From IMG/VR virus record IMGVR_UViG_3300025769_012879, positions 77,046 through 141,045 of that record: 64,000 bases of DNA. One strand, 5' to 3'. The notes beneath the pieces are model-generated. The model made no database searches, was not told the DNA's origin, and saw nothing but the letters and a program-made list of their open reading frames with translations. The translations under genes were made by a program, and so were the position numbers. Below are positions 1 to 64,000 of this stretch, one piece after another; position 1 is the first letter of the stretch, and each line of letters opens with the position of its first letter. Source of the stretch: a virus.

Positions 1-1
1 T

Positions 2-532
2 GACAAATATGTCCTATTTGTTTCAGAAGATTCACTAGAACATGTAAAAGATAGACATATGGATGCCGATGCACCGGGATCTCTATTTAAAGATGATATT
101 GATCTAAAAGATACAATAAAAAATTTATTAAGCAAAGACCCTTCAGAAGAAGCAGGTGACAGAGTTAAATGGTTGGGTGTTGAAATGGATGAAGATATTG
201 GTGATATGGGTGTTAAATTAGACGATCCTGAAAAAGTCGCTGATATGAAAGATTATACAATGCCCGATGGAAGACAGGAAAATGTAAAAATTACTGCTGG
301 CGAAAGAGACTCCACCAACAAAATCACTTTAATTACATCAGAGTTGGGTGAATTAGACGACAAAAAAGTTTTATCTTTGATTACCGCTTTTCCAGGTGGG
401 ACTGATATAGACGGCAAAGAAATGCCAATGGATAGAAATCAGTTTGCTGAGGAAGGTTTTTACTTTGTTTTACCAGAAGGTAGTCCATTGTTGACTGATG
501 AAGAACCAGCAGATACCGAAGAAGAGGCATAA
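2..532 (+). CDS. 5'-truncated protein with possible BECR/EndoU-like RNase domain
   Basis: Frame is open from position 2 (DKYVLFVSEDSLEHVKDRHMDADAPGSLF). It has an HxxxRH motif and a later LITAFPG strand typical of BECR-fold toxin RNases. Confidence 0.4.
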   Translation, partial: DKYVLFVSEDSLEHVKDRHMDADAPGSLFKDDIDLKDTIKNLLSKDPSEEAGDRVKWLGVEMDEDIGDMGVKLDDPEKVADMKDYTMPDGRQENVKITAGERDSTNKITLITSELGELDDKKVLSLITAFPGGTDIDGKEMPMDRNQFAEEGFYFVLPEGSPLLTDEEPADTEEEA

Positions 533-936
533 TGAACTGGTTAATCACCAAACAAATCCTCCAAAAAGTTTGGTTTTACATTAAAAATTATTGGTGGGTT
601 GGAGCACTAATCGCATTAGGTTTTGTGCTCCACAAGTTTTTTCTATTTGATAAAGATGTTTTAGGTGGTCTTTACGAAGAGAAGGCAAAACAAAACGAAA
701 AAGAATTAAAAGTTATAAACGAAACTCACAAGCACGAAAGAGTAGAGAAAGAAAGAGCAACTGAAGATTTTAAGGTTGCTGTGGAAGCACTTGAAGAAGA
801 ACGAAAACAAGCAGGCGAAAAAGTCAAGAAAGAAGAGAAGAAAAGAATCAAAGAAATCGTTGCTATGCCTGAAGAGGAAAGAGTGTCTGCTCTTGCTGAT
901 GAGTTTGGTTTAGAGATTGTTGAGGTCGAAGAATGA
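532..936 (+). CDS. Membrane-anchored coiled-coil protein (possible i-spanin-like)
   Basis: N-terminal TM (YWWVGALIALGFVL) followed by a charged coiled coil; overlaps the next gene. Confidence 0.45.
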   Translation: MNWLITKQILQKVWFYIKNYWWVGALIALGFVLHKFFLFDKDVLGGLYEEKAKQNEKELKVINETHKHERVEKERATEDFKVAVEALEEERKQAGEKVKKEEKKRIKEIVAMPEEERVSALADEFGLEIVEVEE

Positions 937-1370
937 GAATCACAGCAATCATTTTACTAATAATTCTTTTACCAGCACTCTGTTTTGCTAATGGTAAAGT
1001 AGCAGCAATAAAGAAAGGGCAGAAAGCACCTTTCGACGGCATCTTACTAGATAAGAAAGCAGAAGCAACCATAACTGTCAAAAGAGAATCGGCAGTTAAA
1101 ATCTGCGAGATCGATAAGAACTACACGATTAAAAAATTAAAATCAGAGTGCGACTTTAATAAAAGAATCCTAACAATAGAAAAGGATTCAGATAAGAAAA
1201 AGCACAACGCTCTAATGAACCTCAAGAATGCCGAAGTTAAAAGATTAGAGATTGCCCTTAAAAAATCACAGAAACCAGATTATAGTAGATTATGGTTTGT
1301 TGGCGGTTTTGTAGCCGGTGTGGGTTTGTCCATCGGCATCTTCTATGCCGCCGCACAGGCGAGTAAATGA
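933..1370 (+). CDS. Secreted/membrane protein (possible spanin partner)
   Basis: Signal peptide, coiled coil and C-terminal TM. Confidence 0.45.
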   Translation: MRITAIILLIILLPALCFANGKVAAIKKGQKAPFDGILLDKKAEATITVKRESAVKICEIDKNYTIKKLKSECDFNKRILTIEKDSDKKKHNALMNLKNAEVKRLEIALKKSQKPDYSRLWFVGGFVAGVGLSIGIFYAAAQASK

Positions 1371-1735
1371 AAAAAGACCTAAACTACATCGCTGGATTAG
1401 AGAAGGCAATAAAACAAAAGTACGGTGAGGAAGCAGTTCAGAGTCCCTCTTCTAATTGGACGCCGGAAAAAGAAAAAGAATACCTTCAACAACTAAAAGA
1501 AAATAAGATTAAAGAATTGTCTGCCGATCGCGTTGAAGAGCGTGAGGGGTTTTTATTTTCTGCAAAACTAATTAAGAAGGATAGTAAGAATGTTTGTGAT
1601 GTATGCTCAAATATTCTAAAACAGCAGGACATGCTGTACGAAACAAAATACGAATGCTGTCGGAACTGTTATATACAATATGTAGAAGGCAGGGAAGAGA
1701 GATGGAAACAAGGTTGGAGACCAGATAATGTCTAA
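1367..1735 (+). CDS. Hypothetical Zn-finger protein
   Basis: CDVC...CCRNC; translationally coupled to its neighbours. Confidence 0.6.
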   Translation: MKKDLNYIAGLEKAIKQKYGEEAVQSPSSNWTPEKEKEYLQQLKENKIKELSADRVEEREGFLFSAKLIKKDSKNVCDVCSNILKQQDMLYETKYECCRNCYIQYVEGREERWKQGWRPDNV

Positions 1736-2219
1736 AGAAGCACTAGAAGTCCTAAGAGGAATTAGTCAAGCAATGGGTTATGCTTATGATGGCGGCGAAA
1801 AAATTGGATTACGCCGCGATGAAAAAGATATGATGCTACAATCCAGAGATGGTTGTATGGATGGTTTTGGCGTAAAGATGGCAGGCAATAAACTAATTGT
1901 CAATTACCACTCAGAAGCACCAATGCCAGAGGTACACAAGAAAGGACCAAGCGCTTTTGAGGCAGAAGTCGAGCAGAGATTTGCCAATATTGTTAAGTTT
2001 CTTAAGAAGCAGTATAAAAATGCAACAGGTAAGACCTTATCTCTAAATCCAGACGGTGATGCTGACGTTCTTTTACAGTACATGAATCGCAAGAGAAGTT
2101 GGATCCAAGCAACAAAGGTATACACTATTGGCGGTTTAGGTTCGGGTGTTGTTGAACCAGAGAAGAAACCATTCGATCCAATTAGAGATTTCTTAAAGAC
2201 ACATAAATACGGGAAGTAA
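1728..2219 (+). CDS. Hypothetical protein upstream of terminase
   Basis: 163-aa ORF coupled to the terminase (TAATG). Confidence 0.6.
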   Translation: MSKEALEVLRGISQAMGYAYDGGEKIGLRRDEKDMMLQSRDGCMDGFGVKMAGNKLIVNYHSEAPMPEVHKKGPSAFEAEVEQRFANIVKFLKKQYKNATGKTLSLNPDGDADVLLQYMNRKRSWIQATKVYTIGGLGSGVVEPEKKPFDPIRDFLKTHKYGK

Positions 2220-3808
2220 TGGCGCGTGGTTTAACCAAGACGCAGATAAAGAAAGAGATTATCGCCTGCGGTAAAGACCCAAACTACTTTATCAACAATT
2301 ACGGAAAGATTGCTCACCCAATGAAGGGAACAATTCCCTTCTCTATGTATCCTTTCCAAAAAGATGTTGTAAAAGATTTTCAAGATAATCGTTTCAATAT
2401 TATTCTAAAGGCAAGACAGTTGGGTCTCTCAACTGTTTCTGCTGTTTATATTGCGTGGTTTGTTCTATTCCATAAGAATAAAAATGTTGTCGTAATGGCA
2501 ACCAAACTATCAACCGCTGCAAACTTGGTTAGAAAGGTAAAGTTTGCTCTAAAAGCAATTCCTGAGTGGATGAAACTAACAGAGTTGGTAATTGATAACA
2601 AAAACTCTTTTGAGTTGTCCAATGGTTCACAAGTAAAAGCAATTTCAACATCAGGCGATGCTGGTCGTTCAGAAGCACTTTCTTTGCTTGTTATTGATGA
2701 GGCAGCGATCATTGAAGGTCTTGACGACTTGTGGGCAGGTTTGTATCCTACTCTATCAACTGGTGGTGATTGCATTATTATCTCAACTCCAAAGGGTGTT
2801 GGTAACCTTTATCACAAACTATATTCAGAAGCGGAGCAAGGTCTAAACGATTTTAATCCAATCAGTTTGCCATGGCATGTCCACCCAGACAGAGATCAAG
2901 CGTGGTTTGAAAAAGAAACTCGCAACATGTCTGCAAGAGAGATTGCACAGGAGTTAGAGTGTAACTTTAACATGTCCGGTGACACTCTCATCAATGGTAA
3001 GGATTTAGTTCGTATTGAAAATGAAGAATTGTTAGAACCAGAATACAAAACTGGATTTGATCGCAACCTGTGGATTTGGAAAAATGCAGAGGAAGGTAAA
3101 AAATATTTCATGGTTGCTGACGTTGCCCGTGGTGATGGTAAAGATAACTCTACCTTCTATGTGTTTGAATCCGATACTATGGAGATTTGCTGTGAATATC
3201 AAGGCAAATTACCACTTGATAGTTTTGCACGTATAATTTATGACACATCAAAGAGTTATGGTATGTGCATGACTGTTGTAGAGAATAACTCAGTTGGTAT
3301 GACCGTATTAACAAAATTAAAAGATTACGGTCACCCAAACATTTACCACTCAAAGAAGTCAACACACGAGTATGTTGAGACATCTTACACAGAACAAACA
3401 TCTGTGATTGCTGGTTTTTCCACCACAGTTAAAACCAGACCTATGATTATCGCTAAATTAGAAGAGTTTATTCGTAATAAGGTATTAAAGATTAGATCAA
3501 AAAGATTGTTTAACGAATTAAAAACATTTATTTGGAATAATGGCAAAGCAGAAGCGATGCGTTCATATAATGATGACTTAGTTATGGCGTGTGCTATTGG
3601 ATGTTGGGTAAGAGATACAGCATTAACTGCAAATCAACAAGAAATAGAGTATAAAAAATCTATGCTTTCTGCTATAATGACAAGCAATAAGTCATTAGAT
3701 ACTAGAATTGTTGGGATGGAAAGGAATCAGCAAGATAATTATATCTATGGTGGCAACGCAAAACAAAAAACAGTAAAGATACATAAACTACCGTTTTTTA
3801 TGAAATAG
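2219..3808 (+). CDS. terL: Terminase large subunit (T4 gp17-like)
   Basis: KARQLGLST Walker A, LLVIDEAA Walker B, STPKG, nuclease motifs ADVARG and DDLVMA. Confidence 0.95.
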   Translation: MARGLTKTQIKKEIIACGKDPNYFINNYGKIAHPMKGTIPFSMYPFQKDVVKDFQDNRFNIILKARQLGLSTVSAVYIAWFVLFHKNKNVVVMATKLSTAANLVRKVKFALKAIPEWMKLTELVIDNKNSFELSNGSQVKAISTSGDAGRSEALSLLVIDEAAIIEGLDDLWAGLYPTLSTGGDCIIISTPKGVGNLYHKLYSEAEQGLNDFNPISLPWHVHPDRDQAWFEKETRNMSAREIAQELECNFNMSGDTLINGKDLVRIENEELLEPEYKTGFDRNLWIWKNAEEGKKYFMVADVARGDGKDNSTFYVFESDTMEICCEYQGKLPLDSFARIIYDTSKSYGMCMTVVENNSVGMTVLTKLKDYGHPNIYHSKKSTHEYVETSYTEQTSVIAGFSTTVKTRPMIIAKLEEFIRNKVLKIRSKRLFNELKTFIWNNGKAEAMRSYNDDLVMACAIGCWVRDTALTANQQEIEYKKSMLSAIMTSNKSLDTRIVGMERNQQDNYIYGGNAKQKTVKIHKLPFFMK

Positions 3809-3818
3809 GAACTGACCA

Positions 3819-5798
3819 ATGGCAGACAATAAAAACAATCCAAGAAATCCAAACAGTCCTCTGTTCCAAAGACTAACAAGACTATTTTCCGGTCCAATTG
3901 TAAACTACAGAGCACAACAAGTAAGAAATAATCGAAAGTATTCAGTAGACAAGTATGGATCTAAATTTAGATCAGTGGGCGGTCAGTCATTTAAAAGAAA
4001 GTCATACAATCCATACGAATCAATCTCAACTGCGATGATGAACAACTATAATCGCGTTGAAAGGTACGCTGACTTTGATCAGATGGAATTTATGCCCGAG
4101 TTAGCATCTGCTTTAGATATTTATGCTGATGAAATCACAACACATTCTGAATTTCATAGATCATTAATTATTGACTGTCAAAATGAAGAAATTAAAGATA
4201 TATTAGAAACACTGTTTCACAAAGTTTTAAATATTGATGCTAACCTTTTTGGTTGGGTGCGCTCCATGTGCAAATACGGTGATTTCTTTGGATATCTAGA
4301 TATTGATGAGGAAATTGGTATCAAGTCATTTATTGGTCTCCCAGTAAGTGAAATTGAGAGAATGGAAGGCACTGATCAATCTAATCCAAATTACGTTCAA
4401 TACCAATGGAATACAGGTGGGTTAACATTTGAAAATTGGCAGATGGCGCACTTTAGAGTTTTAGGTAATGATAAGTATGTCCCATACGGTACATCTGTTT
4501 TAGATCCAGGTCGTAGAATCTGGAGGCAATTAACTCTTCTTGAAGATGCTATGATTGCGTACAGAGTTGTTCGCTCGCCATCAAGAAAACAATTTAAAAT
4601 TGATGTTGGTGGTATTCCACCAGAAGAAGTAGAGCAATACATGCAGAAAATCATCACTATGATGAAGCGCCACCAAGTTGTTGATGATACAAGTGGTAGA
4701 GTTGATTTACGTTACAATCCACTATCAATTGAAGAGGACTATTACATCCCAACAAGGAATGGACAAGCATCAGTAGATATTAGTCAAGTTCAAGGCGATA
4801 CTTGGGGAACTGCTATTGATGATATCAAATACCTACAAAACAAGTTGTTCGCTGCAATTAAAATTCCAATGTCTTACTTGATTCGAGGTGAAGGTGGAAC
4901 TGAAGAACAAGCAGCACTTTCTCAAAAAGATATTAGGTTTGCAAGAACAATTCAAAGAATTCAGAGGGCAGTTGTTGCAGAATTAGATAAAATGGCAACA
5001 ATTCACTTGTACACTCTTGGTTACAGAGGAAATGATTTAATAAACTTTAATATAAAGTTGCACAACCCATCCAGAATCGCTTCTATGCAGGAATTAGAAA
5101 CTTTGAAGAGTAAACTAGAGATTGCTTCAACTGCAAGGTCTGACGTGTATAGCAACCGCTGGATTGCAAAAAATATTTTAGGCATATCAGAACAGGAACT
5201 AATCAGAAACACAAGAGAGAAATTCCACGATAAGCAGATAGAAACAGCATTGGCAAAGATTGCAACCGAACAAGGTGAAGGACTTGCTGCTGAAACATTG
5301 ACCGGTGGTGGATTCGGCGGTGTTGGTGATATTGGACTAGGAGGCGATACTGAGGTTGGTGGAGAAATTGCTGCCCCCGAAACTGAAGTTACTGCTGGTT
5401 TAGAAACCGCACCAGAACCTGCTGCACCAGAACCTGCTACTCCAGCACCCGAACCAGAAGCAGGCGGCGGTGAAGACGTTCTATTAGCAACTCCAGAAGG
5501 TGGTGGCAAGAAACCAGATAAACCAGCAGCAATTTATACAGAATACGAAGATGGTTCCCACACGACCAAAGGTTCTAAAGGAAAAAAGTATTGGTCTGTT
5601 AAACATGACAAGCGAGAGAAAGCAGGTCGTAAAGAGTCCTGGGGTGCAACTAAACAAAGAAAACCACGCGATATTAATAAGGCATTATCAATAGGTACGC
5701 TTGTTAAAGAAAACAAATCTAATTATAGTGAAGAGTTTGAAAATAAAATGTCTTCATTGAATGAGGAAATGGATAGAATACTATCAGAGGATTTATAG
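3819..5798 (+). CDS. Portal protein (T4 gp20-like) with acidic Pro/Ala/Gly-rich C-terminal tail
   Basis: LLEDAMIAYRVVRSP, FKIDVG, EEDYYIP, DDIKYLQNKLFAAIKIP. Confidence 0.93.
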   Translation: MADNKNNPRNPNSPLFQRLTRLFSGPIVNYRAQQVRNNRKYSVDKYGSKFRSVGGQSFKRKSYNPYESISTAMMNNYNRVERYADFDQMEFMPELASALDIYADEITTHSEFHRSLIIDCQNEEIKDILETLFHKVLNIDANLFGWVRSMCKYGDFFGYLDIDEEIGIKSFIGLPVSEIERMEGTDQSNPNYVQYQWNTGGLTFENWQMAHFRVLGNDKYVPYGTSVLDPGRRIWRQLTLLEDAMIAYRVVRSPSRKQFKIDVGGIPPEEVEQYMQKIITMMKRHQVVDDTSGRVDLRYNPLSIEEDYYIPTRNGQASVDISQVQGDTWGTAIDDIKYLQNKLFAAIKIPMSYLIRGEGGTEEQAALSQKDIRFARTIQRIQRAVVAELDKMATIHLYTLGYRGNDLINFNIKLHNPSRIASMQELETLKSKLEIASTARSDVYSNRWIAKNILGISEQELIRNTREKFHDKQIETALAKIATEQGEGLAAETLTGGGFGGVGDIGLGGDTEVGGEIAAPETEVTAGLETAPEPAAPEPATPAPEPEAGGGEDVLLATPEGGGKKPDKPAAIYTEYEDGSHTTKGSKGKKYWSVKHDKREKAGRKESWGATKQRKPRDINKALSIGTLVKENKSNYSEEFENKMSSLNEEMDRILSEDL

Positions 5799-5799
5799 A

Positions 5800-6597
5800 A
5801 TGAATCATAATAAGAGAAGAAATACTGCATTTTTATATGAGGCACTAGTCAGAGAATTGACTAAAAGCGTTGTTGCAAAAGATAATGAAAGAAAATCTGC
5901 TGTAATGGCAGTAATAAAAGAGTTCTTTAACAACAACAGTGTGTTAAAGCAAGATTTAAATCTTTACAAAGAGATTGTAGAAACACGCGGAACAACTAAA
6001 GACGCAGCAGAGAAGATTATTGGATACGTTCGTAAAGAACGTGAGAGATTAAATGCTGAAAAGTTGTTTGAAGCACAGACACGTCTTATCAATAAGATTC
6101 ACAACAACTTGAGTGAAGATGTATTTTCTAACTTCGTGCCAAACTATAAAGCATTAGCAAGCGTTTATCAAATGTTTTCACCAAACACAAAGATTAAAAA
6201 CAAAGTTCTAATGGAAAATGTTGTTGTTCAATACATGTCTTCACTTCCTCAACAACTAAATGAAGAAAAAAAGATTAATAATGCAACAATGAGAATCTTC
6301 TCTTCTAAATTTAACAATCACTACAATGAACTTCTAGAGGAACAAAGAGTCTTATTGTCAAAGTATATCTCATCATTTGCAGACAATGGTCTTGAATTAA
6401 AGATGTACCTTAATGATGAATTGACAAGAATTAAAGAGGCAATTGGTAACGCAAAGTTTGAAGGCGAATTGCAGGAAAAAATTAATAAAGTGTCTTCTGT
6501 AATTGATGGATTTAAGGGCGAGTTAATCAATGAAGATATGCTTAAGCAAATTATGAAAATGCAACAACTTGTGAGTGAGATTGGAAACAATGATTAG
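5800..6597 (+). CDS. Conserved head-module hypothetical protein
   Basis: Probable start MNHNKRRNTAFLYEAL immediately after the portal stop. Confidence 0.7.
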   Translation: MNHNKRRNTAFLYEALVRELTKSVVAKDNERKSAVMAVIKEFFNNNSVLKQDLNLYKEIVETRGTTKDAAEKIIGYVRKERERLNAEKLFEAQTRLINKIHNNLSEDVFSNFVPNYKALASVYQMFSPNTKIKNKVLMENVVVQYMSSLPQQLNEEKKINNATMRIFSSKFNNHYNELLEEQRVLLSKYISSFADNGLELKMYLNDELTRIKEAIGNAKFEGELQEKINKVSSVIDGFKGELINEDMLKQIMKMQQLVSEIGNND

Positions 6598-7189
6598 TAT
6601 TGATGAAATCAAAGTTAAGATTGATGAGGAAAAACCAGATAAGATTACTATATCTGTTGTTGAACCACAACCAACATCAATTGATGTAAGTGTTGAACCC
6701 ATTCCATCACAACCAATTTCATTAGATATTCGACGAACATTAGATAATAATTACATTATTTATGATCACCCACTTTTTGATATTGTAATCAATCCAGACA
6801 AAAAGAAGATCATGACTTTTGTGAAAAAATTCTCTAAGACAGAAGCGTACCCTCACCAAGATTCATTTTTTAATTTTTTAAAGCATAGGGGTGTTATTTT
6901 GCCCGACACTGTTAAGGGTGGAAATATTTTTGGCAGCATTGAAGCAACTTATCCAGCAAATAAAAAAATTGATGTCATTAAAGTAGTTCTTTTAAATATT
7001 TTTATGTTCTTTAGAGAAGAGTTACCAGCGCTTAAGAAAGTGCTTGATTATGATTTTGAAGTTGATAAAATGCTTGTAGACCCAGACGCAGAGGACAGCA
7101 CAGAATACGGCGAAGTCCCACAGCAGAAAAAGAAAGGTACAATGGATCCTTTCTATACACAATACTACGGTTTACTTTACAGGATATAA
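6590..7189 (+). CDS. Hypothetical protein
   Basis: ORF in the head operon; start overlaps the previous gene. Confidence 0.65.
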   Translation: MISIDEIKVKIDEEKPDKITISVVEPQPTSIDVSVEPIPSQPISLDIRRTLDNNYIIYDHPLFDIVINPDKKKIMTFVKKFSKTEAYPHQDSFFNFLKHRGVILPDTVKGGNIFGSIEATYPANKKIDVIKVVLLNIFMFFREELPALKKVLDYDFEVDKMLVDPDAEDSTEYGEVPQQKKKGTMDPFYTQYYGLLYRI

Positions 7190-7486
7190 ATGTCTTTACT
7201 TTGGTTCGTATTAACGTGTTATGGTTTAACACAAATTTTGGTATATGGTTCAATTTTTAATGGTATAAGACCCAAATATGGTTTTTTAGGTGATTTACTA
7301 AAATGCCCCATGTGTACAGGATTTTGGGTTGGTGCATTAGTTTTTCTAATTTCGCCTTGTACTGAACTATTTACTTTTGAGTATAATATAATCAACATGC
7401 TTTTATGCGGTTGGTTGAGTTCAGGGACATCATATGTGCTCTGTACTGTTTTCGGAGACGAGGGAATAAATGTCAAAGGGAATTAA
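7190..7486 (+). CDS. DUF1360-like small membrane protein
   Basis: Hydrophobic, with LLKCPMCTGFWVG. Confidence 0.65.
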   Translation: MSLLWFVLTCYGLTQILVYGSIFNGIRPKYGFLGDLLKCPMCTGFWVGALVFLISPCTELFTFEYNIINMLLCGWLSSGTSYVLCTVFGDEGINVKGN

Positions 7487-7580
7487 CAATTACGTTGAAA
7501 CTAAGTGGATGCTCCAACCTCCACGCCTTTGCTGCAAGGGCAGTTGTATCGGGCGGGTGACGCCCGCAGGAGAATTTTGA
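7470..7580 (+). CDS. Unannotated 36-aa Cys-containing peptide
   Basis: MSKGINNYVETKWMLQPPRLCCKGSCIGRVTPAGEF. GGAG/GAGG lies upstream and the stop overlaps the next ATG (TGATG). Confidence 0.5.
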   Translation: MSKGINNYVETKWMLQPPRLCCKGSCIGRVTPAGEF

Positions 7581-7960
7581 TGAATCTAAGTGAGATTAAA
7601 AAGATGGTCATAACATCTCTCATTCAAGAGAGAGTTGGTTATTACGGTGCTATGGACGGTGATGCCGGTGGTGCTGCTGATACACCCGATATTCAGGGCA
7701 TTGTTGATGATGCTGAAAAAGAAATAAAGCAGATGATTGCCGCTCAAGGCAATATCATTGACGCTGTTGCAGCAGAGATCGCTGAAATCGCAGGACCTGC
7801 ATTGGTTCAGGCAGGCGTTCCAGGTGGAGATGTTGTTAAATTAGTATCAGACTTTTTAACTCACATGCATAGTGCAGTCGATGATGCAAAAAAGAAAAGA
7901 GAGCAAGTTGGCGCAGAACCATCCACACCAGAATTAAACACAAAAGTGGAGGACGAATAA
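7580..7960 (+). CDS. Hypothetical (putative internal head) protein
   Basis: AGGAG before ATG 7580; N-terminus MNLSEIKKMVITSLIQE. Confidence 0.65.
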   Translation: MNLSEIKKMVITSLIQERVGYYGAMDGDAGGAADTPDIQGIVDDAEKEIKQMIAAQGNIIDAVAAEIAEIAGPALVQAGVPGGDVVKLVSDFLTHMHSAVDDAKKKREQVGAEPSTPELNTKVEDE

Positions 7961-8575
7961 ATGTCTGACAAGGTATTATTAAGAGAATATTATGCCCTTT
8001 GTGAAGGTGGATACTGTCAAGATCTTTTAACTGAGGCAGAAAAGCAAGATATCAAAAAAAATAACGCTTGGTATCTAACTGGTATTTTACAAAAGGGTAA
8101 TACCAAAAACGGTAATGGTAGAAAGTATCCATCTCACGTTCTTGAAAGAGAGATGAAAAACTACGATATGCTTATCAAGCAGAAGAGAGCATTCGGTGAG
8201 TTGGACCACCCAGACACATCAGTTGTTGATTTAAAGAATGCATCGCACATGGTTACTCGTTATTGGATGGATGGTGATACCGTCATGGGTGCTATTAAGA
8301 TTTTAGATACTCCCTGTGGTGAGATCGTAAAAGGCATTGTTAAATCAGGTGGTCAAGTTGGTATTTCATCAAGAGGTCTTGGATCTGTTGTAAATGAGTC
8401 AAACGGTACAAGCATTGTTCAAGAAGATTTTACTTTAATCTGCTTTGATATTGTTGCTGATCCATCAACTCCAGGTGCATTCATGAACCCACAAAAAATT
8501 AGGGAGTCAAAAGAGTTAAAGGTTCACGATAAAGATTATCGTGTGAACTCATTACTAAACTCAATTTTGGATTAA
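7961..8575 (+). CDS. Prohead core protease (T4 gp21-like)
   Basis: NGNGRKY, GELDHP, GISSRGLGS, FDIVADPSTPGA. Confidence 0.95.
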   Translation: MSDKVLLREYYALCEGGYCQDLLTEAEKQDIKKNNAWYLTGILQKGNTKNGNGRKYPSHVLEREMKNYDMLIKQKRAFGELDHPDTSVVDLKNASHMVTRYWMDGDTVMGAIKILDTPCGEIVKGIVKSGGQVGISSRGLGSVVNESNGTSIVQEDFTLICFDIVADPSTPGAFMNPQKIRESKELKVHDKDYRVNSLLNSILD

Positions 8576-8576
8576 A

Positions 8577-8996
8577 ATGAAGAAAGAACAATTTAAGAAA
8601 ATGTTGAAACCCATTATCAAAGAGTGTATTCAAGAGGCACTAGTTGAGTCAAATTTAATTTCAGGAATCATCTCTGAGGTTGTAAAGGGAATGGGCGCTC
8701 AACCACAGCAGGCACAAATCACTGAGCAAAAGAAAAAATATGAGAGTGATGAAGATGCAAAGAAAAGACGCCAAGCAAAAGAGAAAAAGTTGAATAAAAC
8801 AAGAAAAACTCTTTTAGGCGCAATTAATAAAGATGCTTACGGTGGTGTTGATTTATTTGAAGGCACAACACCAATGCAAGAATCAAAATCAGGCGGTCCA
8901 GGCAGCGCACTTGCAGGTGTTGCACCAGATGATGCTGGTATTGATATTTCAGGAATTTTAAACATTGGCGGCGATAAGTGGTCAAAATTAATATGA
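8577..8996 (+). CDS. Hypothetical head-associated protein
   Basis: N-terminal helix LKPIIKECIQEALVE. Confidence 0.65.
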   Translation: MKKEQFKKMLKPIIKECIQEALVESNLISGIISEVVKGMGAQPQQAQITEQKKKYESDEDAKKRRQAKEKKLNKTRKTLLGAINKDAYGGVDLFEGTTPMQESKSGGPGSALAGVAPDDAGIDISGILNIGGDKWSKLI

Positions 8997-9003
8997 GGTT
9001 AAA

Positions 9004-9228
9004 ATGAGTGCAACTAACGTCCATGTGACAGCAAGAAGAAACGAATCAGGTGAAGCGCTAATCAAAAGATTTAGCAGAAAGGTAAAGAGAGAGGGGATTA
9101 TCGAAGAGTGCAAAAAAAGAATGTACTATGAAAAACCCTCTGTAAAAAGAAGAAGAGATAAGTTAAGAAGAAAAAGAGTTTTAAAGAAACTATTTATGAA
9201 ACAGAGCGGAGAGAAAGATGTCAGATAA
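9004..9228 (+). CDS. rpsU: Ribosomal protein bS21
   Basis: NESGEALIKRFSRKV...YYEKPSVKRRR is the bS21 signature. Confidence 0.9.
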   Translation: MSATNVHVTARRNESGEALIKRFSRKVKREGIIEECKKRMYYEKPSVKRRRDKLRRKRVLKKLFMKQSGEKDVR

Positions 9229-9685
9229 CGGAAACATCCAAGCAAATACAAGTTATGCAGATCAAAGATTTCAGTATAACAGTCCCGGTGTTGGCGCAGT
9301 TGGTCAATACCAGACCAGTGGTATTCCATATGCCACCGCATCTGTTCTTGTTCAGAGTATTCTGAATGGTGAAGGTGCCACAGAGGTCCCATTCCCATAT
9401 GTTACAAAGTTTGTAACAGTTGTAAATGAACACAGTGGTTCATCAGCAAAACTCAGAGTTGGTTTTAGCGCAGCAGGAATTACTGGATCGGGTGCTCCAT
9501 CTGGACATGGAGACAATTACTTTATATTAGATAACGGTGAATCATACACTGGTGAATTTAGAGTATCAAAAGTTTTTATTGCAGGTGATTCATCTGCAAC
9601 AACCGCTTCTGTAATTGCTGGCATGACTGGCATTCCATCAACCAAACTAAAAACTAACTGGTCAGGAACCTCTGGAGTAGGTTAA
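9218..9685 (+). CDS. Putative virion (decoration) protein
   Basis: Gly/Ser/Thr-rich beta protein; late motif at 9189. Confidence 0.6.
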   Translation: MSDNGNIQANTSYADQRFQYNSPGVGAVGQYQTSGIPYATASVLVQSILNGEGATEVPFPYVTKFVTVVNEHSGSSAKLRVGFSAAGITGSGAPSGHGDNYFILDNGESYTGEFRVSKVFIAGDSSATTASVIAGMTGIPSTKLKTNWSGTSGVG

Positions 9686-11013
9686 TGATAATAAGTGGCT
9701 TCGGCGGAAAAGGCGGGTCTTTATCAAGTCGTTCTTCTGGAGTTACCACTGAAGAAGATAAGTCCGGTGGATTTTTAAACATTGTAAAATCTATTGCTGG
9801 GGATGACTTACTTTTTTGTTTAGATCCAGGTTCAATTACTGTTGATATTGGTCAAACAGTAAATGAGTGGTTTGATTCGCTTGGAGCATTTGATACTCAC
9901 TTCACAGCACAAGATGTTGCAAACCGCAAACCTTCTTTTAGTTTATACAACAATAAACCAGTTCTCGACTTTGACGGCACTAACAATGCTTTTAGATCAG
10001 CAGCAGTTGTTTCGCAACTAAATAATAAAAAAGCATTATCTTTGATTTATTTTGCAAAAGTAAATGGTGGCAGCGGTTTTAAAACAATTTTAGAACTTGA
10101 TGCTTTGTGGTACAATGTAAACGGGTTTACAGCAGGCGTCGAACGCGATGCGGCTGATTATACAATATATAATGCACAAGACCAACACCCAGATGGACTC
10201 AACACAGGCGGCGTTGCTGGCAGCAACGGAACAAATGTTGATGTTGATTTACCAATAGTTCATGGCGTTGTTTATAATCGCAACGGCGCAGGCGGCTCTG
10301 CTGGCACAACCACAAGACCATTTGTAAATGGTGTTGCAATGACAGCCGCACAAACTTACACAGGCGGCAACACATACAACATTGATAGTGCCTGGGTAAG
10401 TGATAAATTGCTTTTCATGGGTGCTCGCGGCACAACAGTACTTAACTTCAATGGTTCAATTGGAACATTTATCGCTGTCACAAGAGCCCTTACAGACGAC
10501 GAAATGGGAAGGTTGTCGAGAGCAGTTTTAAGAAAACATAACTTAGGAACTGATGCTCCCGCGATTCCTGCTCCCTCTGGAGGAGGTGGCGATAGTGGAG
10601 TCACTTATAATATTGATGAGGTCGCAGGGCAGAACATTACAGACACCGCTGGTACTCTTTACGATGATGGCGGTCCAACTGGTACTTATTCACAAACCGA
10701 CTACACAACTTACATTGTTCCAGGCGCAGGTAAGAAAGTTGTAATTACAATGAGAGAGTTTGAAATGGGTCCTGGCGACGGCAACTTTAACGAAAAATTA
10801 CGTTTCTTTAATACCACTTCAGGTATTCTAAACTTCTACGGTAGTATGACAGATGGAGGATCCAATGCTCCAACACAAGATCAAGTTATTAATGGTGTTG
10901 ATGGCGGTACAGTTACCATTATCTTTGACCAGTCAGGTTATTATGGCGCAGGCGGGTTCTTTAGTCAGGACGCCGAAGGATTTAAATTAACTTGGGAAAT
11001 AGTTGATGTGTAA
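9685..11013 (+). CDS. LamG/concanavalin-like plus CUB-like domain virion protein
   Basis: KPVLDFDG...FNGSIG...RALTDDE (LamG-like), a Pro/Gly linker, then GTLYDDGGPTGTYS...GFKLTW (CUB-like). Confidence 0.6.
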   Translation: MIISGFGGKGGSLSSRSSGVTTEEDKSGGFLNIVKSIAGDDLLFCLDPGSITVDIGQTVNEWFDSLGAFDTHFTAQDVANRKPSFSLYNNKPVLDFDGTNNAFRSAAVVSQLNNKKALSLIYFAKVNGGSGFKTILELDALWYNVNGFTAGVERDAADYTIYNAQDQHPDGLNTGGVAGSNGTNVDVDLPIVHGVVYNRNGAGGSAGTTTRPFVNGVAMTAAQTYTGGNTYNIDSAWVSDKLLFMGARGTTVLNFNGSIGTFIAVTRALTDDEMGRLSRAVLRKHNLGTDAPAIPAPSGGGGDSGVTYNIDEVAGQNITDTAGTLYDDGGPTGTYSQTDYTTYIVPGAGKKVVITMREFEMGPGDGNFNEKLRFFNTTSGILNFYGSMTDGGSNAPTQDQVINGVDGGTVTIIFDQSGYYGAGGFFSQDAEGFKLTWEIVDV

Positions 11014-11030
11014 TAATAGGAATAAATAAT

Positions 11031-11270
11031 ATGTCTACATGCCCACAACCAATAACTTATTATATCCAAACTGAATCTATTGCAGGTCAGGTAGGAATAC
11101 AAATAGAGAAAAATTTTACAAAATACAGAGTTATTGGTATTTGGGGACATGTCACTCCACCACCCTCTGTTGAGTGGATACAAACAGAGTGGCACGGATT
11201 TGATGTTCACGAGTGGGTCACCTCGTTAGGTTATGTCTTTGTACCAATACTTCCCCGCCCAATTCCATAA
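11031..11270 (+). CDS. Hypothetical protein
   Basis: 79-aa ORF with AGGA upstream. Confidence 0.5.
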   Translation: MSTCPQPITYYIQTESIAGQVGIQIEKNFTKYRVIGIWGHVTPPPSVEWIQTEWHGFDVHEWVTSLGYVFVPILPRPIP

Positions 11271-11290
11271 AGCATTTTACCTTTTTTACA

Positions 11291-11298
11291 ACTATTTA
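11291..11298 (+). promoter_or_regulatory. Putative late promoter (scaffold/MCP)
   Basis: ACTATTTA within AACTATTTATTGTAGC, which is shared with the sheath upstream region. Confidence 0.7.
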
Positions 11299-11324
11299 TT
11301 GTAGCGTAAATTAGGAGTTTACTT

Positions 11325-12347
11325 ATGTCATCTATGTTAGAACAAGCAATTATCGACGCAACTGCCCTTAGAGAAGCAGCAATTAAGAGCGCTGAACAAG
11401 CAGTTGTAGAAAAATATTCAACCGATATTAAAGAAGCAGTTGAGAAACTTATGGAAGAAAATGATTTCGAAGAGAATAAGACTGTTGATGAGCAGATTGT
11501 AGAGGCAGATGAGAAGGGCAGAGGTTATGCTTTTGCTGAAGACACTGAACTAAGCGATCTTGAGGCACATGAGGTGGTTGACATTGATGTTAAATCTCTC
11601 TTTGAGCAAGTTCAAAAAGAACAACTTCAAGAAGAAGTTGAATTGGAAGAAGATATTTTTGAAGAAGAATACGATCTAAGTGAAATAGTTGATGAAGTTT
11701 CTGATGTCTTAGACGAAATGGGTGACACCGATGAGCAACTTGAAGACATGGTAGAACTTGAAGAAGAGTTGGAAGAGTCAATGAAGTTTGACTTTGATCC
11801 AGTTCCAGAGGGACAAACAACCGCTTTTGGTGCAACAAGGGCACAGCAGGCAGAACAAGCAATGTTAATGGACGTCATGCTCGCCGTTGAAGAAGAGAAC
11901 TCTAAATTAGAAAGCAAGAACGAATCTTTGGTTAAGACCAATAAAGAATTAACTGAGTCTAACCAAAAACTAAAAGAAACCGTGCAGAATATTGCAGATA
12001 AGTTTGAAGAGATCAAACTAGTAAACAGCAAGTTGTTCTACACAAACAAAACTTTAATGGACGACTCCCTGAATGAGCGACAAAAGGGTAACCTTGTCGA
12101 GTCCATTAATAACGCTCAGACATCTGAGCAAGCGAAGATTGTCTATGAAACTCTAAAAAGCACAGTGGGCAATGCTACTACAAATAAGCAACCGGAATCA
12201 TTGAGTGAGGCAGTAGGCAAGCGATCTTCAACATCTTTATTGCTAAAAGCAAGAAAAAGCGACGAAAAGCAAGTTGTTAACGAAGGTAACATCTTTGCTG
12301 ATCGTATGCAAATTTTAGCAGGCATTAAACATCAAAAGGAGGATTAA
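11325..12347 (+). CDS. Prohead scaffold/core protein (T4 gp22-like)
   Basis: Acidic coiled coil directly before the MCP, with many L-x-E sites and C-terminal RMQILAGI. Confidence 0.85.
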   Translation: MSSMLEQAIIDATALREAAIKSAEQAVVEKYSTDIKEAVEKLMEENDFEENKTVDEQIVEADEKGRGYAFAEDTELSDLEAHEVVDIDVKSLFEQVQKEQLQEEVELEEDIFEEEYDLSEIVDEVSDVLDEMGDTDEQLEDMVELEEELEESMKFDFDPVPEGQTTAFGATRAQQAEQAMLMDVMLAVEEENSKLESKNESLVKTNKELTESNQKLKETVQNIADKFEEIKLVNSKLFYTNKTLMDDSLNERQKGNLVESINNAQTSEQAKIVYETLKSTVGNATTNKQPESLSEAVGKRSSTSLLLKARKSDEKQVVNEGNIFADRMQILAGIKHQKED

Positions 12348-12350
12348 ACA

Positions 12351-14189
12351 ATGTCAAACATAGTCGAAAGATTAACAGAAAACATCGTTGCTCGTGACCT
12401 CCGTCAAGAAGGCGCTGCCCTAGTTTCCAAATGGGAAAAAACAGGTCTACTTGAGGGTCTCGGTGATGATAGAACAAAGGACAACATGTCCCGTCTCTTA
12501 GAGAACCAAGCCAAGGAACTTCTACGTGAGGCTTCCACAATGGCAGCAGGTGATGTCGAAGGTTTCGCCGCCGTCGCATTCCCAATCGTCCGTCGTGTAT
12601 TCGGCGGTCTACTCGCTAACGATCTCGTTAGTGTTCAACCAATGAGTCTACCAAGTGGTCTCATCTTCTTCCTAGACTTCCAGAAGGCAAATGCCCGTCT
12701 AGGTGATGACGCTGCTGATTCCGTTTACGGTGGTGGCGTTGTTGGTCAGGCAATCACAGGTGGTGTATCACTAACCGGTCGTAACGCTGAAAAGTCACTT
12801 TACAGTCTAAACAACGGTTACTCCTCACCAGTTTCCGGTGCAGTAACTGACATGAACGTCGGTCTAGAAGTTGTCGCTTCAGGTGCTATCGACTCATCAG
12901 GTCTATTCCAGTTCATGGATAACGATCCTGCTGACCAGATCACAATCGAAGAGGCAAGAAGAATTCTTCGTTACGATCCAGATCTACCATCAGGAACTGG
13001 TATCATCATCGCTGAGGGTGAGGCAACTGACTTACCACAACTCAACCGTGATGACTTGGTTGCTATTTCTTACCGTGACGAGAATGGTGCAGTCCTATCA
13101 GGTACTGCTGCTCAGTTCTCACTAACACAGGTTCGTCGTTTGACCACCTATGCTACTGCTTCAAACGGTACACCAAACAACGCTAGAATCTTCTCAGTGT
13201 TCACCACAACTGCTTCCGTTAACGTAGCAAATGATTCTACTGCTCTTCTTGACGCTGCTGCCAACATTCCAGTTGATCAGACAGTCGCAAGAGTTCAGTA
13301 CGCTACTGCTGATAACTTCGCAACAGGATTGGGCGATCCCGGTTCAGTCGCTGGTACAGCAAGTTGGTTGCTAGAAGGTGACGTTGAGGGTGCTGCCCCA
13401 ACATTTGGTGATGTAAGCAATGAGATCCCAGAGATCGACATCAAAGTAGATTCAGTTGCTGTAACAGCAGTAACTAAGAAACTACGTGCTAAGTGGTCAC
13501 CAGAGTTAGGTCAAGACCTAAACGCTTACCACAACCTCGACGCCGAGGTAGAGTTAACTGGTATTCTTTCTGAGCAGGTCGCTCTAGAAATCGATCGTGA
13601 GATCCTAGAAGACCTCATCAAGAGAGCAACTGCCGGTACACTACACTGGTCACGTCAACCCGGTCGTTTCGTTAACCGCGAGACTGGTGCTGATTTAGAG
13701 GAAGCCAGTTCCTCAACTGGTTACCCAGAGTTTACTGGTACCGTTTCTGAGTGGTACGAGACCCTCATTGAGACAATCAATGACGTTTCTGCTCGTATCC
13801 ACAGAAAGACACTTCGCGGTGGTGCTAACTTCCTAGTTTGCTCACCAGAAGTTGCCAACATCCTTGAGTTCACCGCTGGTTTCCGCGCAAGCGTCAGCGT
13901 TGATTCAAATGGTACCGCTGGTGCTGTAAACGTTGGTTCAATCTCTAAGAAGTTTGACGTATACGTCGACCCATACTTCCCACGTAACGTAGTTCTCGTT
14001 GGTCGTAAGGGTGCTAGTTTCCTAGAGAGCGGTTACGTTTACGCTCCATACGTCCCACTACAGGTCACTCCAACCATCTTTGGTACAGAGGACTTTGCAC
14101 CACGTAAGGGTGTAATGACTCGCTACGCCAAGAAGATGGTTCGTCCTGACATGTACGGTCTAGTAATTTGCCATAACTTGGTTGGTTAA
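12351..14189 (+). CDS. Major capsid protein (T4 gp23-like)
   Basis: VSVQPMSLPSGLIFFLDF, KKLRAKWSPELGQDL, EIDREI, GYVYAPYVPL, GVMTRY. Confidence 0.97.
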   Translation: MSNIVERLTENIVARDLRQEGAALVSKWEKTGLLEGLGDDRTKDNMSRLLENQAKELLREASTMAAGDVEGFAAVAFPIVRRVFGGLLANDLVSVQPMSLPSGLIFFLDFQKANARLGDDAADSVYGGGVVGQAITGGVSLTGRNAEKSLYSLNNGYSSPVSGAVTDMNVGLEVVASGAIDSSGLFQFMDNDPADQITIEEARRILRYDPDLPSGTGIIIAEGEATDLPQLNRDDLVAISYRDENGAVLSGTAAQFSLTQVRRLTTYATASNGTPNNARIFSVFTTTASVNVANDSTALLDAAANIPVDQTVARVQYATADNFATGLGDPGSVAGTASWLLEGDVEGAAPTFGDVSNEIPEIDIKVDSVAVTAVTKKLRAKWSPELGQDLNAYHNLDAEVELTGILSEQVALEIDREILEDLIKRATAGTLHWSRQPGRFVNRETGADLEEASSSTGYPEFTGTVSEWYETLIETINDVSARIHRKTLRGGANFLVCSPEVANILEFTAGFRASVSVDSNGTAGAVNVGSISKKFDVYVDPYFPRNVVLVGRKGASFLESGYVYAPYVPLQVTPTIFGTEDFAPRKGVMTRYAKKMVRPDMYGLVICHNLVG

Positions 14190-14212
14190 TTGCTAATGCG
14201 TAGTTAAGGGTT

Positions 14213-14250
14213 GCCCCTCATCCGTTTCGACGGGTGGGGGGTTTCTCTTT
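14213..14250 (+). terminator. Rho-independent terminator after MCP
   Basis: Hairpin CCCCTCATCCGT-TTCG-ACGGGTGGGGG followed by TTTCTCTTT. Confidence 0.85.
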
Positions 14251-14256
14251 AATAAA

Positions 14257-14264
14257 ACTATTTA
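14257..14264 (+). promoter_or_regulatory. Putative late promoter (neck)
   Basis: ACTATTTA right after the MCP terminator. Confidence 0.7.
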
Positions 14265-14284
14265 GATAGTAGGAGATTACGTGA

Positions 14285-15574
14285 ATGTCAGTACCAGATT
14301 TAACACCGTTAAGTAATTCAAGCAAAGTAATTTTGCCAATTACAGGAACACCCGATAATGTAAATGCTTCAAGCAACCCATTACCATTTGGTTTTTATAT
14401 GCAAGGACCAGATTCCGCAGCATTTGCTTCAGGTGCAGCAGATCAGGTTAGTTTTGTTTACAAGAAATTAGGTGGCGATGTATTAGATATTGAATTAACT
14501 CAATACAATGTTTATGCAGCATATGAAGAAGCAGTGTTGGAATATTCATACTTGGTAAACATTCACCAAGCAAAGAACTCGTTAAACAACCTACTTGGCG
14601 CTACAACCGCTTCTTTTGATGAAGACGGACAGATTGTCGCTGGTGATGCTTTAAGCGGTTCTAACATCGAAATGGCGCTTCCTAGATATACGTTTGATTA
14701 CACAAGAAGAGTTGCTGAAGGCATTGCTTCTGAAGCGGGTGCTGGTGGTGGTTTAACTTACTATACAGCATCATTTGTTCCAACTGCTAGTGTGCAAGAT
14801 TACGATTTACAGCAAATCGTTAGTTCATCAATTACAAATGGAACGTTGACATTAAACAGCGGCGACACAGTTGGCGATAATAAAATTATTATTAGAAACG
14901 TTTATTACAAAACACCAAGATCAATGTGGAGATTCTTTGCATATTATGGTGGTTTGAATGTTATTGGTAACTTATCAACATATGGTCAATATGCTGACGA
15001 TTCAACTTTTGAAATTGTTCCAACTTGGCAGAACAAACTTCAGGCAATAATGTATGAAGATTCAATTTACACCAGAACTTCACACTATTCATACGAAGTT
15101 ATTAATAATAAATTAAGATTGTTCCCAACTCCAAGCACTGTTGGTTCACCAGATAGATTTTATTTTAGATTTACTGTAAAGAAAGATTCATTTGAGGAAT
15201 ATCCAGATCGTAAAACTGGAACAAAGGGTGTCAATAACATGAACAACCTACCATTCCAGAATATTCCATATGCATCAATCAACTCAATTGGTAAGCAATG
15301 GATTCGTAGATTTGCTCTAGCACTTTGCAAGGAAATGCTTGGACAGATCAGAGGAAAGATGGGCAACGCCGTTCCACTTCCAGGTGGTAACATTACACTT
15401 AATGCACCTTCTTTGTTGGCAGAAGCAGCAAAAGAAATGGGTGATTTAAGAACAGAACTTAAGACAGTATTAGACGAATTAACTTATGAGAAATTGTTAA
15501 CAAAAGACTCTAATATGACCAAGGCAACTGCGGAAACACTCAAACAAGTCCCAGTTCCATTATTTGTAGGGTAA
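14285..15574 (+). CDS. Neck protein (gp13-like)
   Basis: KLGGDVLDIELT, QWIRRFALALCKEMLGQIRGK; position after the MCP. Confidence 0.8.
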   Translation: MSVPDLTPLSNSSKVILPITGTPDNVNASSNPLPFGFYMQGPDSAAFASGAADQVSFVYKKLGGDVLDIELTQYNVYAAYEEAVLEYSYLVNIHQAKNSLNNLLGATTASFDEDGQIVAGDALSGSNIEMALPRYTFDYTRRVAEGIASEAGAGGGLTYYTASFVPTASVQDYDLQQIVSSSITNGTLTLNSGDTVGDNKIIIRNVYYKTPRSMWRFFAYYGGLNVIGNLSTYGQYADDSTFEIVPTWQNKLQAIMYEDSIYTRTSHYSYEVINNKLRLFPTPSTVGSPDRFYFRFTVKKDSFEEYPDRKTGTKGVNNMNNLPFQNIPYASINSIGKQWIRRFALALCKEMLGQIRGKMGNAVPLPGGNITLNAPSLLAEAAKEMGDLRTELKTVLDELTYEKLLTKDSNMTKATAETLKQVPVPLFVG

Positions 15575-15580
15575 TAAAGA

Positions 15581-16066
15581 ATGGCAGATGATAAATGGAC
15601 AAGACCTGATGCGCCACCGCCTCCACTTTTTACGGGGCAGAAAGAGGCAGACTTTGTTAAGCAGATCAATGACGAGGTTATTGAGCGTGTTGCTGGTCAA
15701 CAAATTCTTTATTTTGCTATCTCAAGAGAACACTCAAATTATCATCCACTTTACGGCGAGGCAATAGAAAAAACATACTTACCACCAGTTAGAGTGTACA
15801 GTCGTGTAAAGTGGAATGGTACAAAAACTGAGTTTACAAAGTACGGTGTTGATAGAAGACCACAAATTGTAGTCGATTTTCATAAGAGGCGCTTAACAGA
15901 GGATCAGGATCTTTATGTTCGTGTCGGTGACTTTGTTCGCTATGGCGATTTCGATTATGAGATTGTTGAATTGAGTGAACCAAAACTACTCTTTGATCAG
16001 ACAGATAGAAGTTTTGAGATTAGTGCAACTTGTATTTTAGCAAGAGAAGGAAAATTTAACCCATAG
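15581..16066 (+). CDS. Head closure/neck protein (gp14-like)
   Basis: HPLYGEA...RVGDFVRY; synteny. Confidence 0.7.
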   Translation: MADDKWTRPDAPPPPLFTGQKEADFVKQINDEVIERVAGQQILYFAISREHSNYHPLYGEAIEKTYLPPVRVYSRVKWNGTKTEFTKYGVDRRPQIVVDFHKRRLTEDQDLYVRVGDFVRYGDFDYEIVELSEPKLLFDQTDRSFEISATCILAREGKFNP

Positions 16067-16075
16067 GATTATTAA

Positions 16076-17044
16076 ATGCTACCAAAGTATATTGAAGAAA
16101 ATTACAAGTTTAACAATTATCGTGATGCTCTAAGAAAAGCAGAAACTCTTGGGTGTGTTGGAACACATACAGAGGATGGAAACTATTACCCATGTAAGAA
16201 TGCTGATGAATTATATAAATCAGCATATTCAGTGCAGTATGATACACTAGTCCCTTCTACATTTGAAACAATTGATATGGCGCTTTACGATTGGTTGAAT
16301 CAAACTATTGATTTATTCGCAACTCGTAATGATGGTTGGCGCAAAGTTCCAATCATTTGGTTAACTCAAGAGAGAGCATTTCAAATTAAAGACGATAGAG
16401 AAATGAGAGAGTTGGGTACTGAGTCTTTAAAATTTCCAATGATCTCAGTACAAAGAACAACTGTTAAAAAAACAGATCCAAAAGACTCTCCGATACCAGC
16501 AAAACTATTTGCTAATAGTGACGGAACAACATTAACAATTGCTAGGAAAGTCAAGCAATCTAAAACTAAAAACTTTGCAAATGCAACAAGTTTAAGACTT
16601 TATAAACAAAATAACTTTAAATTTAAAAATGAAAAAGTTGTTTATGAAATGGCAACAGTTCCTTTGCCAATTTATCATGATTTGAATTATGAAATAAATT
16701 TAAGAGCAGAGTATCAACAACAAATCAACGACATGATTAGACCTTTTGCAACTTTTAACAATAACATAAATCAATTCATGATTAGAGATAGTGGACACAG
16801 TTATGAGGCATTTTTAGAAACAGACTATGGTGTAACAAGTAACATAAGCAATCTTGATAGTAATGAAAAAGTATATGAAGCAAGCATTAAGATAAAAGTC
16901 ATAGGATACATTATGGGTGCTGGTGAAAATCAAAAAGGTCCACAAGTTGCAAGAAAAGAAAATTTTGTTGAAGTACGTTTCCCTAGAGAACATGTTATGT
17001 TGGGCGATATCAATGAATTCTCAGATGACGGATATAGACCCTAG
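16076..17044 (+). CDS. Tail terminator (gp15-like) with N-terminal DUF3721-like Cys/His domain
   Basis: KVPII..ER, FPMIS, synteny; N-terminal AETLGCVGTH...YYPC. Confidence 0.7.
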   Translation: MLPKYIEENYKFNNYRDALRKAETLGCVGTHTEDGNYYPCKNADELYKSAYSVQYDTLVPSTFETIDMALYDWLNQTIDLFATRNDGWRKVPIIWLTQERAFQIKDDREMRELGTESLKFPMISVQRTTVKKTDPKDSPIPAKLFANSDGTTLTIARKVKQSKTKNFANATSLRLYKQNNFKFKNEKVVYEMATVPLPIYHDLNYEINLRAEYQQQINDMIRPFATFNNNINQFMIRDSGHSYEAFLETDYGVTSNISNLDSNEKVYEASIKIKVIGYIMGAGENQKGPQVARKENFVEVRFPREHVMLGDINEFSDDGYRP

Positions 17045-17062
17045 TCTTTGCCGTATTTCTAA

Positions 17063-17070
17063 ACTATTTA
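17063..17070 (+). promoter_or_regulatory. Putative late promoter (sheath)
   Basis: ACTATTTA within AACTATTTATTGTAGC. Confidence 0.7.
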
Positions 17071-17095
17071 TTGTAGCATAATTGGGAGATATTTT

Positions 17096-20053
17096 ATGAG
17101 TGCCAGAAAATTTAAGTTTATTTCACCCGGCGTTTTCCTAAACGAGATTGATAATACACAACTACCAAACGAACCAGCAGAGACTGGTCCATTGTTTGTT
17201 GGTAGAGCAAAGTATGGTCCAGCAATGAGACCTGTAACAGTTGACTCATTTGCTGAGTTTGTACAGTTATATGGTGAACCAGTTCCAGGTGGAAAGTCTG
17301 ATGATGTTTGGAGAAACGGCAATGAGCAGTCTCCTATGTACGGTACTTACACTGCACAATCCTGGTTAAGAAACTCATCAACCTGCACCTACGTTAGAAT
17401 GTTGGGTTCTGAGCATACTGAAGCAACCACAGCAGGAAAGGCAGGTTGGAAAATCACAGGTGTTTCCCCACTTGGACTTGATATTCCCCATGGTGGACAG
17501 TTCCCAGAGTTTACAGGCGATGCAACTGGTTCTGCTTACGGACTCTTTGTATTCCCAAACCAACTTAGTGGTTCTGAGACAGAAAGCGCTCACGGAACTG
17601 GATCATTGGTCGCAACATGGTATGTAGAGGACGGTCTTGTTGGACTAGTAGGTAAAGACACCTTTGGTTCAAACGTTAATGCTGATACCGCGCCTACTGG
17701 TATGTGTACTTTGATTGCATCAGACGATAGCGGCAAATTCACAGTTGTAATTACAGGTTCAACTGGATACGATAAAGATCGTATCATAAGTTTTTCATTG
17801 AATGAGAATAATAAAGATTATCTCAGAAATGTTTTTAACACAAACCCAGCATTAGTCAATAAGTCAATTACTAAATCATCTCAACGAGAGAGATACTGGT
17901 TGGGCGAGACTTATGCTAGAGAGTTTAGTCAAAAATTAACACGAGGTGTAGTTACAGGATCTGGTGGCGCTTCCCAGGGATCACCCAATGCAACTTACTT
18001 GGGTGCAATAATTCCCCTAGCAACCGGTTCTGATGCAAGACATAGTAACAGGCAAATACCTTTTGAGAGAGGTACAACAAGAAATAACCCAGCAACAGGT
18101 ATGGTTTTTGGTCAGGACTTGGGTGGCGCTGCTGCTTCAGGTTCTTACACATATGGTAATATGACTGAGTTGTTTAAGTTCCACGCCCTAGATCATGCTG
18201 AGTGGGCACAGAACAATCTCAAGGTTTCTATTGCCAATATTAACTATTCGCAAGATCAGTTCAATAAGTTTGGTACATTTGACGTTCTAGTTCGCCGCGC
18301 TAGTGATACAGACGCAGCACCAGTTGTTTTGGAGAGATTCAGCAATTGTAACTTAGACGCAAACTCTTTAGACTATGTTGCAAGAAAAATTGGCGATCAG
18401 TTCTTACAGTTCGATCCAGTTACAAGAAGATTAAGAACAAGAGGTGAGTACCCTAACAGTTCAAAATACATTAGAATTGAAATGGATGCTGACGATTACG
18501 ATTCTCAATTGTTGCCATTCGGATATTACGGTCCTTTAAAGTACAAAGATATTGAAGTGGATAGAGAGACAAACACTCAGCAGAATAACTTTGGTACTGG
18601 CATATTTGGACTAGGTGCCAAAAATATCTTCGATGGTGCTCAAGACCAATTAATTATTACAGGTTCAGGTCTCGGCGCTAGTGGATTCAAGGGACCAGGA
18701 CTTAAGTTGCTTTACCCATCTCACGAATTGAGAATTTCTGGTAACCAAGATGGTTTAGCAGACCAAACTGACGCTTACTGGGGTGTTTGGACTGGTATCT
18801 CTAAGACAAGTAACAAGTTTAACCGCGATTACGCCGACTTGAATAGAAACAGATCAGACATTATCACTGCGCCACTAACTGATACCGCGTACAGTGAGTA
18901 CCAATACATCTTTACTCTTGACGAAGTTGTATCTGGATCATCAGATGGTATTCTAAGTTGGGTTTCAGGTTCAAGAGTAGATGGTGATGCCATTTCTGCT
19001 CAGTCAGGATTTACCTACAAGAATGTACTTGATAAGGGTGTTGATAGATTTACAATGCCCATGTACGGTGGTTCTGATGGTCTTGACATCACAGAGAAAG
19101 ACCCCTTCAGAAACACCTTGTTAGATGGTAAGACAGAAACAACCAACTATGCATACAACACTGTCAAAGAGACAATTGATATTGTTAAAGATCCTGAGTT
19201 TGTTCCATACAACTTAATCTCAGTTCCCGGCATTACTAATGAGCAGTTAACCACACACCTCATTAACACTGCCGAGGCAAGAGCAGACGCTCTAGCAGTT
19301 ATCGATCTAAAGGGTGACTTCCAACCCTCACACGAAGACGATGACGGTAAGGTATACCCTAACTTAAGTGAGACAATTTCTAACTTGAAAGAGCGTCAGA
19401 TTAACTCAAGTTACGGTTGCGCTTACTACCCCTTCGTTCAGATTAGAGATACTCTAGAAGGACAGTTAGTATATGTCCCAGCATCTGTTGCCGCTATCGG
19501 CGCAATGTCTTACACAGACAGAGTGAGAGCACCATGGTTTGCACCAGCAGGATTCAACCGTGGTGGTCTTTCAAGCGGCATTGTTGGTCTACCAGTTGTT
19601 AACGTAACTGAGAAACTTACATCGCAAGATAGAGACCTTCTATACGACGCCAACATTAACCCAATTGCCTCATTCCCAAATGAGGGCATTGTAATCTTTG
19701 GTCAGAAGACTCTACAGGTTACAAGAAGTGCTTTGGATAGAATTAACGTTCGTAGATTGTTGATCTTTATCAAGAAAGGTATTTCTAACATCGCTGCTGG
19801 TATCTTGTTTGAACCAAACGTTCGTGCTACATGGGCACGATTCATTGGTCAAGCAGAACCCTTCTTATCAGATGTTCAAGCAAGATTTGGTTTGGATGAG
19901 TACAAGTTGGTTCTTGATGAGACAACAACAACACCGGACTTAGTTGATAGAAACATTCTGTACGCCAAGGTTTACTTGAAACCAACCCGTGCAATTGAGT
20001 TTGTTGCTGTTGACTTCATTATTACCAACACTGGTGCATCTTTTGAGGATTAA
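17096..20053 (+). CDS. Tail sheath protein (gp18-like)
   Basis: SPGVFLNEID, WFAPAGFNRG, NINPI, FGQKTLQ, DRINVRRL. Confidence 0.95.
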   Translation: MSARKFKFISPGVFLNEIDNTQLPNEPAETGPLFVGRAKYGPAMRPVTVDSFAEFVQLYGEPVPGGKSDDVWRNGNEQSPMYGTYTAQSWLRNSSTCTYVRMLGSEHTEATTAGKAGWKITGVSPLGLDIPHGGQFPEFTGDATGSAYGLFVFPNQLSGSETESAHGTGSLVATWYVEDGLVGLVGKDTFGSNVNADTAPTGMCTLIASDDSGKFTVVITGSTGYDKDRIISFSLNENNKDYLRNVFNTNPALVNKSITKSSQRERYWLGETYAREFSQKLTRGVVTGSGGASQGSPNATYLGAIIPLATGSDARHSNRQIPFERGTTRNNPATGMVFGQDLGGAAASGSYTYGNMTELFKFHALDHAEWAQNNLKVSIANINYSQDQFNKFGTFDVLVRRASDTDAAPVVLERFSNCNLDANSLDYVARKIGDQFLQFDPVTRRLRTRGEYPNSSKYIRIEMDADDYDSQLLPFGYYGPLKYKDIEVDRETNTQQNNFGTGIFGLGAKNIFDGAQDQLIITGSGLGASGFKGPGLKLLYPSHELRISGNQDGLADQTDAYWGVWTGISKTSNKFNRDYADLNRNRSDIITAPLTDTAYSEYQYIFTLDEVVSGSSDGILSWVSGSRVDGDAISAQSGFTYKNVLDKGVDRFTMPMYGGSDGLDITEKDPFRNTLLDGKTETTNYAYNTVKETIDIVKDPEFVPYNLISVPGITNEQLTTHLINTAEARADALAVIDLKGDFQPSHEDDDGKVYPNLSETISNLKERQINSSYGCAYYPFVQIRDTLEGQLVYVPASVAAIGAMSYTDRVRAPWFAPAGFNRGGLSSGIVGLPVVNVTEKLTSQDRDLLYDANINPIASFPNEGIVIFGQKTLQVTRSALDRINVRRLLIFIKKGISNIAAGILFEPNVRATWARFIGQAEPFLSDVQARFGLDEYKLVLDETTTTPDLVDRNILYAKVYLKPTRAIEFVAVDFIITNTGASFED

Positions 20054-20061
20054 ACTAATTA
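20054..20061 (+). promoter_or_regulatory. Putative late promoter (tail tube)
   Basis: ACTAATTA followed by AGGAG. Confidence 0.65.
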
Positions 20062-20083
20062 ATAGGAGAGTAGGAGACTAAAA

Positions 20084-20638
20084 ATGCCAAACAAAGCAAC
20101 ACCAATTCCACCATGGGCATCAGTTAAGATTGAACCAAAAAGAGAGTTTAAATTTATTCTAACTTTGGGTGAAATCCCAGCATGGGTTGTCACTGATTGT
20201 GATAGACCAAACCCAAATTTTGATGGACAAGTAAACCATGAGTTTTTAGGACATCAATTTAAGTTTCCTGGTAAATTAAAGTGGTCAGATATTAACATGA
20301 CACTTGTTGAACCAATTGATCCCGATGTATCTGGATTGGTGCTAGGTGCAGTTGAAAAGGCGGGTTATAACCCACCATCAACATGGACTGCCGACAATGA
20401 AGGTTGGAGAACTACCTTTTCTAAAGAAAGATTTGTAACTGGAAACTTTGGTAATATTTCAGTCAAGGTATTAGATTCTGATGGAAATGAGATTGAGACA
20501 TGGACTCTATACAATTCATTTGTCAATGGTGTTTCCTACTCTAGTCTAAATTACGGTGGTAGCGCAATCAACACAGTAAAATTGACATTTTCCTATGATT
20601 ATGCTACTTTGAATATTACAGAAATTAATCAAAATTAA
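20084..20638 (+). CDS. Tail tube protein (gp19-like)
   Basis: EPKREFKF, PGKLKW, ETWTLYN, FSYDYA. Confidence 0.88.
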   Translation: MPNKATPIPPWASVKIEPKREFKFILTLGEIPAWVVTDCDRPNPNFDGQVNHEFLGHQFKFPGKLKWSDINMTLVEPIDPDVSGLVLGAVEKAGYNPPSTWTADNEGWRTTFSKERFVTGNFGNISVKVLDSDGNEIETWTLYNSFVNGVSYSSLNYGGSAINTVKLTFSYDYATLNITEINQN

Positions 20639-20661
20639 TAGTGTGACATAATTATTGTAAG

Positions 20662-21219
20662 ATGTCAGACATAAATTATACACAAACTGTAAGATCTAGT
20701 TTACAATCTAATTTTAGATTTCTTTTGCGTATTGATAATATTCCCTTTGCTATGGTCTCTTCTGTTAGTAGACCAAAACCAAACATATCATCACCGAAAG
20801 AGTTCACACTATTAAACTGGAAATTTAAACAACCAGGGACTATTGTAACTTGGGACAATGTTACATTTAAAGTTGTTGAGAGTTTTGACAACGAAAAATT
20901 TGATTCAATATCTGGAATCCTTTTAAAAACATATAAAGAAAGAGGGTATGATAATCCAAACCAGATTGATGCTAGTAATTTAAAAGATATGAATAAAAAG
21001 TCATTAATAGATTCAATCGGAACTGTTAAAATAGAAGTGATAAATCCAGATGGAGAAGTTTACGAAACTTGGAAATTATATAATGCTTTTGTTAGCGGAA
21101 TTGATTTTGATGGACTCAATTATTCAGGAGCATCTATTTTGGGAGCATCGGTAACTTTAAGTTATGACTGGGCAGATTTAACATATAGAACATCCACTGG
21201 TAGAGAAATTACATACTAA
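20662..21219 (+). CDS. Second tail tube-like protein (gp19 paralog)
   Basis: FRFLL, QPGTIVTW, ETWKLYN, LSYDWA. Confidence 0.82.
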   Translation: MSDINYTQTVRSSLQSNFRFLLRIDNIPFAMVSSVSRPKPNISSPKEFTLLNWKFKQPGTIVTWDNVTFKVVESFDNEKFDSISGILLKTYKERGYDNPNQIDASNLKDMNKKSLIDSIGTVKIEVINPDGEVYETWKLYNAFVSGIDFDGLNYSGASILGASVTLSYDWADLTYRTSTGREITY

Positions 21220-21230
21220 AAGAGGTAAAA

Positions 21231-22022
21231 ATGCAAAAATTTGAACTTGAAGAGCAGTCTTCATTGTTGGAACACAATGGAGCAACTTTTTTTATTGATT
21301 TGCCAACAAAAGGTAAATTTTATTCAGAAGATCATCCTTTTCATAATAAAGAACAAATTGAACTTAAGATGATGACTACAAGGGAAGAGGAGATTCTAAC
21401 AAACCCTTCTTATATCGAAAATAATTTAACAATTGACAAACTCCTTCAGAGTGTGTTAAACATGCCTACAATAACGACTGCGGATCTTTTTGAGGTTGAT
21501 CAGTATGCAATACTGATTGGACTTAGAATCGACGCTTATGACGAAAACTACAAGGTTGTAGCAGCATGTTCTAACTGTGAGGAAGAGTATCCTTTCTCTA
21601 TTGATCTCGATGAGATGCGTGAAAAGGTTAATTACAGTGATCTGGAAGAAACACCGAACAATACTTTTGTTGTAAAGTTGCCAAAGAGTAATAGAACGGT
21701 AGAATTTAAATTAGTTTTGCCTAAAGAAATATTATCTGTGCAAAAAACAACAGAAAAACTTTCAAAGATGAACGTTAAAACAAACTTCACTCAAGAATTT
21801 TTAAAGAGAATCGTTGTGTCAGTTGATGGTGATACTGATTCAGCAGAAAAAGATAAATTTTTAAGGTTTTTGCGAATCATGGACTCTAGATTTTTGATGT
21901 CTGCATATGAAAAAGGTATCCCTGAACTTGATTTATCGGTTACAAGCACCTGCCCACACTGTAATCATCAGCAGGAAGGGGGTATGCCTATCCAGGCGAA
22001 CTTTTTTTTCCCTGAATTCTAG
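21231..22022 (+). CDS. Baseplate hub/tail assembly chaperone (gp26-like)
   Basis: LPTKGKFY, MTTREEEIL, two CxxC motifs, C-terminal NFFFPEF. Confidence 0.8.
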   Translation: MQKFELEEQSSLLEHNGATFFIDLPTKGKFYSEDHPFHNKEQIELKMMTTREEEILTNPSYIENNLTIDKLLQSVLNMPTITTADLFEVDQYAILIGLRIDAYDENYKVVAACSNCEEEYPFSIDLDEMREKVNYSDLEETPNNTFVVKLPKSNRTVEFKLVLPKEILSVQKTTEKLSKMNVKTNFTQEFLKRIVVSVDGDTDSAEKDKFLRFLRIMDSRFLMSAYEKGIPELDLSVTSTCPHCNHQQEGGMPIQANFFFPEF

Positions 22023-22173
22023 TTATATAGAAGATATATACAGCAATGTAACTGCTGCAATAACTCATACCGGATGGAGATACAAGGATCTGTTTAATTT
22101 ACCGATTAAAAAAAGAAACTGGATTTTTCATTTGATTGTAAAAGTGAACCAACCGAGCGAGGAAGATGAGTAA
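22003..22173 (+). CDS. Probable frameshift extension of the tail chaperone (G-T-like)
   Basis: The +1 frame is open across the T8 run at 22002-22009 (FFSLNSSYIEDIY...GWRYKDLFNLPIKKRNW). No RBS supports an independent start. Confidence 0.6.
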   Translation, partial: FFSLNSSYIEDIYSNVTAAITHTGWRYKDLFNLPIKKRNWIFHLIVKVNQPSEEDE

Positions 22174-23632
22174 AGATTTTATAACGCGATTTATTAATCC
22201 TGATGGTACATTTAGAACGGATGACTTTCTTAAAGCGTCCAGTAAATTAGGTGGTGATATAACGGAAGCGGTAACAAAGGCTACTGTGCTGCAAGCCGCC
22301 GCTGGTGTTTTTGAAGGTTCTCTTGCAGGGCAAAAACTATTATTTTTAGAACTAGTAGGTCAAATAGAAAAATTTCAAGTAGATGCGTTAAAGACTCTTG
22401 GTATAACTGACTTTAATAAAGAACTTGGACAATCAGTAGCATTGTTTCAAGATTTAAACAGTAATGTGAATAGGTTTGGTATTACTCAGGAAACGCTTAA
22501 AGATACTATTATTGAGACTACAAAAGCGTTTGATCAATCAGGAGAAGTTGGTAGCAAAGGAATAGAAAAACTTTCAAGAGCAATTGCAGCAAACTCTAAC
22601 ATAGTAGATAGATCTACATTAGTTGAATTTTCTAAAGGATTGGTTTTTCAATCAGGTCGTTCAGCAGAACAAGTTGCTGGATTATCAGATAATTTAATAA
22701 AACTTGCTGTAGATCTTCGAAGACCGCCTAGTGAAATTATTAAAATGACAACGGCGTTGGCATCAAATAATGCTACTTTTGCTACAACTAGTAAAGAAAT
22801 GGATAAGATCATAATAAGATCTACTAAAATGGCGCGCGCGCTAGGTATTGGGTCTGATGCTCTTAGAGGTTATGGCGCTAGAACGTTTACAATTCAATCA
22901 AGAATACGTGAACTTGGACAACTTGGTAGACTTGCAAGAAGATTGGGATTTGATATTAATGCGAGACTTATAGGTTCGACAAAAGCAGCAGATAGAATAC
23001 AGGGAGCGATTCAATTTCTATACAAATTAAATAGAGCAATGCAAACTGCGACAGAAGATCAAAAACAAGCAACTGCCGCGTACTTGGAGACAACGCAACT
23101 TGGTGCTATCGGTGGACAGGGAATCAGGGCGGCAATTATGGCAAGAAGACTTCTCAGTCCTGCTGAAATAGAGAAACTGGTCAAAGAACGTGCTGGTCGC
23201 GGTGCAAGACCAGGAGAAATAGATCGGTTAAGAAGAGGGGCAGTAACTACAGCAGATCGATTAAGAGTTCAAGCGGATCAAATACGACTTGCAGCAGCAA
23301 CGAAAGCGATCTCTGAGTTGACAGGAATTACGGGAACTACACAGGAGATTGTACAAACTCTCGGAAGAGACTTGCAGGTATACATACCACAGTTTGAAAA
23401 AGCAGCAAGAGCAATTAGTGAAGGAACAGGAAAATTTGCGGGAGTGATGGTTGAATTTGTTGGTTTGGTAGTTAGACTTGTAGCAAACAGGGGACAACTA
23501 GATAGCGCAGAAGCACAGCGTTTAATAAATAGATTGACACAAATACTCCCACAAGTACAGACAAAAATGGGTATGGGTGCTGGAGGTCGCACCGCAGCGC
23601 CAGCAGCGGCACCTGCACCCCGGACTCCTTAA
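22166..23632 (+). CDS. Putative tape measure protein
   Basis: Ala/Gly-rich helical protein following the chaperone genes. Confidence 0.6.
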   Translation: MSKDFITRFINPDGTFRTDDFLKASSKLGGDITEAVTKATVLQAAAGVFEGSLAGQKLLFLELVGQIEKFQVDALKTLGITDFNKELGQSVALFQDLNSNVNRFGITQETLKDTIIETTKAFDQSGEVGSKGIEKLSRAIAANSNIVDRSTLVEFSKGLVFQSGRSAEQVAGLSDNLIKLAVDLRRPPSEIIKMTTALASNNATFATTSKEMDKIIIRSTKMARALGIGSDALRGYGARTFTIQSRIRELGQLGRLARRLGFDINARLIGSTKAADRIQGAIQFLYKLNRAMQTATEDQKQATAAYLETTQLGAIGGQGIRAAIMARRLLSPAEIEKLVKERAGRGARPGEIDRLRRGAVTTADRLRVQADQIRLAAATKAISELTGITGTTQEIVQTLGRDLQVYIPQFEKAARAISEGTGKFAGVMVEFVGLVVRLVANRGQLDSAEAQRLINRLTQILPQVQTKMGMGAGGRTAAPAAAPAPRTP

Positions 23633-23679
23633 CTTTAGTCAGTCTCTGAAATAAAAACATTTAAAGACATAATTATAGT

Positions 23680-24513
23680 ATGGCAATATCAATAGGCAAC
23701 ACTTATATAAATGGTTTAATAGATGCTGCGGTCGGACCACTTGACAGTATTTTTACTTCACATGCGAGTGATCCCACATTAAAGACAGCACTTCCCGCAG
23801 AAACAGAAATAAGAAATAAGTTGAGTTTTGCCAACATTTATATTTCTTTTCCAACTAAAGGTGGCAACATACCATTTTTAAATTTTTTGCCCTCAAACAT
23901 TTTAGTTTTTCCAGCGTACTTGTCTTCTTTTTCTGACAAGTTCCAAGTAGACGCTTCTGGTCAAAAGTATTATGGTAGGACTGATCCAACACCAAATTAT
24001 AAAGGTGTTACAAGAAATATTTCTGTTGGACTATCAATTCCATGCTTTAACTCTAAAGATGCAAACGAGAACATGAAAAAGATTAACGCATTTGTTCAGA
24101 ATCTATATCCAACATATAATTCTTTTAAAGGTGATTTGATAATGGGTTCGCCACCTCTTGTGAGAGTAAAATTTGGTAACTTAATAACAAATCAAGCAAA
24201 AGGTTATGGTGGACTTTTAGGATATATAACCAGTTTTGATTATAGTTTTGATGTTAATGATGGTTTTTATTTTTCAAATGACGGATCAAACTCAACAAAT
24301 TTGTTTTTTAAATCTTATAATTTAACTTTCACTTTTACAGTTCTACACGAAGGTGTCGTTGGAAACATAAACGGAAAAGAGTCTATAAACCGTCCTTTCC
24401 CTTATCAGACAAATACAAGCAGATTCAATCCTGCACAAATTTTGGGAGGGTCTGGGGCAACCGCACCAATATCTCAAGATATAGCACAGCAATCACAACT
24501 GGGGGAGAACTAA
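23680..24513 (+). CDS. Baseplate/tube initiator protein (gp48/54-like)
   Basis: YGRTDP..Y..TRNI, PPLVRVKFG. Confidence 0.65.
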   Translation: MAISIGNTYINGLIDAAVGPLDSIFTSHASDPTLKTALPAETEIRNKLSFANIYISFPTKGGNIPFLNFLPSNILVFPAYLSSFSDKFQVDASGQKYYGRTDPTPNYKGVTRNISVGLSIPCFNSKDANENMKKINAFVQNLYPTYNSFKGDLIMGSPPLVRVKFGNLITNQAKGYGGLLGYITSFDYSFDVNDGFYFSNDGSNSTNLFFKSYNLTFTFTVLHEGVVGNINGKESINRPFPYQTNTSRFNPAQILGGSGATAPISQDIAQQSQLGEN

Positions 24514-24514
24514 T

Positions 24515-24865
24515 ATGACATCTAGGTATTCAAAAACTCGACCCCAAGAATTAAATGACTTGCAATATAAACAAGTTTATCCTGAGAAGTTTGAAAATTA
24601 TCGAAAAAGTTATTTGTTAAAAAAAGAAACACTAAACATAAATTATCCTACATTTAATGATGTGCTTGGGTTTGATTATGAGATTCATGTTTGGGGGGTT
24701 GGTGATCGCTATTACAAACTCGCCTCTAGATATTATGGCGATCCTACATATTGGTGGGTGATCGCGTGGTTTAATAAAAAACCAACAGAAAGTCACATTG
24801 AAGTTGGAGATTTTATAAGAGTGCCCCTTCCTTTAAATCAAGTTTTAGTTACTTTGGGGTATTAA
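24515..24865 (+). CDS. LysM-like baseplate wedge protein (gp53-like)
   Basis: GDRYYKLASRYYGDPTYWWVIA. Confidence 0.8.
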   Translation: MTSRYSKTRPQELNDLQYKQVYPEKFENYRKSYLLKKETLNINYPTFNDVLGFDYEIHVWGVGDRYYKLASRYYGDPTYWWVIAWFNKKPTESHIEVGDFIRVPLPLNQVLVTLGY

Positions 24866-27574
24866 ATGTCATACTTCTTTCCTTTAAATACAAAAAGCAA
24901 AGTCAAACCTGCTTCAATTTTAGAGTCTTTTCTTTATCAGATTTTATTGCCAGATATTTCAAACACAAAAAATCGCAGCAAAGCGTTCAAATTTTTAAAG
25001 AATGAAGATCGATTAGAGGAATTATTTAAAAAAAATAATGGATTAATTCAACTTAGTCCAAGTTTTGGTTGTGATTTTGAATCTAGTGTTAAAAACACAT
25101 CAAAAGAAGGTAAAAAAGAGCACTTGGAGTTTATACAAAATTTGTCCCCTGAAAAGTTGGCAGTTATGACACCATTCATAAGAATGTATATTGTTCCAAA
25201 AAAGTTTTTAAACAATCCTAAAGATTTTAAATCAAACCTTATACCAATTTCTTTTTCTAAAGAATTTGACACTGACTTTTATTTAAAAAGACAACGTGGG
25301 TTGGGCAACGCTTTGGCAACTGCAATCCCAGGGCAGGGTCAAGATACAGTATCAACAAGTCGCGGCGAAACTGCTGCGATCTTAGATCTTTCATTGTCAA
25401 GAAACTACAATACTGTTGGTGCTCAGGACTTTTACAATGTAAACGTAAAATTTTATTTTTCATCTTTTAATGTTTTTGCCTATAAACCAGCAGTTGAAAA
25501 GCAGTTTTTAACTGGTTTTGGTTATGGTGGCGATACTGTGGCAGCATTAGGTGCCTCTAATGTAAGGTATAGTAAATTAATTGAACAAAATAATAATGAT
25601 TTTCAGTTGGTATTACACTATGGATACACAGTTGATAGAACTGTATCTGAGTCCATATTTCCTTTTTCAGAGAGATCTATTATTGAAAATTTTGAACAAA
25701 GATATGTTGCGATAAAACCGTACCAGAATGATATATCTTTTGACGAGTTCGGAGGCGTTACTTTAAATGTGACATACTCACCAGAAATAGATAACATTTT
25801 ACTAGACACAATAAAATTTCCAACAAAAATATTTGAGAACAAAGAAGTTTTTAATATTGTTCAAAAGGATATGTCTCCTTTGGAAATAAATCTTTCAAAT
25901 CAACTAGAGCAAGCACAAAAAGAATTAAAAGTTGCAAATAAAAATCAGGTTGCTAGAAAAAAACTAACAAGCAAAGTTAGAAGTTTGAAAACAAAAATCG
26001 CTGCATATCCTGCATTTAGATATGCACAGTTGTTAGGAGACCTCTTAAATAAAGAAAAAAGTGTTTATGATTTATCCGTATCAGGAAATAAATCAGGAAA
26101 AGGTATAGACTCTAAATATACTTTTAATGTAACATTGAAAGATGGTGATAAGAAAACTGAAATTTTAAGAGAAACTTATACCTTGAAAAAAATAAAAAAG
26201 CAAGTTGAAAAAATTAAACTAGAAAGAAAGGATGAAAAGGATTTATTAATTTTAAAAGATGATAAGTTCTTAGAACTCACAGTTTCAAGAATGTTGCCAA
26301 GCATGACAACAAGTTCTATAAAGTTTGTTTTTTTAAGAGATTTAATTTCAGCAGTTGTAAAAATATCGAATGTTGATAAAAATATGCCTCCCATAATTTT
26401 TGATAACTTTCCAATGATATTACCAGATGGTAAAAGATATTGGTGTAATATGGGCGATATCCCAATTAGATTTAAGAGAATCAAAGGCATACTACAAACC
26501 TTTTTAGTGCAAAGTCCTGGTGGAGATTTGCGCGATTTCTTAAAATATATTTTTTCCGTTGTTGTGCCCAACACAATTGTTGAGGAAGAGCAAAAAAAGT
26601 TCTTACCACAGTTCTCTTTCAACTATGTCAATTTTGATATTTCATCTTGGAAATCAGATAATAAAAATGGTAAAAAAGCAAAAGAACTTTTTCTTGATGG
26701 CGATAAGGGAGACTTGATTGATTTTGCTAAAGATTATTTAGATAGTTCAGATGCTGGTGCATCTAAGCATTGCATATATGTTGGAGTGAACCCTGACATT
26801 ACTCAACAAGATACGTCTCTTTCTCTTGGTACCGAATTGCCAATAGACTCTGACCTTTTTAAAAATGATGACAAATTATTAAAAGCGGGCGTGGTAAAGA
26901 CAATCATAGGCAACCCTAGAGGCGTTGTTCAACAAATAAACTTTTCTGGAGAAAGTTCAGAAATGTTTACCAACTTCCTTTATGCGTATAGAGGTTCAGA
27001 CAAGTCCTCTTTCAACGCAAGTTCAATTTCTAACTACAACTGCACTGTGCAAATGTATGGAAATTTTGCTCTGGACTTTCCAGGTCGCTTTTATATTCCC
27101 GCTGCTTCTATCGGATATAGTCCAGATTATAAAGATGGAGAAAGGGATAGGTTGTTAGGAAATGATTTTGAAATTGGTGGAATTTATACCATACAAACAA
27201 AAACAGATACTTTAAGTTTGACAAATATGACTTATTCTTCTACAGTTAGTGGGTTTCAACATCTCAGAGAATCAGAGAGATCAAAAAGAGAAATAAAAGA
27301 AAAAGTAGATTCAAACGAAAAGCAAAAAATAATACCAACAAATAGTCCAAAAATCACAATAAGCGATTATCTTTATGAGCAGAGTGGGGAATATGAACAG
27401 ATATATGTCAAGAAGTCAAGAGCACCAGTTCCATCTGCAACCCCAAGAGTAAAATCTGCTGCTGATGTGGGTGTAACACTACCTGGGTCAACTCCAGCAC
27501 CAACCCCTGCACCACCACCGGGTGGATTGTTTGGTCGTCAAGCAGGTGGATTTAAACAGTTTCCAGAGGGATAG
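24866..27574 (+). CDS. Large putative baseplate hub protein
   Basis: 902 aa; synteny; C-terminal MYGN...PG...IGGIY resembles hub proteins. Confidence 0.5.
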   Translation: MSYFFPLNTKSKVKPASILESFLYQILLPDISNTKNRSKAFKFLKNEDRLEELFKKNNGLIQLSPSFGCDFESSVKNTSKEGKKEHLEFIQNLSPEKLAVMTPFIRMYIVPKKFLNNPKDFKSNLIPISFSKEFDTDFYLKRQRGLGNALATAIPGQGQDTVSTSRGETAAILDLSLSRNYNTVGAQDFYNVNVKFYFSSFNVFAYKPAVEKQFLTGFGYGGDTVAALGASNVRYSKLIEQNNNDFQLVLHYGYTVDRTVSESIFPFSERSIIENFEQRYVAIKPYQNDISFDEFGGVTLNVTYSPEIDNILLDTIKFPTKIFENKEVFNIVQKDMSPLEINLSNQLEQAQKELKVANKNQVARKKLTSKVRSLKTKIAAYPAFRYAQLLGDLLNKEKSVYDLSVSGNKSGKGIDSKYTFNVTLKDGDKKTEILRETYTLKKIKKQVEKIKLERKDEKDLLILKDDKFLELTVSRMLPSMTTSSIKFVFLRDLISAVVKISNVDKNMPPIIFDNFPMILPDGKRYWCNMGDIPIRFKRIKGILQTFLVQSPGGDLRDFLKYIFSVVVPNTIVEEEQKKFLPQFSFNYVNFDISSWKSDNKNGKKAKELFLDGDKGDLIDFAKDYLDSSDAGASKHCIYVGVNPDITQQDTSLSLGTELPIDSDLFKNDDKLLKAGVVKTIIGNPRGVVQQINFSGESSEMFTNFLYAYRGSDKSSFNASSISNYNCTVQMYGNFALDFPGRFYIPAASIGYSPDYKDGERDRLLGNDFEIGGIYTIQTKTDTLSLTNMTYSSTVSGFQHLRESERSKREIKEKVDSNEKQKIIPTNSPKITISDYLYEQSGEYEQIYVKKSRAPVPSATPRVKSAADVGVTLPGSTPAPTPAPPPGGLFGRQAGGFKQFPEG

Positions 27575-27580
27575 AATGCG

Positions 27581-29254
27581 ATGAAAATTAATGTTCAAAA
27601 AATAATATCCTACACAGAACCTTCAGAAGTTAATGAAGAGAATACTAAATTAGATATTGAATCTGTAGAACCTGGGTCTGAGACTGCACCATTGTATGAA
27701 TATAAAAGTGAATACAAGAAGCAAGTCAATGAACAAAATTATCCTGTTGGGGTTACCAAAAAGTTTAACCAAAAGAAACTTAATTTAAATTTCAACTTTT
27801 TTAAAACAAAAGAAGCAGCAATTAAATATCTGGATGGACTTGATGAATATGCTGGATATAAAATTATTTATGTCAAAGGTCCTATGCCAATTGACGCCAG
27901 CAACCCTGATAGCACTAAAGTTTGGAAATTTAAAATTGAATATCCAATTAACCCACCATTAAATCTATACAATGGGATAGACCTTCTTTATAAAGATCTT
28001 TTTTATGGAAAATTAAATAACAAAAACAATGTTATAAAATTTAAAAATGATGAAAAATTATTAAAGCAGTTTAATGGGACATCTTTCAAGGCAATAAACT
28101 TTGTTCATGACGCTGCCGTAGAACTTTTAAAGCAGTATAACCAACAAAGAAAAACTCATCCAAAAAGTATATTAAACAATATACAAATAACTAAAGCATA
28201 TACAAAAAGTATAGATTATAAGAATTATTTAAAAATATTAAATCAACAGTTTTTCAATGAAGTTTTAAATCCAATTAAAAATACAAAAAAGATTTCAAAT
28301 TTTGATAATTTTTTACTTTTATTTCACCAATGGATGAAAACAAAGGGAGGACCTGTAACAGAGTCTTCCTTTTATAAAAGTTTTTATAACAACATTTATG
28401 CTACTGGATTAGCATTTGATGTTTATGAAATTACTAGCGAAGAGGAAAAAGAACAGATATTAAATGATCCAAGATATTCAACTTTATATTATCTTGCAAA
28501 AATGAATGGGTTTAGAATTGATCCAAACTATCCAACGAGACTCGTAGCAGATATAAAATCAGAAAAGATGTTGGACTTATATGCAAAAAAATATTTTGAA
28601 GAACAAGATATAGAAAAAATACCACCTTTAATATATAAAAATTATTTTGACTTGGTTGAATTCTCTTTTTCCTCTAAAGATTCAATTTCTTTATTCTTAT
28701 TAAATTTAATAAACTTTTACAATAACTTTGTTGACAAATATTTGTACTCGATAGATTTTACAGCATCTGCTGATATAAGTCAAAACTATAAAAAGAAGTT
28801 TGCAACCAATAAAGTATTAAGAAGAAAATTTGATGCCAACGATTTGGTGGTTGAAAGGGTTGATGGTAATTTTACTTTAAATAAAAAATATTTGAAGACT
28901 TATGTTGATTTTAGATTATATGAAGAATCAATAAATTTACCACAAAAACAATATGAACATTTAATTGATAAAATGATGACTTTGATAAGTGTGTTTGATT
29001 CAAAAAGTTTTATAAGCACAACTAATTTTTCTGAGAAACTTTTAACTTCAGTGCAGGCAATAAATTATTTAGAGAATTTTATTAATAGTAAAAAGAATCC
29101 AGACTCTGACAAGGTTGATTTTGCTTATGTTTTTGGTTTAGCGAAAGAAAAACTCTTGACATCTGGTGAGGACTTTAGTAATCTTGTACAGCAAGACGAA
29201 GAAGGGAACATATTCTCTGTTTCGCCGGTTGATATTAGCACAGACTTTTCTTAA
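27581..29254 (+). CDS. Hypothetical protein (end of tail module)
   Basis: 557-aa ORF with GFRIDPNYPTRLVAD. Confidence 0.6.
   Translation: MKINVQKIISYTEPSEVNEENTKLDIESVEPGSETAPLYEYKSEYKKQVNEQNYPVGVTKKFNQKKLNLNFNFFKTKEAAIKYLDGLDEYAGYKIIYVKGPMPIDASNPDSTKVWKFKIEYPINPPLNLYNGIDLLYKDLFYGKLNNKNNVIKFKNDEKLLKQFNGTSFKAINFVHDAAVELLKQYNQQRKTHPKSILNNIQITKAYTKSIDYKNYLKILNQQFFNEVLNPIKNTKKISNFDNFLLLFHQWMKTKGGPVTESSFYKSFYNNIYATGLAFDVYEITSEEEKEQILNDPRYSTLYYLAKMNGFRIDPNYPTRLVADIKSEKMLDLYAKKYFEEQDIEKIPPLIYKNYFDLVEFSFSSKDSISLFLLNLINFYNNFVDKYLYSIDFTASADISQNYKKKFATNKVLRRKFDANDLVVERVDGNFTLNKKYLKTYVDFRLYEESINLPQKQYEHLIDKMMTLISVFDSKSFISTTNFSEKLLTSVQAINYLENFINSKKNPDSDKVDFAYVFGLAKEKLLTSGEDFSNLVQQDEEGNIFSVSPVDISTDFS
29156..29184 (+). 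promoter_or_regulatory. sigma70-type promoter for polA/tubulin
   Basis: TTGACA-N17-TAATCT. Confidence 0.7.
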
Positions 29255-29261
29255 GGACTAA

Positions 29262-30449
29262 ATGTTTTTCTCAAAAATTGATTCAAAAAATAACTGCAAG
29301 AGCATCTATGCAGATGATAAAGTATTCTCAGATTATGACGAGGATATGAAGTATACTTGGACTTATCAAGAAGATCTACCACAGGACGTTAAGTTTGTAA
29401 AACTGTTCTGCGGTGGTAAAGATTACTTGGAACTGCTCCCAAAGCGTGATGCAGATGAATACAAATCACTTGAGAACAAGATTAAGAACACTCTCAAGTC
29501 ATACAGTGTGTGTGGGTATGACCCTCGTGGATATTGTTTGGATGAGTTGGTGGGCAAGACCTTCATTGAAGATTTTTTCAATCTCAAGAATAAAGCGATG
29601 GAACTTGCAGTAAAGAACTTCCCAGAACCAAAGAATTATGCTCAGTTGGAAAAGATTGAGCGTTTAGTTCATTCTATTTCAAAACGTCAGTTGAACTTAG
29701 ACCTTACCAACGTTTATACGGCAGCGAACGACAACCGTATCAAGAAGATCATCAAGAGGTACTCAAGTAGTCCCGCCTTTATCCACTACAACACCTTCGG
29801 GACCGTTACGGGGCGGTTATCTACTACCCCCTCTTCATTTCCCATCCTTACCTTAAACAAAGAATATCGCACTATGATTACACCAAATAATGGTGTTTTT
29901 GTCGAGTTCGATTATAATGCCTTTGAATTACGTGTTCTAACCGCCCTGCTTGGGCGTGAGCAACCGAAAGGGGATATCCACGACTGGAACATCAAGAATA
30001 TCTTTAAGGACGGTACAAGTCGTTCTGAGGCGAAACAGAGGATTTTTGCTTGGTTATATAATCCCAACTCCAACGACAAACTTTTATCTGAGAAGTACGA
30101 CCGGGAGGGTCTGTTGAAAAAATATTTTTCTGATGGTAAGATTGTGACCGACTTTGACCGTGAGATTGAGGCAGATGATTATCATGCACTTAACTATCTA
30201 ATCCAAAGTACGGCATCTGACTTGTTTTTGGAGCAGGTATATAAGGTATTCAAAATTTTAGAAGACAATAACGCTAAATCTTATGTATCGATGCTTATTC
30301 ATGATAGTATGATCTTAGATTTTGATAGAATGGATTACAAATTGCTGAATCAAATCAAGGATGCTTTCAAGCAGACAAGATATGGTGACTTCAAACTAAA
30401 TATTCAGGTCGGAAGGACATTAGGAGATCTAAGCGCAGAATGGAAGTAA
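29262..30449 (+). CDS. Minimal family A DNA polymerase
   Basis: TGRLS, motif A FDYNAFELR, motif B RSEAKQRIFAWLY, NYLIQSTA, motif C IHDS. Confidence 0.88.
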   Translation: MFFSKIDSKNNCKSIYADDKVFSDYDEDMKYTWTYQEDLPQDVKFVKLFCGGKDYLELLPKRDADEYKSLENKIKNTLKSYSVCGYDPRGYCLDELVGKTFIEDFFNLKNKAMELAVKNFPEPKNYAQLEKIERLVHSISKRQLNLDLTNVYTAANDNRIKKIIKRYSSSPAFIHYNTFGTVTGRLSTTPSSFPILTLNKEYRTMITPNNGVFVEFDYNAFELRVLTALLGREQPKGDIHDWNIKNIFKDGTSRSEAKQRIFAWLYNPNSNDKLLSEKYDREGLLKKYFSDGKIVTDFDREIEADDYHALNYLIQSTASDLFLEQVYKVFKILEDNNAKSYVSMLIHDSMILDFDRMDYKLLNQIKDAFKQTRYGDFKLNIQVGRTLGDLSAEWK

Positions 30450-31285
30450 TTGGTATTGGCAATGCAGGTCGTGAGATTTGTAAAATATTTGAGCAAAAAG
30501 GGTATAAAACATACTCTATTGATAATCACAGCGATGCTTTTGTAAAGTTTCCTAAAGTAAAGACGATTGAGGAGGCAGAAAAGGTTGAAATTGACCTTTC
30601 AGAGTTAAAAAATAATATAAAATCGGACCATATTCTGTGTGTAATGGCAGGATCTGGTCTTATAACAGGTGCTTGCCTTAGAATTTTAGAGAATTTCAGA
30701 GATAAGAAGATTGATTTTCTTTATATTCAACCTGACACATCATTTATGAACAATAATGGCAAGACAAGAGAGCGAGTTGTAAGGAATATTCTACAAGAGT
30801 TTGCCCGTTCAGGGTTATTCAACAAAATGTGGATGGTTTCCAACAAAAGTATTGCTAACCTCTCGTCAGATATATCGATTGGCAACTATTTTGAGAAGGT
30901 CAACGAGAAAGTAGTTGACATGTGGCACCTGATGGAGTATTATAGTCAGGCAACTGCGTTGATGGGGAACTTGGAAGAACCACAAGAGCAGAATAGGATA
31001 GCAACTTTTGGTCTGTATAGTTTGAACGACGAAACAGAGCAGAAGTTCTATGAACTGGAAGGAGTGAGAGAAAAACACTTTTACTTTACTTTTAGTGAAG
31101 AAACATTGAAAGAAACAGGCAATGTTTTAGAATTAGTATCTCGTAAATTGGAAAAAGCGCAAGAAAATGAATTTCAGGAAGTATCTTACGGATTTTTCCC
31201 ATCGGGATATACTGTTGACAAAGTGTACATAATGTACTATACTAATCATATACAAAGCGAGGCAGGAAAATCACCTGTCTTATAA
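30440..31285 (+). CDS. Divergent tubulin/FtsZ-family protein
   Basis: VIGIGNAGREI N-terminal loop; degenerate T4 loop AGSGLITGA; MVSN. Confidence 0.65.
   Translation: MEVIGIGNAGREICKIFEQKGYKTYSIDNHSDAFVKFPKVKTIEEAEKVEIDLSELKNNIKSDHILCVMAGSGLITGACLRILENFRDKKIDFLYIQPDTSFMNNNGKTRERVVRNILQEFARSGLFNKMWMVSNKSIANLSSDISIGNYFEKVNEKVVDMWHLMEYYSQATALMGNLEEPQEQNRIATFGLYSLNDETEQKFYELEGVREKHFYFTFSEETLKETGNVLELVSRKLEKAQENEFQEVSYGFFPSGYTVDKVYIMYYTNHIQSEAGKSPVL
31215..31243 (+). promoter_or_regulatory. sigma70-type promoter for SSB
   Basis: TTGACA-N17-TATACT. Confidence 0.8.
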
Positions 31286-31300
31286 AAAGGAGAAAATAAT

Positions 31301-32041
31301 ATGGCTATTGATTTGAGTAAAATGCGTGCGAAACTTGCTGCTTCAGAGGGCAAGGGCGGTGGTTCTAGTAAGAACCTTTTCTGGAAACCAACTGATGGCG
31401 AGAGTGTCATTCGTATTGTTCCAGATGCAGACGGAGACCCCTTCAAGGAGTATTGGTTCCATTATAATGTTGCTAATGCCCCAGGTTTCCTATCACCTAA
31501 GAAGAATTTTGGTGAGGAGGATGTGCTAGATAAGTATGTTCGCAAGTTGTTCAACGATGGTACAGAGGAGAGTCGCGAGGAAGCGAAGAAGTTGATGGCA
31601 AAGCAGCGTTTCTTTTCCCCTGTAATTGTTCGTGGCGAAGAGGAGAAGGGTGTTCGTCTTTGGGGTTACTCCAAGACTGTTTACCAGAAGTTGCTACAGT
31701 TGGTTCTAAACCCAGAGTACGGTGATATCACTGATCCAGAGGAGGGTACTGACCTAACTATTAATTACGGTAAGAAGGCAGGACAGATGTTCCCAAGCAC
31801 TGACATCTTCCCAGCACGTCGCACCTCACCTCTACACAGTGATCGCAACATCGCTAAGGATCTTGTTGATACTGACATCGATTATGATAATGTCTTTAGC
31901 AAGAAGACCCCAGATGAGGTTCAGCAGTTGTTGGAGCAGCACCTATCAGGTGATACCGATGACAGCACTGGTACTGTTCAGTATGCACAGACCACCGATG
32001 ATGCAGCAGACCAAGCATTTAAGTCCTTGCTTTCTGCGTAA
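31301..32041 (+). CDS. ssDNA-binding protein (gp32-like)
   Basis: FWKP...IRIVP, YGDITDPEEGTDL, acidic tail. Confidence 0.85.
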   Translation: MAIDLSKMRAKLAASEGKGGGSSKNLFWKPTDGESVIRIVPDADGDPFKEYWFHYNVANAPGFLSPKKNFGEEDVLDKYVRKLFNDGTEESREEAKKLMAKQRFFSPVIVRGEEEKGVRLWGYSKTVYQKLLQLVLNPEYGDITDPEEGTDLTINYGKKAGQMFPSTDIFPARRTSPLHSDRNIAKDLVDTDIDYDNVFSKKTPDEVQQLLEQHLSGDTDDSTGTVQYAQTTDDAADQAFKSLLSA

Positions 32042-32055
32042 GATAGTGCTATAAT
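32027..32055 (+). promoter_or_regulatory. sigma70-type promoter for recA/uvsX
   Basis: TTGCTT-N17-TATAAT with extended -10 TG. Confidence 0.7.
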
Positions 32056-32056
32056 G

Positions 32057-32086
32057 GGCGAGGGGGCAAGTCCCCCTCGCCTTATT
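32057..32086 (+). terminator. Hairpin/terminator after SSB
   Basis: GGCGAGGGGG-CAAGT-CCCCCTCGCC then TTATT. Confidence 0.75.
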
Positions 32087-32099
32087 CTATGGAGACAAA

Positions 32100-33209
32100 A
32101 TGGCAAAAACAAAAAGCGGCAAGTTGTCTATTGCCGATATGAAAAAGTTGATAAACAAGAAAGCAGGCGTTGACGTTGCTTTTTCTTTATCAGATGATAA
32201 CCCAACAGAGGTAAACCAGTTTATCCCGACTGGTTGTAGATGGCTTGATGGTATTATCAAGCGTGGTGATTGGGGTGGTATTCCTGTAGGTAAGGTTAGT
32301 GAGATTGCTGGTTTAGAAGCAACTGGTAAATCTTATATGGCAGCACAGATTGCAGGCAATGCTCAAAGAATGGGAATTGATGTTGTTTATTTCGATTCAG
32401 AGAACTCTATTGATCCTGGTTTCTTGGAGAATGCTGGGTGTGATATTGAAAGATTGCTTTATGTTCAGGCAAGTTCAGTAGAGTTTGTATTGGAAACTAT
32501 TGAGAGTTTATTGGCAAACAACGATAGTCAGATGCTTTTCATCTGGGATAGTATGGCACTTACACCATCTGTTTCTGATATTGAGTCGGACTTCAACCCA
32601 CTCTCTACGATGGCGGTAAAACCTCGTATTCTTTCTAAGGGTATGTCTAAGTTGATTCAGCCGATTGCAAATACAAAGTCAACTTTGCTTATTCTAAATC
32701 AGTTGAAGACCAACATTACAAGGAATACAGCAGAAGCACTCACAACTCCTTACTTTACTCCAGGTGGTAAGGCACTTGCTTATTCCTACTCTTTGCGTAT
32801 CTGGTTAACAGCACGTAAGGGCAAGTCATCTTTCATCTTTGATGATAAGGGATTTAGAATTGGTACAGAGGTCAAGGCAAAGATTGAGAAGTCACGCTTT
32901 GGAACTCAAGGTCGAAACTGCGCTTTCAAGATTTTGTGGGCAGGTGAGCAAGTCAAGATCATGGACAAGGAAAGTTGGTTTGAGGCAATCAAGTCATCTG
33001 ATAAACTAACAAATGCAGGTGCTTGGTTTACTTTACATCATGATGATGGAACGCAAGATAAGTTCCAATCGAAACAGTGGTTGGAAAAGTTGGAAAATGA
33101 AAAATTTTATAACACAGTACAGAAGTTGTTAGAAGAAGAAGTAGTAATGAAGTTTGACAAGCGTATTGGCGATTCAAGCGATTTTTATGAGGATAAGGAG
33201 GAGAAGTAA
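32100..33209 (+). CDS. uvsX: RecA/UvsX recombinase
   Basis: GLEATGKS Walker A, FDSE, IWDS, NQL, TPGGKA. Confidence 0.93.
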   Translation: MAKTKSGKLSIADMKKLINKKAGVDVAFSLSDDNPTEVNQFIPTGCRWLDGIIKRGDWGGIPVGKVSEIAGLEATGKSYMAAQIAGNAQRMGIDVVYFDSENSIDPGFLENAGCDIERLLYVQASSVEFVLETIESLLANNDSQMLFIWDSMALTPSVSDIESDFNPLSTMAVKPRILSKGMSKLIQPIANTKSTLLILNQLKTNITRNTAEALTTPYFTPGGKALAYSYSLRIWLTARKGKSSFIFDDKGFRIGTEVKAKIEKSRFGTQGRNCAFKILWAGEQVKIMDKESWFEAIKSSDKLTNAGAWFTLHHDDGTQDKFQSKQWLEKLENEKFYNTVQKLLEEEVVMKFDKRIGDSSDFYEDKEEK

Positions 33210-33346
33210 TGAACCCATCTAAAAAGGGCGCACGTAAGAAGATAAGCAGAAAAAAGACAAATCAAGGAAACGGAACTTTCAGTAAGAAGTTCCACAACAA
33301 GCGATCAAAAACATACAAGAAGCGATACAGAGGACAAGGGAAATGA
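33209..33346 (+). CDS. Unannotated 45-aa very basic protein ending YRGQGK
   Basis: MNPSKKGARKKISRKKTNQGNGTFSKKFHNKRSKTYKKRYRGQGK. Coupled at both ends (TAATG, ATGA), with AGGAGG upstream. Confidence 0.75.
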   Translation: MNPSKKGARKKISRKKTNQGNGTFSKKFHNKRSKTYKKRYRGQGK

Positions 33347-34302
33347 CAGAGAGATCTCTAATAATTGACGGCACAAATATATTCTACAGAGCATATGTAG
33401 TAAATCCATCTTTATCTAACAGCGGTTTACCCGTTGGCGGGTTGGTTGGTTTTTTAAAGTCATTACAAAAACTTATTAGAGAGATGAAACCAACTAAGGT
33501 TTTCGTTTGTTGGGATGGGGCAGGCGGGTCTTCACGACGAAGGTCCGTTGTGTCCTCATACAAGGAAGGTAGAAAGGCAATTAGGTTGAATAGATCTACA
33601 GGTGTTTCACTTTCTTTGGAAGAGGAAAACCAAAGCAAGTTACGTCAGATAATGCGTTTATTTGAGTATCTTGATAATTTACCTCTCATTCAGTTGATGC
33701 ACGATGGTGTTGAGGCAGATGACATGATTTCTATTTTGTGTCAGGAGTTGAGAGGCGAGCAAAAAATAATTGTTTCAAGCGATAAAGATTTTTATCAATT
33801 GTTGGATGATGAGACAATTATTTATCGTCCAGTGCAAGCAGTATTCAAAACTAAAAAGGATATTGTGGAGGAGTTTCAGATTCATCCAAACAACTTTGCC
33901 CTAGCAAGAGCGGTTAGTGGTGATAAGAGTGATAATTTACAAGGTGTTAAAGGTGCAGGGTTGAAGACCCTAGCAAAGCGTTTCCCCTTTTTGGTAGAGG
34001 AAAAAGATTATAGTTTGACTGATTTGGTTGATGCGTGTGAGGAAACAGAGAACAAGTTAAAGATCCATGAAGGCATTCTTGACAACTACGACAAGATCCT
34101 AAAGAACTACAAGATTATGCAACTATACGTCCCGAATGTTTCATTCCAGGTGAGAGATATAGTAAAGAATGCAAAAGAGAACTATTCAAGATATTACAAT
34201 AAAACAGAGATTGTTAAGATGATGTTTACGGATGGTTTCCCACAGATCAGTTGGACAGACCTTTTTGCTCACTCAAACAGGATTGCTTCCATAAAGGACT
34301 AA
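33343..34302 (+). CDS. 5'-3' exonuclease / T4 RNase H-like (FEN family)
   Basis: IIDGTN, YKEGR, EADD, SSDKDFYQL, GDKSDNLQGVKGAG. Confidence 0.92.
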   Translation: MTERSLIIDGTNIFYRAYVVNPSLSNSGLPVGGLVGFLKSLQKLIREMKPTKVFVCWDGAGGSSRRRSVVSSYKEGRKAIRLNRSTGVSLSLEEENQSKLRQIMRLFEYLDNLPLIQLMHDGVEADDMISILCQELRGEQKIIVSSDKDFYQLLDDETIIYRPVQAVFKTKKDIVEEFQIHPNNFALARAVSGDKSDNLQGVKGAGLKTLAKRFPFLVEEKDYSLTDLVDACEETENKLKIHEGILDNYDKILKNYKIMQLYVPNVSFQVRDIVKNAKENYSRYYNKTEIVKMMFTDGFPQISWTDLFAHSNRIASIKD

Positions 34303-34322
34303 TTATATTCGGAGGTTTTGAG

Positions 34323-34598
34323 ATGAAAAATTTCAAAGAAATGGTATATAAAAATCTTTTTGAGGCAAAGCACAATAAGATGAATGAGCAGGAAAATAAA
34401 ACTCCTGATAAATTCCAGGTTGGAACTAGAGTAGTTCACACACCAACAGGCGATCATGGCGAAGTAATGGAGCGTGATCTTGGTGGTCCACAAGTTCTAG
34501 TAAAGTTTGATAATGATGGTGAAAAATCAGTAAGTCATATAGATCTAGAATTAGAAACAGTAAAATCAGAAGATCCTGCTGACTATTCAGCAAATTAA
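34323..34598 (+). CDS. Late-island protein with SH3/KOW-like C-terminal domain
   Basis: ACTAATTA and GGAGG upstream; FQVGTRVVH...GEV...VKFD. Confidence 0.6.
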   Translation: MKNFKEMVYKNLFEAKHNKMNEQENKTPDKFQVGTRVVHTPTGDHGEVMERDLGGPQVLVKFDNDGEKSVSHIDLELETVKSEDPADYSAN

Positions 34599-34604
34599 TA
34601 TCAC

Positions 34605-34633
34605 TTGACATCAATAACCATTCTTGCTATAGT
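34605..34633 (+). promoter_or_regulatory. sigma70-type promoter for helicase/RNR
   Basis: TTGACA-N17-TATAGT. Confidence 0.8.
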
Positions 34634-34657
34634 GGTAGACCCAACAAAAGGTGATCT

Positions 34658-36034
34658 ATGCGTACAAGCGAGAAGGTGGACTTTTCAAAGTTCGGTAATA
34701 TGTTTCAAGAGAATCTTGCCAAACTTATCCTTATGGATAGGGCATACTCTGACCAGATTGGCGAGGTCCTTGAAACTGAGTATTTTGAAACGAAATATTT
34801 GAAAAGGTTCACAAATCTAATTTATCAATATAAAGAAAAGTATGAGGTTCATCCGTCGATGAACCTCATGGCGTCTCTAATCAATACAGAGATGGACAAG
34901 GAAGACGACTTGGTAATCAAGCAAGTTCGTGATTTCCTTATTCGTATTCACTCAGACCCAGCAGTGCAGGGCGAGGAATACATCAAAGATACTGCTTTGG
35001 ACTTTTGTAAGAAGCAGAAACTAAAAGAAGCAATCGTAAAATCAGTTCGTCTTTTGGAGAAATCTTCATTTGACGAGATTAGTGATTTGATTAACGAAGC
35101 ACTCAAGTTAGGTCAGTCAAATGATTTTGGTTATCATTATATTAAAGATTTTGAGAAGCGATTTGAGGTAAAGGTTCGTAGTCCTATGACAACAGGATGG
35201 AAGACCTTTGATGACCTAATGCAAGGTGGACTTGGTGCTGGCGAACTTGGTGTTGCTATGGCAGGTACTGGAGCAGGAAAGAGTCATATTCTTGTACACT
35301 TAGGTGCTCAAGCATTGAAAGAAAAGAAAACTGTGGTACACTATACTCTGGAACTTTCCGAGACAGTTGTTGCTCGACGGTATGATTCATGTATCACAGG
35401 TGTAAAACTAAAAGACCTAAATGTATTCAAGGATAATATTCTGGAAGTTGTAAAAGATATTGAGGGGACTTTGATTGTAAAAGAGTATCCAACTCGATCT
35501 ATCTCAACAACAGCAATTAAGAATCACCTTTCTAAATTGAAGATGCGTGGTGTTGAACCAGATATTATTATTGTTGATTATGCAGATTTGATCAACCCAA
35601 AAAAGAGTTATGGCGAAAAACGACACGATTTAGAATCAATTTATGAGGAATTACGAGGAATTGCGCAAGAGCATAAATGCCCAATTTGGACCGTTTCTCA
35701 GACGAATAGGACAGGGTACAACGCAGAACTTGTCACAATGGAGTCAATTTCGGAGGCTTTTTCCAAATGTTTTGTTGCCGACTTCATATTTACTCTATCC
35801 CGAACTACCGAGGATAAAAACAACAATACAGGAAGGTTCTTTGTGGCTAAAAATCGTTTCGGTCCAGACGGCTTAATTTACCCAGTCAAGATGGATACAA
35901 GTAATGTAAAGATTTCTGTTGAGCAGAATTCTATTGATCCGTCCGCTGTTGGCAAGAACGCTGCAAAAGAACAAAAAGATATGTTGAGACAAAAATATAA
36001 GGAATTGCAACAAGAAATGAAAGGAGATAAATAA
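34658..36034 (+). CDS. Replicative DNA helicase (DnaB/gp41-like)
   Basis: AGTGAGKS, YTLE, IIVDYADL, SQTNR, KNRFG. Confidence 0.93.
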   Translation: MRTSEKVDFSKFGNMFQENLAKLILMDRAYSDQIGEVLETEYFETKYLKRFTNLIYQYKEKYEVHPSMNLMASLINTEMDKEDDLVIKQVRDFLIRIHSDPAVQGEEYIKDTALDFCKKQKLKEAIVKSVRLLEKSSFDEISDLINEALKLGQSNDFGYHYIKDFEKRFEVKVRSPMTTGWKTFDDLMQGGLGAGELGVAMAGTGAGKSHILVHLGAQALKEKKTVVHYTLELSETVVARRYDSCITGVKLKDLNVFKDNILEVVKDIEGTLIVKEYPTRSISTTAIKNHLSKLKMRGVEPDIIIVDYADLINPKKSYGEKRHDLESIYEELRGIAQEHKCPIWTVSQTNRTGYNAELVTMESISEAFSKCFVADFIFTLSRTTEDKNNNTGRFFVAKNRFGPDGLIYPVKMDTSNVKISVEQNSIDPSAVGKNAAKEQKDMLRQKYKELQQEMKGDK

Positions 36035-37893
36035 TGCAAATAGCGTCAGAAATTCTGTCAGATATCACAGTGCATATGAAATATGCGAAGTATATCCCCG
36101 AAAAGCAACGTAGGGAAAATTGGGTTGAACTTTGTACTCGTAATAGAGACATGCATATTAAGAAATACCCAGAGTTGAAAGAAGAAATTACCCAAGTGTA
36201 TGAAAACTTTGTCATACCAAAGAAGGTTTTGCCTTCAATGAGATCAATGCAGTTTGCTGGTAAACCAATTGAGGTTGCCCCAAACCGTGTATATAACTGC
36301 GCTTATATGCCAATCGATCACCCTGATGCTTTTGCAGAGTGTATGTTCCTTTTATTAGGTGGAACTGGCGTTGGTTTTTCTGTCCAGGCACACCATGTTG
36401 AGAAACTACCAGAGATCCGCAAGCCAAACCCAAAGCGTACTCGTCGTTTCTTAGTATCTGATTCTATTGAGGGATGGGCAGATGCTGTTAAGGCACTTGT
36501 TTATTCTTACTTCAAGGGCACATCTAAACTTCGTTTTGATTTCAGCGATATTCGTCCAAAGGGCGCTCGTCTTGTAACCTCTGGTGGTAAGGCACCAGGA
36601 CCCCAACCACTACGTGAGTGCTTGGTAAAGGTTGAGGGCATTCTTTCAGAGAAGGCAAATGGTGACAAACTTGAAACAATTGAAGTTCATGATATGATTT
36701 GTCATATTGCTGATGCTGTTTTAGCAGGCGGTATTCGTCGTGCAGCACTTATTTCACTCTTCTCAGCAGATGATGATGAAATGATTGCAGCAAAGTCAGG
36801 AAGTTGGTGGGAGACAAATCCACAGCGAGGCAGAGCAAACAACTCCGCAGTAATTCTACGACACAAAGTTGATAAAGAATACTTTATGTCACTTTGGGAT
36901 CGTATTAAAAAGTCAGGTTCAGGCGAGCCAGGAATTTATCTATCAAATGATAAGGATTGGGGTACCAACCCATGTTGCGAGATTGCTCTTCGTCCTTACC
37001 AGTTTTGTAACTTAACAGAGGTAAATGCTTCAGATTTAGAAGATCAGGAAGAGTATGAGTCCCGTGTTAAGGCAGCAGCGTTTCTAGGTACCCTACAAGC
37101 GGGTTATACGGACTTTCACTACCTACGCGATGTATGGCGTCGAAACACTGAGAAAGACGCTCTCATCGGCGTCTCAATGACAGGAATCGGGTCTGGTGCT
37201 GTTCTCAACTTGGATATGGAAGCAGCAGCAAAAGCAGTCAAAGAAGAGAATAGCAGGGTTGCAAATCTAATTGGTATTCGTGAGGCAGCGAGAACTACTT
37301 GTGTAAAACCAGCAGGCACAACCTCACTAACATTAGGCACTTCTTCAGGCATTCATGCTTGGCATAATGATTACTACATTCGTCGCATTCGTGTTGGTAA
37401 GAATGAAGCAATTTACAACTACTTATCACTGGCACATGAGGAATTGATTGAAGATGAATATTTTAGACCCCACGACACTGCTGTTATCTCTATTCCACAA
37501 AAGGCTCCAGAAGGAGCAATTTACCGAACAGAATCAGCCATGTCCATGCTCAAGCGAGTGGCAAAGGTCTCAAACGAGTGGGTTAGGAAAGGTCATAGAA
37601 AAGGTCAAAACACTCACAACGTTTCCGCAACTGTAAGCATTCGTGAGTCCGAATGGGCAGATGTTGGAGAGTGGATGTGGGAAAACCGCGATGTTTATAA
37701 TGGTCTTTCAGTTCTACCTTACGATGGTGGTAATTACGATCAGGCACCATTTGAGGATTGCTCTAAAGAAACTTATGAGGTTATGCTTCAGTCATTAACT
37801 AAAGTTGATCTAAATAATGTTTACGAAGCAGAGGACAACACTGATTTATCAGGCGAGTTGGCTTGTGCAGGCGGTGCTTGCGAAGTAGTATAA
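36034..37893 (+). CDS. nrdJ: Class II (B12-dependent) ribonucleotide reductase
   Basis: VYNC, GGIRRAALI, TNPCCEI, VKPAGT, C-terminal CAGGAC. Confidence 0.9.
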   Translation: MQIASEILSDITVHMKYAKYIPEKQRRENWVELCTRNRDMHIKKYPELKEEITQVYENFVIPKKVLPSMRSMQFAGKPIEVAPNRVYNCAYMPIDHPDAFAECMFLLLGGTGVGFSVQAHHVEKLPEIRKPNPKRTRRFLVSDSIEGWADAVKALVYSYFKGTSKLRFDFSDIRPKGARLVTSGGKAPGPQPLRECLVKVEGILSEKANGDKLETIEVHDMICHIADAVLAGGIRRAALISLFSADDDEMIAAKSGSWWETNPQRGRANNSAVILRHKVDKEYFMSLWDRIKKSGSGEPGIYLSNDKDWGTNPCCEIALRPYQFCNLTEVNASDLEDQEEYESRVKAAAFLGTLQAGYTDFHYLRDVWRRNTEKDALIGVSMTGIGSGAVLNLDMEAAAKAVKEENSRVANLIGIREAARTTCVKPAGTTSLTLGTSSGIHAWHNDYYIRRIRVGKNEAIYNYLSLAHEELIEDEYFRPHDTAVISIPQKAPEGAIYRTESAMSMLKRVAKVSNEWVRKGHRKGQNTHNVSATVSIRESEWADVGEWMWENRDVYNGLSVLPYDGGNYDQAPFEDCSKETYEVMLQSLTKVDLNNVYEAEDNTDLSGELACAGGACEVV

Positions 37894-37920
37894 TCGCTTT
37901 ACAGCATCTAAGTAGATGGA

Positions 37921-37950
37921 AGGCATGAGGTTTTTATCTCATGCCTTTCT
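37921..37950 (+). terminator. Terminator after nrdJ
   Basis: AGGCATGAG-loop-CTCATGCCT followed by TTCT. Confidence 0.75.
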
Positions 37951-37979
37951 ATTTATTATATCACCTACAGGTAAAATAA

Positions 37980-39512
37980 ATGGCAACATCAGGATTTTCT
38001 TATAAACCACTAAAAAACATAACTATTGGCGATCCCGGTGGTTCACAACAAACTTCTTTTGGCGAGTTGAGAGTTGAATCTCTAACTCCATCTGCTCAAG
38101 CAGATTTTGTTTACACAGTCAACGAGAAGATTGTTACACCAATCAATTATGCTGGCGGCGGTGTTTATCAAGAAGATGGTTATGCCGTTGCCACAAGTTC
38201 AACAAATGCAAATGGTTCTGGTGGTGTTCAACTCCGCAGAGGTCTAAAATACTCAGCAGGTCAAGGTTCTTTATTTAGAGGGACTGCTCTTTTTGACACA
38301 CCAGTAGACGGCAACATCCAAATTATTGGTCTTGGTAATGGTGAGTGTGGTTACTTTTTTGGTTACCTCAACGAAAACTTTGCTATTTTACACCAAGACA
38401 CTTCCAAGAGAGAGATCAGAAAATTTACTATTACAACAGGAGCAGGTACAGAAGATGTTACTGTAACCCTTGATGGCGATTCTATTGTTGTTCCATGCAC
38501 TGGTGCGGGGGACACAACACAAACTGCTTACCAACTTTCCCTTGCTGACTACACAAATGTAGGCGATGGTTGGCAAGTTGATGTTGTTGGGTCAGATTTA
38601 TTTTTCCTTTCTGCTCGTGCTGAACCTTACAGCGGTTCTTATTCATTAGCAGGTGCTTCAATTGTAGCAACACCATCACAGGTTTCCGAAGGTGTTGCTC
38701 CTTCGTCAGATGTTTATCTTCAATCTGCATGGAATTACGATAAGATGGACGGCACAGGTCCAAGTGGAATGGTTTTGAATCCACAAAGAGGTAATGTCTT
38801 CCAGATTGGTTTTCAATATTTAGGTCAAGGTAATGCTTTCTTCTCTATCGAAGATGAAAATACCGGTAGACTGGCTTTAGTTCACCAAATTAAAAATGCA
38901 AATAATAGAACCACACCAGTTCTAAGAAACCCAAATGTAAGTGGATTAGTTGCTTCAACAAACACAACTGCTACAACAAGTGTCGAAGTTCGTTGTGCTT
39001 CTATGGCAACTTTTACAGAGGGCGAATTCGTAACATTAGACCCAAAATTTGCTCATGTAAGAACTTTCGATTCAACGGACACTTCTGGAGATTTCAGGGG
39101 TCTTGTCGCTCTAAAAGTAAATCGTGTTTTCCATAATCAATCTTGCTTTGGCGAGTTGGACCTTTTAAGTATTAGTGCTACTAATGCTGCTGGTTCAACG
39201 ACACCAAAACCATTCACTATCGGCATTTTCAGAGGTGTTGAAATAACTGGAGATGTAAACTTTATTGAAGTAAATGGTGGTTCAAGCACAGTTTCCTATG
39301 CTGATTTAGGGACTGCTGGCGGTACTGGTTTGGTAATTTCTCAAAATGAACCATTATTCACTTTTGGTGTTAATGGCGGTGGATCAAACACAATTGATTT
39401 GACAGATTTAGAAATTGTTAGCACCGCTGGCGAAGTCCTTGTTATCGGTTTTAGGTCGGACGATGCTGTTTCCGACAACACCTTGAGTGTAAACTGGTTT
39501 GAGCAGCAATAG
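37980..39512 (+). CDS. Putative virion structural protein (late island)
   Basis: Thr/Gly/Ser-rich beta protein with TSFGELRV; TCTATTTA upstream. Confidence 0.6.
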   Translation: MATSGFSYKPLKNITIGDPGGSQQTSFGELRVESLTPSAQADFVYTVNEKIVTPINYAGGGVYQEDGYAVATSSTNANGSGGVQLRRGLKYSAGQGSLFRGTALFDTPVDGNIQIIGLGNGECGYFFGYLNENFAILHQDTSKREIRKFTITTGAGTEDVTVTLDGDSIVVPCTGAGDTTQTAYQLSLADYTNVGDGWQVDVVGSDLFFLSARAEPYSGSYSLAGASIVATPSQVSEGVAPSSDVYLQSAWNYDKMDGTGPSGMVLNPQRGNVFQIGFQYLGQGNAFFSIEDENTGRLALVHQIKNANNRTTPVLRNPNVSGLVASTNTTATTSVEVRCASMATFTEGEFVTLDPKFAHVRTFDSTDTSGDFRGLVALKVNRVFHNQSCFGELDLLSISATNAAGSTTPKPFTIGIFRGVEITGDVNFIEVNGGSSTVSYADLGTAGGTGLVISQNEPLFTFGVNGGGSNTIDLTDLEIVSTAGEVLVIGFRSDDAVSDNTLSVNWFEQQ

Positions 39513-39541
39513 AAAACTATTTAACTTACGAGGAATGAAAA

Positions 39542-39826
39542 ATGTCTGAAGAAAAGATAAACAACGCAGTTGAGTTTGCTGAACTCAAAGGTTCACTCAA
39601 AAGAATTGAAGATGTTATTATGACAATAAAAGAAAAAAATGAGGAAATGGCTGGTGATATTACCAAGATCAAAGAAGCAATCTACAACCCAGATCAAGGC
39701 ATTTACTCTCGTCTAAAAGAACTTGAAGCATGGAAAGCAAACATGAGTAAAGTTCTTTGGATTGGCGCAACCGGAGTTATTGGTTCTATTGGTGTTGCAA
39801 TCTGGGAAGTTTTAAAAAACACATAA
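39542..39826 (+). CDS. Putative holin-like protein (coiled coil plus C-terminal TM)
   Basis: Directly upstream of the endolysin; late motif at 39516. Confidence 0.5.
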   Translation: MSEEKINNAVEFAELKGSLKRIEDVIMTIKEKNEEMAGDITKIKEAIYNPDQGIYSRLKELEAWKANMSKVLWIGATGVIGSIGVAIWEVLKNT

Positions 39827-39835
39827 GGATATAAA

Positions 39836-40762
39836 ATGTTACTAAAAAAAGGTTCATCCGGTCATCAAGTAGTCGAACTACAAGAGGGACTTGAAGCATT
39901 AGGTTACGAATTAGGTGCCTGTGATGGCGCTTTTGGTCCAGCAACAGAAAAAGAAGTTAAAAAGTTCCAAGCAGAAAATGGACTAAAAGCAGATGGTTTA
40001 GCAGGTAAAGGAACAATTGGCAAACTAAATGAGTTGCTAAATGCTAGAAATATTGAGATCCAAGTTGGCGAAGATGATCAAAATGAAGAGGACTTACCAC
40101 CAGACGAAAAGTTGAGTTGGGTAAAATGCCCAGCAGATAAGTTCCCAGGCAGAGCAGGTTACACCCGTGTAACACTCCGTTCAGATGCCGCAGGGGCATA
40201 CAACGCTCTCTATCAAGAGGTTCAGGACTTAGGCGGTTACTTAACTTCAGCAGGCGGTAGAAGAGGTTTAGCATCCAAAGCAGGAGCCGCACGATCTAAG
40301 AAATCAATGCATTATGTAGGTTTAGCATTTGACATGGCACTGCCAACAGGTATGTACAAACCAGAGAAAGACCCTTATGTTATTGAAGATGTTGGCAATC
40401 GTCGCTGGAAGGTCTGGATGAGATGTGATAAGGGCGAGGAAATGACCATCGAAGGAACTTATGTAACTCGTTCAGGCGGTAAGACAAAGTTGAATAAAAA
40501 AGAAGTGACAGGAACATTTGTAGATTTCACAGCACTCGCTCTAAAACATGGTTTTCATTCCATTCGTGCCCGTAGTTCATTTTTTAGAGGCGGTTCCTAT
40601 GGTGGAGCAGAATGGTGGCATTTCCAGTATGAAAGAGCACTTACAAGAGGCGAATCTACTTTTGGTGAAGAACTACTAAAAGTTTACCCACTCGCCAAAG
40701 CAAAGCGATTTGTTTACTGGAACCAGTCAAAAGATTGTGTTTTCGGAAAGAACTGGTTTTAG
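39836..40762 (+). CDS. Endolysin: peptidoglycan-binding domain plus M15-type Zn peptidase
   Basis: LKKGSSG..V..LQ..L...DGAFGPAT...FQ...GL.ADG; SMHYVGLAFD; EWWH. Confidence 0.85.
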   Translation: MLLKKGSSGHQVVELQEGLEALGYELGACDGAFGPATEKEVKKFQAENGLKADGLAGKGTIGKLNELLNARNIEIQVGEDDQNEEDLPPDEKLSWVKCPADKFPGRAGYTRVTLRSDAAGAYNALYQEVQDLGGYLTSAGGRRGLASKAGAARSKKSMHYVGLAFDMALPTGMYKPEKDPYVIEDVGNRRWKVWMRCDKGEEMTIEGTYVTRSGGKTKLNKKEVTGTFVDFTALALKHGFHSIRARSSFFRGGSYGGAEWWHFQYERALTRGESTFGEELLKVYPLAKAKRFVYWNQSKDCVFGKNWF

Positions 40763-40765
40763 TTC

Positions 40766-40794
40766 TTGACATAGACCCCAAGATCACCTATAAT
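40766..40794 (+). promoter_or_regulatory. sigma70-type promoter
   Basis: TTGACA-N17-TATAAT. Confidence 0.85.
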
Positions 40795-40812
40795 TGATCA
40801 AGCGAGGTCGAG

Positions 40813-41019
40813 ATGAAAAGATTCCAATTTGTAATTCATAATCCAAAAACAGAAGAAGTAAAGATGCGAAACATCGAAAGGCGAAATTTTGATGAAGCCG
40901 TAGTAGATGCCCGTATTTATGCCCGTAGTGAATGGGAAAACACAGGAGAACAATGGTTCTTAGTTGCTGTTTACGACATGGATTATCAATTTGACCTCTC
41001 AAGACCGACAAGGGGGTGA
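40813..41019 (+). CDS. Hypothetical protein
   Basis: GAGG RBS; follows a promoter. Confidence 0.6.
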   Translation: MKRFQFVIHNPKTEEVKMRNIERRNFDEAVVDARIYARSEWENTGEQWFLVAVYDMDYQFDLSRPTRG

Positions 41020-41072
41020 TTTCCATTAGGTCGAGGTCAACCCGCAGGGCGGCACGGGGTAAAAGGTGTCGC
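40991..41072 (+). ncRNA. Putative structured RNA: hairpin plus H-type pseudoknot upstream of HNH
   Basis: TTGACCTC/GAGGTCAA stem; pseudoknot CCCG/CGGG with GCGGCA/TGTCGC. Confidence 0.45.
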
Positions 41073-41095
41073 ACTCTCACTAGTTATGGTATAGA

Positions 41096-41605
41096 ATGGA
41101 TACTTTGGTATTATCGTCTGCTTATCAACCGATGCACCATGTAAAGTGGCAAGAAGCCATTTCTATGTGGTTTGCTGGAAGGGTTGAGATTGTTTCAGTT
41201 TACGAAGACAGATTTATCAAAACTGTTGACGACATCTTAAATGTTCCTTCAATTGTTCGATTTGTAGGTAATGTTCTAAAAAGATTTCAGTTCAATAGGG
41301 TCGTAAAGTTTAGCAGAGACAATGTTTTTCTAAGAGACAAAGGTCAGTGTCAGTATTGCTCAAAGCAATTGACCAGACAAAACTTTACCTTAGACCACAT
41401 CATTCCTGTCTCACAAGGCGGTAAGAAGGTATGGCAGAACATTGTAACTTGCTGTAAGTCCTGCAATCAAAGGAAGGGAAACAAGTCAGTGAAGCAAGCA
41501 GGAATGAGATTACAAAACAAACCAATAATTCCAAAAGAACTAATCGTTGGAAGGGAAAACATTTTTAGCACAAACACTCCTGAAGAGTGGAAAGATTATC
41601 TATGA
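41096..41605 (+). CDS. HNH endonuclease
   Basis: RDKGQCQYC, LDHIIP..GG, WQNIVTCCKSCNQRKG. Confidence 0.9.
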   Translation: MDTLVLSSAYQPMHHVKWQEAISMWFAGRVEIVSVYEDRFIKTVDDILNVPSIVRFVGNVLKRFQFNRVVKFSRDNVFLRDKGQCQYCSKQLTRQNFTLDHIIPVSQGGKKVWQNIVTCCKSCNQRKGNKSVKQAGMRLQNKPIIPKELIVGRENIFSTNTPEEWKDYL

Positions 41606-42159
41606 AACAAGAATTCGTTATTTACACAGGGTCAATGTTTGGTGGCAAGACATCACGAATGCTTGCCAGATTAGAAAGAGCAAAGTACAAGAAAAAAGTA
41701 ATTAAATTGTTCAAACCAAATATGGACACAAGATACTCAACTGAATCGGTTATGTCTCATAACGGAGTTCGCTGGAGATCTACAAACATCGTAAATGGTC
41801 AAGACATCTTAGAGAATCTTGGAAGAGCAGATGTTGTTGCTGTAGATGAAGCATTTATGATTCCAGGTGTAGCAGACACCCTTGTAGAACTTTATAAGAG
41901 GGGCAAAACAATCTATGTTTCATCACTACAAATGTCATCTGCGGGAGATCCTTTTGAAGAGGTCGTAAAGATGATGCCTTATGCTACAAGGATTGAAGTT
42001 TGCCCAGCGGTTTGTTTTTGTGGAGAAGATGCCTATTACACTATTCGACTGAATAATGAAGAAAGAGAAGTTATGGTTGGCGGTAAAGATGACTATGAAC
42101 CGCGATGCAAAGAACACACTCATTATATGAACGAGTTAGAAAAACTTGACAATGAGTAA
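41602..42159 (+). CDS. tdk: Thymidine kinase
   Basis: GSMFGGKTS, KPNMDTRY, VDEA, VGG.DDYEPRC. Confidence 0.9.
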   Translation: MKQEFVIYTGSMFGGKTSRMLARLERAKYKKKVIKLFKPNMDTRYSTESVMSHNGVRWRSTNIVNGQDILENLGRADVVAVDEAFMIPGVADTLVELYKRGKTIYVSSLQMSSAGDPFEEVVKMMPYATRIEVCPAVCFCGEDAYYTIRLNNEEREVMVGGKDDYEPRCKEHTHYMNELEKLDNE

Positions 42160-42174
42160 AAAATACCATATAAT
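42146..42174 (+). promoter_or_regulatory. sigma70-type promoter for tRNA-Tyr
   Basis: TTGACA-N17-TATAAT. Confidence 0.85.
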
Positions 42175-42187
42175 GGTATTCAAGTTT

Positions 42188-42271
42188 GGAGGAGCGGTAA
42201 AGTTGGAGAGTTGCCCTGGTCTGTAAAACCAGTGCCGAAAGGCTGAGTGAGTTCGAATCTCACCTCCTCCA
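42188..42271 (+). tRNA. tRNA-Tyr(GUA)
   Basis: Acceptor GGAGGAG/CTCCTCC, anticodon arm CTGGT-CTGTAAA-ACCAG, long variable arm, GTTCGAATC. Confidence 0.9.
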
Positions 42272-42286
42272 CCCTGGAGAAAACAA

Positions 42287-42508
42287 ATGAGATATTATAA
42301 AATAATAGATTTTAAAGTAGGAGATTTTATTTACAAGTTTAAAGAAGATCAGTGGTTAAGGTACGGCAAGGTTGTTCTGGAACAGGACGATATCTTTGGA
42401 GTAACCTCTAGCAATTTTAAAGGTGTGATGATGCTCCGCAAAGATCTTCTTTATTCAGAAGGGTTTATTGCAAGCAACTATGAACTTGACAACAAGCAAG
42501 AAGATTGA
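42287..42508 (+). CDS. Small SH3/KOW-like protein
   Basis: FKVGDFIY...YGKVV. Confidence 0.55.
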   Translation: MRYYKIIDFKVGDFIYKFKEDQWLRYGKVVLEQDDIFGVTSSNFKGVMMLRKDLLYSEGFIASNYELDNKQED

Positions 42509-42514
42509 TACAAT
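42486..42514 (+). promoter_or_regulatory. sigma70-type promoter for tRNA-Leu
   Basis: TTGACA-N17-TACAAT. Confidence 0.8.
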
Positions 42515-42526
42515 AGTTTTCAAGAA

Positions 42527-42613
42527 GCGAGCATGGTGGAATTGGTAGACACAACGGACTTAAAATCCGTCGCCTCGTTTGGCATGGGGGTTCAAGTCCC
42601 CCTGCTCGTACCA
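42527..42613 (+). tRNA. tRNA-Leu(UAA)
   Basis: GCGAGCA/TGCTCGT, ACGGA-CTTAAAA-TCCGT, encoded CCA. Confidence 0.92.
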
Positions 42614-42623
42614 AAGGTGTTTT

Positions 42624-42848
42624 ATGAAAAATAAAAAAGCATTGAAAGAATTTAGAGAAGAATTTTTATTAGATGAAGATTATGAGTATAGCATTGAACA
42701 AGATGATGGCGGGAAGACATTAGACATTATTGTCCCAGAAGGACATGCCCAGTTCCTAAGACAAAAGATTCCACGAAGATGGAGAGGGATTAGGACGATG
42801 ATAATTTCCCGTAAAAAAAGAAAGCAAATAGATGAAGATGAAATCTAA
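42624..42848 (+). CDS. Hypothetical protein
   Basis: ATG after tRNA-Leu with AAGGT upstream. Confidence 0.55.
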   Translation: MKNKKALKEFREEFLLDEDYEYSIEQDDGGKTLDIIVPEGHAQFLRQKIPRRWRGIRTMIISRKKRKQIDEDEI

Positions 42849-42851
42849 TTT

Positions 42852-43073
42852 ATGAAGATAGGTGATTTAGTTATAACAAAAACAAACAGACATGTCGGCT
42901 GTATAATCGACATAAAAAAACAAAGGTGGGCTGGTGTTTGTGCCAAGATCTTATTCTTCAAAACAGGTAAGAAAGAATGGAGAAAAATGGGCAACTTAGA
43001 ACCACTTGACAAAATCCACAAGGAGGGTTATAATGGATTCACTTCACGAGAAAAGAATGAGAGAGATCAATAA
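42852..43073 (+). CDS. Small SH3/KOW-like protein
   Basis: MKIGDLV...GCII. Confidence 0.55.
   Translation: MKIGDLVITKTNRHVGCIIDIKKQRWAGVCAKILFFKTGKKEWRKMGNLEPLDKIHKEGYNGFTSREKNERDQ
43006..43034 (+). promoter_or_regulatory. sigma70-type promoter upstream of the tRNA cluster
   Basis: TTGACA-N17-TATAAT. Confidence 0.85.
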
Positions 43074-43191
43074 AGAACAAGATAGGCTTCGTCGTAACGA
43101 ACTTATCTATGTAGCGGTCTCAAGCACATGTATGGGTTATTGCCTTGGTGAATTGGTGAGAAACTTTTTCCATTACATGGGCTGGATGTAA
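43033..43191 (+). CDS. Small hypothetical protein
   Basis: AGGAGG before ATG 43033. Confidence 0.5.
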   Translation: MDSLHEKRMREINKEQDRLRRNELIYVAVSSTCMGYCLGELVRNFFHYMGWM

Positions 43192-43199
43192 AAATCCAA

Positions 43200-43276
43200 G
43201 CGCCCTTAGCTCAGTTGGATAGAGCATCGGTCTTCTAAACCGAGGGTCACAGGTTCGAATCCTGTAGGGCGTGCCA
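43200..43276 (+). tRNA. tRNA-Arg(UCU)
   Basis: GCGCCCT/AGGGCGT, TCGGT-CTTCTAA-ACCGA, CCA. Confidence 0.95.
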
Positions 43277-43278
43277 AA

Positions 43279-43355
43279 GCGGGTGTAGCATAACTGGTAA
43301 ATGCACTGTTCTTATAAAGCAGAGATAGTGAGTTCAAGCCTCACCACCCGTACCA
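43279..43355 (+). tRNA. tRNA-Ile(UAU)
   Basis: GCGGGTG/CACCCGT, CTGTT-CTTATAA-AGCAG, discriminator A, CCA. Confidence 0.85.
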
Positions 43356-43359
43356 AAAC

Positions 43360-43432
43360 GCCGAAATAGCTCAGTTGGTAGAGCGCTTCACTTGTAATGA
43401 AGATGTCACGGGTTCGATTCCTGTTTTCGGCA
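43360..43432 (+). tRNA. tRNA-Thr(UGU)
   Basis: GCCGAAA/TTTCGGC, CTTCA-CTTGTAA-TGAAG; CCA not encoded. Confidence 0.92.
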
Positions 43433-43443
43433 CTGGACGAAAA

Positions 43444-43689
43444 ATGAAAGAAATAACAATAAAATTCGATGAAAAGTTTTATAAGCGTCTAAATGACGCA
43501 CGCAGATTAGAAGCACCAGATATTAGGAACGCTAAGTTCTGTAAAGAATTGGTAGAAGCGATGGTCGGTGCTATTGAAGACGATCACAAAAATAAAGGAG
43601 ATAAAAGTGCAAATCGTAAAAAACGAACTAACAAACAAACTAAACAAACTAAACCTCGCAAACGACGCCGAAGTAACTCTTCGTTATGA
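43444..43689 (+). CDS. Hypothetical, possibly ribbon-helix-helix protein
   Basis: MKEITIKFDEKFYKRL; basic tail overlaps the next gene. Confidence 0.45.
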   Translation: MKEITIKFDEKFYKRLNDARRLEAPDIRNAKFCKELVEAMVGAIEDDHKNKGDKSANRKKRTNKQTKQTKPRKRRRSNSSL

Positions 43690-44092
43690 GAACGGTCGTC
43701 AGGTATTTCACTACACAGGCGATTATTTAGACGAGGTTCTTCAAGAGACCAATGTTATTAGTGAGGTCGCACACCTCGTATCCTACGATGGTATTCGTAA
43801 GCATAACTCAGTAATTAACGATCTCCGAAACAACGGAGCACTTGATGATTATGAGCGAGGTTCATTCACCTTTGAAGACCATGTTTACGAGGCAGTAAAG
43901 AACGACTGGTATGATTACATCGAAGAGTCAGTCGAACAATGGGATCACAAGCGAGGAATGTGTAATGTTTCCGCAGAGGTAAAGGTTCCACTAAATCTAC
44001 TAGCAGAAGCAGAGGAGTTTGGATTTACTCTTGATAATGCTTGGAAGGTCTTTGTTCGCACTGATGCCGGTGTGTTGGAGGTAGAGCGATAA
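43607..44092 (+). CDS. Hypothetical protein
   Basis: AAGGAG before GTG 43607. Confidence 0.65.
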   Translation: MQIVKNELTNKLNKLNLANDAEVTLRYENGRQVFHYTGDYLDEVLQETNVISEVAHLVSYDGIRKHNSVINDLRNNGALDDYERGSFTFEDHVYEAVKNDWYDYIEESVEQWDHKRGMCNVSAEVKVPLNLLAEAEEFGFTLDNAWKVFVRTDAGVLEVER

Positions 44093-44205
44093 TGTTTGTA
44101 GATGATAAGCAATTTGAGAAGGAAGCAGGTAAGGTCTTTTGGGCATTTGTAGCAGCATTCGCAGGAGTTGCGGGACTATTCCTTTATCTTGGGAGTTTGG
44201 GATGA
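44092..44205 (+). CDS. Unannotated 37-aa membrane peptide
   Basis: MFVDDKQFEKEAGKVFWAFVAAFAGVAGLFLYLGSLG; coupled (TAATG) with GGAGG upstream. Confidence 0.55.
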   Translation: MFVDDKQFEKEAGKVFWAFVAAFAGVAGLFLYLGSLG

Positions 44206-44303
44206 CTCTAAAACAATTATTTTACAGTATTTTGGGAATCACATTTGTTGGTTATTGTTTGTTCAGAATGATTCCTGGTGTTTATAATTTATTTATGGGG
44301 TAA
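44202..44303 (+). CDS. Unannotated 33-aa membrane peptide
   Basis: MTLKQLFYSILGITFVGYCLFRMIPGVYNLFMG; ATGA overlap with GGAG upstream. Confidence 0.5.
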   Translation: MTLKQLFYSILGITFVGYCLFRMIPGVYNLFMG

Positions 44304-44316
44304 AATGTTATTAAAA

Positions 44317-45003
44317 ATGAAAATCCCTCTTTATGAGGACGGCAAAGGTTTCGTAGAGTTAGTTGATGCTGTGGGTTCAGACCTTTCAGTTGTAAACTCT
44401 GCTCGCGTTTCCTTTGGCAAGCACAAAACAGAACTTGATAATAAAGATAAAAAACTTATCAAGTATCTTATCAAACACAAGCACACTTCCACCCTGGAAC
44501 ACTGCTTTGTAACCTTCCGTGTAAAGGTTCCGCTGTTTGTTCGCTCTCAACACCACAGGCATCGCACTTGGTCTTACAACGAGATTAGTCGTCGTTACAC
44601 TGACTTTGACATTCAGTTCTATGAACCATCAACTTTTAGAACTCAGCACAAATCAAACCGTCAAGCAAGCAATGCAAGTGATTTAATTGATCCCGTTTTG
44701 CCACAGTGGGAAACATCAGCAGCAGTAGCAATGCGACACCACCATCAAGCAAGTCTTCAATTGTTTGAAGAACTTATTGAGTCAGGTGTTTGCCGTGAAC
44801 AAGCAAGGGGTGTTCTACCACAGAACATGTATACAGAATACTATGCTTCAGCAAACCTAAATAACATTTTGAAGTTTATTGACCTCCGCACACACGAAGG
44901 AGCGCAGTGGGAAATTCAAGAAATGGCAAAGGGAATGCTGGAAATCATTACAAAACTTTATCCAGAGACAGTAGGGGCATATCGTGAAATCAGGGGAGCA
45001 TAA
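44317..45003 (+). CDS. thyX: FAD-dependent thymidylate synthase
   Basis: RSQHHRHRTWSYNEISRRY, EQARGVLP, AQWEI. The start could be 44305. Confidence 0.95.
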   Translation: MKIPLYEDGKGFVELVDAVGSDLSVVNSARVSFGKHKTELDNKDKKLIKYLIKHKHTSTLEHCFVTFRVKVPLFVRSQHHRHRTWSYNEISRRYTDFDIQFYEPSTFRTQHKSNRQASNASDLIDPVLPQWETSAAVAMRHHHQASLQLFEELIESGVCREQARGVLPQNMYTEYYASANLNNILKFIDLRTHEGAQWEIQEMAKGMLEIITKLYPETVGAYREIRGA

Positions 45004-45462
45004 ATGGTCATTACTGGAAAAGTTATCTGTCTTGCTGTCATGGTTAACACAGCACTCTTTAGTCGTGCTGGTACAAATAGTGCTTGTCGTTATAGCAATA
45101 TTGTTGTAAAAGCGAGTTCTAAATATAAACTGGACCCCTACTTATTAACAGCACTTATCAAAGTGGAATCTAATTGGAAACCTCATGTTGTTTCACCTGC
45201 CGGTGCTTGCGGATTAACCCAGGTCGTTCATAAATACAGCAAATATAATTGTAAGCAATTAAAAAATCCAAAGATCTCAATTTGGGAGGGTGCTAAAAAA
45301 TTAAATTACTGGATTTATAAATACGGCAAGGGCAATGTAAAGATCGGATTATGTGGATATAACGCAGGTTTTCGATGCAAAGGAAAGTCACCCAACAAAA
45401 AAGGGTTGACATACGCAAAAAAAGTTGTTACAATAAGCAACAGGTTAAAAAGGAGAAAATAA
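45004..45462 (+). CDS. Lytic transglycosylase (SLT domain)
   Basis: IKVESNW, GACGLTQV, GYNAG; N-terminal hydrophobic segment. Confidence 0.85.
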   Translation: MVITGKVICLAVMVNTALFSRAGTNSACRYSNIVVKASSKYKLDPYLLTALIKVESNWKPHVVSPAGACGLTQVVHKYSKYNCKQLKNPKISIWEGAKKLNYWIYKYGKGNVKIGLCGYNAGFRCKGKSPNKKGLTYAKKVVTISNRLKRRK

Positions 45463-45463
45463 T

Positions 45464-45700
45464 ATGCGAAACCTATTTCTAATCACAGCAGCACTATCAA
45501 TGTTACTATTTGGTTGTGGATGCGATGAAAAGAAGGAAAAGAAGGAAGCAGATGTAGAGGCAGTTACAGATGCGGGAACTTCAAGTGATGCTGAGGCAAC
45601 ACCAGATGCTGGAACACCAGCAGACGCTACAAGCACACCAGATGCAGCAACACCAGTTGATGCTGTAGTGCTTCCCGGTGATGTAACACCACAAGGTTAA
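45464..45700 (+). CDS. Lipoprotein with DA(G/A)T-type low-complexity repeats
   Basis: Lipobox LLFGC; DAGT..DAEATPDAGTPADATSTPDAATPVDA. Confidence 0.7.
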   Translation: MRNLFLITAALSMLLFGCGCDEKKEKKEADVEAVTDAGTSSDAEATPDAGTPADATSTPDAATPVDAVVLPGDVTPQG

Positions 45701-45707
45701 TCACCTT

Positions 45708-45783
45708 TCCGTGATAGTTCAGCAGGTAGAACAAGTGGCTGTTAACCACTGGGTCGGGGGTTCGAATCCCTCTCACGGAGCCA
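45708..45783 (+). tRNA. tRNA-Asn(GUU)
   Basis: TCCGTGA/TCACGGA, AGTGG-CTGTTAA-CCACT, CCA. Confidence 0.93.
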
Positions 45784-45799
45784 ACTAGGAGAAACTAAA

Positions 45800-46015
45800 A
45801 TGGATAGGACCGCAATAGGAAACTTATTTTTAGAAGCAGCAAAGCGTCGTCTTGAGGCACAAATCAAAGATGCAGAAGCAAAAGTAAATCTCTATCTAAC
45901 TCAGGCGGTTGGAGTTGGAGAACATCCAGAAATTACAGAAGAAATTATTAAAGCAGCAGAACAAGGCGCTCACGCTCAAGATGTTTTAAATTTCATCAAT
46001 AAGCGCTGGAATTGA
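45800..46015 (+). CDS. Conserved small phage protein
   Basis: VGVGEHPEI motif; AGGAG RBS. Confidence 0.7.
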   Translation: MDRTAIGNLFLEAAKRRLEAQIKDAEAKVNLYLTQAVGVGEHPEITEEIIKAAEQGAHAQDVLNFINKRWN

Positions 46016-46021
46016 TAGAAT

Positions 46022-46096
46022 GCTCCCATAGTTTAGTGGTTAGAACGCTGGGCTTTCATCCCGGTAGCGAGGGTTCGATTCCCTCTGGGAGTACCA
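46022..46096 (+). tRNA. tRNA-Glu(UUC)
   Basis: GCTCCCA/TGGGAGT, CTGGG-CTTTCAT-CCCGG, CCA. Confidence 0.92.
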
Positions 46097-46108
46097 TAAG
46101 GAGGCGCA

Positions 46109-46414
46109 ATGATAATGGAATTGCACAGAACAGATGATAAAGTTGATCCGTTTGAGATGCCAACACAGGGATATGAAATGAATTCAGACAGAAATCAACT
46201 AAAAAGTTATTCAGAATTAGTAAATCACCCTGACCATTATAACACTGGAAAGATTGAGGTTATCGATGCGATTCAGGATTGGGGACTTGACTTTATCGAA
46301 GGTAATGTGGTAAAGTATGTAGCAAGGTCAAGGCACAAGTCATCTCGTGTTGGCGACCTAAAGAAAGCCAGATGGTATCTGGATTATCTTATTAGACAAT
46401 TAGAAGGAGAATAA
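46109..46414 (+). CDS. DUF3310-family protein
   Basis: VNHPDHY...IEVIDAI...GNVVKYVAR...DLKKARWYL. Confidence 0.85.
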   Translation: MIMELHRTDDKVDPFEMPTQGYEMNSDRNQLKSYSELVNHPDHYNTGKIEVIDAIQDWGLDFIEGNVVKYVARSRHKSSRVGDLKKARWYLDYLIRQLEGE

Positions 46415-46415
46415 A

Positions 46416-46598
46416 ATGTCAGTTAAGGTTTCACTTGAACAAGTAGTTCAGCAACTTACAGAGGCACTTGCCGACGCAGAGAAGACCGATAGTGGTAATA
46501 AGGCAGCAGGTACTCGTGTACGCAAGGCAGCACAATCAGCAACAAATGCCTTGAAGGATTTGCGTAAGCAGGTTCTTGAAGTCCGTAACGCCGACTAG
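46416..46598 (+). CDS. Histone H1-like (Hc1 family) protein
   Basis: DAEK..SGNKAAGTRVRK. Confidence 0.8.
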   Translation: MSVKVSLEQVVQQLTEALADAEKTDSGNKAAGTRVRKAAQSATNALKDLRKQVLEVRNAD

Positions 46599-46627
46599 TG
46601 TATAAAGGCAGAGCGGAATACGAACAG

Positions 46628-46662
46628 ATGAGGGACTTTGTTTTGAAAGCAGAGTCCTTCAT
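46628..46662 (+). terminator. Long hairpin before the kinase operon
   Basis: ATGAGGGACTTTGTTT / AAAGCAGAGTCCTTCAT inverted repeat. Confidence 0.55.
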
Positions 46663-46676
46663 TCATAAAACAAAGA

Positions 46677-46684
46677 ACTATTTA
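46677..46684 (+). promoter_or_regulatory. Putative late promoter motif upstream of the histidine kinase
   Basis: ACTATTTA, identical to the motif before the scaffold, neck and sheath genes. Confidence 0.65.
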
Positions 46685-46712
46685 GTAAAGCAATACAAGA
46701 GAATAGTTCTCC

Positions 46713-47966
46713 ATGTTCGTAGATTTTTCATTAAAAAGTAAAATATCATTATTTGTTTGTATTTTCATTATGTCTTGCTATTTTGTTATGCAAGTCATGT
46801 TAGAGGCAGGCGTGCTTCCTTTGACTCACCATGTGATTCACTTTGGAACCGCCTGCATTTCTTTATTTATCATGCCTTTCGGTGTTATCTTAATGGAGAT
46901 AATAGGAAGGTATCAAAGCGATAAAGTAAAGAAAAAAGCATTAGAAAGAATTTTAGATGAATCCTGTCTTGTTTCACGAACAGACCGCCAAGGCAGAATC
47001 ACAGAAGTAAACGATAAGTTCTGCGAGGTTTCAGGTTATTTAGCACAGGAACTCTTAGGACAAGACCACAAACTCCTAAACTCAGGTTTACAACCCCGTT
47101 CTTATTGGGGAAACATGTATACTGTAACAGTCAAGTACAAATCTATTTGGCATGATATTGTGACCAACCGAGCCAAAGATGGTAGTTTATACCATGTAAA
47201 GACATGGATTATGGCGAACTTTGATGACCAAGACAAACTCACAGGTTTCCTTTCAGTTAGACAAGATGTAACCAACCTTGTAGAAACACTACAACAAATT
47301 GACAAAAAGAACGACTATCTGGAACATGCCGCAAAGATTTTACGACACGACATGCACTCAGGCATCAACACTTATCTACCAAGAGGTATCAAGTCCCTAG
47401 AAAGACGCCTAGAAAAGAAACCAGAGGTTGCAAAGCAGTTAAACCTATCCATGCCCCTAAAACTAATAAAAGACGGTCTGGCGCACACACAGAAGGTTTA
47501 TAGCGGTGTCTTTGAGTTTACCAACTTGGTTCGCAAAGATGCTTCTCTCAATAGAAAACCCCACGACACAAAAGAAATTTTGAGAAACTACTTGAGTTTG
47601 ACTTCTTACTCTGATCAAGTTGTTATTGACGGAAACTTACCAGTTTTGGAAGTAAATGAAGCACTTTTCTGCACAGCAATCGATAACATGATTCGCAATG
47701 GTCTAAAGTACAACGACTCAAAAACAAAAATGATCATGATCAAAATGGTAGATGATGAGACCCTTGCTGTAATAGACAACGGCAGAGGAATGTCTCAAGA
47801 AGAATTTGAAGAACTTTCAAAACCTTATCTCAGAAAGCAAGACCAAAAAGAGAAAGGCACAGGATTAGGACTATCTATTACAACCGCCATTTTAAAAGAG
47901 CACGGTTATGAAGTTTCTGCGAAAAAACAAGAAACAGGAACTATGATGAGGATAAAAATAAAATGA
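46713..47966 (+). CDS. Membrane PAS-domain sensor histidine kinase
   Basis: Two TMs; PAS (TDRQGRITEVNDKFCEVSGY...NRAKDGSLY); H-box LRHDM; N-box NMIRNGLKY; DNGRG; GTGLGL. Confidence 0.92.
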   Translation: MFVDFSLKSKISLFVCIFIMSCYFVMQVMLEAGVLPLTHHVIHFGTACISLFIMPFGVILMEIIGRYQSDKVKKKALERILDESCLVSRTDRQGRITEVNDKFCEVSGYLAQELLGQDHKLLNSGLQPRSYWGNMYTVTVKYKSIWHDIVTNRAKDGSLYHVKTWIMANFDDQDKLTGFLSVRQDVTNLVETLQQIDKKNDYLEHAAKILRHDMHSGINTYLPRGIKSLERRLEKKPEVAKQLNLSMPLKLIKDGLAHTQKVYSGVFEFTNLVRKDASLNRKPHDTKEILRNYLSLTSYSDQVVIDGNLPVLEVNEALFCTAIDNMIRNGLKYNDSKTKMIMIKMVDDETLAVIDNGRGMSQEEFEELSKPYLRKQDQKEKGTGLGLSITTAILKEHGYEVSAKKQETGTMMRIKIK

Positions 47967-48394
47967 TTAACTCTATTCTATTAGTTGATGACGAGAACCT
48001 TTTCCATCTTGTCTTTGAGGATGCTTGCTCTCTATTAGACATTACACTAGATTTACAGAGCATTTCATCATCAGACGAAGCAGCAAAGATGTTTGAGGAT
48101 TGGAGAGGACACCCAGAAGATAAACCAGAGTGTGTTTTTGTTGACCTAAACATTATTGGTTCATCTTTTGATGGTATTGAACTTATTCGTAAGATTAACT
48201 TTGAGTACGGCAACGGAGTTGTTATTGGCATCATCTCATCTTCAACTGACGAATCAGAAATAACAAAAGCAGTTTCAGCAGGTGCTCAGTTTTGGATTGT
48301 AAAGTCAGATGAAATCGAACCACGCCTTGAAGAGTTCCGTAGAGATTATGCGGGGTACAAAGACAGAAAAGCACCATTCAAGGTCTACAAATGA
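47963..48394 (+). CDS. Stand-alone response regulator (receiver only)
   Basis: ILLVDDE, VFVDLN, DGIEL, ISSS, WIVK; no output domain. Confidence 0.9.
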   Translation: MINSILLVDDENLFHLVFEDACSLLDITLDLQSISSSDEAAKMFEDWRGHPEDKPECVFVDLNIIGSSFDGIELIRKINFEYGNGVVIGIISSSTDESEITKAVSAGAQFWIVKSDEIEPRLEEFRRDYAGYKDRKAPFKVYK

Positions 48395-48948
48395 AACTCT
48401 CACAAGAAATGAAGTCGGCATTGTTAGACCTTGCCGAGAAAAGAAATATTTATCTTGAAGGTAATATTATCAAGGTAATAGACCCTGACAGCGATGAAGA
48501 GTTCGCTGGATACCTAACAAAAGCAAAAGAGCAAGACACCGACAACCGAAAGAAAAGGTTGGAGATAACCAAGCAAGTCCAGCGACAATACAAAGAACTC
48601 CTTGAGGAAAAAGAAAAAAATGACACCCTCATGGATGAACTCAAAGAAGCACTTGGTGCTGCTGAGGAAGCAAAGAAAACAGCACAGAATGACTTAGACG
48701 TGCTGCAAAAGCGCACGCAGTTTGAACTCATAGGCAAGATAGTCAATGTTGCTCTGTGGGTCATTATGGGTGTGGGAGTGACAACTACTGCCCTCTACAT
48801 GTTCGCTATGATTACGAAGTTTGATACAACTCTAATTGGCAACGCTTGGTCAAACTTATTCGGCATCCTTCTCACTAACTCCTTCAGTATTATAGGAACT
48901 ATCATGGGTGTGAAGTATGCGAGCAACGACTCTAAAGAAAAGACTTGA
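48391..48948 (+). CDS. Coiled-coil protein with two C-terminal TM helices
   Basis: ATGA-coupled to the receiver gene; two hydrophobic segments. Confidence 0.75.
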   Translation: MKLSQEMKSALLDLAEKRNIYLEGNIIKVIDPDSDEEFAGYLTKAKEQDTDNRKKRLEITKQVQRQYKELLEEKEKNDTLMDELKEALGAAEEAKKTAQNDLDVLQKRTQFELIGKIVNVALWVIMGVGVTTTALYMFAMITKFDTTLIGNAWSNLFGILLTNSFSIIGTIMGVKYASNDSKEKT

Positions 48949-48973
48949 CATAGGATCCAAACTAACATATAAT
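48945..48973 (+). promoter_or_regulatory. sigma70-type promoter for dut
   Basis: TTGACA-N17-TATAAT. Confidence 0.85.
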
Positions 48974-48996
48974 GTGTGCTGCAAGTAGGAGGAAAA

Positions 48997-49452
48997 ATGC
49001 TTCTAAAAGTAGCACGAACACACAACATGGCAAAGTTGCCAAGCAGGGCAAATCCATCTGACGCAGGTGCAGATGTTTTTTATTGCCCAACAAAAAATGT
49101 ATTTACTGAATTGCAGCCGGGTGAATCCGCTGTACTTCCAACGGGATTGAAGGTTGAGGTTCCACATGGATATATGTTAGAGGTCAAGAACCGTTCAGGC
49201 ATGGCGGCAAAGAATAGTTTGGTTGTCGGTGCTTGTGTTGTTGATTCAGGTTATTCAGGTGAGATTTTTGTAAATCTACACAACATCGGTAATACGCCAA
49301 AGACCATCGACATGGGTGATAAGATTGCACAACTGGTTCTAATTCCAGTTGTTCAGTGGCGTAGTTTTCCGGTAGCGGAAGAAATGCTTTATGTTGATCC
49401 TCTTACGATCTCAGATCGTGGAGATGGAGCATTAGGCAGCACAGGTAAGTAA
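48997..49452 (+). CDS. dut: dUTPase
   Basis: DAGAD, RSG, VVDSGYSGE, GDKIAQL, RGDGALGSTG. Confidence 0.95.
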   Translation: MLLKVARTHNMAKLPSRANPSDAGADVFYCPTKNVFTELQPGESAVLPTGLKVEVPHGYMLEVKNRSGMAAKNSLVVGACVVDSGYSGEIFVNLHNIGNTPKTIDMGDKIAQLVLIPVVQWRSFPVAEEMLYVDPLTISDRGDGALGSTGK

Positions 49453-49958
49453 TGAAAGACATACAGGACTATCTAATAAATTTTATTGAAAAAGAACAAG
49501 AAATTTTTAATGGATTTCCTGTATGTCCTTTTGCAAGAAAAGAAAGAATAGAAAACAAAATAAAATATGTTGAATGTTCATTTACAAACATCGATACAGA
49601 AAAAGTGATAGGCGAGACGCTTGATTGGTTAGAAGGCGACTACTCAACACTTCTATATGTTGATAATAGTGATTCAAGTTATATCCAAACAAACCACTTT
49701 AATAGATGTATTGATGCTTTAATGGATAAGAAAAATGTAATTACTTTTCTTTTTCACAAAGAAAGTAAAAGAAAGTTTGGTGGAATATATACCAGACGAT
49801 CACCAAGACCATTTATTATGGTCGGATATAAAAAACAGATTGGGAAAAAGAAAACCCAACTACTAAAAACAAAATATTACGATAAATTAACAGACAAAGA
49901 ATATGGTGTCCTGAATTCAAAGGAGAGGAAACGTGGGAAAGATAAAGCAGATAATTGA
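49452..49958 (+). CDS. Hypothetical protein
   Basis: GFPVCPFA motif. Confidence 0.6.
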   Translation: MKDIQDYLINFIEKEQEIFNGFPVCPFARKERIENKIKYVECSFTNIDTEKVIGETLDWLEGDYSTLLYVDNSDSSYIQTNHFNRCIDALMDKKNVITFLFHKESKRKFGGIYTRRSPRPFIMVGYKKQIGKKKTQLLKTKYYDKLTDKEYGVLNSKERKRGKDKADN

Positions 49959-50097
49959 AAAAATAAAAACAGACGAGGACCTCACAACACAAGAGGTCTT
50001 GACAAAGTACCCAGACCTTGCTATACTATTAGAGCAAGAAGAACAACAGGAGAAACTAAATGAATCAAAAGACGGACGAGTTCTTCTCAAAAGTTGA
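49933..50097 (+). CDS. Unannotated 54-aa protein
   Basis: AGGAGAGG then GTG; MGKIKQIIEKIKTDED...KLNESKDGRVLLKS. Confidence 0.5.
   Translation: MGKIKQIIEKIKTDEDLTTQEVLTKYPDLAILLEQEEQQEKLNESKDGRVLLKS
49999..50027 (+). promoter_or_regulatory. sigma70-type promoter
   Basis: TTGACA-N17-TATACT. Confidence 0.8.
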
Positions 50098-50290
50098 GAA
50101 CAAGTATGAAGTCAAAATTGGTCGTGTAAGGCGGTGTCCTATTTGTAAGGCAGAAGGAACACCAATGCAAGGCAATGGAATGGTTATGGAACATCGAGTA
50201 GAGGGTGCTAAGGGTATCGTTTTTCATCGCTGGTCTTATGGCACAGGACGCCTTGTTCAATACGAATCAAGTGATACAAATGTTTTGTGA
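50060..50290 (+). CDS. Small Zn-ribbon-like protein
   Basis: CPIC...H...H; AGGAG RBS. Confidence 0.55.
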   Translation: MNQKTDEFFSKVENKYEVKIGRVRRCPICKAEGTPMQGNGMVMEHRVEGAKGIVFHRWSYGTGRLVQYESSDTNVL

Positions 50291-50526
50291 TGAATAAAAA
50301 AATTACCGTTTTTGTTGATGACTCAGAACAATCGCGTCAGGTTTTAGGTTTTATTGTAAAAAATGGAATCACTCACGACTTGGTAACAGACCAAGATATC
50401 GTGAATAAAATAAAAGAGGCATTAGACTTTGAACCACCGATTATTCTGTGTCATGATGAAGACACTAACGAATATTCTATTTTAGAGAATAAAAAAGAAT
50501 TAATGGAGATTAAAAATGGAAACTGA
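50287..50526 (+). CDS. Glutaredoxin-fold-like protein lacking CxxC
   Basis: KITVF....EQSRQV..F...GI; PPII. Confidence 0.35.
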   Translation: MMNKKITVFVDDSEQSRQVLGFIVKNGITHDLVTDQDIVNKIKEALDFEPPIILCHDEDTNEYSILENKKELMEIKNGN

Positions 50527-50788
50527 TAATAGGCAGCAAAAGATGGCAGAGTATATTCAATCCCTCGCCGCTATTGAGGATTGTATGCGTCCTTACCGTG
50601 AGTCCCGCAAGGAACTACGCAAGAACTTTATTGAGAACGATTGGTTGGATAAGGACGAGATTTCCCTTGCAACAAAGGCATATCGTATGTGGGAGCAGCA
50701 GATTGACTTTGATGACTTTGCTAAGATTTTTGAAGCAGTAGAGACAAGTTTTATTGATAAGGAGGATAAGGATGACTCCACTCAATAG
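50516..50788 (+). CDS. Small coiled-coil protein (T4 dsDNA-binding DsbA-like?)
   Basis: YIQSLAAIED...KELRK pattern. Confidence 0.4.
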   Translation: METDNRQQKMAEYIQSLAAIEDCMRPYRESRKELRKNFIENDWLDKDEISLATKAYRMWEQQIDFDDFAKIFEAVETSFIDKEDKDDSTQ

Positions 50789-51041
50789 GTCCTTGCTTGT
50801 AAATGTCTTGGAGCAAGAAGAGGAAAAGCAATCCGCTTTTTATTTGCCTGATGATGTTGTAACGGGTACGAAACCGTTTGAGGTTGTGGAGATTGTTGAC
50901 GTATCCTTAGAATCAAAGTTTGTGGATAAGTTAACTCCAGGCGACAAGATTGTCGTTGAGGGTCACATGCTTCGTAAGATTAATGTGTTTGGCGAGACAG
51001 CAACTTTGATTGAGGATAATTACGTTTTAGCAAAAATGTAA
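50772..51041 (+). CDS. groES: Co-chaperonin GroES
   Basis: MTPLNRSLLV...FYLPD...PGDKIV...LIEDNYVLA. Confidence 0.75.
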   Translation: MTPLNRSLLVNVLEQEEEKQSAFYLPDDVVTGTKPFEVVEIVDVSLESKFVDKLTPGDKIVVEGHMLRKINVFGETATLIEDNYVLAKM

Positions 51042-51889
51042 TGCCTAAAAAGATTGTTGAAATACCTTACGAAAATATCGTTGTTGGGTCGGACGTAAGA
51101 GCACTGTTGTATTCTTTCACTAAGGGTATGACGTGCTTTTACGTCCATCAGGATAAGATAGAACCAATTGTCCAACCAACTAATCAATTTGTCTTAGATA
51201 ATTTCTGTGCAGATGAGAATATCGCAAATGAAAATAAACAAGAAAAGTTTTTAGAAACTGATAAATTAGAGTTCTTTTTGCGTTATATTCTAAATCTGGA
51301 TGGCAAACTTTATCAGATAAACCGGGACAACTTACGATATACAGATGGTAATTTAACTCACAAAACAAATAAGACAGAGTTTGTCTTACAACCTGAGAAC
51401 ATTCATCTTTTCGACAACATAAAACTGAATGGTGCAAAGCACAAACAAGCACAAAGATCTTGTGTGGTTGAGGATCATTTCAGGACAAACGCAAAGTCGA
51501 TGGATAAAACTTGGTTTCGTGGTCACGATCCATTTTTAAATTTTGTTCATATCGATGGTAAAGTTTTGAAGTCAAGGTTTTATCTAAAAGATGATAAGGG
51601 TTTGAATGACTTTGATAATAGTACAGTGACAATCCGTTATATGTTAGATGAGTTTCTAACTGGCAACGAAGAGATTACACTAACCAGAGATTATTATAGA
51701 AGTTTGAAACCAAAGTTAGAGAATAGAATAATTGTATCAGATTATAGATACAAGACAGAAGAAGAGAATATTACTGTAATAGAAGAGAGTTTAGATCAGT
51801 TATGTCAGAAACCAATACTGCCTCAGCGGGAGTCATATCTTTACTACCTAACAAAAAGAATTTTGGATTTGATTGGCACGACTGCTTGA
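51041..51889 (+). CDS. Hypothetical protein with Rossmann-like N-terminus
   Basis: YENIVVGSDVRALLY. Confidence 0.5.
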   Translation: MPKKIVEIPYENIVVGSDVRALLYSFTKGMTCFYVHQDKIEPIVQPTNQFVLDNFCADENIANENKQEKFLETDKLEFFLRYILNLDGKLYQINRDNLRYTDGNLTHKTNKTEFVLQPENIHLFDNIKLNGAKHKQAQRSCVVEDHFRTNAKSMDKTWFRGHDPFLNFVHIDGKVLKSRFYLKDDKGLNDFDNSTVTIRYMLDEFLTGNEEITLTRDYYRSLKPKLENRIIVSDYRYKTEEENITVIEESLDQLCQKPILPQRESYLYYLTKRILDLIGTTA

Positions 51890-52692
51890 TGCCAATAAAT
51901 CACGACTTTACGCTTTTAGATTTAGCAGTTTATGAATGCGCCTGTGCTGGCGTCAAATCGATTTGGATCTCAATAAACGATGATTGGGCACCTGTCGTAA
52001 AGAAACGCCTTAGAGATTACGTCATGGACCCTGTATGGCAGAAAAGGACTATGGACCCAATGCCATATCAGAACAAGAGATTGATCCCAATCTTTTTGGT
52101 TCCATGCCATGCAAGATATTATAATACGAGAGATAGTGAGGGTTGGGGATATATTAACGCTGCCCTTTATGCTTCATTATCAGCGAGAAGGATTAGCAAC
52201 TTCCTAATACCAGATGTGTTTTATGCGACATCACCTTACGTTGTTTATGAACCAAGTTATATTTCAAAGTTCAGAAAGATTATCAAAGACAAAAAAAGGT
52301 TTATGTTTGAGAGTGATGGCAAGAATTTTCTGAACGATAGTCATCATGCTTTTACTTTTCTAAAAGAAGATATTAAAACTGTTCGCAAATATATTAATGA
52401 TAATGCAACGATGCGATACACAAAATCAGAAGAATATGAACAAACGGGCGAAGGCAGATTACTAAAGCAGTTGCCAAAAGAAGAAAGGTATAGTGGAAAG
52501 AAGTTTGGTCTCAACGATTTATTCAGTCATTTAGATGAAAAAGATTATCATAAAGAACAACTCAATTGGAGTTATACGATGAATGGTTGGGAAGATTACA
52601 GGGAATATATGCGAGACGGCAAAGAATTTAAGAAACCAAGTTTATTAGAAAGAAAAAGTATTTATAAAATTTATGGAGACGAAGATGATTGA
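51802..52692 (+). CDS. Degenerate nucleotidyltransferase-fold protein
   Basis: CLMPI...LLDLAVYECACAGVKSIWI resembles the NTP-transferase N-terminus. Confidence 0.5.
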   Translation: MSETNTASAGVISLLPNKKNFGFDWHDCLMPINHDFTLLDLAVYECACAGVKSIWISINDDWAPVVKKRLRDYVMDPVWQKRTMDPMPYQNKRLIPIFLVPCHARYYNTRDSEGWGYINAALYASLSARRISNFLIPDVFYATSPYVVYEPSYISKFRKIIKDKKRFMFESDGKNFLNDSHHAFTFLKEDIKTVRKYINDNATMRYTKSEEYEQTGEGRLLKQLPKEERYSGKKFGLNDLFSHLDEKDYHKEQLNWSYTMNGWEDYREYMRDGKEFKKPSLLERKSIYKIYGDEDD

Positions 52693-52855
52693 TCCTCAAG
52701 AGGAATTACAAATTTTAAGAGAAATGAATAGAGAGTTAATGGAAGAGAATGAACACCTCCGCAATCAAGTCAGGGCGTTAGAAGAACTTGCAATCGACGT
52801 CAAATCTGGTTATAATTGGGACATGAATGAGCACGAATTCATGGAGGACGATTAG
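52685..52855 (+). CDS. Small coiled-coil protein
   Basis: GGAG RBS; heptad pattern. Confidence 0.55.
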   Translation: MIDPQEELQILREMNRELMEENEHLRNQVRALEELAIDVKSGYNWDMNEHEFMEDD

Positions 52856-52856
52856 A

Positions 52857-53087
52857 ATGAATAACGCAGAAATTTACGAGATGATCCCCTTTCAAGTGTT
52901 GGAGAGGGTTGGTTTTCCAACAAACTATATTCAATTAAGTTTAGATCAAAAGTTTTTTGTAGATTGTGTCTTTAATAATTCACGCGATATCTTTAGTGAG
53001 AATTTGCGTATGCAAGACAAGATCTACCATCTAGAAGATAAGGTAGCAGACCTACAACACGAACTCAACAACCTAGCAGGAGAATAA
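52857..53087 (+). CDS. Hypothetical protein
   Basis: GGAGG RBS; coupled to dnaE. Confidence 0.55.
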   Translation: MNNAEIYEMIPFQVLERVGFPTNYIQLSLDQKFFVDCVFNNSRDIFSENLRMQDKIYHLEDKVADLQHELNNLAGE

Positions 53088-56000
53088 TGAGTAACCAAAT
53101 TAAATTTGTGGGATTGCACGCCCACTCTGTTTTCAGTGTATTTGATGGACTTGGATATCCACAAGACCACATTGATTATGCTATTGAGAACGGCATGGAC
53201 GCCTTGGCACTAACAGACCACGGCAACATGAACGGACTTTCTTATCAGGTGCTTCACTCAAAGAAGTTGCAGAAAGAAGGCAAAAACTTCAAACCAATCT
53301 TTGGCATTGAAGGATATTTTATTGATTCCATCTCAAAGTGGAAGGAAGAAAAAGAAGAAATCGACAAAAATAAAAAGGGTCGAAAGAAGAAAGAAGAGAA
53401 TAGCGCAGTAGTTATTGAAGACGAGGAAGCAACAAAACGGCAGGAAAAGAACATTCTAAACCGTCGTGCTCACTTGGTTTTGTTAGTTCAGAACCAAACT
53501 GGTCTAAATAACTTGTTTACTTTGGTAAGTAAGTCGTTTGACCCAGAGAACTTTTATCGTTATCCCCGCATTGATTTTGATATGTTGCGGGAACACAATG
53601 AAGGTATTATTGTATCTTCAGCGTGTATGGGTGGTCCTTTGTCGAAGGATTACTGGAACAACCGGGAGGAAGGTGATGACGCTGTACAGCGGGCGATGGT
53701 CGCAACAATTGAAAACTTTACCTCTATCTTTGGAGATAGATTTTACGGTGAACTTCAATGGAACGCAATCCCAGAGCAACACGAGATTAACAAACACATT
53801 ATCCGCGCTGCTGAAAAGACCGGCATTAAACTTATTTCAACGGCAGATAGTCACTACCCTCGACCAGAGTTGTTCAAAGATCGAGAACTTTATAAGCAAC
53901 TTGGATGGTTGGGTAAATCTAAACCAGACTACGCAGAATCAACACTCCCAGAGAGCAGAAAGGAACTAAAGTATGAACTTTATCCAAAGAACGGCGACCA
54001 AATGTGGGATGCTTACAAGACTTATTCAAAACAATGTGGGGTAGATTATGATGATGACTTTATTCGTGAAACAATTGAGCGCACTTATGAAATCGCTCAC
54101 AGCCGTATTGAATCTTTCTATCCCGATGCTACTGTTCGCTTACCTGATTTTGTTGTCCCTGACGGAAAGTCGCCTGATGAAACGCTACGAGACTTATGTT
54201 TTGAAGGTCTTAAGCAAAAGGGGTTGGATTCCAAAGATGATTATAGTAAACGACTCAAAGAAGAACTCGGAGTAATTCAAGACCGAGGTTTCTCAAAATA
54301 TTTCTTAACAATGAAGGCGGTTAGTGATGAAGCAATTAAAACACAATTGGTTGGTGCCGGTCGCGGTAGTGCTGCTGGTTCTCTTGTTGCTTATGTACTT
54401 GGTATTACTGGTATTGATCCCATCGAGTATGGTCTCCTCTTTAGTCGATTCCTTAGAAGAGATGCTGTCGATTATCCAGATATCGATTATGATGTTGCTG
54501 ATCCGATGGTACTGAAGGAGATCCTTATTGATAAGTGGGGCAAAGATGTTGTGGTTCCAATTAGCAATTACAACACACTACAGTTGCGTTCACTAATCAA
54601 AGACATCTCAAAGTTCTACGGTGTTGACTTTACAGAGGTAAACCGTGTAACTTCTGTGATGCTAAAAGAGGCAACTCCGATTGCAAAGAAAGCGCACGGA
54701 ATTACAGCAGGAGTTTATGCTCCAACATTTGAAGAGGTAAAAGAATACAGTGAGACACTTAAACAATTTCTTAGAAAGTATCCGCACATCGCTACCCACG
54801 TTGACAACCTTTATGGTCAGGTTCGATCTATCAGTCGTCACGCTGGCGGCGTGGTTATTGCTGACGGATTGAACAAACACATGCCGCTAATTAATAGTGG
54901 TGGTGTACAACAAACACCATGGAGTGAGGGACAAAATGTTAGACACCTTGAACCTCTTGGATTTATTAAATTTGATATCCTTGGACTCGCAAGTCTCAGA
55001 ATGGTGGAGGGTGCTATCAGTCATATTCTTCGCAGGCACCATGGGATTAAGGAACCTTCGTTCGCTGACATTAAAAAGTGGTATGACGAGAACTTAGAAC
55101 CTAATGTTCTAAATCTAAACGACCAGAAGGTTTACAAGAATGTTTTCCACCGTGGCAAGTGGGCAGGAGTATTCCAGTTTACAGAGAAAGGAGCACAAGG
55201 TTTTTGTAAGAAGGCAAAACCAGAGTCAATCATTGACATTTCTGCTATTACATCGATTTATCGTCCAGGTCCACTATCGGCAAAGGTTCACAATCACTAT
55301 GTAAAAGCAAAGCGAAACCCAATGAGTGTGAAGTATTTGCATCCTTTGGTAAAAGAAGTAACTGAAGAGACTTATGGATTCTTAATTTTCCAAGAGCAAA
55401 TTGCGTTGCTTGCTCACAAGTTGGGCAAAGATCTATCACTTGACGAAGGTAACATGCTTCGCAAACTATTAACTAAAAAGGGAACGGGGAAAGGCAATGA
55501 AAAGAAAATGGCAATCCACAAAAAGTTCATTGAAGGTTGCGTTGAGAAAGGCATCAAAGAAAGCGATGCACAAACACTTTGGCAAACATTTGAATACTTT
55601 TCAGGATACGGTTTTAATAAGTCCCACGCTGTATCTTACAGCATTCTTAGTTACCAGTGTGCCCATCTTCTTACTTACTATCCCGTTGAATGGTTGGCAG
55701 CATTTCTCGACAAGGAACCAGAAGGACGAAAAGAACAAGCAATCAACATTGTACGAAGTCTTGGATATCGAGTAAAACGTCCTGATATTAACGAGTCAGG
55801 TCAGGTCTGGGAGATTAGCGAGACGGAAAAGAAAACTTTGGTTCAACCTTTGACTTCCATCAAAGGTCTTGGAGATAAGGCAGTTGAGCAGATCTTGCAG
55901 CACCGACCTTTTAATACACCAGAGGAGTTATTGTTTAATGAGGATGTTAGTTATTCCAAACTAAACAAGAAAGCATTAGACGTTTTAACTCGTTCGGGTG

Positions 56001-56512
56001 CTCTAAACAATATGGTTGATGATCGTTTCACAGGTCTGAAACACTTCTGGTCTGCTGTTGCAGTTGACCGTCCAAAGAAGGAAAAGAATTTGTTAGATAA
56101 TATCGAACTCTATAAACCTGAAGGTGATTTCACTAAGGCAGAGAAGATGGAGTTTCTAACTAATCTAACTGGTATTTATCCAATCAACGAGGTTGTTAGT
56201 GATAAGTTACTGAAAAAGTTTGGTAAGTTGAAGGTTCCACCAATCGGTGAATACGATAGGGATTTGCGTCTATGTTGGTTTATTATTCGCGATGTTATTG
56301 AGAAGAAGACAAAGACAGGTAAAGATTACTGGATCTTAAAGACAATCGATAACGAAAGCAATCAGGTTGATATTAAATGTTGGGGTGTTGATCCACAGTT
56401 AGATTATTATAAGAAGAACGTTCCTTGTATGGCAAAGTTAGACTATAATGACACCTGGGGATTCAGCACTAGGTCGTTCAGAAGGAACATTAAGTTTGTG
56501 GAACTTAGTTAA
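53087..56512 (+). CDS. dnaE: DNA polymerase III alpha subunit (family C)
   Basis: PHP LHAHS/TDHG/DSHY, GRGSAAGS, PDIDYD, KFDILG, YGFNKSHA. Confidence 0.96.
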   Translation: MSNQIKFVGLHAHSVFSVFDGLGYPQDHIDYAIENGMDALALTDHGNMNGLSYQVLHSKKLQKEGKNFKPIFGIEGYFIDSISKWKEEKEEIDKNKKGRKKKEENSAVVIEDEEATKRQEKNILNRRAHLVLLVQNQTGLNNLFTLVSKSFDPENFYRYPRIDFDMLREHNEGIIVSSACMGGPLSKDYWNNREEGDDAVQRAMVATIENFTSIFGDRFYGELQWNAIPEQHEINKHIIRAAEKTGIKLISTADSHYPRPELFKDRELYKQLGWLGKSKPDYAESTLPESRKELKYELYPKNGDQMWDAYKTYSKQCGVDYDDDFIRETIERTYEIAHSRIESFYPDATVRLPDFVVPDGKSPDETLRDLCFEGLKQKGLDSKDDYSKRLKEELGVIQDRGFSKYFLTMKAVSDEAIKTQLVGAGRGSAAGSLVAYVLGITGIDPIEYGLLFSRFLRRDAVDYPDIDYDVADPMVLKEILIDKWGKDVVVPISNYNTLQLRSLIKDISKFYGVDFTEVNRVTSVMLKEATPIAKKAHGITAGVYAPTFEEVKEYSETLKQFLRKYPHIATHVDNLYGQVRSISRHAGGVVIADGLNKHMPLINSGGVQQTPWSEGQNVRHLEPLGFIKFDILGLASLRMVEGAISHILRRHHGIKEPSFADIKKWYDENLEPNVLNLNDQKVYKNVFHRGKWAGVFQFTEKGAQGFCKKAKPESIIDISAITSIYRPGPLSAKVHNHYVKAKRNPMSVKYLHPLVKEVTEETYGFLIFQEQIALLAHKLGKDLSLDEGNMLRKLLTKKGTGKGNEKKMAIHKKFIEGCVEKGIKESDAQTLWQTFEYFSGYGFNKSHAVSYSILSYQCAHLLTYYPVEWLAAFLDKEPEGRKEQAINIVRSLGYRVKRPDINESGQVWEISETEKKTLVQPLTSIKGLGDKAVEQILQHRPFNTPEELLFNEDVSYSKLNKKALDVLTRSGALNNMVDDRFTGLKHFWSAVAVDRPKKEKNLLDNIELYKPEGDFTKAEKMEFLTNLTGIYPINEVVSDKLLKKFGKLKVPPIGEYDRDLRLCWFIIRDVIEKKTKTGKDYWILKTIDNESNQVDIKCWGVDPQLDYYKKNVPCMAKLDYNDTWGFSTRSFRRNIKFVELS

Positions 56513-56546
56513 TTTAGACACTATTTATAACATTGGAGGAACCATT

Positions 56547-56747
56547 ATGGGTAGAAAATCAAGAATGCGTAGAAGAGCACGCGCCGCAGCAGCAAGAGAG
56601 GCGGCAAAGGCACCTGCAACTGTAGTCGAACAACCAAAACCAGTTGTTAAGAAAGAGGTGGTTGCTCCAAAGAAAGTTGTAGAAAAGAAAGCAACCGAAC
56701 CAAAGAAGGTTGTTCGTAAGGTCAAAACAGTTAAAGGAGAAAAGTAA
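56547..56747 (+). CDS. Basic Arg/Lys/Ala-rich protein (late island)
   Basis: ACTATTTA at 56520 and GGAGG; MGRKSRMRRRARAAAA...PKKVV repeats. Confidence 0.65.
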   Translation: MGRKSRMRRRARAAAAREAAKAPATVVEQPKPVVKKEVVAPKKVVEKKATEPKKVVRKVKTVKGEK

Positions 56748-57016
56748 TGAAACTAACAAAGGAAACCTTAAAGCAAATCATTAAAGAAGAGATTCAAGCA
56801 GTTCTAAACGAAGAGAAGATCGCTCTTGATAGAACTGATATGGGCGCTGTTCGTGCAGCAGCAAGAATGATTATGAAGGCAGAAGGACTCGACGCAGACA
56901 TGCTCAAGCACCTTAAGAAAGCACTTGCCGGTGGTCACAAAATGGTCGCTATTGTCGGTGGTCCCGATGATGGTGATACTGTTGAGTTATTGAAGTATGT
57001 AACATACACTAAATAA
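56747..57016 (+). CDS. Putative internal head protein
   Basis: MKLTKETLKQIIKEEIQAVLNEE N-terminus. Confidence 0.65.
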   Translation: MKLTKETLKQIIKEEIQAVLNEEKIALDRTDMGAVRAAARMIMKAEGLDADMLKHLKKALAGGHKMVAIVGGPDDGDTVELLKYVTYTK

Positions 57017-57024
57017 TTTATCGC

Positions 57025-57053
57025 TTGACAAGTAGTTTAAAAAAGCATATAAT
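57025..57053 (+). promoter_or_regulatory. sigma70-type promoter
   Basis: TTGACA-N17-TATAAT. Confidence 0.85.
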
Positions 57054-57083
57054 GGAGACTCCAACAACCAAGGAGTCTCCATT
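57051..57083 (+). promoter_or_regulatory. 12-bp hairpin that sequesters the downstream RBS
   Basis: AATGGAGACTCC / GGAGTCTCCATT. Confidence 0.65.
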
Positions 57084-57465
57084 GTTCATTTTGAAGAAAT
57101 TTTTATTAATTACATTTATTGTTTGTTGTGCTTCCACGTCAAGCGCAAAAGACAATGACTTAGGAACAATTGATATCACTGGGAATACAACTCCTGATGT
57201 CGTTATGAAATTATTTTGGTCAAAAATGCATCCTCACTTAAAGAAAGGATCGCACAATTATTGCCATAGTAAGATGGCAGATTACCCAAAAACGTTTTAT
57301 AAAGATCTTGTTGAGAAACATTTAAAAGAAACTGCCAGTGGAGAATTTTTCATTCGATTTTACATTTACAAATGTTTTTGGAATAACAAATCCTGCCAGG
57401 AAGAAGGTTCTTTTGACAAGGATAATCGGATTCAATTCGATGTACATTATGATTTTGATTGCTAG
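57082..57465 (+). CDS. Secreted hypothetical protein
   Basis: AAGGAG then TTG; signal peptide. Confidence 0.55.
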   Translation: MFILKKFLLITFIVCCASTSSAKDNDLGTIDITGNTTPDVVMKLFWSKMHPHLKKGSHNYCHSKMADYPKTFYKDLVEKHLKETASGEFFIRFYIYKCFWNNKSCQEEGSFDKDNRIQFDVHYDFDC

Positions 57466-57473
57466 GAGTAAAA

Positions 57474-57854
57474 ATGAAAAACATGATTAAATTATTTGTA
57501 AGCATTACATTATTGTGTGCGAGTGTCTGTCATGCCGACATTCAAAGTGAAAAGAAAGAAACTACAACACTTCGTACATCGGGCAGAGTTGATTCAAAAG
57601 ATCGCCCAATAACTTGGACAATTTTAAAAGATAACTTAAAAAGTCGTTATGTTTACCGATGTTCAGAACTCTCTCGATTTCATGGACTTTTTGACCGTAT
57701 GCACAAATATGGTGAAAAACATTATCGTGAATACGTCGCTAAAACAGGCGTCGTAGGATATAAAATCTGGTATGATCTTGAAGAGGGTAATGGAAAATTC
57801 TCAGCAGAAAGAGAGTGGGACTACAAAGTTATTACGTGTGATTGGGACCAATGA
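57474..57854 (+). CDS. Secreted hypothetical protein
   Basis: AGGAG; signal peptide ending VCHA. Confidence 0.6.
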   Translation: MKNMIKLFVSITLLCASVCHADIQSEKKETTTLRTSGRVDSKDRPITWTILKDNLKSRYVYRCSELSRFHGLFDRMHKYGEKHYREYVAKTGVVGYKIWYDLEEGNGKFSAEREWDYKVITCDWDQ

Positions 57855-58183
57855 AAGTATTTAGTGAAAAAAATTATAAACAAATAGTAAATTCAGATAA
57901 AGTTGCCATAGTTGTATTTACATCGCCACATTGCCACCTGTGCAATAAACTAAAACCAATCTTGAAAAAACTAGAAAGGCGCTATAAGAATATTGGTTTT
58001 TACGTTAGTGATGTAAACAAAGAAGAAAAGTTGACTGAACTTCTTGTAAAAGAAGATGGAGTGCCAACTGGATTTGTTGTAAAGGGAGGATCTATTTTTA
58101 AAATAAAAGATCCAGAATTGCCAGATGACAAGTCTTGGTATTCAGAAAAATATTTAATAGAATTAATTGAAGCATTACAGTAA
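57851..58183 (+). CDS. Thioredoxin-like protein
   Basis: FTSPHCHLC, GVPT. Confidence 0.8.
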   Translation: MKVFSEKNYKQIVNSDKVAIVVFTSPHCHLCNKLKPILKKLERRYKNIGFYVSDVNKEEKLTELLVKEDGVPTGFVVKGGSIFKIKDPELPDDKSWYSEKYLIELIEALQ

Positions 58184-58193
58184 AGGAGAATAA

Positions 58194-59201
58194 ATGCAGA
58201 AGGGATTAACTTATGATGATGTCTTGCTTGTGCCACAATACAGCGACATCGAATCAAGATCAGAGGTTTCACTAACTACTGATTTTGGCAGGGGAGTTGA
58301 GTTGGAATTGCCAATTATCGCTTCTCCTATGGATACAGTTAGCGAAGCAAATATGGCGGGTTCTCTAGGAGAATTGGGAGGAATATCAATTGTTCATCGC
58401 TACAATTCAATTGAGGAACAGTCTGCTATGATTGCTTCACTTGGCGAGAACACTTTAGTAGGTGCTGCCGTTGGAGTTAGTGGCGACTTTGCAGACCGTG
58501 CCGTCTCTGCTGTTGCCGCAGGTGCAAAGGTTATTTGCATTGATATTGCCCACGGTCATCACATTTTAATGAAGAAAGCAATTAAGAGGATTAGAGAAGT
58601 TCTGCCGAAGATTCACATCATGGCGGGAAACGTAGCAACCTTGGAGGGTTTCAATGATTTGGCTGATTGGGGCGCTGATTCTATTAGATGTAATATTGGA
58701 GGTGGCAGTATTTGTACTACAAGAGTACAAACGGGGCACGGTGTTCCAGGGATTGAAACAATATTCCAATGCGCCAAATCAGACCGAAATGCAAAAATCA
58801 TTGCAGATGGCGGTCTTAAAAACTCGGGTGACATTGTTAAGGCTCTTGCTGCTGGCGCTGATGCTGTTATGTTGGGATCGCTCCTTGCAGGAACAGATTG
58901 TTCCCCAGGCACAATCTTCAAAACAGAAAGCGGTGAATTAAGAAAGACTTATCGCGGCATGGCATCTGCTGCTGCCCAAAAGGATTGGCGAGGTCGTGTA
59001 GCATCTTGCGAAGGTGTTTCATCTTCAGTTCCCTACCGAGGCAAACTTGCTGATGTTGTTAAGGAATTAGAGAGAGGTATTCGTTCAGGTTTATCTTATT
59101 CAGGTGCTCGTTCGGTAAAGGAACTACAAGCAAAAGCACAGTGGTTACAGCAGAGTAGTGCAAGTGCTACGGAGAGTTCGGCACATATTAGATTGCGATG
59201 A
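58194..59201 (+). CDS. IMP dehydrogenase/GMP reductase family (no CBS domains)
   Basis: LTYDDVLLVP, SPMDTV, IGGGSICTTR, IIADGG, YRGMAS. Confidence 0.9.
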   Translation: MQKGLTYDDVLLVPQYSDIESRSEVSLTTDFGRGVELELPIIASPMDTVSEANMAGSLGELGGISIVHRYNSIEEQSAMIASLGENTLVGAAVGVSGDFADRAVSAVAAGAKVICIDIAHGHHILMKKAIKRIREVLPKIHIMAGNVATLEGFNDLADWGADSIRCNIGGGSICTTRVQTGHGVPGIETIFQCAKSDRNAKIIADGGLKNSGDIVKALAAGADAVMLGSLLAGTDCSPGTIFKTESGELRKTYRGMASAAAQKDWRGRVASCEGVSSSVPYRGKLADVVKELERGIRSGLSYSGARSVKELQAKAQWLQQSSASATESSAHIRLR

Positions 59202-59521
59202 GTGAACCAACAAAGAACATAAAAATCACTATTCCTGCAAAGTTACATATTGACTTTCGTAATAGATTGTTGTATGATGATATGACGATGATGGCGTTTT
59301 TTTCTTATGTTATTCATGAATATACGAATAACTCTGAATTGATGTCGCAGGTAGTTTGTGATATTATGGAAAAGAGAAAGTTAAAATCAAAAAGAATTAT
59401 AAAGAATAAAGCAAGATTAACAAAACAAGCAGAAAAGAACTTGAAGAAGAATTTTCTTTCAGACGATGAAATTGAGGATATGTATGATATTATTGAGAGG
59501 TTTGACATAGATGAAATGTAA
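59198..59521 (+). CDS. Hypothetical, possibly RHH-type DNA-binding protein
   Basis: KNIKITIPAKLHIDFR. Confidence 0.5.
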   Translation: MSEPTKNIKITIPAKLHIDFRNRLLYDDMTMMAFFSYVIHEYTNNSELMSQVVCDIMEKRKLKSKRIIKNKARLTKQAEKNLKKNFLSDDEIEDMYDIIERFDIDEM

Positions 59522-59744
59522 AGATGATATAATAACTGGTGAAACACCATGTTGTAATAAAGAATGTAGAAACTGGATAGATTATGATGAGGATAAGAAC
59601 TGTTGCCTTGTAAGTATAGATAAGCATGGACAAATGACGCTCATGCAGGTGGCAGAACGATTGGGTGTTTCACACGTCAGAATCAAACAAATCCAAGATA
59701 AGGCACTAATTAAATTAAAGAAAAACAACGAAATTCATGAATGA
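59511..59744 (+). CDS. Cys-rich stand-alone sigma70 region-4 (HTH) protein
   Basis: MTLMQVAERLGVSHVRIKQIQDKALIKL preceded by a Cys cluster. Confidence 0.8.
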   Translation: MKCKDDIITGETPCCNKECRNWIDYDEDKNCCLVSIDKHGQMTLMQVAERLGVSHVRIKQIQDKALIKLKKNNEIHE

Positions 59745-59803
59745 GCGTTTTAGTTTTTCCAATACTATTTATTACAGGTTTTATAACAAGGAGAATATAA
59801 ACC

Positions 59804-60568
59804 ATGAGCAAGAAACTACTAGAAGAAAGCACAATTCGCCAATTCATGAAGTTGGCACAACTTGAGCCACTCGCAGGTGACTTCCTAGAAGAGAAGAAGC
59901 ACCGCCCAAAGAAGCGCCCAATGCATGAAGAGGAAGTTGTTGAAGAGGGTCCAATGCAAAAGCGTGAAGAGGACGCAACAACTCCACGACCAAATAGAGG
60001 TCTTGGTAAGAAAAAGACAATGGATGCAACTAAAGGGGCAAACGCCAAAGCAAGAGCAGAAATAGAAAAGAAACCCGGCAAGGTTGATGAAGAAGTATCA
60101 CTAGACGAAGGTGACTATGGCACACATAAAGACGATCCAATGTTAGAAGAAGACACTCTTGAAGAAGAGTTGAGCGCTCTATTAGAAGATGAACTAAGTG
60201 AAATGAGCATGTACGAAGAAGAAGACGAAGACATGGAAATGGAAGTTGAAGAGGGCGACATGGAAGCAGAAATCAACATCACTCCAGATCAAGCACGCGC
60301 AATCATTGCCGTTGCTGACATGCTAAAAGACATCATGCCAGATCTTGAAGCACCAGAAATGGAAGACGAAGAAGAGATGGACATGGAACCAGAAATGGAA
60401 CCAGAGATGGGCATGGAAATGGGCGCTGAGGAAGAAGAGGAAGGCGCAGAAGAGGAAGAAGAAGGTACCGAAGAGGAAGAAGAAGGTACCGAAGAGGAAG
60501 AAGAAGAACTCGCAGAGCAGATCATGAAGCGCGTTCAGGCACGCCTCAGAGAAATGAAAAACAAGTAA
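59804..60568 (+). CDS. Highly acidic scaffold-like protein (late island)
   Basis: ACTATTTA at 59764; IRQFMKLAQL; many L-x-E sites; Glu tracts. Confidence 0.7.
   Translation: MSKKLLEESTIRQFMKLAQLEPLAGDFLEEKKHRPKKRPMHEEEVVEEGPMQKREEDATTPRPNRGLGKKKTMDATKGANAKARAEIEKKPGKVDEEVSLDEGDYGTHKDDPMLEEDTLEEELSALLEDELSEMSMYEEEDEDMEMEVEEGDMEAEINITPDQARAIIAVADMLKDIMPDLEAPEMEDEEEMDMEPEMEPEMGMEMGAEEEEEGAEEEEEGTEEEEEGTEEEEEELAEQIMKRVQARLREMKNK
60422..60508 (+). repeat. 4 x 21-bp coding tandem repeat (G[A/T]EEEEE)
   Basis: GGCGCTGAGGAAGAAGAGGAA, GGCGCAGAAGAGGAAGAAGAA, then GGTACCGAAGAGGAAGAAGAA twice. Confidence 0.85.
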
Positions 60569-60596
60569 TTAAATAAACCTTATATAAAACCTAATT

Positions 60597-60632
60597 GAAG
60601 ACCGTGAACTTTTTCACGGTCTTCTTTATTTT
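60597..60632 (+). terminator. Rho-independent terminator
   Basis: GAAGACCGTGAA-CTTT-TTCACGGTCTTC followed by TTTATTTT. Confidence 0.85.
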
Positions 60633-60636
60633 ATGC

Positions 60637-60664
60637 TTGACAAATAATAAATTTGTGTTATAGT
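60637..60664 (+). promoter_or_regulatory. sigma70-type promoter for groEL
   Basis: TTGACA-N16-TATAGT. Confidence 0.7.
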
Positions 60665-60693
60665 ATTCATATGCATCTTTACAAGGAGAAGGA

Positions 60694-62268
60694 ATGAAGC
60701 GATATGGCAAGGATCAAGAGTTGCAGCAAAAACTCTTGAAGGGCGTTGAGATATTGGCAGACAATGTATGCTCAACTTTGGGTCCAAAAGGACGCAACGT
60801 AATTTTAAAGGGAAAGGAAGGAAACCCAATTATTACAAAGGATGGTGTGACAATCGCCAACTTTATTGATTTGGATGACCCCTTTGAAAATTTAGCAGCA
60901 CAGGTTGTAAAGCAGGCAGCAGCAAAGACAAATCAAGTTGCCGGTGACGGCACAACAACATCAACAGTTTTAACCAGGGCAGTCTATAAGAAGGCATTAA
61001 AGTATGTTAATAGTGGCGCTGCTCCGGTTGATTTAAAGCGCGGCATGGATAAGGCACGAGAAGATATTGTTGAGATTATCAAACAGAATGCTACAAAGGT
61101 TTCGTCCATGGAAAACCTTAAACATGTCGCCACGATATCAGCGAACGGTGATAAAGTTATTGGCGATCTGCTTGCAACTGCAATCGAGCAAGCAGGCGTT
61201 GATGGTGGTATTAAGATTGAGGATGCTAAGTCCTCCCAGACAACTCTTGAAATGGTTGAAGGATTTATTTTTGACTCAGGATTTGTATCACCTAGATTCG
61301 TAAATGATGAGCGTAGAAACGCAGTCAATTACGACAACCCAATATTCTTTATCACCGACCATAAGTTGGAGCATGTTGAACCTATTTTGCCTGTCCTTGA
61401 AGTTGCAGCAAGGGAAAGCAAACCACTCGTTATTATTGCAGATGAGATTGAAGGTCAGTTTCTAGCATCACTTATCATGAACTCTGTTCGCGGTTCAATG
61501 AAAGTTGCTGCTGTAAAAGCACCACGTTATGGCGAGGAGCGTAGAGAGATTATGCGCGACATCGCACTCGCAACTGGTGGAACTTTCTTTACAAAGGAAA
61601 GCGGACGTGACTTTTCCACCTTCAAATTAAAGGAGTTCGGCACAGCAAAGTCCGTTGATATTACAAAGTTCGGTACAACAATCATTGGTGGCAATGCAGA
61701 TTACGAAGCATTAGAAGAGCGCATTGAAATTCTAAAAGCACGCATCAAAGAAGAGGATGATCTCCAAGAGTGCAATAAGATGCAAGAGCGAATCAATCGT
61801 TTGGTTTCAGCAGTCGCCATTATCAAAGTTGGCGCTCCAACTGAAGTAGAAATGATTGAAAAGAAACATAGAATTGAGGATGCTCTTGGTGCCGTCCAGG
61901 CGGCACAGAAACACGGTTTCCATGCTGGAGGTGGTGTTGGACTTCTAAGAGCGTCAAAGGACGCTGAGGGCGATTCTGAGGCGTCTGAGGATATACAACT
62001 TGGGTATAAGATTGTTGTTGATGCTTGTTCAGAACCATTCCGTCAGATTTGCAGAAACTGTGGTCTAAGTGAAGATGTGCTTATCCAAACTGTATTGGAA
62101 CAAGATGAGCGTGATGCAGGTTATAACTTTGCTAATGGCGAGTTATGTAATCTTATTGAAGAAGGCGTAATCGATCCTGTTTTGGTTACTTGTGTTGCTT
62201 TGGAGAACTCTGTTTCAGTAGCAGGCACTTTGATTACAACCAACTATGCGGTGGTGGATCATGACTAA
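60694..62268 (+). CDS. groEL: Chaperonin GroEL
   Basis: TLGPKGRNV, ITKDGVTIA, AGDGTTT, GVIDP. Confidence 0.96.
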   Translation: MKRYGKDQELQQKLLKGVEILADNVCSTLGPKGRNVILKGKEGNPIITKDGVTIANFIDLDDPFENLAAQVVKQAAAKTNQVAGDGTTTSTVLTRAVYKKALKYVNSGAAPVDLKRGMDKAREDIVEIIKQNATKVSSMENLKHVATISANGDKVIGDLLATAIEQAGVDGGIKIEDAKSSQTTLEMVEGFIFDSGFVSPRFVNDERRNAVNYDNPIFFITDHKLEHVEPILPVLEVAARESKPLVIIADEIEGQFLASLIMNSVRGSMKVAAVKAPRYGEERREIMRDIALATGGTFFTKESGRDFSTFKLKEFGTAKSVDITKFGTTIIGGNADYEALEERIEILKARIKEEDDLQECNKMQERINRLVSAVAIIKVGAPTEVEMIEKKHRIEDALGAVQAAQKHGFHAGGGVGLLRASKDAEGDSEASEDIQLGYKIVVDACSEPFRQICRNCGLSEDVLIQTVLEQDERDAGYNFANGELCNLIEEGVIDPVLVTCVALENSVSVAGTLITTNYAVVDHD

Positions 62269-62617
62269 AAAGGTAAGACAAACAATTACAATTGATCTAA
62301 ATCGTTTAGAAGACGCTTTTGCTTGGCATCTAAATTTGGATGATGCCTTGCAAAAGATCTCAGAACTAGACGATATAAGAAAGAAAACTAAGGATGAGAT
62401 CTTAGATCTAATAAAAGAATGCAGAGTCCAATTGACAAGTTTGGACATGACTCTTTCTGAGTTTCAGGAGATCTATGAAGCACTTACTGGAGAGGAACCT
62501 GCTCCTACAGCAGTACCCCAACCAGAACCCGAACTGCTACAAGAAGATTTAGAGAAAGAGATAAACGATAGAATGATCGGAAACTTAATATCGAATCTCA
62601 ATAAATCAGGGAGTTAG
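62261..62617 (+). CDS. Hypothetical protein
   Basis: Overlaps the groEL stop; GGTGG upstream. Confidence 0.55.
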   Translation: MTKKVRQTITIDLNRLEDAFAWHLNLDDALQKISELDDIRKKTKDEILDLIKECRVQLTSLDMTLSEFQEIYEALTGEEPAPTAVPQPEPELLQEDLEKEINDRMIGNLISNLNKSGS

Positions 62618-62618
62618 C

Positions 62619-62831
62619 ATGGAAAGACCCGTAAGAAACATAGGCGACTTAATAAATGTAATGGGGACTAACCATCTTGGAATTATTTTGAAGGTTCATG
62701 AGAAAGCAGGTCAAAATAAATTCTATTTAGTTCATGACAATGTTACAAATAAAGAAAAGTGGCATCCTGAAAGTGCTGTTTTTGATGCTTCTTGTTATGA
62801 CCCTAATGTGGAACTGCTCAGAGAACTCTAG
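62619..62831 (+). CDS. Small SH3/KOW-like protein
   Basis: NIGDLI...LGIIL; GGGAG RBS. Confidence 0.5.
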   Translation: MERPVRNIGDLINVMGTNHLGIILKVHEKAGQNKFYLVHDNVTNKEKWHPESAVFDASCYDPNVELLREL

Positions 62832-62959
62832 AGAATGTGTGGAGTTTGAGGTCGAAACAGAAGAAATCGAAGGCATCGAAATAACCACAACAGAGTGTGC
62901 TACATGGGCAGACGAACTAACAAAAACTACTGACTGATGATCTGCACTGAACAGAAAGG

Positions 62960-62988
62960 TTGACACCTGACTCCAAGTGGGGTATAAT
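62960..62988 (+). promoter_or_regulatory. sigma70-type promoter for uvsE
   Basis: TTGACA-N17-TATAAT. Confidence 0.85.
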
Positions 62989-63016
62989 CTATCCATCACT
63001 CACCACAGGAGGACAA

Positions 63017-63958
63017 GTGAATTTAGGTTATGCCTGCATTTCAATGGAACTATCACAACCAGTCAAGGAAGGTCGTAAGATTATTCGTGAGCGAATTACA
63101 ACTAATCGCTCAATGATTAGACGAACTTTCAATGAACGAGGCATTGCTTATGCTTCGCAACTTGCTTTACAGAATTGTTTAGACCTTGAAGAAATCTTAA
63201 AATGGAACGAGTCTAAAGGCATCAAGTTCTTTCGCATGTCCTCAGAGATCTTTCCATGGGCATCAGAGTATCAGTTTGAGGATTTACCTGACTGGAAAGA
63301 GATTAAGAAAAGTTTAGTCCGCACAGGGTTTTATGCTGCTCTCAAAGGGCATCGTCTAACATTTCATCCAGGTCCATTCAATAAACTTACATCTCCAAAA
63401 GAGCATGTAATCCAAAATACAATCAGGGACTTGGAGATCCACGGCAGGATTATGGATGAGATGAATCTATCCAGAACTCCTTACAATAAAATTAACATTC
63501 ATGTCGGGGCACATTATAATAATAAACCGATGGCATTAGATAATTTCTGTAAGAACTTTGAGCGATTGTCAGAAGCAGTCCGCTCTCGTTTGACTGTAGA
63601 GAATGATGATAAGGCATCGCTTTATTCTACTAAAGAACTCTATGAGGGTGTTTATAAAAGGATTGGGATTCCAATCGTCCATGATTTACACCACCATCTA
63701 TTTTGCACTGGCGGTCAGACAAACGAGGAAGCAATCAAACTTGCTGCGAAAACTTGGGGCGGTGTAAAACCTGTTGTCCATTATTCGCAGAGCAGGGCAG
63801 AGGAACATAACGATAAGAAAATCAAAGCGAATGCTCACTCAGATTCTTACTGGACAGCAGTAAAAACTTATGGACAAGATGTAGATGTTATGTTGGAGGC
63901 GAAACATAAAGAGCGAGCATTATTCAAAATGCGAGAATTGCTTGAGACAAAAGGTTGA
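63017..63958 (+). CDS. uvsE: UV damage endonuclease
   Basis: AGGAGG then GTG; LGYACI, FRMSS, FHPG, ENDD, DLHHH, HSD, MLEAKHKE. Confidence 0.92.
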   Translation: MNLGYACISMELSQPVKEGRKIIRERITTNRSMIRRTFNERGIAYASQLALQNCLDLEEILKWNESKGIKFFRMSSEIFPWASEYQFEDLPDWKEIKKSLVRTGFYAALKGHRLTFHPGPFNKLTSPKEHVIQNTIRDLEIHGRIMDEMNLSRTPYNKINIHVGAHYNNKPMALDNFCKNFERLSEAVRSRLTVENDDKASLYSTKELYEGVYKRIGIPIVHDLHHHLFCTGGQTNEEAIKLAAKTWGGVKPVVHYSQSRAEEHNDKKIKANAHSDSYWTAVKTYGQDVDVMLEAKHKERALFKMRELLETKG

Positions 63959-63983
63959 CATTTGCTCCCAGATGGAGTAGAAT
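63955..63983 (+). promoter_or_regulatory. sigma70-type promoter for the next gene
   Basis: TTGACA-N17-TAGAAT. Confidence 0.75.
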
Positions 63984-64000
63984 TGTAACAAATGAAGTTA

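Follow-up and report, generated by a model that had tools for sequence, protein, structure and literature searches.

A three-gene signaling cassette in a T4-like phage

We analyzed a 64,000-nucleotide stretch of DNA (the window) from an uncultured T4-like aquatic phage. The locus described here encodes a membrane histidine kinase, a lone receiver and a phage-specific protein that we call G3, all on the + strand. Both gene junctions, kinase/receiver and receiver/G3, are ATGA overlaps. The features of the locus and its surroundings are listed below by their positions in the window.

45004-45462, + strand: SLT lytic transglycosylase with an N-terminal hydrophobic segment (Pfam SLT, E 4e-17; hydropathy)
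45464-45700, + strand: 78-aa protein with a lipobox-like LFGC; abuts the SLT gene
46626..46662, + strand: 17-bp hairpin, terminator-like, closing the upstream Hc1-like gene unit
46674..46710, + strand: second hairpin; its 5' arm AGAACTATT overlaps the motif in the next line and its 3' arm AATAGTTCT stops 2 nt short of the ATG
46677..46684, + strand: putative late-promoter motif ACTATTTA, 36 nt 5' of the kinase start
46713..47966, + strand: membrane histidine kinase, 417 aa
Kinase residues 1-67, + strand: TM hairpin (hydropathy)
Kinase residues 84-187 (nt 46962-47273), + strand: PAS domain, probably FAD-type (Pfam PAS_9)
nt 47346-47348, + strand: putative phospho-His H212 of the kinase DHp domain (homolog alignment)
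Kinase residues 319-416 (nt 47667-47960), + strand: catalytic domain (Pfam HATPase_c)
47963..48394, + strand: stand-alone receiver, 143 aa, with a conserved C-terminal tail
nt 48143-48145, + strand: putative receiver phospho-acceptor D61; switch residues S92, W111 and K114
48391..48948, + strand: G3, phage-specific protein, 185 aa
G3 parts: head, residues 1-45; coiled-coil stalk of variable length, 46-110; predicted TM hairpin, 111-176
48945..48973, + strand: sigma-70 consensus promoter (TTGACA-17-TATAAT, 12/12 consensus), overlapping the G3 stop and starting the dUTPase unit

An earlier note on this DNA described three ATGA-coupled genes bounded by a hairpin, the motif ACTATTTA and a sigma-70 promoter. 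The open reading frames, the RNA fold and the promoter consensus all agree with that description. The fold of 46596-46730, which includes both hairpins, gave z = -6.1. A T run lies 3' of the upstream hairpin in a 94%-identical relative (L001), and the stem is kept, with base changes, in L001, L017 and L019. Both arms of the second hairpin are conserved in the same three relatives. On read-through transcripts, this hairpin could hide the ribosome-binding region.

The motif ACTATTTA occurs nine times in the window, always on the + strand, compared with 3.4 copies expected on both strands. Eight of these copies are located 10-40 nt 5' of a start codon, including those of genes in the capsid and sheath regions; the genes headed by the motif include 11325, 14285, 17096 (sheath) and 39542. 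The next long ORF after the ninth copy, at 7366, is 139 nt away. Late expression of the trio, as had been proposed, fits a motif that also precedes structural genes. In a scan of distant relatives for ACTATTTA or TATTTA, TATTTAT strings were present 5' of the kinase in about 10 of 52 loci, which is suggestive only and was not used as evidence.

The kinase carries a predicted redox sensor

Pfam assigned PAS_9 to residues 84-187 of the kinase and HATPase_c to residues 319-416 (E 2.4e-14). Hydropathy placed TM segments at residues 1-35 and 41-67, separated by a loop of about 5 residues. The H-box (H205 and R-H212-D-M-H-S-G), the N box (N325 and N329), G1 (D355-N-G-x-G359) and G2 (G382-x-G384-L-G386) are invariant in 52 homologs. 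Hydropathy, Pfam and this alignment thus bear out the proposed architecture of two TM segments with a near-absent outer loop, a PAS domain and intact H, N, G1 and G2 boxes. Pfam HisKA did not match the kinase, so its DHp domain is divergent.

The PAS domain matched MmoS (2.6e-27), Aer (2.3e-17) and NifL (1.8e-8) in the PDB, and its top four matches were all FAD-PAS proteins (3EWK, 8DIK, a full-length Aer entry and 2GJ3). The flavin pocket of Aer includes H53, N85 and R115 (PMC9668731). These residues correspond to H119, N152 and R183 of the kinase, which are invariant in 23 cleanly aligned homologs, as are G94 and M135 (the equivalents of Aer G28 and M69). Aer W70 is replaced by Y136 in the phage domain, and Aer R57 by N123, an Asn that is also found in MmoS. 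The best PDB matches and the retained His, Asn and Arg of the pocket support the earlier assignment of an Aer/NifL-like PAS, and the domain is probably of the FAD type and engaged in flavin-based redox sensing. Redox is not a universal input, because the sensor module varies across the kinases: 13 of 52 lack a PAS domain and 6 of 52 have a GAF domain. The core is otherwise constant, and the redox PAS is one option among several for its sensor module. An N-terminal TM hairpin whose outer loop is nearly absent is kept in 47 of the 52 kinases, including short forms that lack PAS.

The receiver lacks an output domain

The second gene product matched Pfam Response_reg (E 2.4e-9). D9, D10, D61, S92-94, W111 and K114 are invariant among 31 homologs, and mean column identity is 79%. 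Neither Pfam nor the 31-homolog alignment revealed an output domain. The AlphaFold2 model (pLDDT 93) has a canonical receiver fold with a C-terminal helix/strand tail. All three lines of analysis agree with the original description of a lone receiver that keeps DD, D, S and K. The kinase and receiver genes are coupled genetically, by the ATGA overlap and by their strict co-occurrence, and His-to-Asp phosphotransfer between their products is a prediction.

G3 is a predicted membrane-hairpin protein

In the AlphaFold2 model of G3 (pLDDT 85), residues 36-142 form one helix that continues into TM1, and TM2 corresponds to a further helix (147-183). The protein likely has two TM helices in an N-in/C-in topology; this model and hydropathy agree with the earlier prediction of a cytoplasmic coiled coil followed by two C-terminal TM segments. 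TM2 (W153-Y176) is nearly invariant and displays a stripe of small residues (S154/G158/T162/S166 and G169/G173), a pattern typical of tightly packed helices.

G3 matched no Pfam family above cut-off and no holin family at E <= 0.1, and none of 51 G3 members matched a holin family at E <= 0.01. Family searches in Pfam, PHROGs, NCBIfam and PADLOC returned only sub-threshold coiled-coil/TM noise (DUF2207_C, GLE1 and SLATT). The SLATT matches were to Pfam SLATT_5 (E 0.063; 13 bits, below the 29.5 cut-off) and PADLOC RT-SLATT (E 0.006). Pfam searches of the G3 members found no LrgA/LrgB match and no LiaF-type domain. A Foldseek search of the PDB with the G3 model, which is uninformative for long helical hairpins, gave nothing below E 6.8.

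We compared pairwise identities among the parts of the three proteins. The G3 head correlated with the receiver (Spearman 0.51; partial 0.43 given the kinase core), a value that could come partly from the physical linkage of adjacent genes. The partial correlation of the head with the kinase core was 0.06. The Spearman correlation with the kinase core was 0.40 for the G3 TM region versus 0.23 for the head, and the TM regions of the kinase and G3 correlated at 0.09 (p 0.06).

Natural domain swaps place the hairpin at the output end

Two proteins encoded on phage-like contigs join a sensor to the G3 stalk and hairpin in one chain. P0157 consists of GAF, stalk and hairpin, and P0174 of PAS-PAS, stalk and hairpin. 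Neither has an adjacent kinase or receiver gene, and endolysin genes lie 0.8-2 kb downstream of each. A reciprocal arrangement is found in P0251 and P0256, in which the G3 head and a coil precede HisKA and HATPase_c; both fill the G3 slot directly after a kinase and a receiver. These domain-swap variants are new in this work. Because of the sensor-stalk-hairpin fusions and the head-kinase swaps, we place the hairpin at the output end, and the fusions lend weight to the earlier proposal that the third protein may be a membrane effector. The swaps also suggest that the G3 head is the receiver-facing input. A further candidate, P0176 (G3 head plus FecCD permease), was set aside as a possible chimera on a single 1.5-kb contig.

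The cassette is widespread in uncultured phages

Searches of IMG/VR identified 461 tblastn-confirmed relatives of G3. Among 80 loci retrieved, a receiver and a kinase were encoded upstream of G3 in all those that had enough upstream DNA, and the same gene order recurs in hundreds of phage contigs at 40-98% identity. The contexts of these relatives include Portal_T4, Gp23, prohead protease and T4_Y16D. In one relative (L012) the kinase and receiver are present, yet no G3 lies within 5 kb of them; its 240-aa gene upstream of the kinase does not resemble G3. Atlas clusters are 100% viral, and a search of 1.84 billion representatives gave only 258 clusters. In 185,579 species genomes we found four matches, all on MAG contigs from four phyla and all with the trio kept. 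The trio is therefore phage-borne and linked, with 461 IMG/VR relatives against 4 MAG contigs. We rejected as unproven the idea that the MAG matches represent a bacterial home of the cassette, the four contigs coming from unrelated phyla; one of these loci (L099) has no Pfam matches among its neighbors, and another (L097) adjoins prkA/DUF444/spoVR and is ambiguous. All three genes gave dN/dS values of 0.03-0.15 against close relatives. By these sequence comparisons, the trio is phage-encoded, intact and under purifying selection.

DNA and protein searches found the cassette in none of 50,697 GenBank phage records. The same searches returned tRNA matches, generic HATPase pieces and Aer PAS genes on P1-like records. 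A complete sensory circuit had been called unusual for a lytic phage. That holds among cultured phages (0 of 50,697 records) but not among uncultured aquatic T4-like and jumbo phages, in which the circuit is common. We found no description of the cassette in the open-access literature, an absence that is no proof of novelty.

Association with lysis genes

We asked which genes surround the trio in 52 loci. The commonest annotated neighbor clusters within 3 kb were Amidase_2 (11/52), two small holin-like proteins called from weak Pfam matches (9/52 and 8/52) and Peptidase_M15_3 (5/52). By raw count, 21 of the 52 loci have at least one lysis-type neighbor, and over half lack a recognizable lysis gene within 3 kb. 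The 136 nearest neighbors gave 13 matches to holin_4_1, Amidase_2, lysozyme, M15 and GH19. In the window, the cassette is flanked by tRNA/DNA-metabolism genes and dUTPase and falls outside any lysis cassette. The nearest muralytic gene is that for SLT, 1.25 kb upstream of the kinase, and the SLT/78-aa pair (45004..45700) is possibly linked to the trio; in one relative (L005), an SLT gene directly precedes the kinase. The coiled-coil/TM gene at 39542, one of those headed by ACTATTTA, adjoins a PG_binding_1 protein. The genes at 39542-40762 and the SLT/78-aa pair are the candidate lysis genes of the window. Control of lysis timing by the trio is plausible but unproven, because not every locus shows the link to lysis genes and the link in the window is only a loose one. 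Nothing in our analysis supports an effect on host motility or host signaling, which the earlier note had offered as another possible output.

A proposed relay and its alternatives

Our preferred reading, to which we assign a probability of roughly 0.5, is that the cassette functions as a virus-specific two-component relay and has a dedicated membrane-hairpin protein as its output, likeliest a holin- or antiholin-like lysis timer. The mechanism that we infer joins flavin binding, phosphotransfer, receiver-head contact, membrane action and a link to lysis. The kinase, anchored by its near-loopless TM hairpin, would read redox or respiratory state through its Aer/MmoS-type FAD-PAS and autophosphorylate on H212. 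The phosphate would move from the kinase to D61 of the receiver, and the phosphorylated receiver would bind the small head of G3. The signal would run along the coiled-coil stalk into the two-helix membrane hairpin and alter its packing with itself or with an inner-membrane partner. The likeliest outcome would be a change in the timing, or the occurrence, of late membrane permeabilization, with G3 serving as a holin- or antiholin-like timer tied to the energy state of the host.

Two other readings keep the cassette functional, and we regard both as unlikely. LiaF is an accessory partner of LiaS, and loopless TM hairpins are a hallmark of intramembrane-sensing kinases. G3 could, by analogy, sense alongside the kinase in the membrane or regulate it as an accessory protein, with the receiver acting on a host or phage protein encoded elsewhere. 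The near-loopless hairpin of 47 of 52 kinases, PAS-less short forms included, fits this view, as does the closer tracking of the kinase core by the G3 TM region than by the head. The receiver is also more conserved than contact with a phage partner alone seems to need. However, the G3 head tracks the receiver and not the kinase, the TM region of the kinase does not track that of G3, and no LiaF-type domain was detected in the G3 members. The GAF and PAS-PAS fusions have no kinase nearby, which argues that the hairpin acts in its own right downstream of a cytoplasmic sensor. The hairpin might instead act on host membrane physiology and not on lysis, by binding a conserved inner-membrane machine (respiratory chain, ATP synthase, transport or cell-wall export) and thereby matching energy supply to phage demand or blocking superinfection. 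A TM2 that is nearly invariant across phage contigs of 30% to 66% GC fits a host-conserved target, and the many loci without a recognizable lysis gene point the same way. Aer-type sensors report on electron transport (PMC9668731), as this reading would expect. Yet among annotated neighbors, lysis enzymes and holin-like genes remain the most frequent, and both one-protein variants lie near endolysins, any host partner being hypothetical.

A bacterial acquisition that is recent, silent or in decay, and that plays no part in infection, is a very improbable account of the operon. The kinase and receiver domains are of bacterial origin, and the cassette is found in no cultured phage. Decay is contradicted by the conservation data, namely the low dN/dS, the invariance of all catalytic residues and the same-order trio in hundreds of phage contigs; moreover, G3 is virtually absent from cellular genomes.

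More tentatively, G3 may define a virus-specific class of signal-gated hairpin effectors, each made of an input domain, a coiled-coil stalk and a 2-TM hairpin and either wired to a phage-encoded relay by way of a lone receiver or fused to PAS or GAF domains, that set the moment of lysis from host redox or energy state in strictly lytic aquatic T4-like and jumbo phages. Lysis timing in lytic phages is usually viewed as a holin clock with little input, to which T4 lysis inhibition is the classic exception. If the proposal is true, the trio would be the first viral lysis clock under phosphorelay control, and many abundant environmental viruses would gauge the physiology of the cell that they infect and tune a membrane event to it. 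Such control would matter for latent period and burst size, and for the release of carbon in natural waters. Stand-alone receivers, long orphans, would gain a concrete and testable partner in the G3 head, and the trio would constitute a compact natural signal-to-membrane switch.

Comparison with known signaling and lysis systems

The phage PAS domain is homologous to those of Aer, MmoS and NifL and keeps equivalents of Aer G28, H53, M69, N85 and R115. MmoS likewise feeds a histidine kinase. The phage domain differs in being encoded by a lytic-type phage and in directly following a loop-less TM hairpin, and its flavin is a prediction. The best structural matches to the receiver model were 6XVU, 1I3C, 1K68 and 4ZYL, from the phytochrome-associated lone receivers Rcp1, RcpA/B, DrBRR and RPA3017. 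Like the modeled phage protein, these receivers have about 140 aa, a C-terminal extension, no output domain and a gene beside a PAS/GAF kinase. Sequence identity is about 20%, and in the phage the receiver gene is followed by one for a dedicated membrane protein, whereas few partners are known for the Rcp proteins.

The trio resembles LiaFSR in its general three-gene logic alone, and G3 has no LiaF-like family match. SLATT defense effectors are likewise predicted two-TM effectors downstream of a signaling module, but the G3 match is sub-threshold, its domain order is different, and it is phage-encoded and not defensive. The predicted N-in/C-in two-TM layout of G3, with its small-residue stripe in TM2, is like the layout of class II holins and pinholins. 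T4 lysis inhibition, which involves holin T and the antiholins RI and RIII, offers a conceptual analogy in that lysis is postponed or triggered by a sensed signal. However, G3 is not homologous to T, RI, RIII or the Pfam holins, and it adds a 110-residue cytoplasmic head and stalk. We know of no phage lysis system for which two-component phosphorylation has been described as the lysis signal. The logic of the phage trio may be similar to that of LytSR in Firmicutes, in which a membrane-state kinase and a regulator govern the holin/antiholin-like proteins CidAB/LrgAB, murein hydrolase access and lysis. LrgAB and CidAB have no sequence relation to G3. LytS senses through a 5TM-Lyt domain, and LytR acts on transcription as a LytTR DNA-binding regulator, whereas the phage receiver has no DNA-binding domain, and we propose that it exerts control by protein contact.

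A phage-specific kinase-receiver-effector module

The cassette consists of three genes that form a real, intact and phage-specific signalling module. They are arranged as follows:

46713-47966, + strand, kinase, 417 aa
47963-48394, + strand, lone receiver, 143 aa
48391-48948, + strand, G3 (the third gene's protein), 185 aa

Both gene junctions are ATGA overlaps, which confirms the coupling described in the earlier note. The IMG/VR virus record is 141 kb long with an estimated completeness of 78%; the window is its final 64 kb, and one strand carries every long ORF. Genes for a T4-type large terminase, gp20-type portal, gp23-type capsid protein and tail sheath are present along with DnaB, a class II ribonucleotide reductase and a PolIII-alpha-type polymerase. 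The source virus is a large myovirus whose head is T4-like. Despite this head, neither the replicase nor the ribonucleotide reductase (53087-56512 and 36034-37893) is of T4 type: the replicase is bacterial, with domains PHP, NTPase, finger and HHH, and the reductase is B12-dependent. Seven tRNA genes (Tyr, Leu-UAA, Arg-UCU, Ile-UAU, Thr-UGU, Asn and Glu) lie at 42187-46096, two of them interspersed with small ORFs shortly upstream of the cassette. A DNA search of isolated phages in GenBank found no close relative of the window, only tRNA matches.

A word-seeded search recovered more than 120 kinase homologues (E < 1e-134). Every genomic context examined was phage-like, and in each the kinase gene came first, followed by those for the receiver (143-145 aa) and G3 (182-228 aa). 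In locus L009 the cassette is flanked by a T4-type prohead protease and Gp23, and a holin gene is close by. It follows SLT and M10 peptidase genes in L005, and it also occurs on jumbo-phage-like contigs of 276-285 kb that encode T4_Y16D, Tad6 and thymidylate synthase. G3 has 461 confirmed relatives in IMG/VR, and the 80 loci we fetched contained the receiver (67-98% identity) and kinase (40-98%) wherever there was enough upstream DNA. Among prokaryotes, in a set of 185,579 species represented by a single genome each, G3 turned up at four loci only, each on a MAG contig from a different phylum and each with the trio complete. The phage-versus-bacteria comparison suggested in the earlier note marks the trio as a phage module. 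An exhaustive G3 profile search of 1.84 billion representatives returned 258 clusters, and the ESM Atlas clusters closest to G3 were 100% viral. None of the three proteins had a full-length match in 50,697 GenBank phage records. Measured against relatives that are 91-98% identical, dN/dS was 0.03-0.15 for all three genes. This conservation contradicts the refuting condition raised in the earlier note, a recent, unexpressed or decaying bacterial acquisition.

Two of the MAG contigs may be mis-binned phage contigs or prophage-like elements. The contig binned as Gemmatimonadota (L099) has 66% GC and neighbours without Pfam matches; the one binned as Bdellovibrionota (L097) is 89 kb long with 48% GC, and its trio adjoins a prkA-DUF444-spoVR operon. 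The cassette also varies internally (L098:2037-5552; L022, L027 and others). A second, paralogous kinase stands beside the first in 7 of 52 loci, and in some loci YceI, 162-aa and 218-aa proteins are inserted between the three genes. One relative (L018) is 97% identical to the window in G3, 54% in the kinase and 83% in the receiver, so recombination shuffles cassette parts between phages.

The kinase carries a putative flavin-binding sensor

The kinase has the features ascribed to it from the sequence: two transmembrane segments with a tiny external loop, a PAS domain and intact H, N, G1 and G2 boxes. Hydropathy places about five residues between the two N-terminal hydrophobic segments. Pfam identified PAS (residues 84-187) and HATPase_c (319-416) and gave no match for HisKA. 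In an alignment of 52 diverse homologues the H-box is atypical yet invariant (Y-L-E-H205 ... R-H212-D-M-H-S-G), and the N, G1 and G2 boxes are also invariant.

The best solved relatives of the PAS domain are MmoS PAS-A (E 2.6e-27), Aer PAS (2.3e-17) and NifL PAS1 (1.8e-8), all FAD-binding redox sensors; LOV/FMN domains rank below them among PDB matches. In Aer, H53 is stacked on the isoalloxazine ring, N85 bonds with flavin N3/O4, R115 is positioned over flavin N5, R57 contacts the phosphates, M69 and W70 contact the adenine, and a Gly at position 28 stabilises the domain; the pocket His, Asn and Arg are common to MmoS (PMC9668731). These positions align with H119, N152, R183, N123, M135/Y136 and G94 of the phage kinase, which are invariant in the 23 homologues with a cleanly aligned PAS. 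The phage domain differs from Aer in having Tyr for W70 and Asn for R57, the latter as in MmoS. The domain passes the sequence tests for the Aer/MmoS/NifL class, in line with the Aer/NifL-like pattern proposed earlier, and the matches and retained pocket residues therefore make an FAD-type redox or energy sensor well supported by homology.

This sensor is one of several options in the family. Kinases range from 271 to 718 aa; among the 52, PAS occurs in 39, GAF in 6 and short TM-hairpin-DHp-CA forms in 13, and 47 retain N-terminal transmembrane segments. The DHp-CA core, receiver and G3 are the constant parts.

The receiver bears out the expected DD, D, S and K residues: none of D9, D10, D61, S92-94, W111 and K114 varies among 31 homologues, and the C-terminal tail is conserved too. 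AF2 confidently gives the protein a receiver fold (pLDDT 93), and the closest solved structures are the phytochrome-associated lone receivers DrBRR, Rcp1, RcpA/B and RPA3017. The kinase-receiver pair passes all sequence tests for a two-component system.

Domain swaps place the G3 hairpin at the output end

The coiled coil and two C-terminal transmembrane segments claimed for G3 reappear in its confident AF2 model (pLDDT 85), which predicts a small helical head, a single helix (36-142) running into TM1, and a second transmembrane helix. G3 matched no described family in Pfam, PHROGs, NCBIfam or PADLOC, and Foldseek found no solved structural relative in the PDB. The head is moderately conserved, with E23, G24, F38 and Y41 invariant, and the coiled coil is basic with insertions of up to ~45 residues. 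TM2 is almost invariant (W153-S-N-x-F-G-I-L-L-T-N-x-F-S-I-x-G-T-I-M-G-V-K-Y176) and bears a small-residue stripe.

The profile search also returned proteins with altered domain make-up. P0157 joins GAF to the G3 stalk and hairpin, with a TM2 nearly identical to that of G3, and P0174 joins PAS-PAS to the same parts. Both lie on AT-rich, phage-like contigs with no adjoining kinase or receiver. Genes of endolysin type follow 0.8-2 kb downstream: Glucosaminidase plus a faint GH19 in L101, and PG_binding_1 with GH19 in L104. Conversely, P0245, P0251 and P0256 fuse the G3 head and first stalk part to HisKA and HATPase_c. P0251 and P0256 fill the exact position of G3: they follow a family kinase and a receiver of 73% identity, with start-stop coupling. 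By these natural swaps, the architecture reads from input (G3 head, GAF or PAS) through coiled coil to output (hairpin or kinase core), an order that places the G3 hairpin at the output end.

The head thus takes a sensor-domain position, and it is always encoded right after the lone receiver. In a mirror-tree analysis of pairwise identities, head identity tracked that of the receiver (Spearman 0.51; partial 0.43 given the kinase core) and did not track the kinase core (partial 0.06). This co-variation agrees with the head as input, although linkage of neighbouring genes could add to it. At L102:1567-2523 and L105:5001-6050, the G3 slot holds a soluble kinase that begins with the G3 head and coiled coil. 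The next gene in L102 encodes a 410-aa AraC-type (HTH_18) protein, which suggests a relay from kinase 1 through the lone receiver and kinase 2 to a transcription factor.

Expression signals

The hairpin, late motif and downstream sigma70 promoter said to bound the cassette were all located. Upstream of the kinase are:

46626-46662, hairpin predicted by folding, 17-bp stem
46674-46710, second hairpin, 9-bp inverted repeat; 5' arm overlaps ACTATTTA, 3' arm stops 2 nt short of the kinase ATG

A sigma-70 consensus (12/12 match) overlaps the G3 stop. ACTATTTA occurs nine times in the window, on the coding strand only (3.4 expected over both strands), and eight copies sit 10-40 nt ahead of a start codon; the next long ORF after the ninth (7366) is 139 nt away. 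Late expression of the trio is a reasonable inference because copies precede genes around the capsid protein and sheath gene, as well as a coiled-coil/TM gene at 39542. Predicted folding of the two-hairpin region is much stronger than that of shuffled sequences (z -6.1). Three close relatives keep both arms of the second hairpin, with no compensatory changes seen among them. By analogy with T4 gene e/soc, this hairpin could hide the kinase ribosome-binding region on read-through transcripts, and transcripts begun at ACTATTTA would be without its 5' arm. Directly 5' of the operon are a DUF3310 gene and a 60-aa chlamydial-type histone-like Hc1 gene (46109-46598), a pair that also precedes the cassette in relatives L001 and L002.

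Lysis timing as a candidate output

We took 52 non-redundant loci and clustered the 444 ORFs found no more than 3 kb from the cassette. The largest clusters were Amidase_2 proteins (11 loci), a 62-82-aa protein directly 5' of the kinase with a weak T7-holin-family match (9), a 138-146-aa protein matching Phage_holin_4_1 (E up to 1e-6 in some members; 8), extra kinase paralogues (7) and Peptidase_M15_3 (5). Of the 52 loci, 21 had a member of one or more of the four lysis-type clusters. By Pfam, 13 of the 136 nearest neighbours are holin, amidase, lysozyme, M15 or GH19, the largest functional group; most of the 136 are without annotation. Against a general expectation that lysis-type genes make up 1-2% of genes in large phage genomes, the enrichment would be only roughly several-fold.

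The window's own cassette stands outside any lysis cassette. Candidate lysis genes lie upstream:

45004-45700, SLT lytic transglycosylase and abutting 78-aa protein, 1.25 kb upstream of the cassette
39542-39826, 94-aa coiled-coil protein with a C-terminal hydrophobic segment; ACTATTTA upstream (region from 39516)
39836-40762, 308-aa PG_binding_1 protein

The SLT protein has a signal-anchor-like N-terminal hydrophobic segment and the 78-aa protein a lipobox-like LFGC and an acidic Ala/Thr/Pro/Asp-rich tail; they could be a signal-anchored endolysin and its outer-membrane lipoprotein partner. Two tRNAs and the DUF3310 and Hc1-like genes separate them from the cassette. The other two genes, 6-7 kb upstream, are likely a lysis pair under the kinase operon's motif, and in 11 of the fetched loci the cassette has a homologue of the 308-aa protein no more than a few kb away. 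Given these neighbours, we infer that lysis timing is the best-supported output; control of some other membrane process is a possible alternative.

Comparison with known systems

A literature search found no paper on a phage-encoded kinase-receiver-membrane-hairpin trio, and G3 failed tests of membership in the holin, SLATT, LrgAB and LiaF families. The domain-swap variants, flavin-pocket residue check, dN/dS values and head-receiver co-variation are new evidence. The proposed mechanism, in which a redox-sensing kinase would signal through the receiver and G3 head to the membrane hairpin, is plausible. The trio represents a variant form of two-component signalling whose effector, G3, forms a new family; its closest analogies are functional. 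Rcp1-type lone receivers share the fold and tail of the phage receiver. T4 lysis inhibition is likewise a signal-dependent delay of lysis, but its proteins are unrelated. LytSR-LrgAB/CidAB is also a two-component system controlling holin-like proteins, but LytSR acts through transcription.
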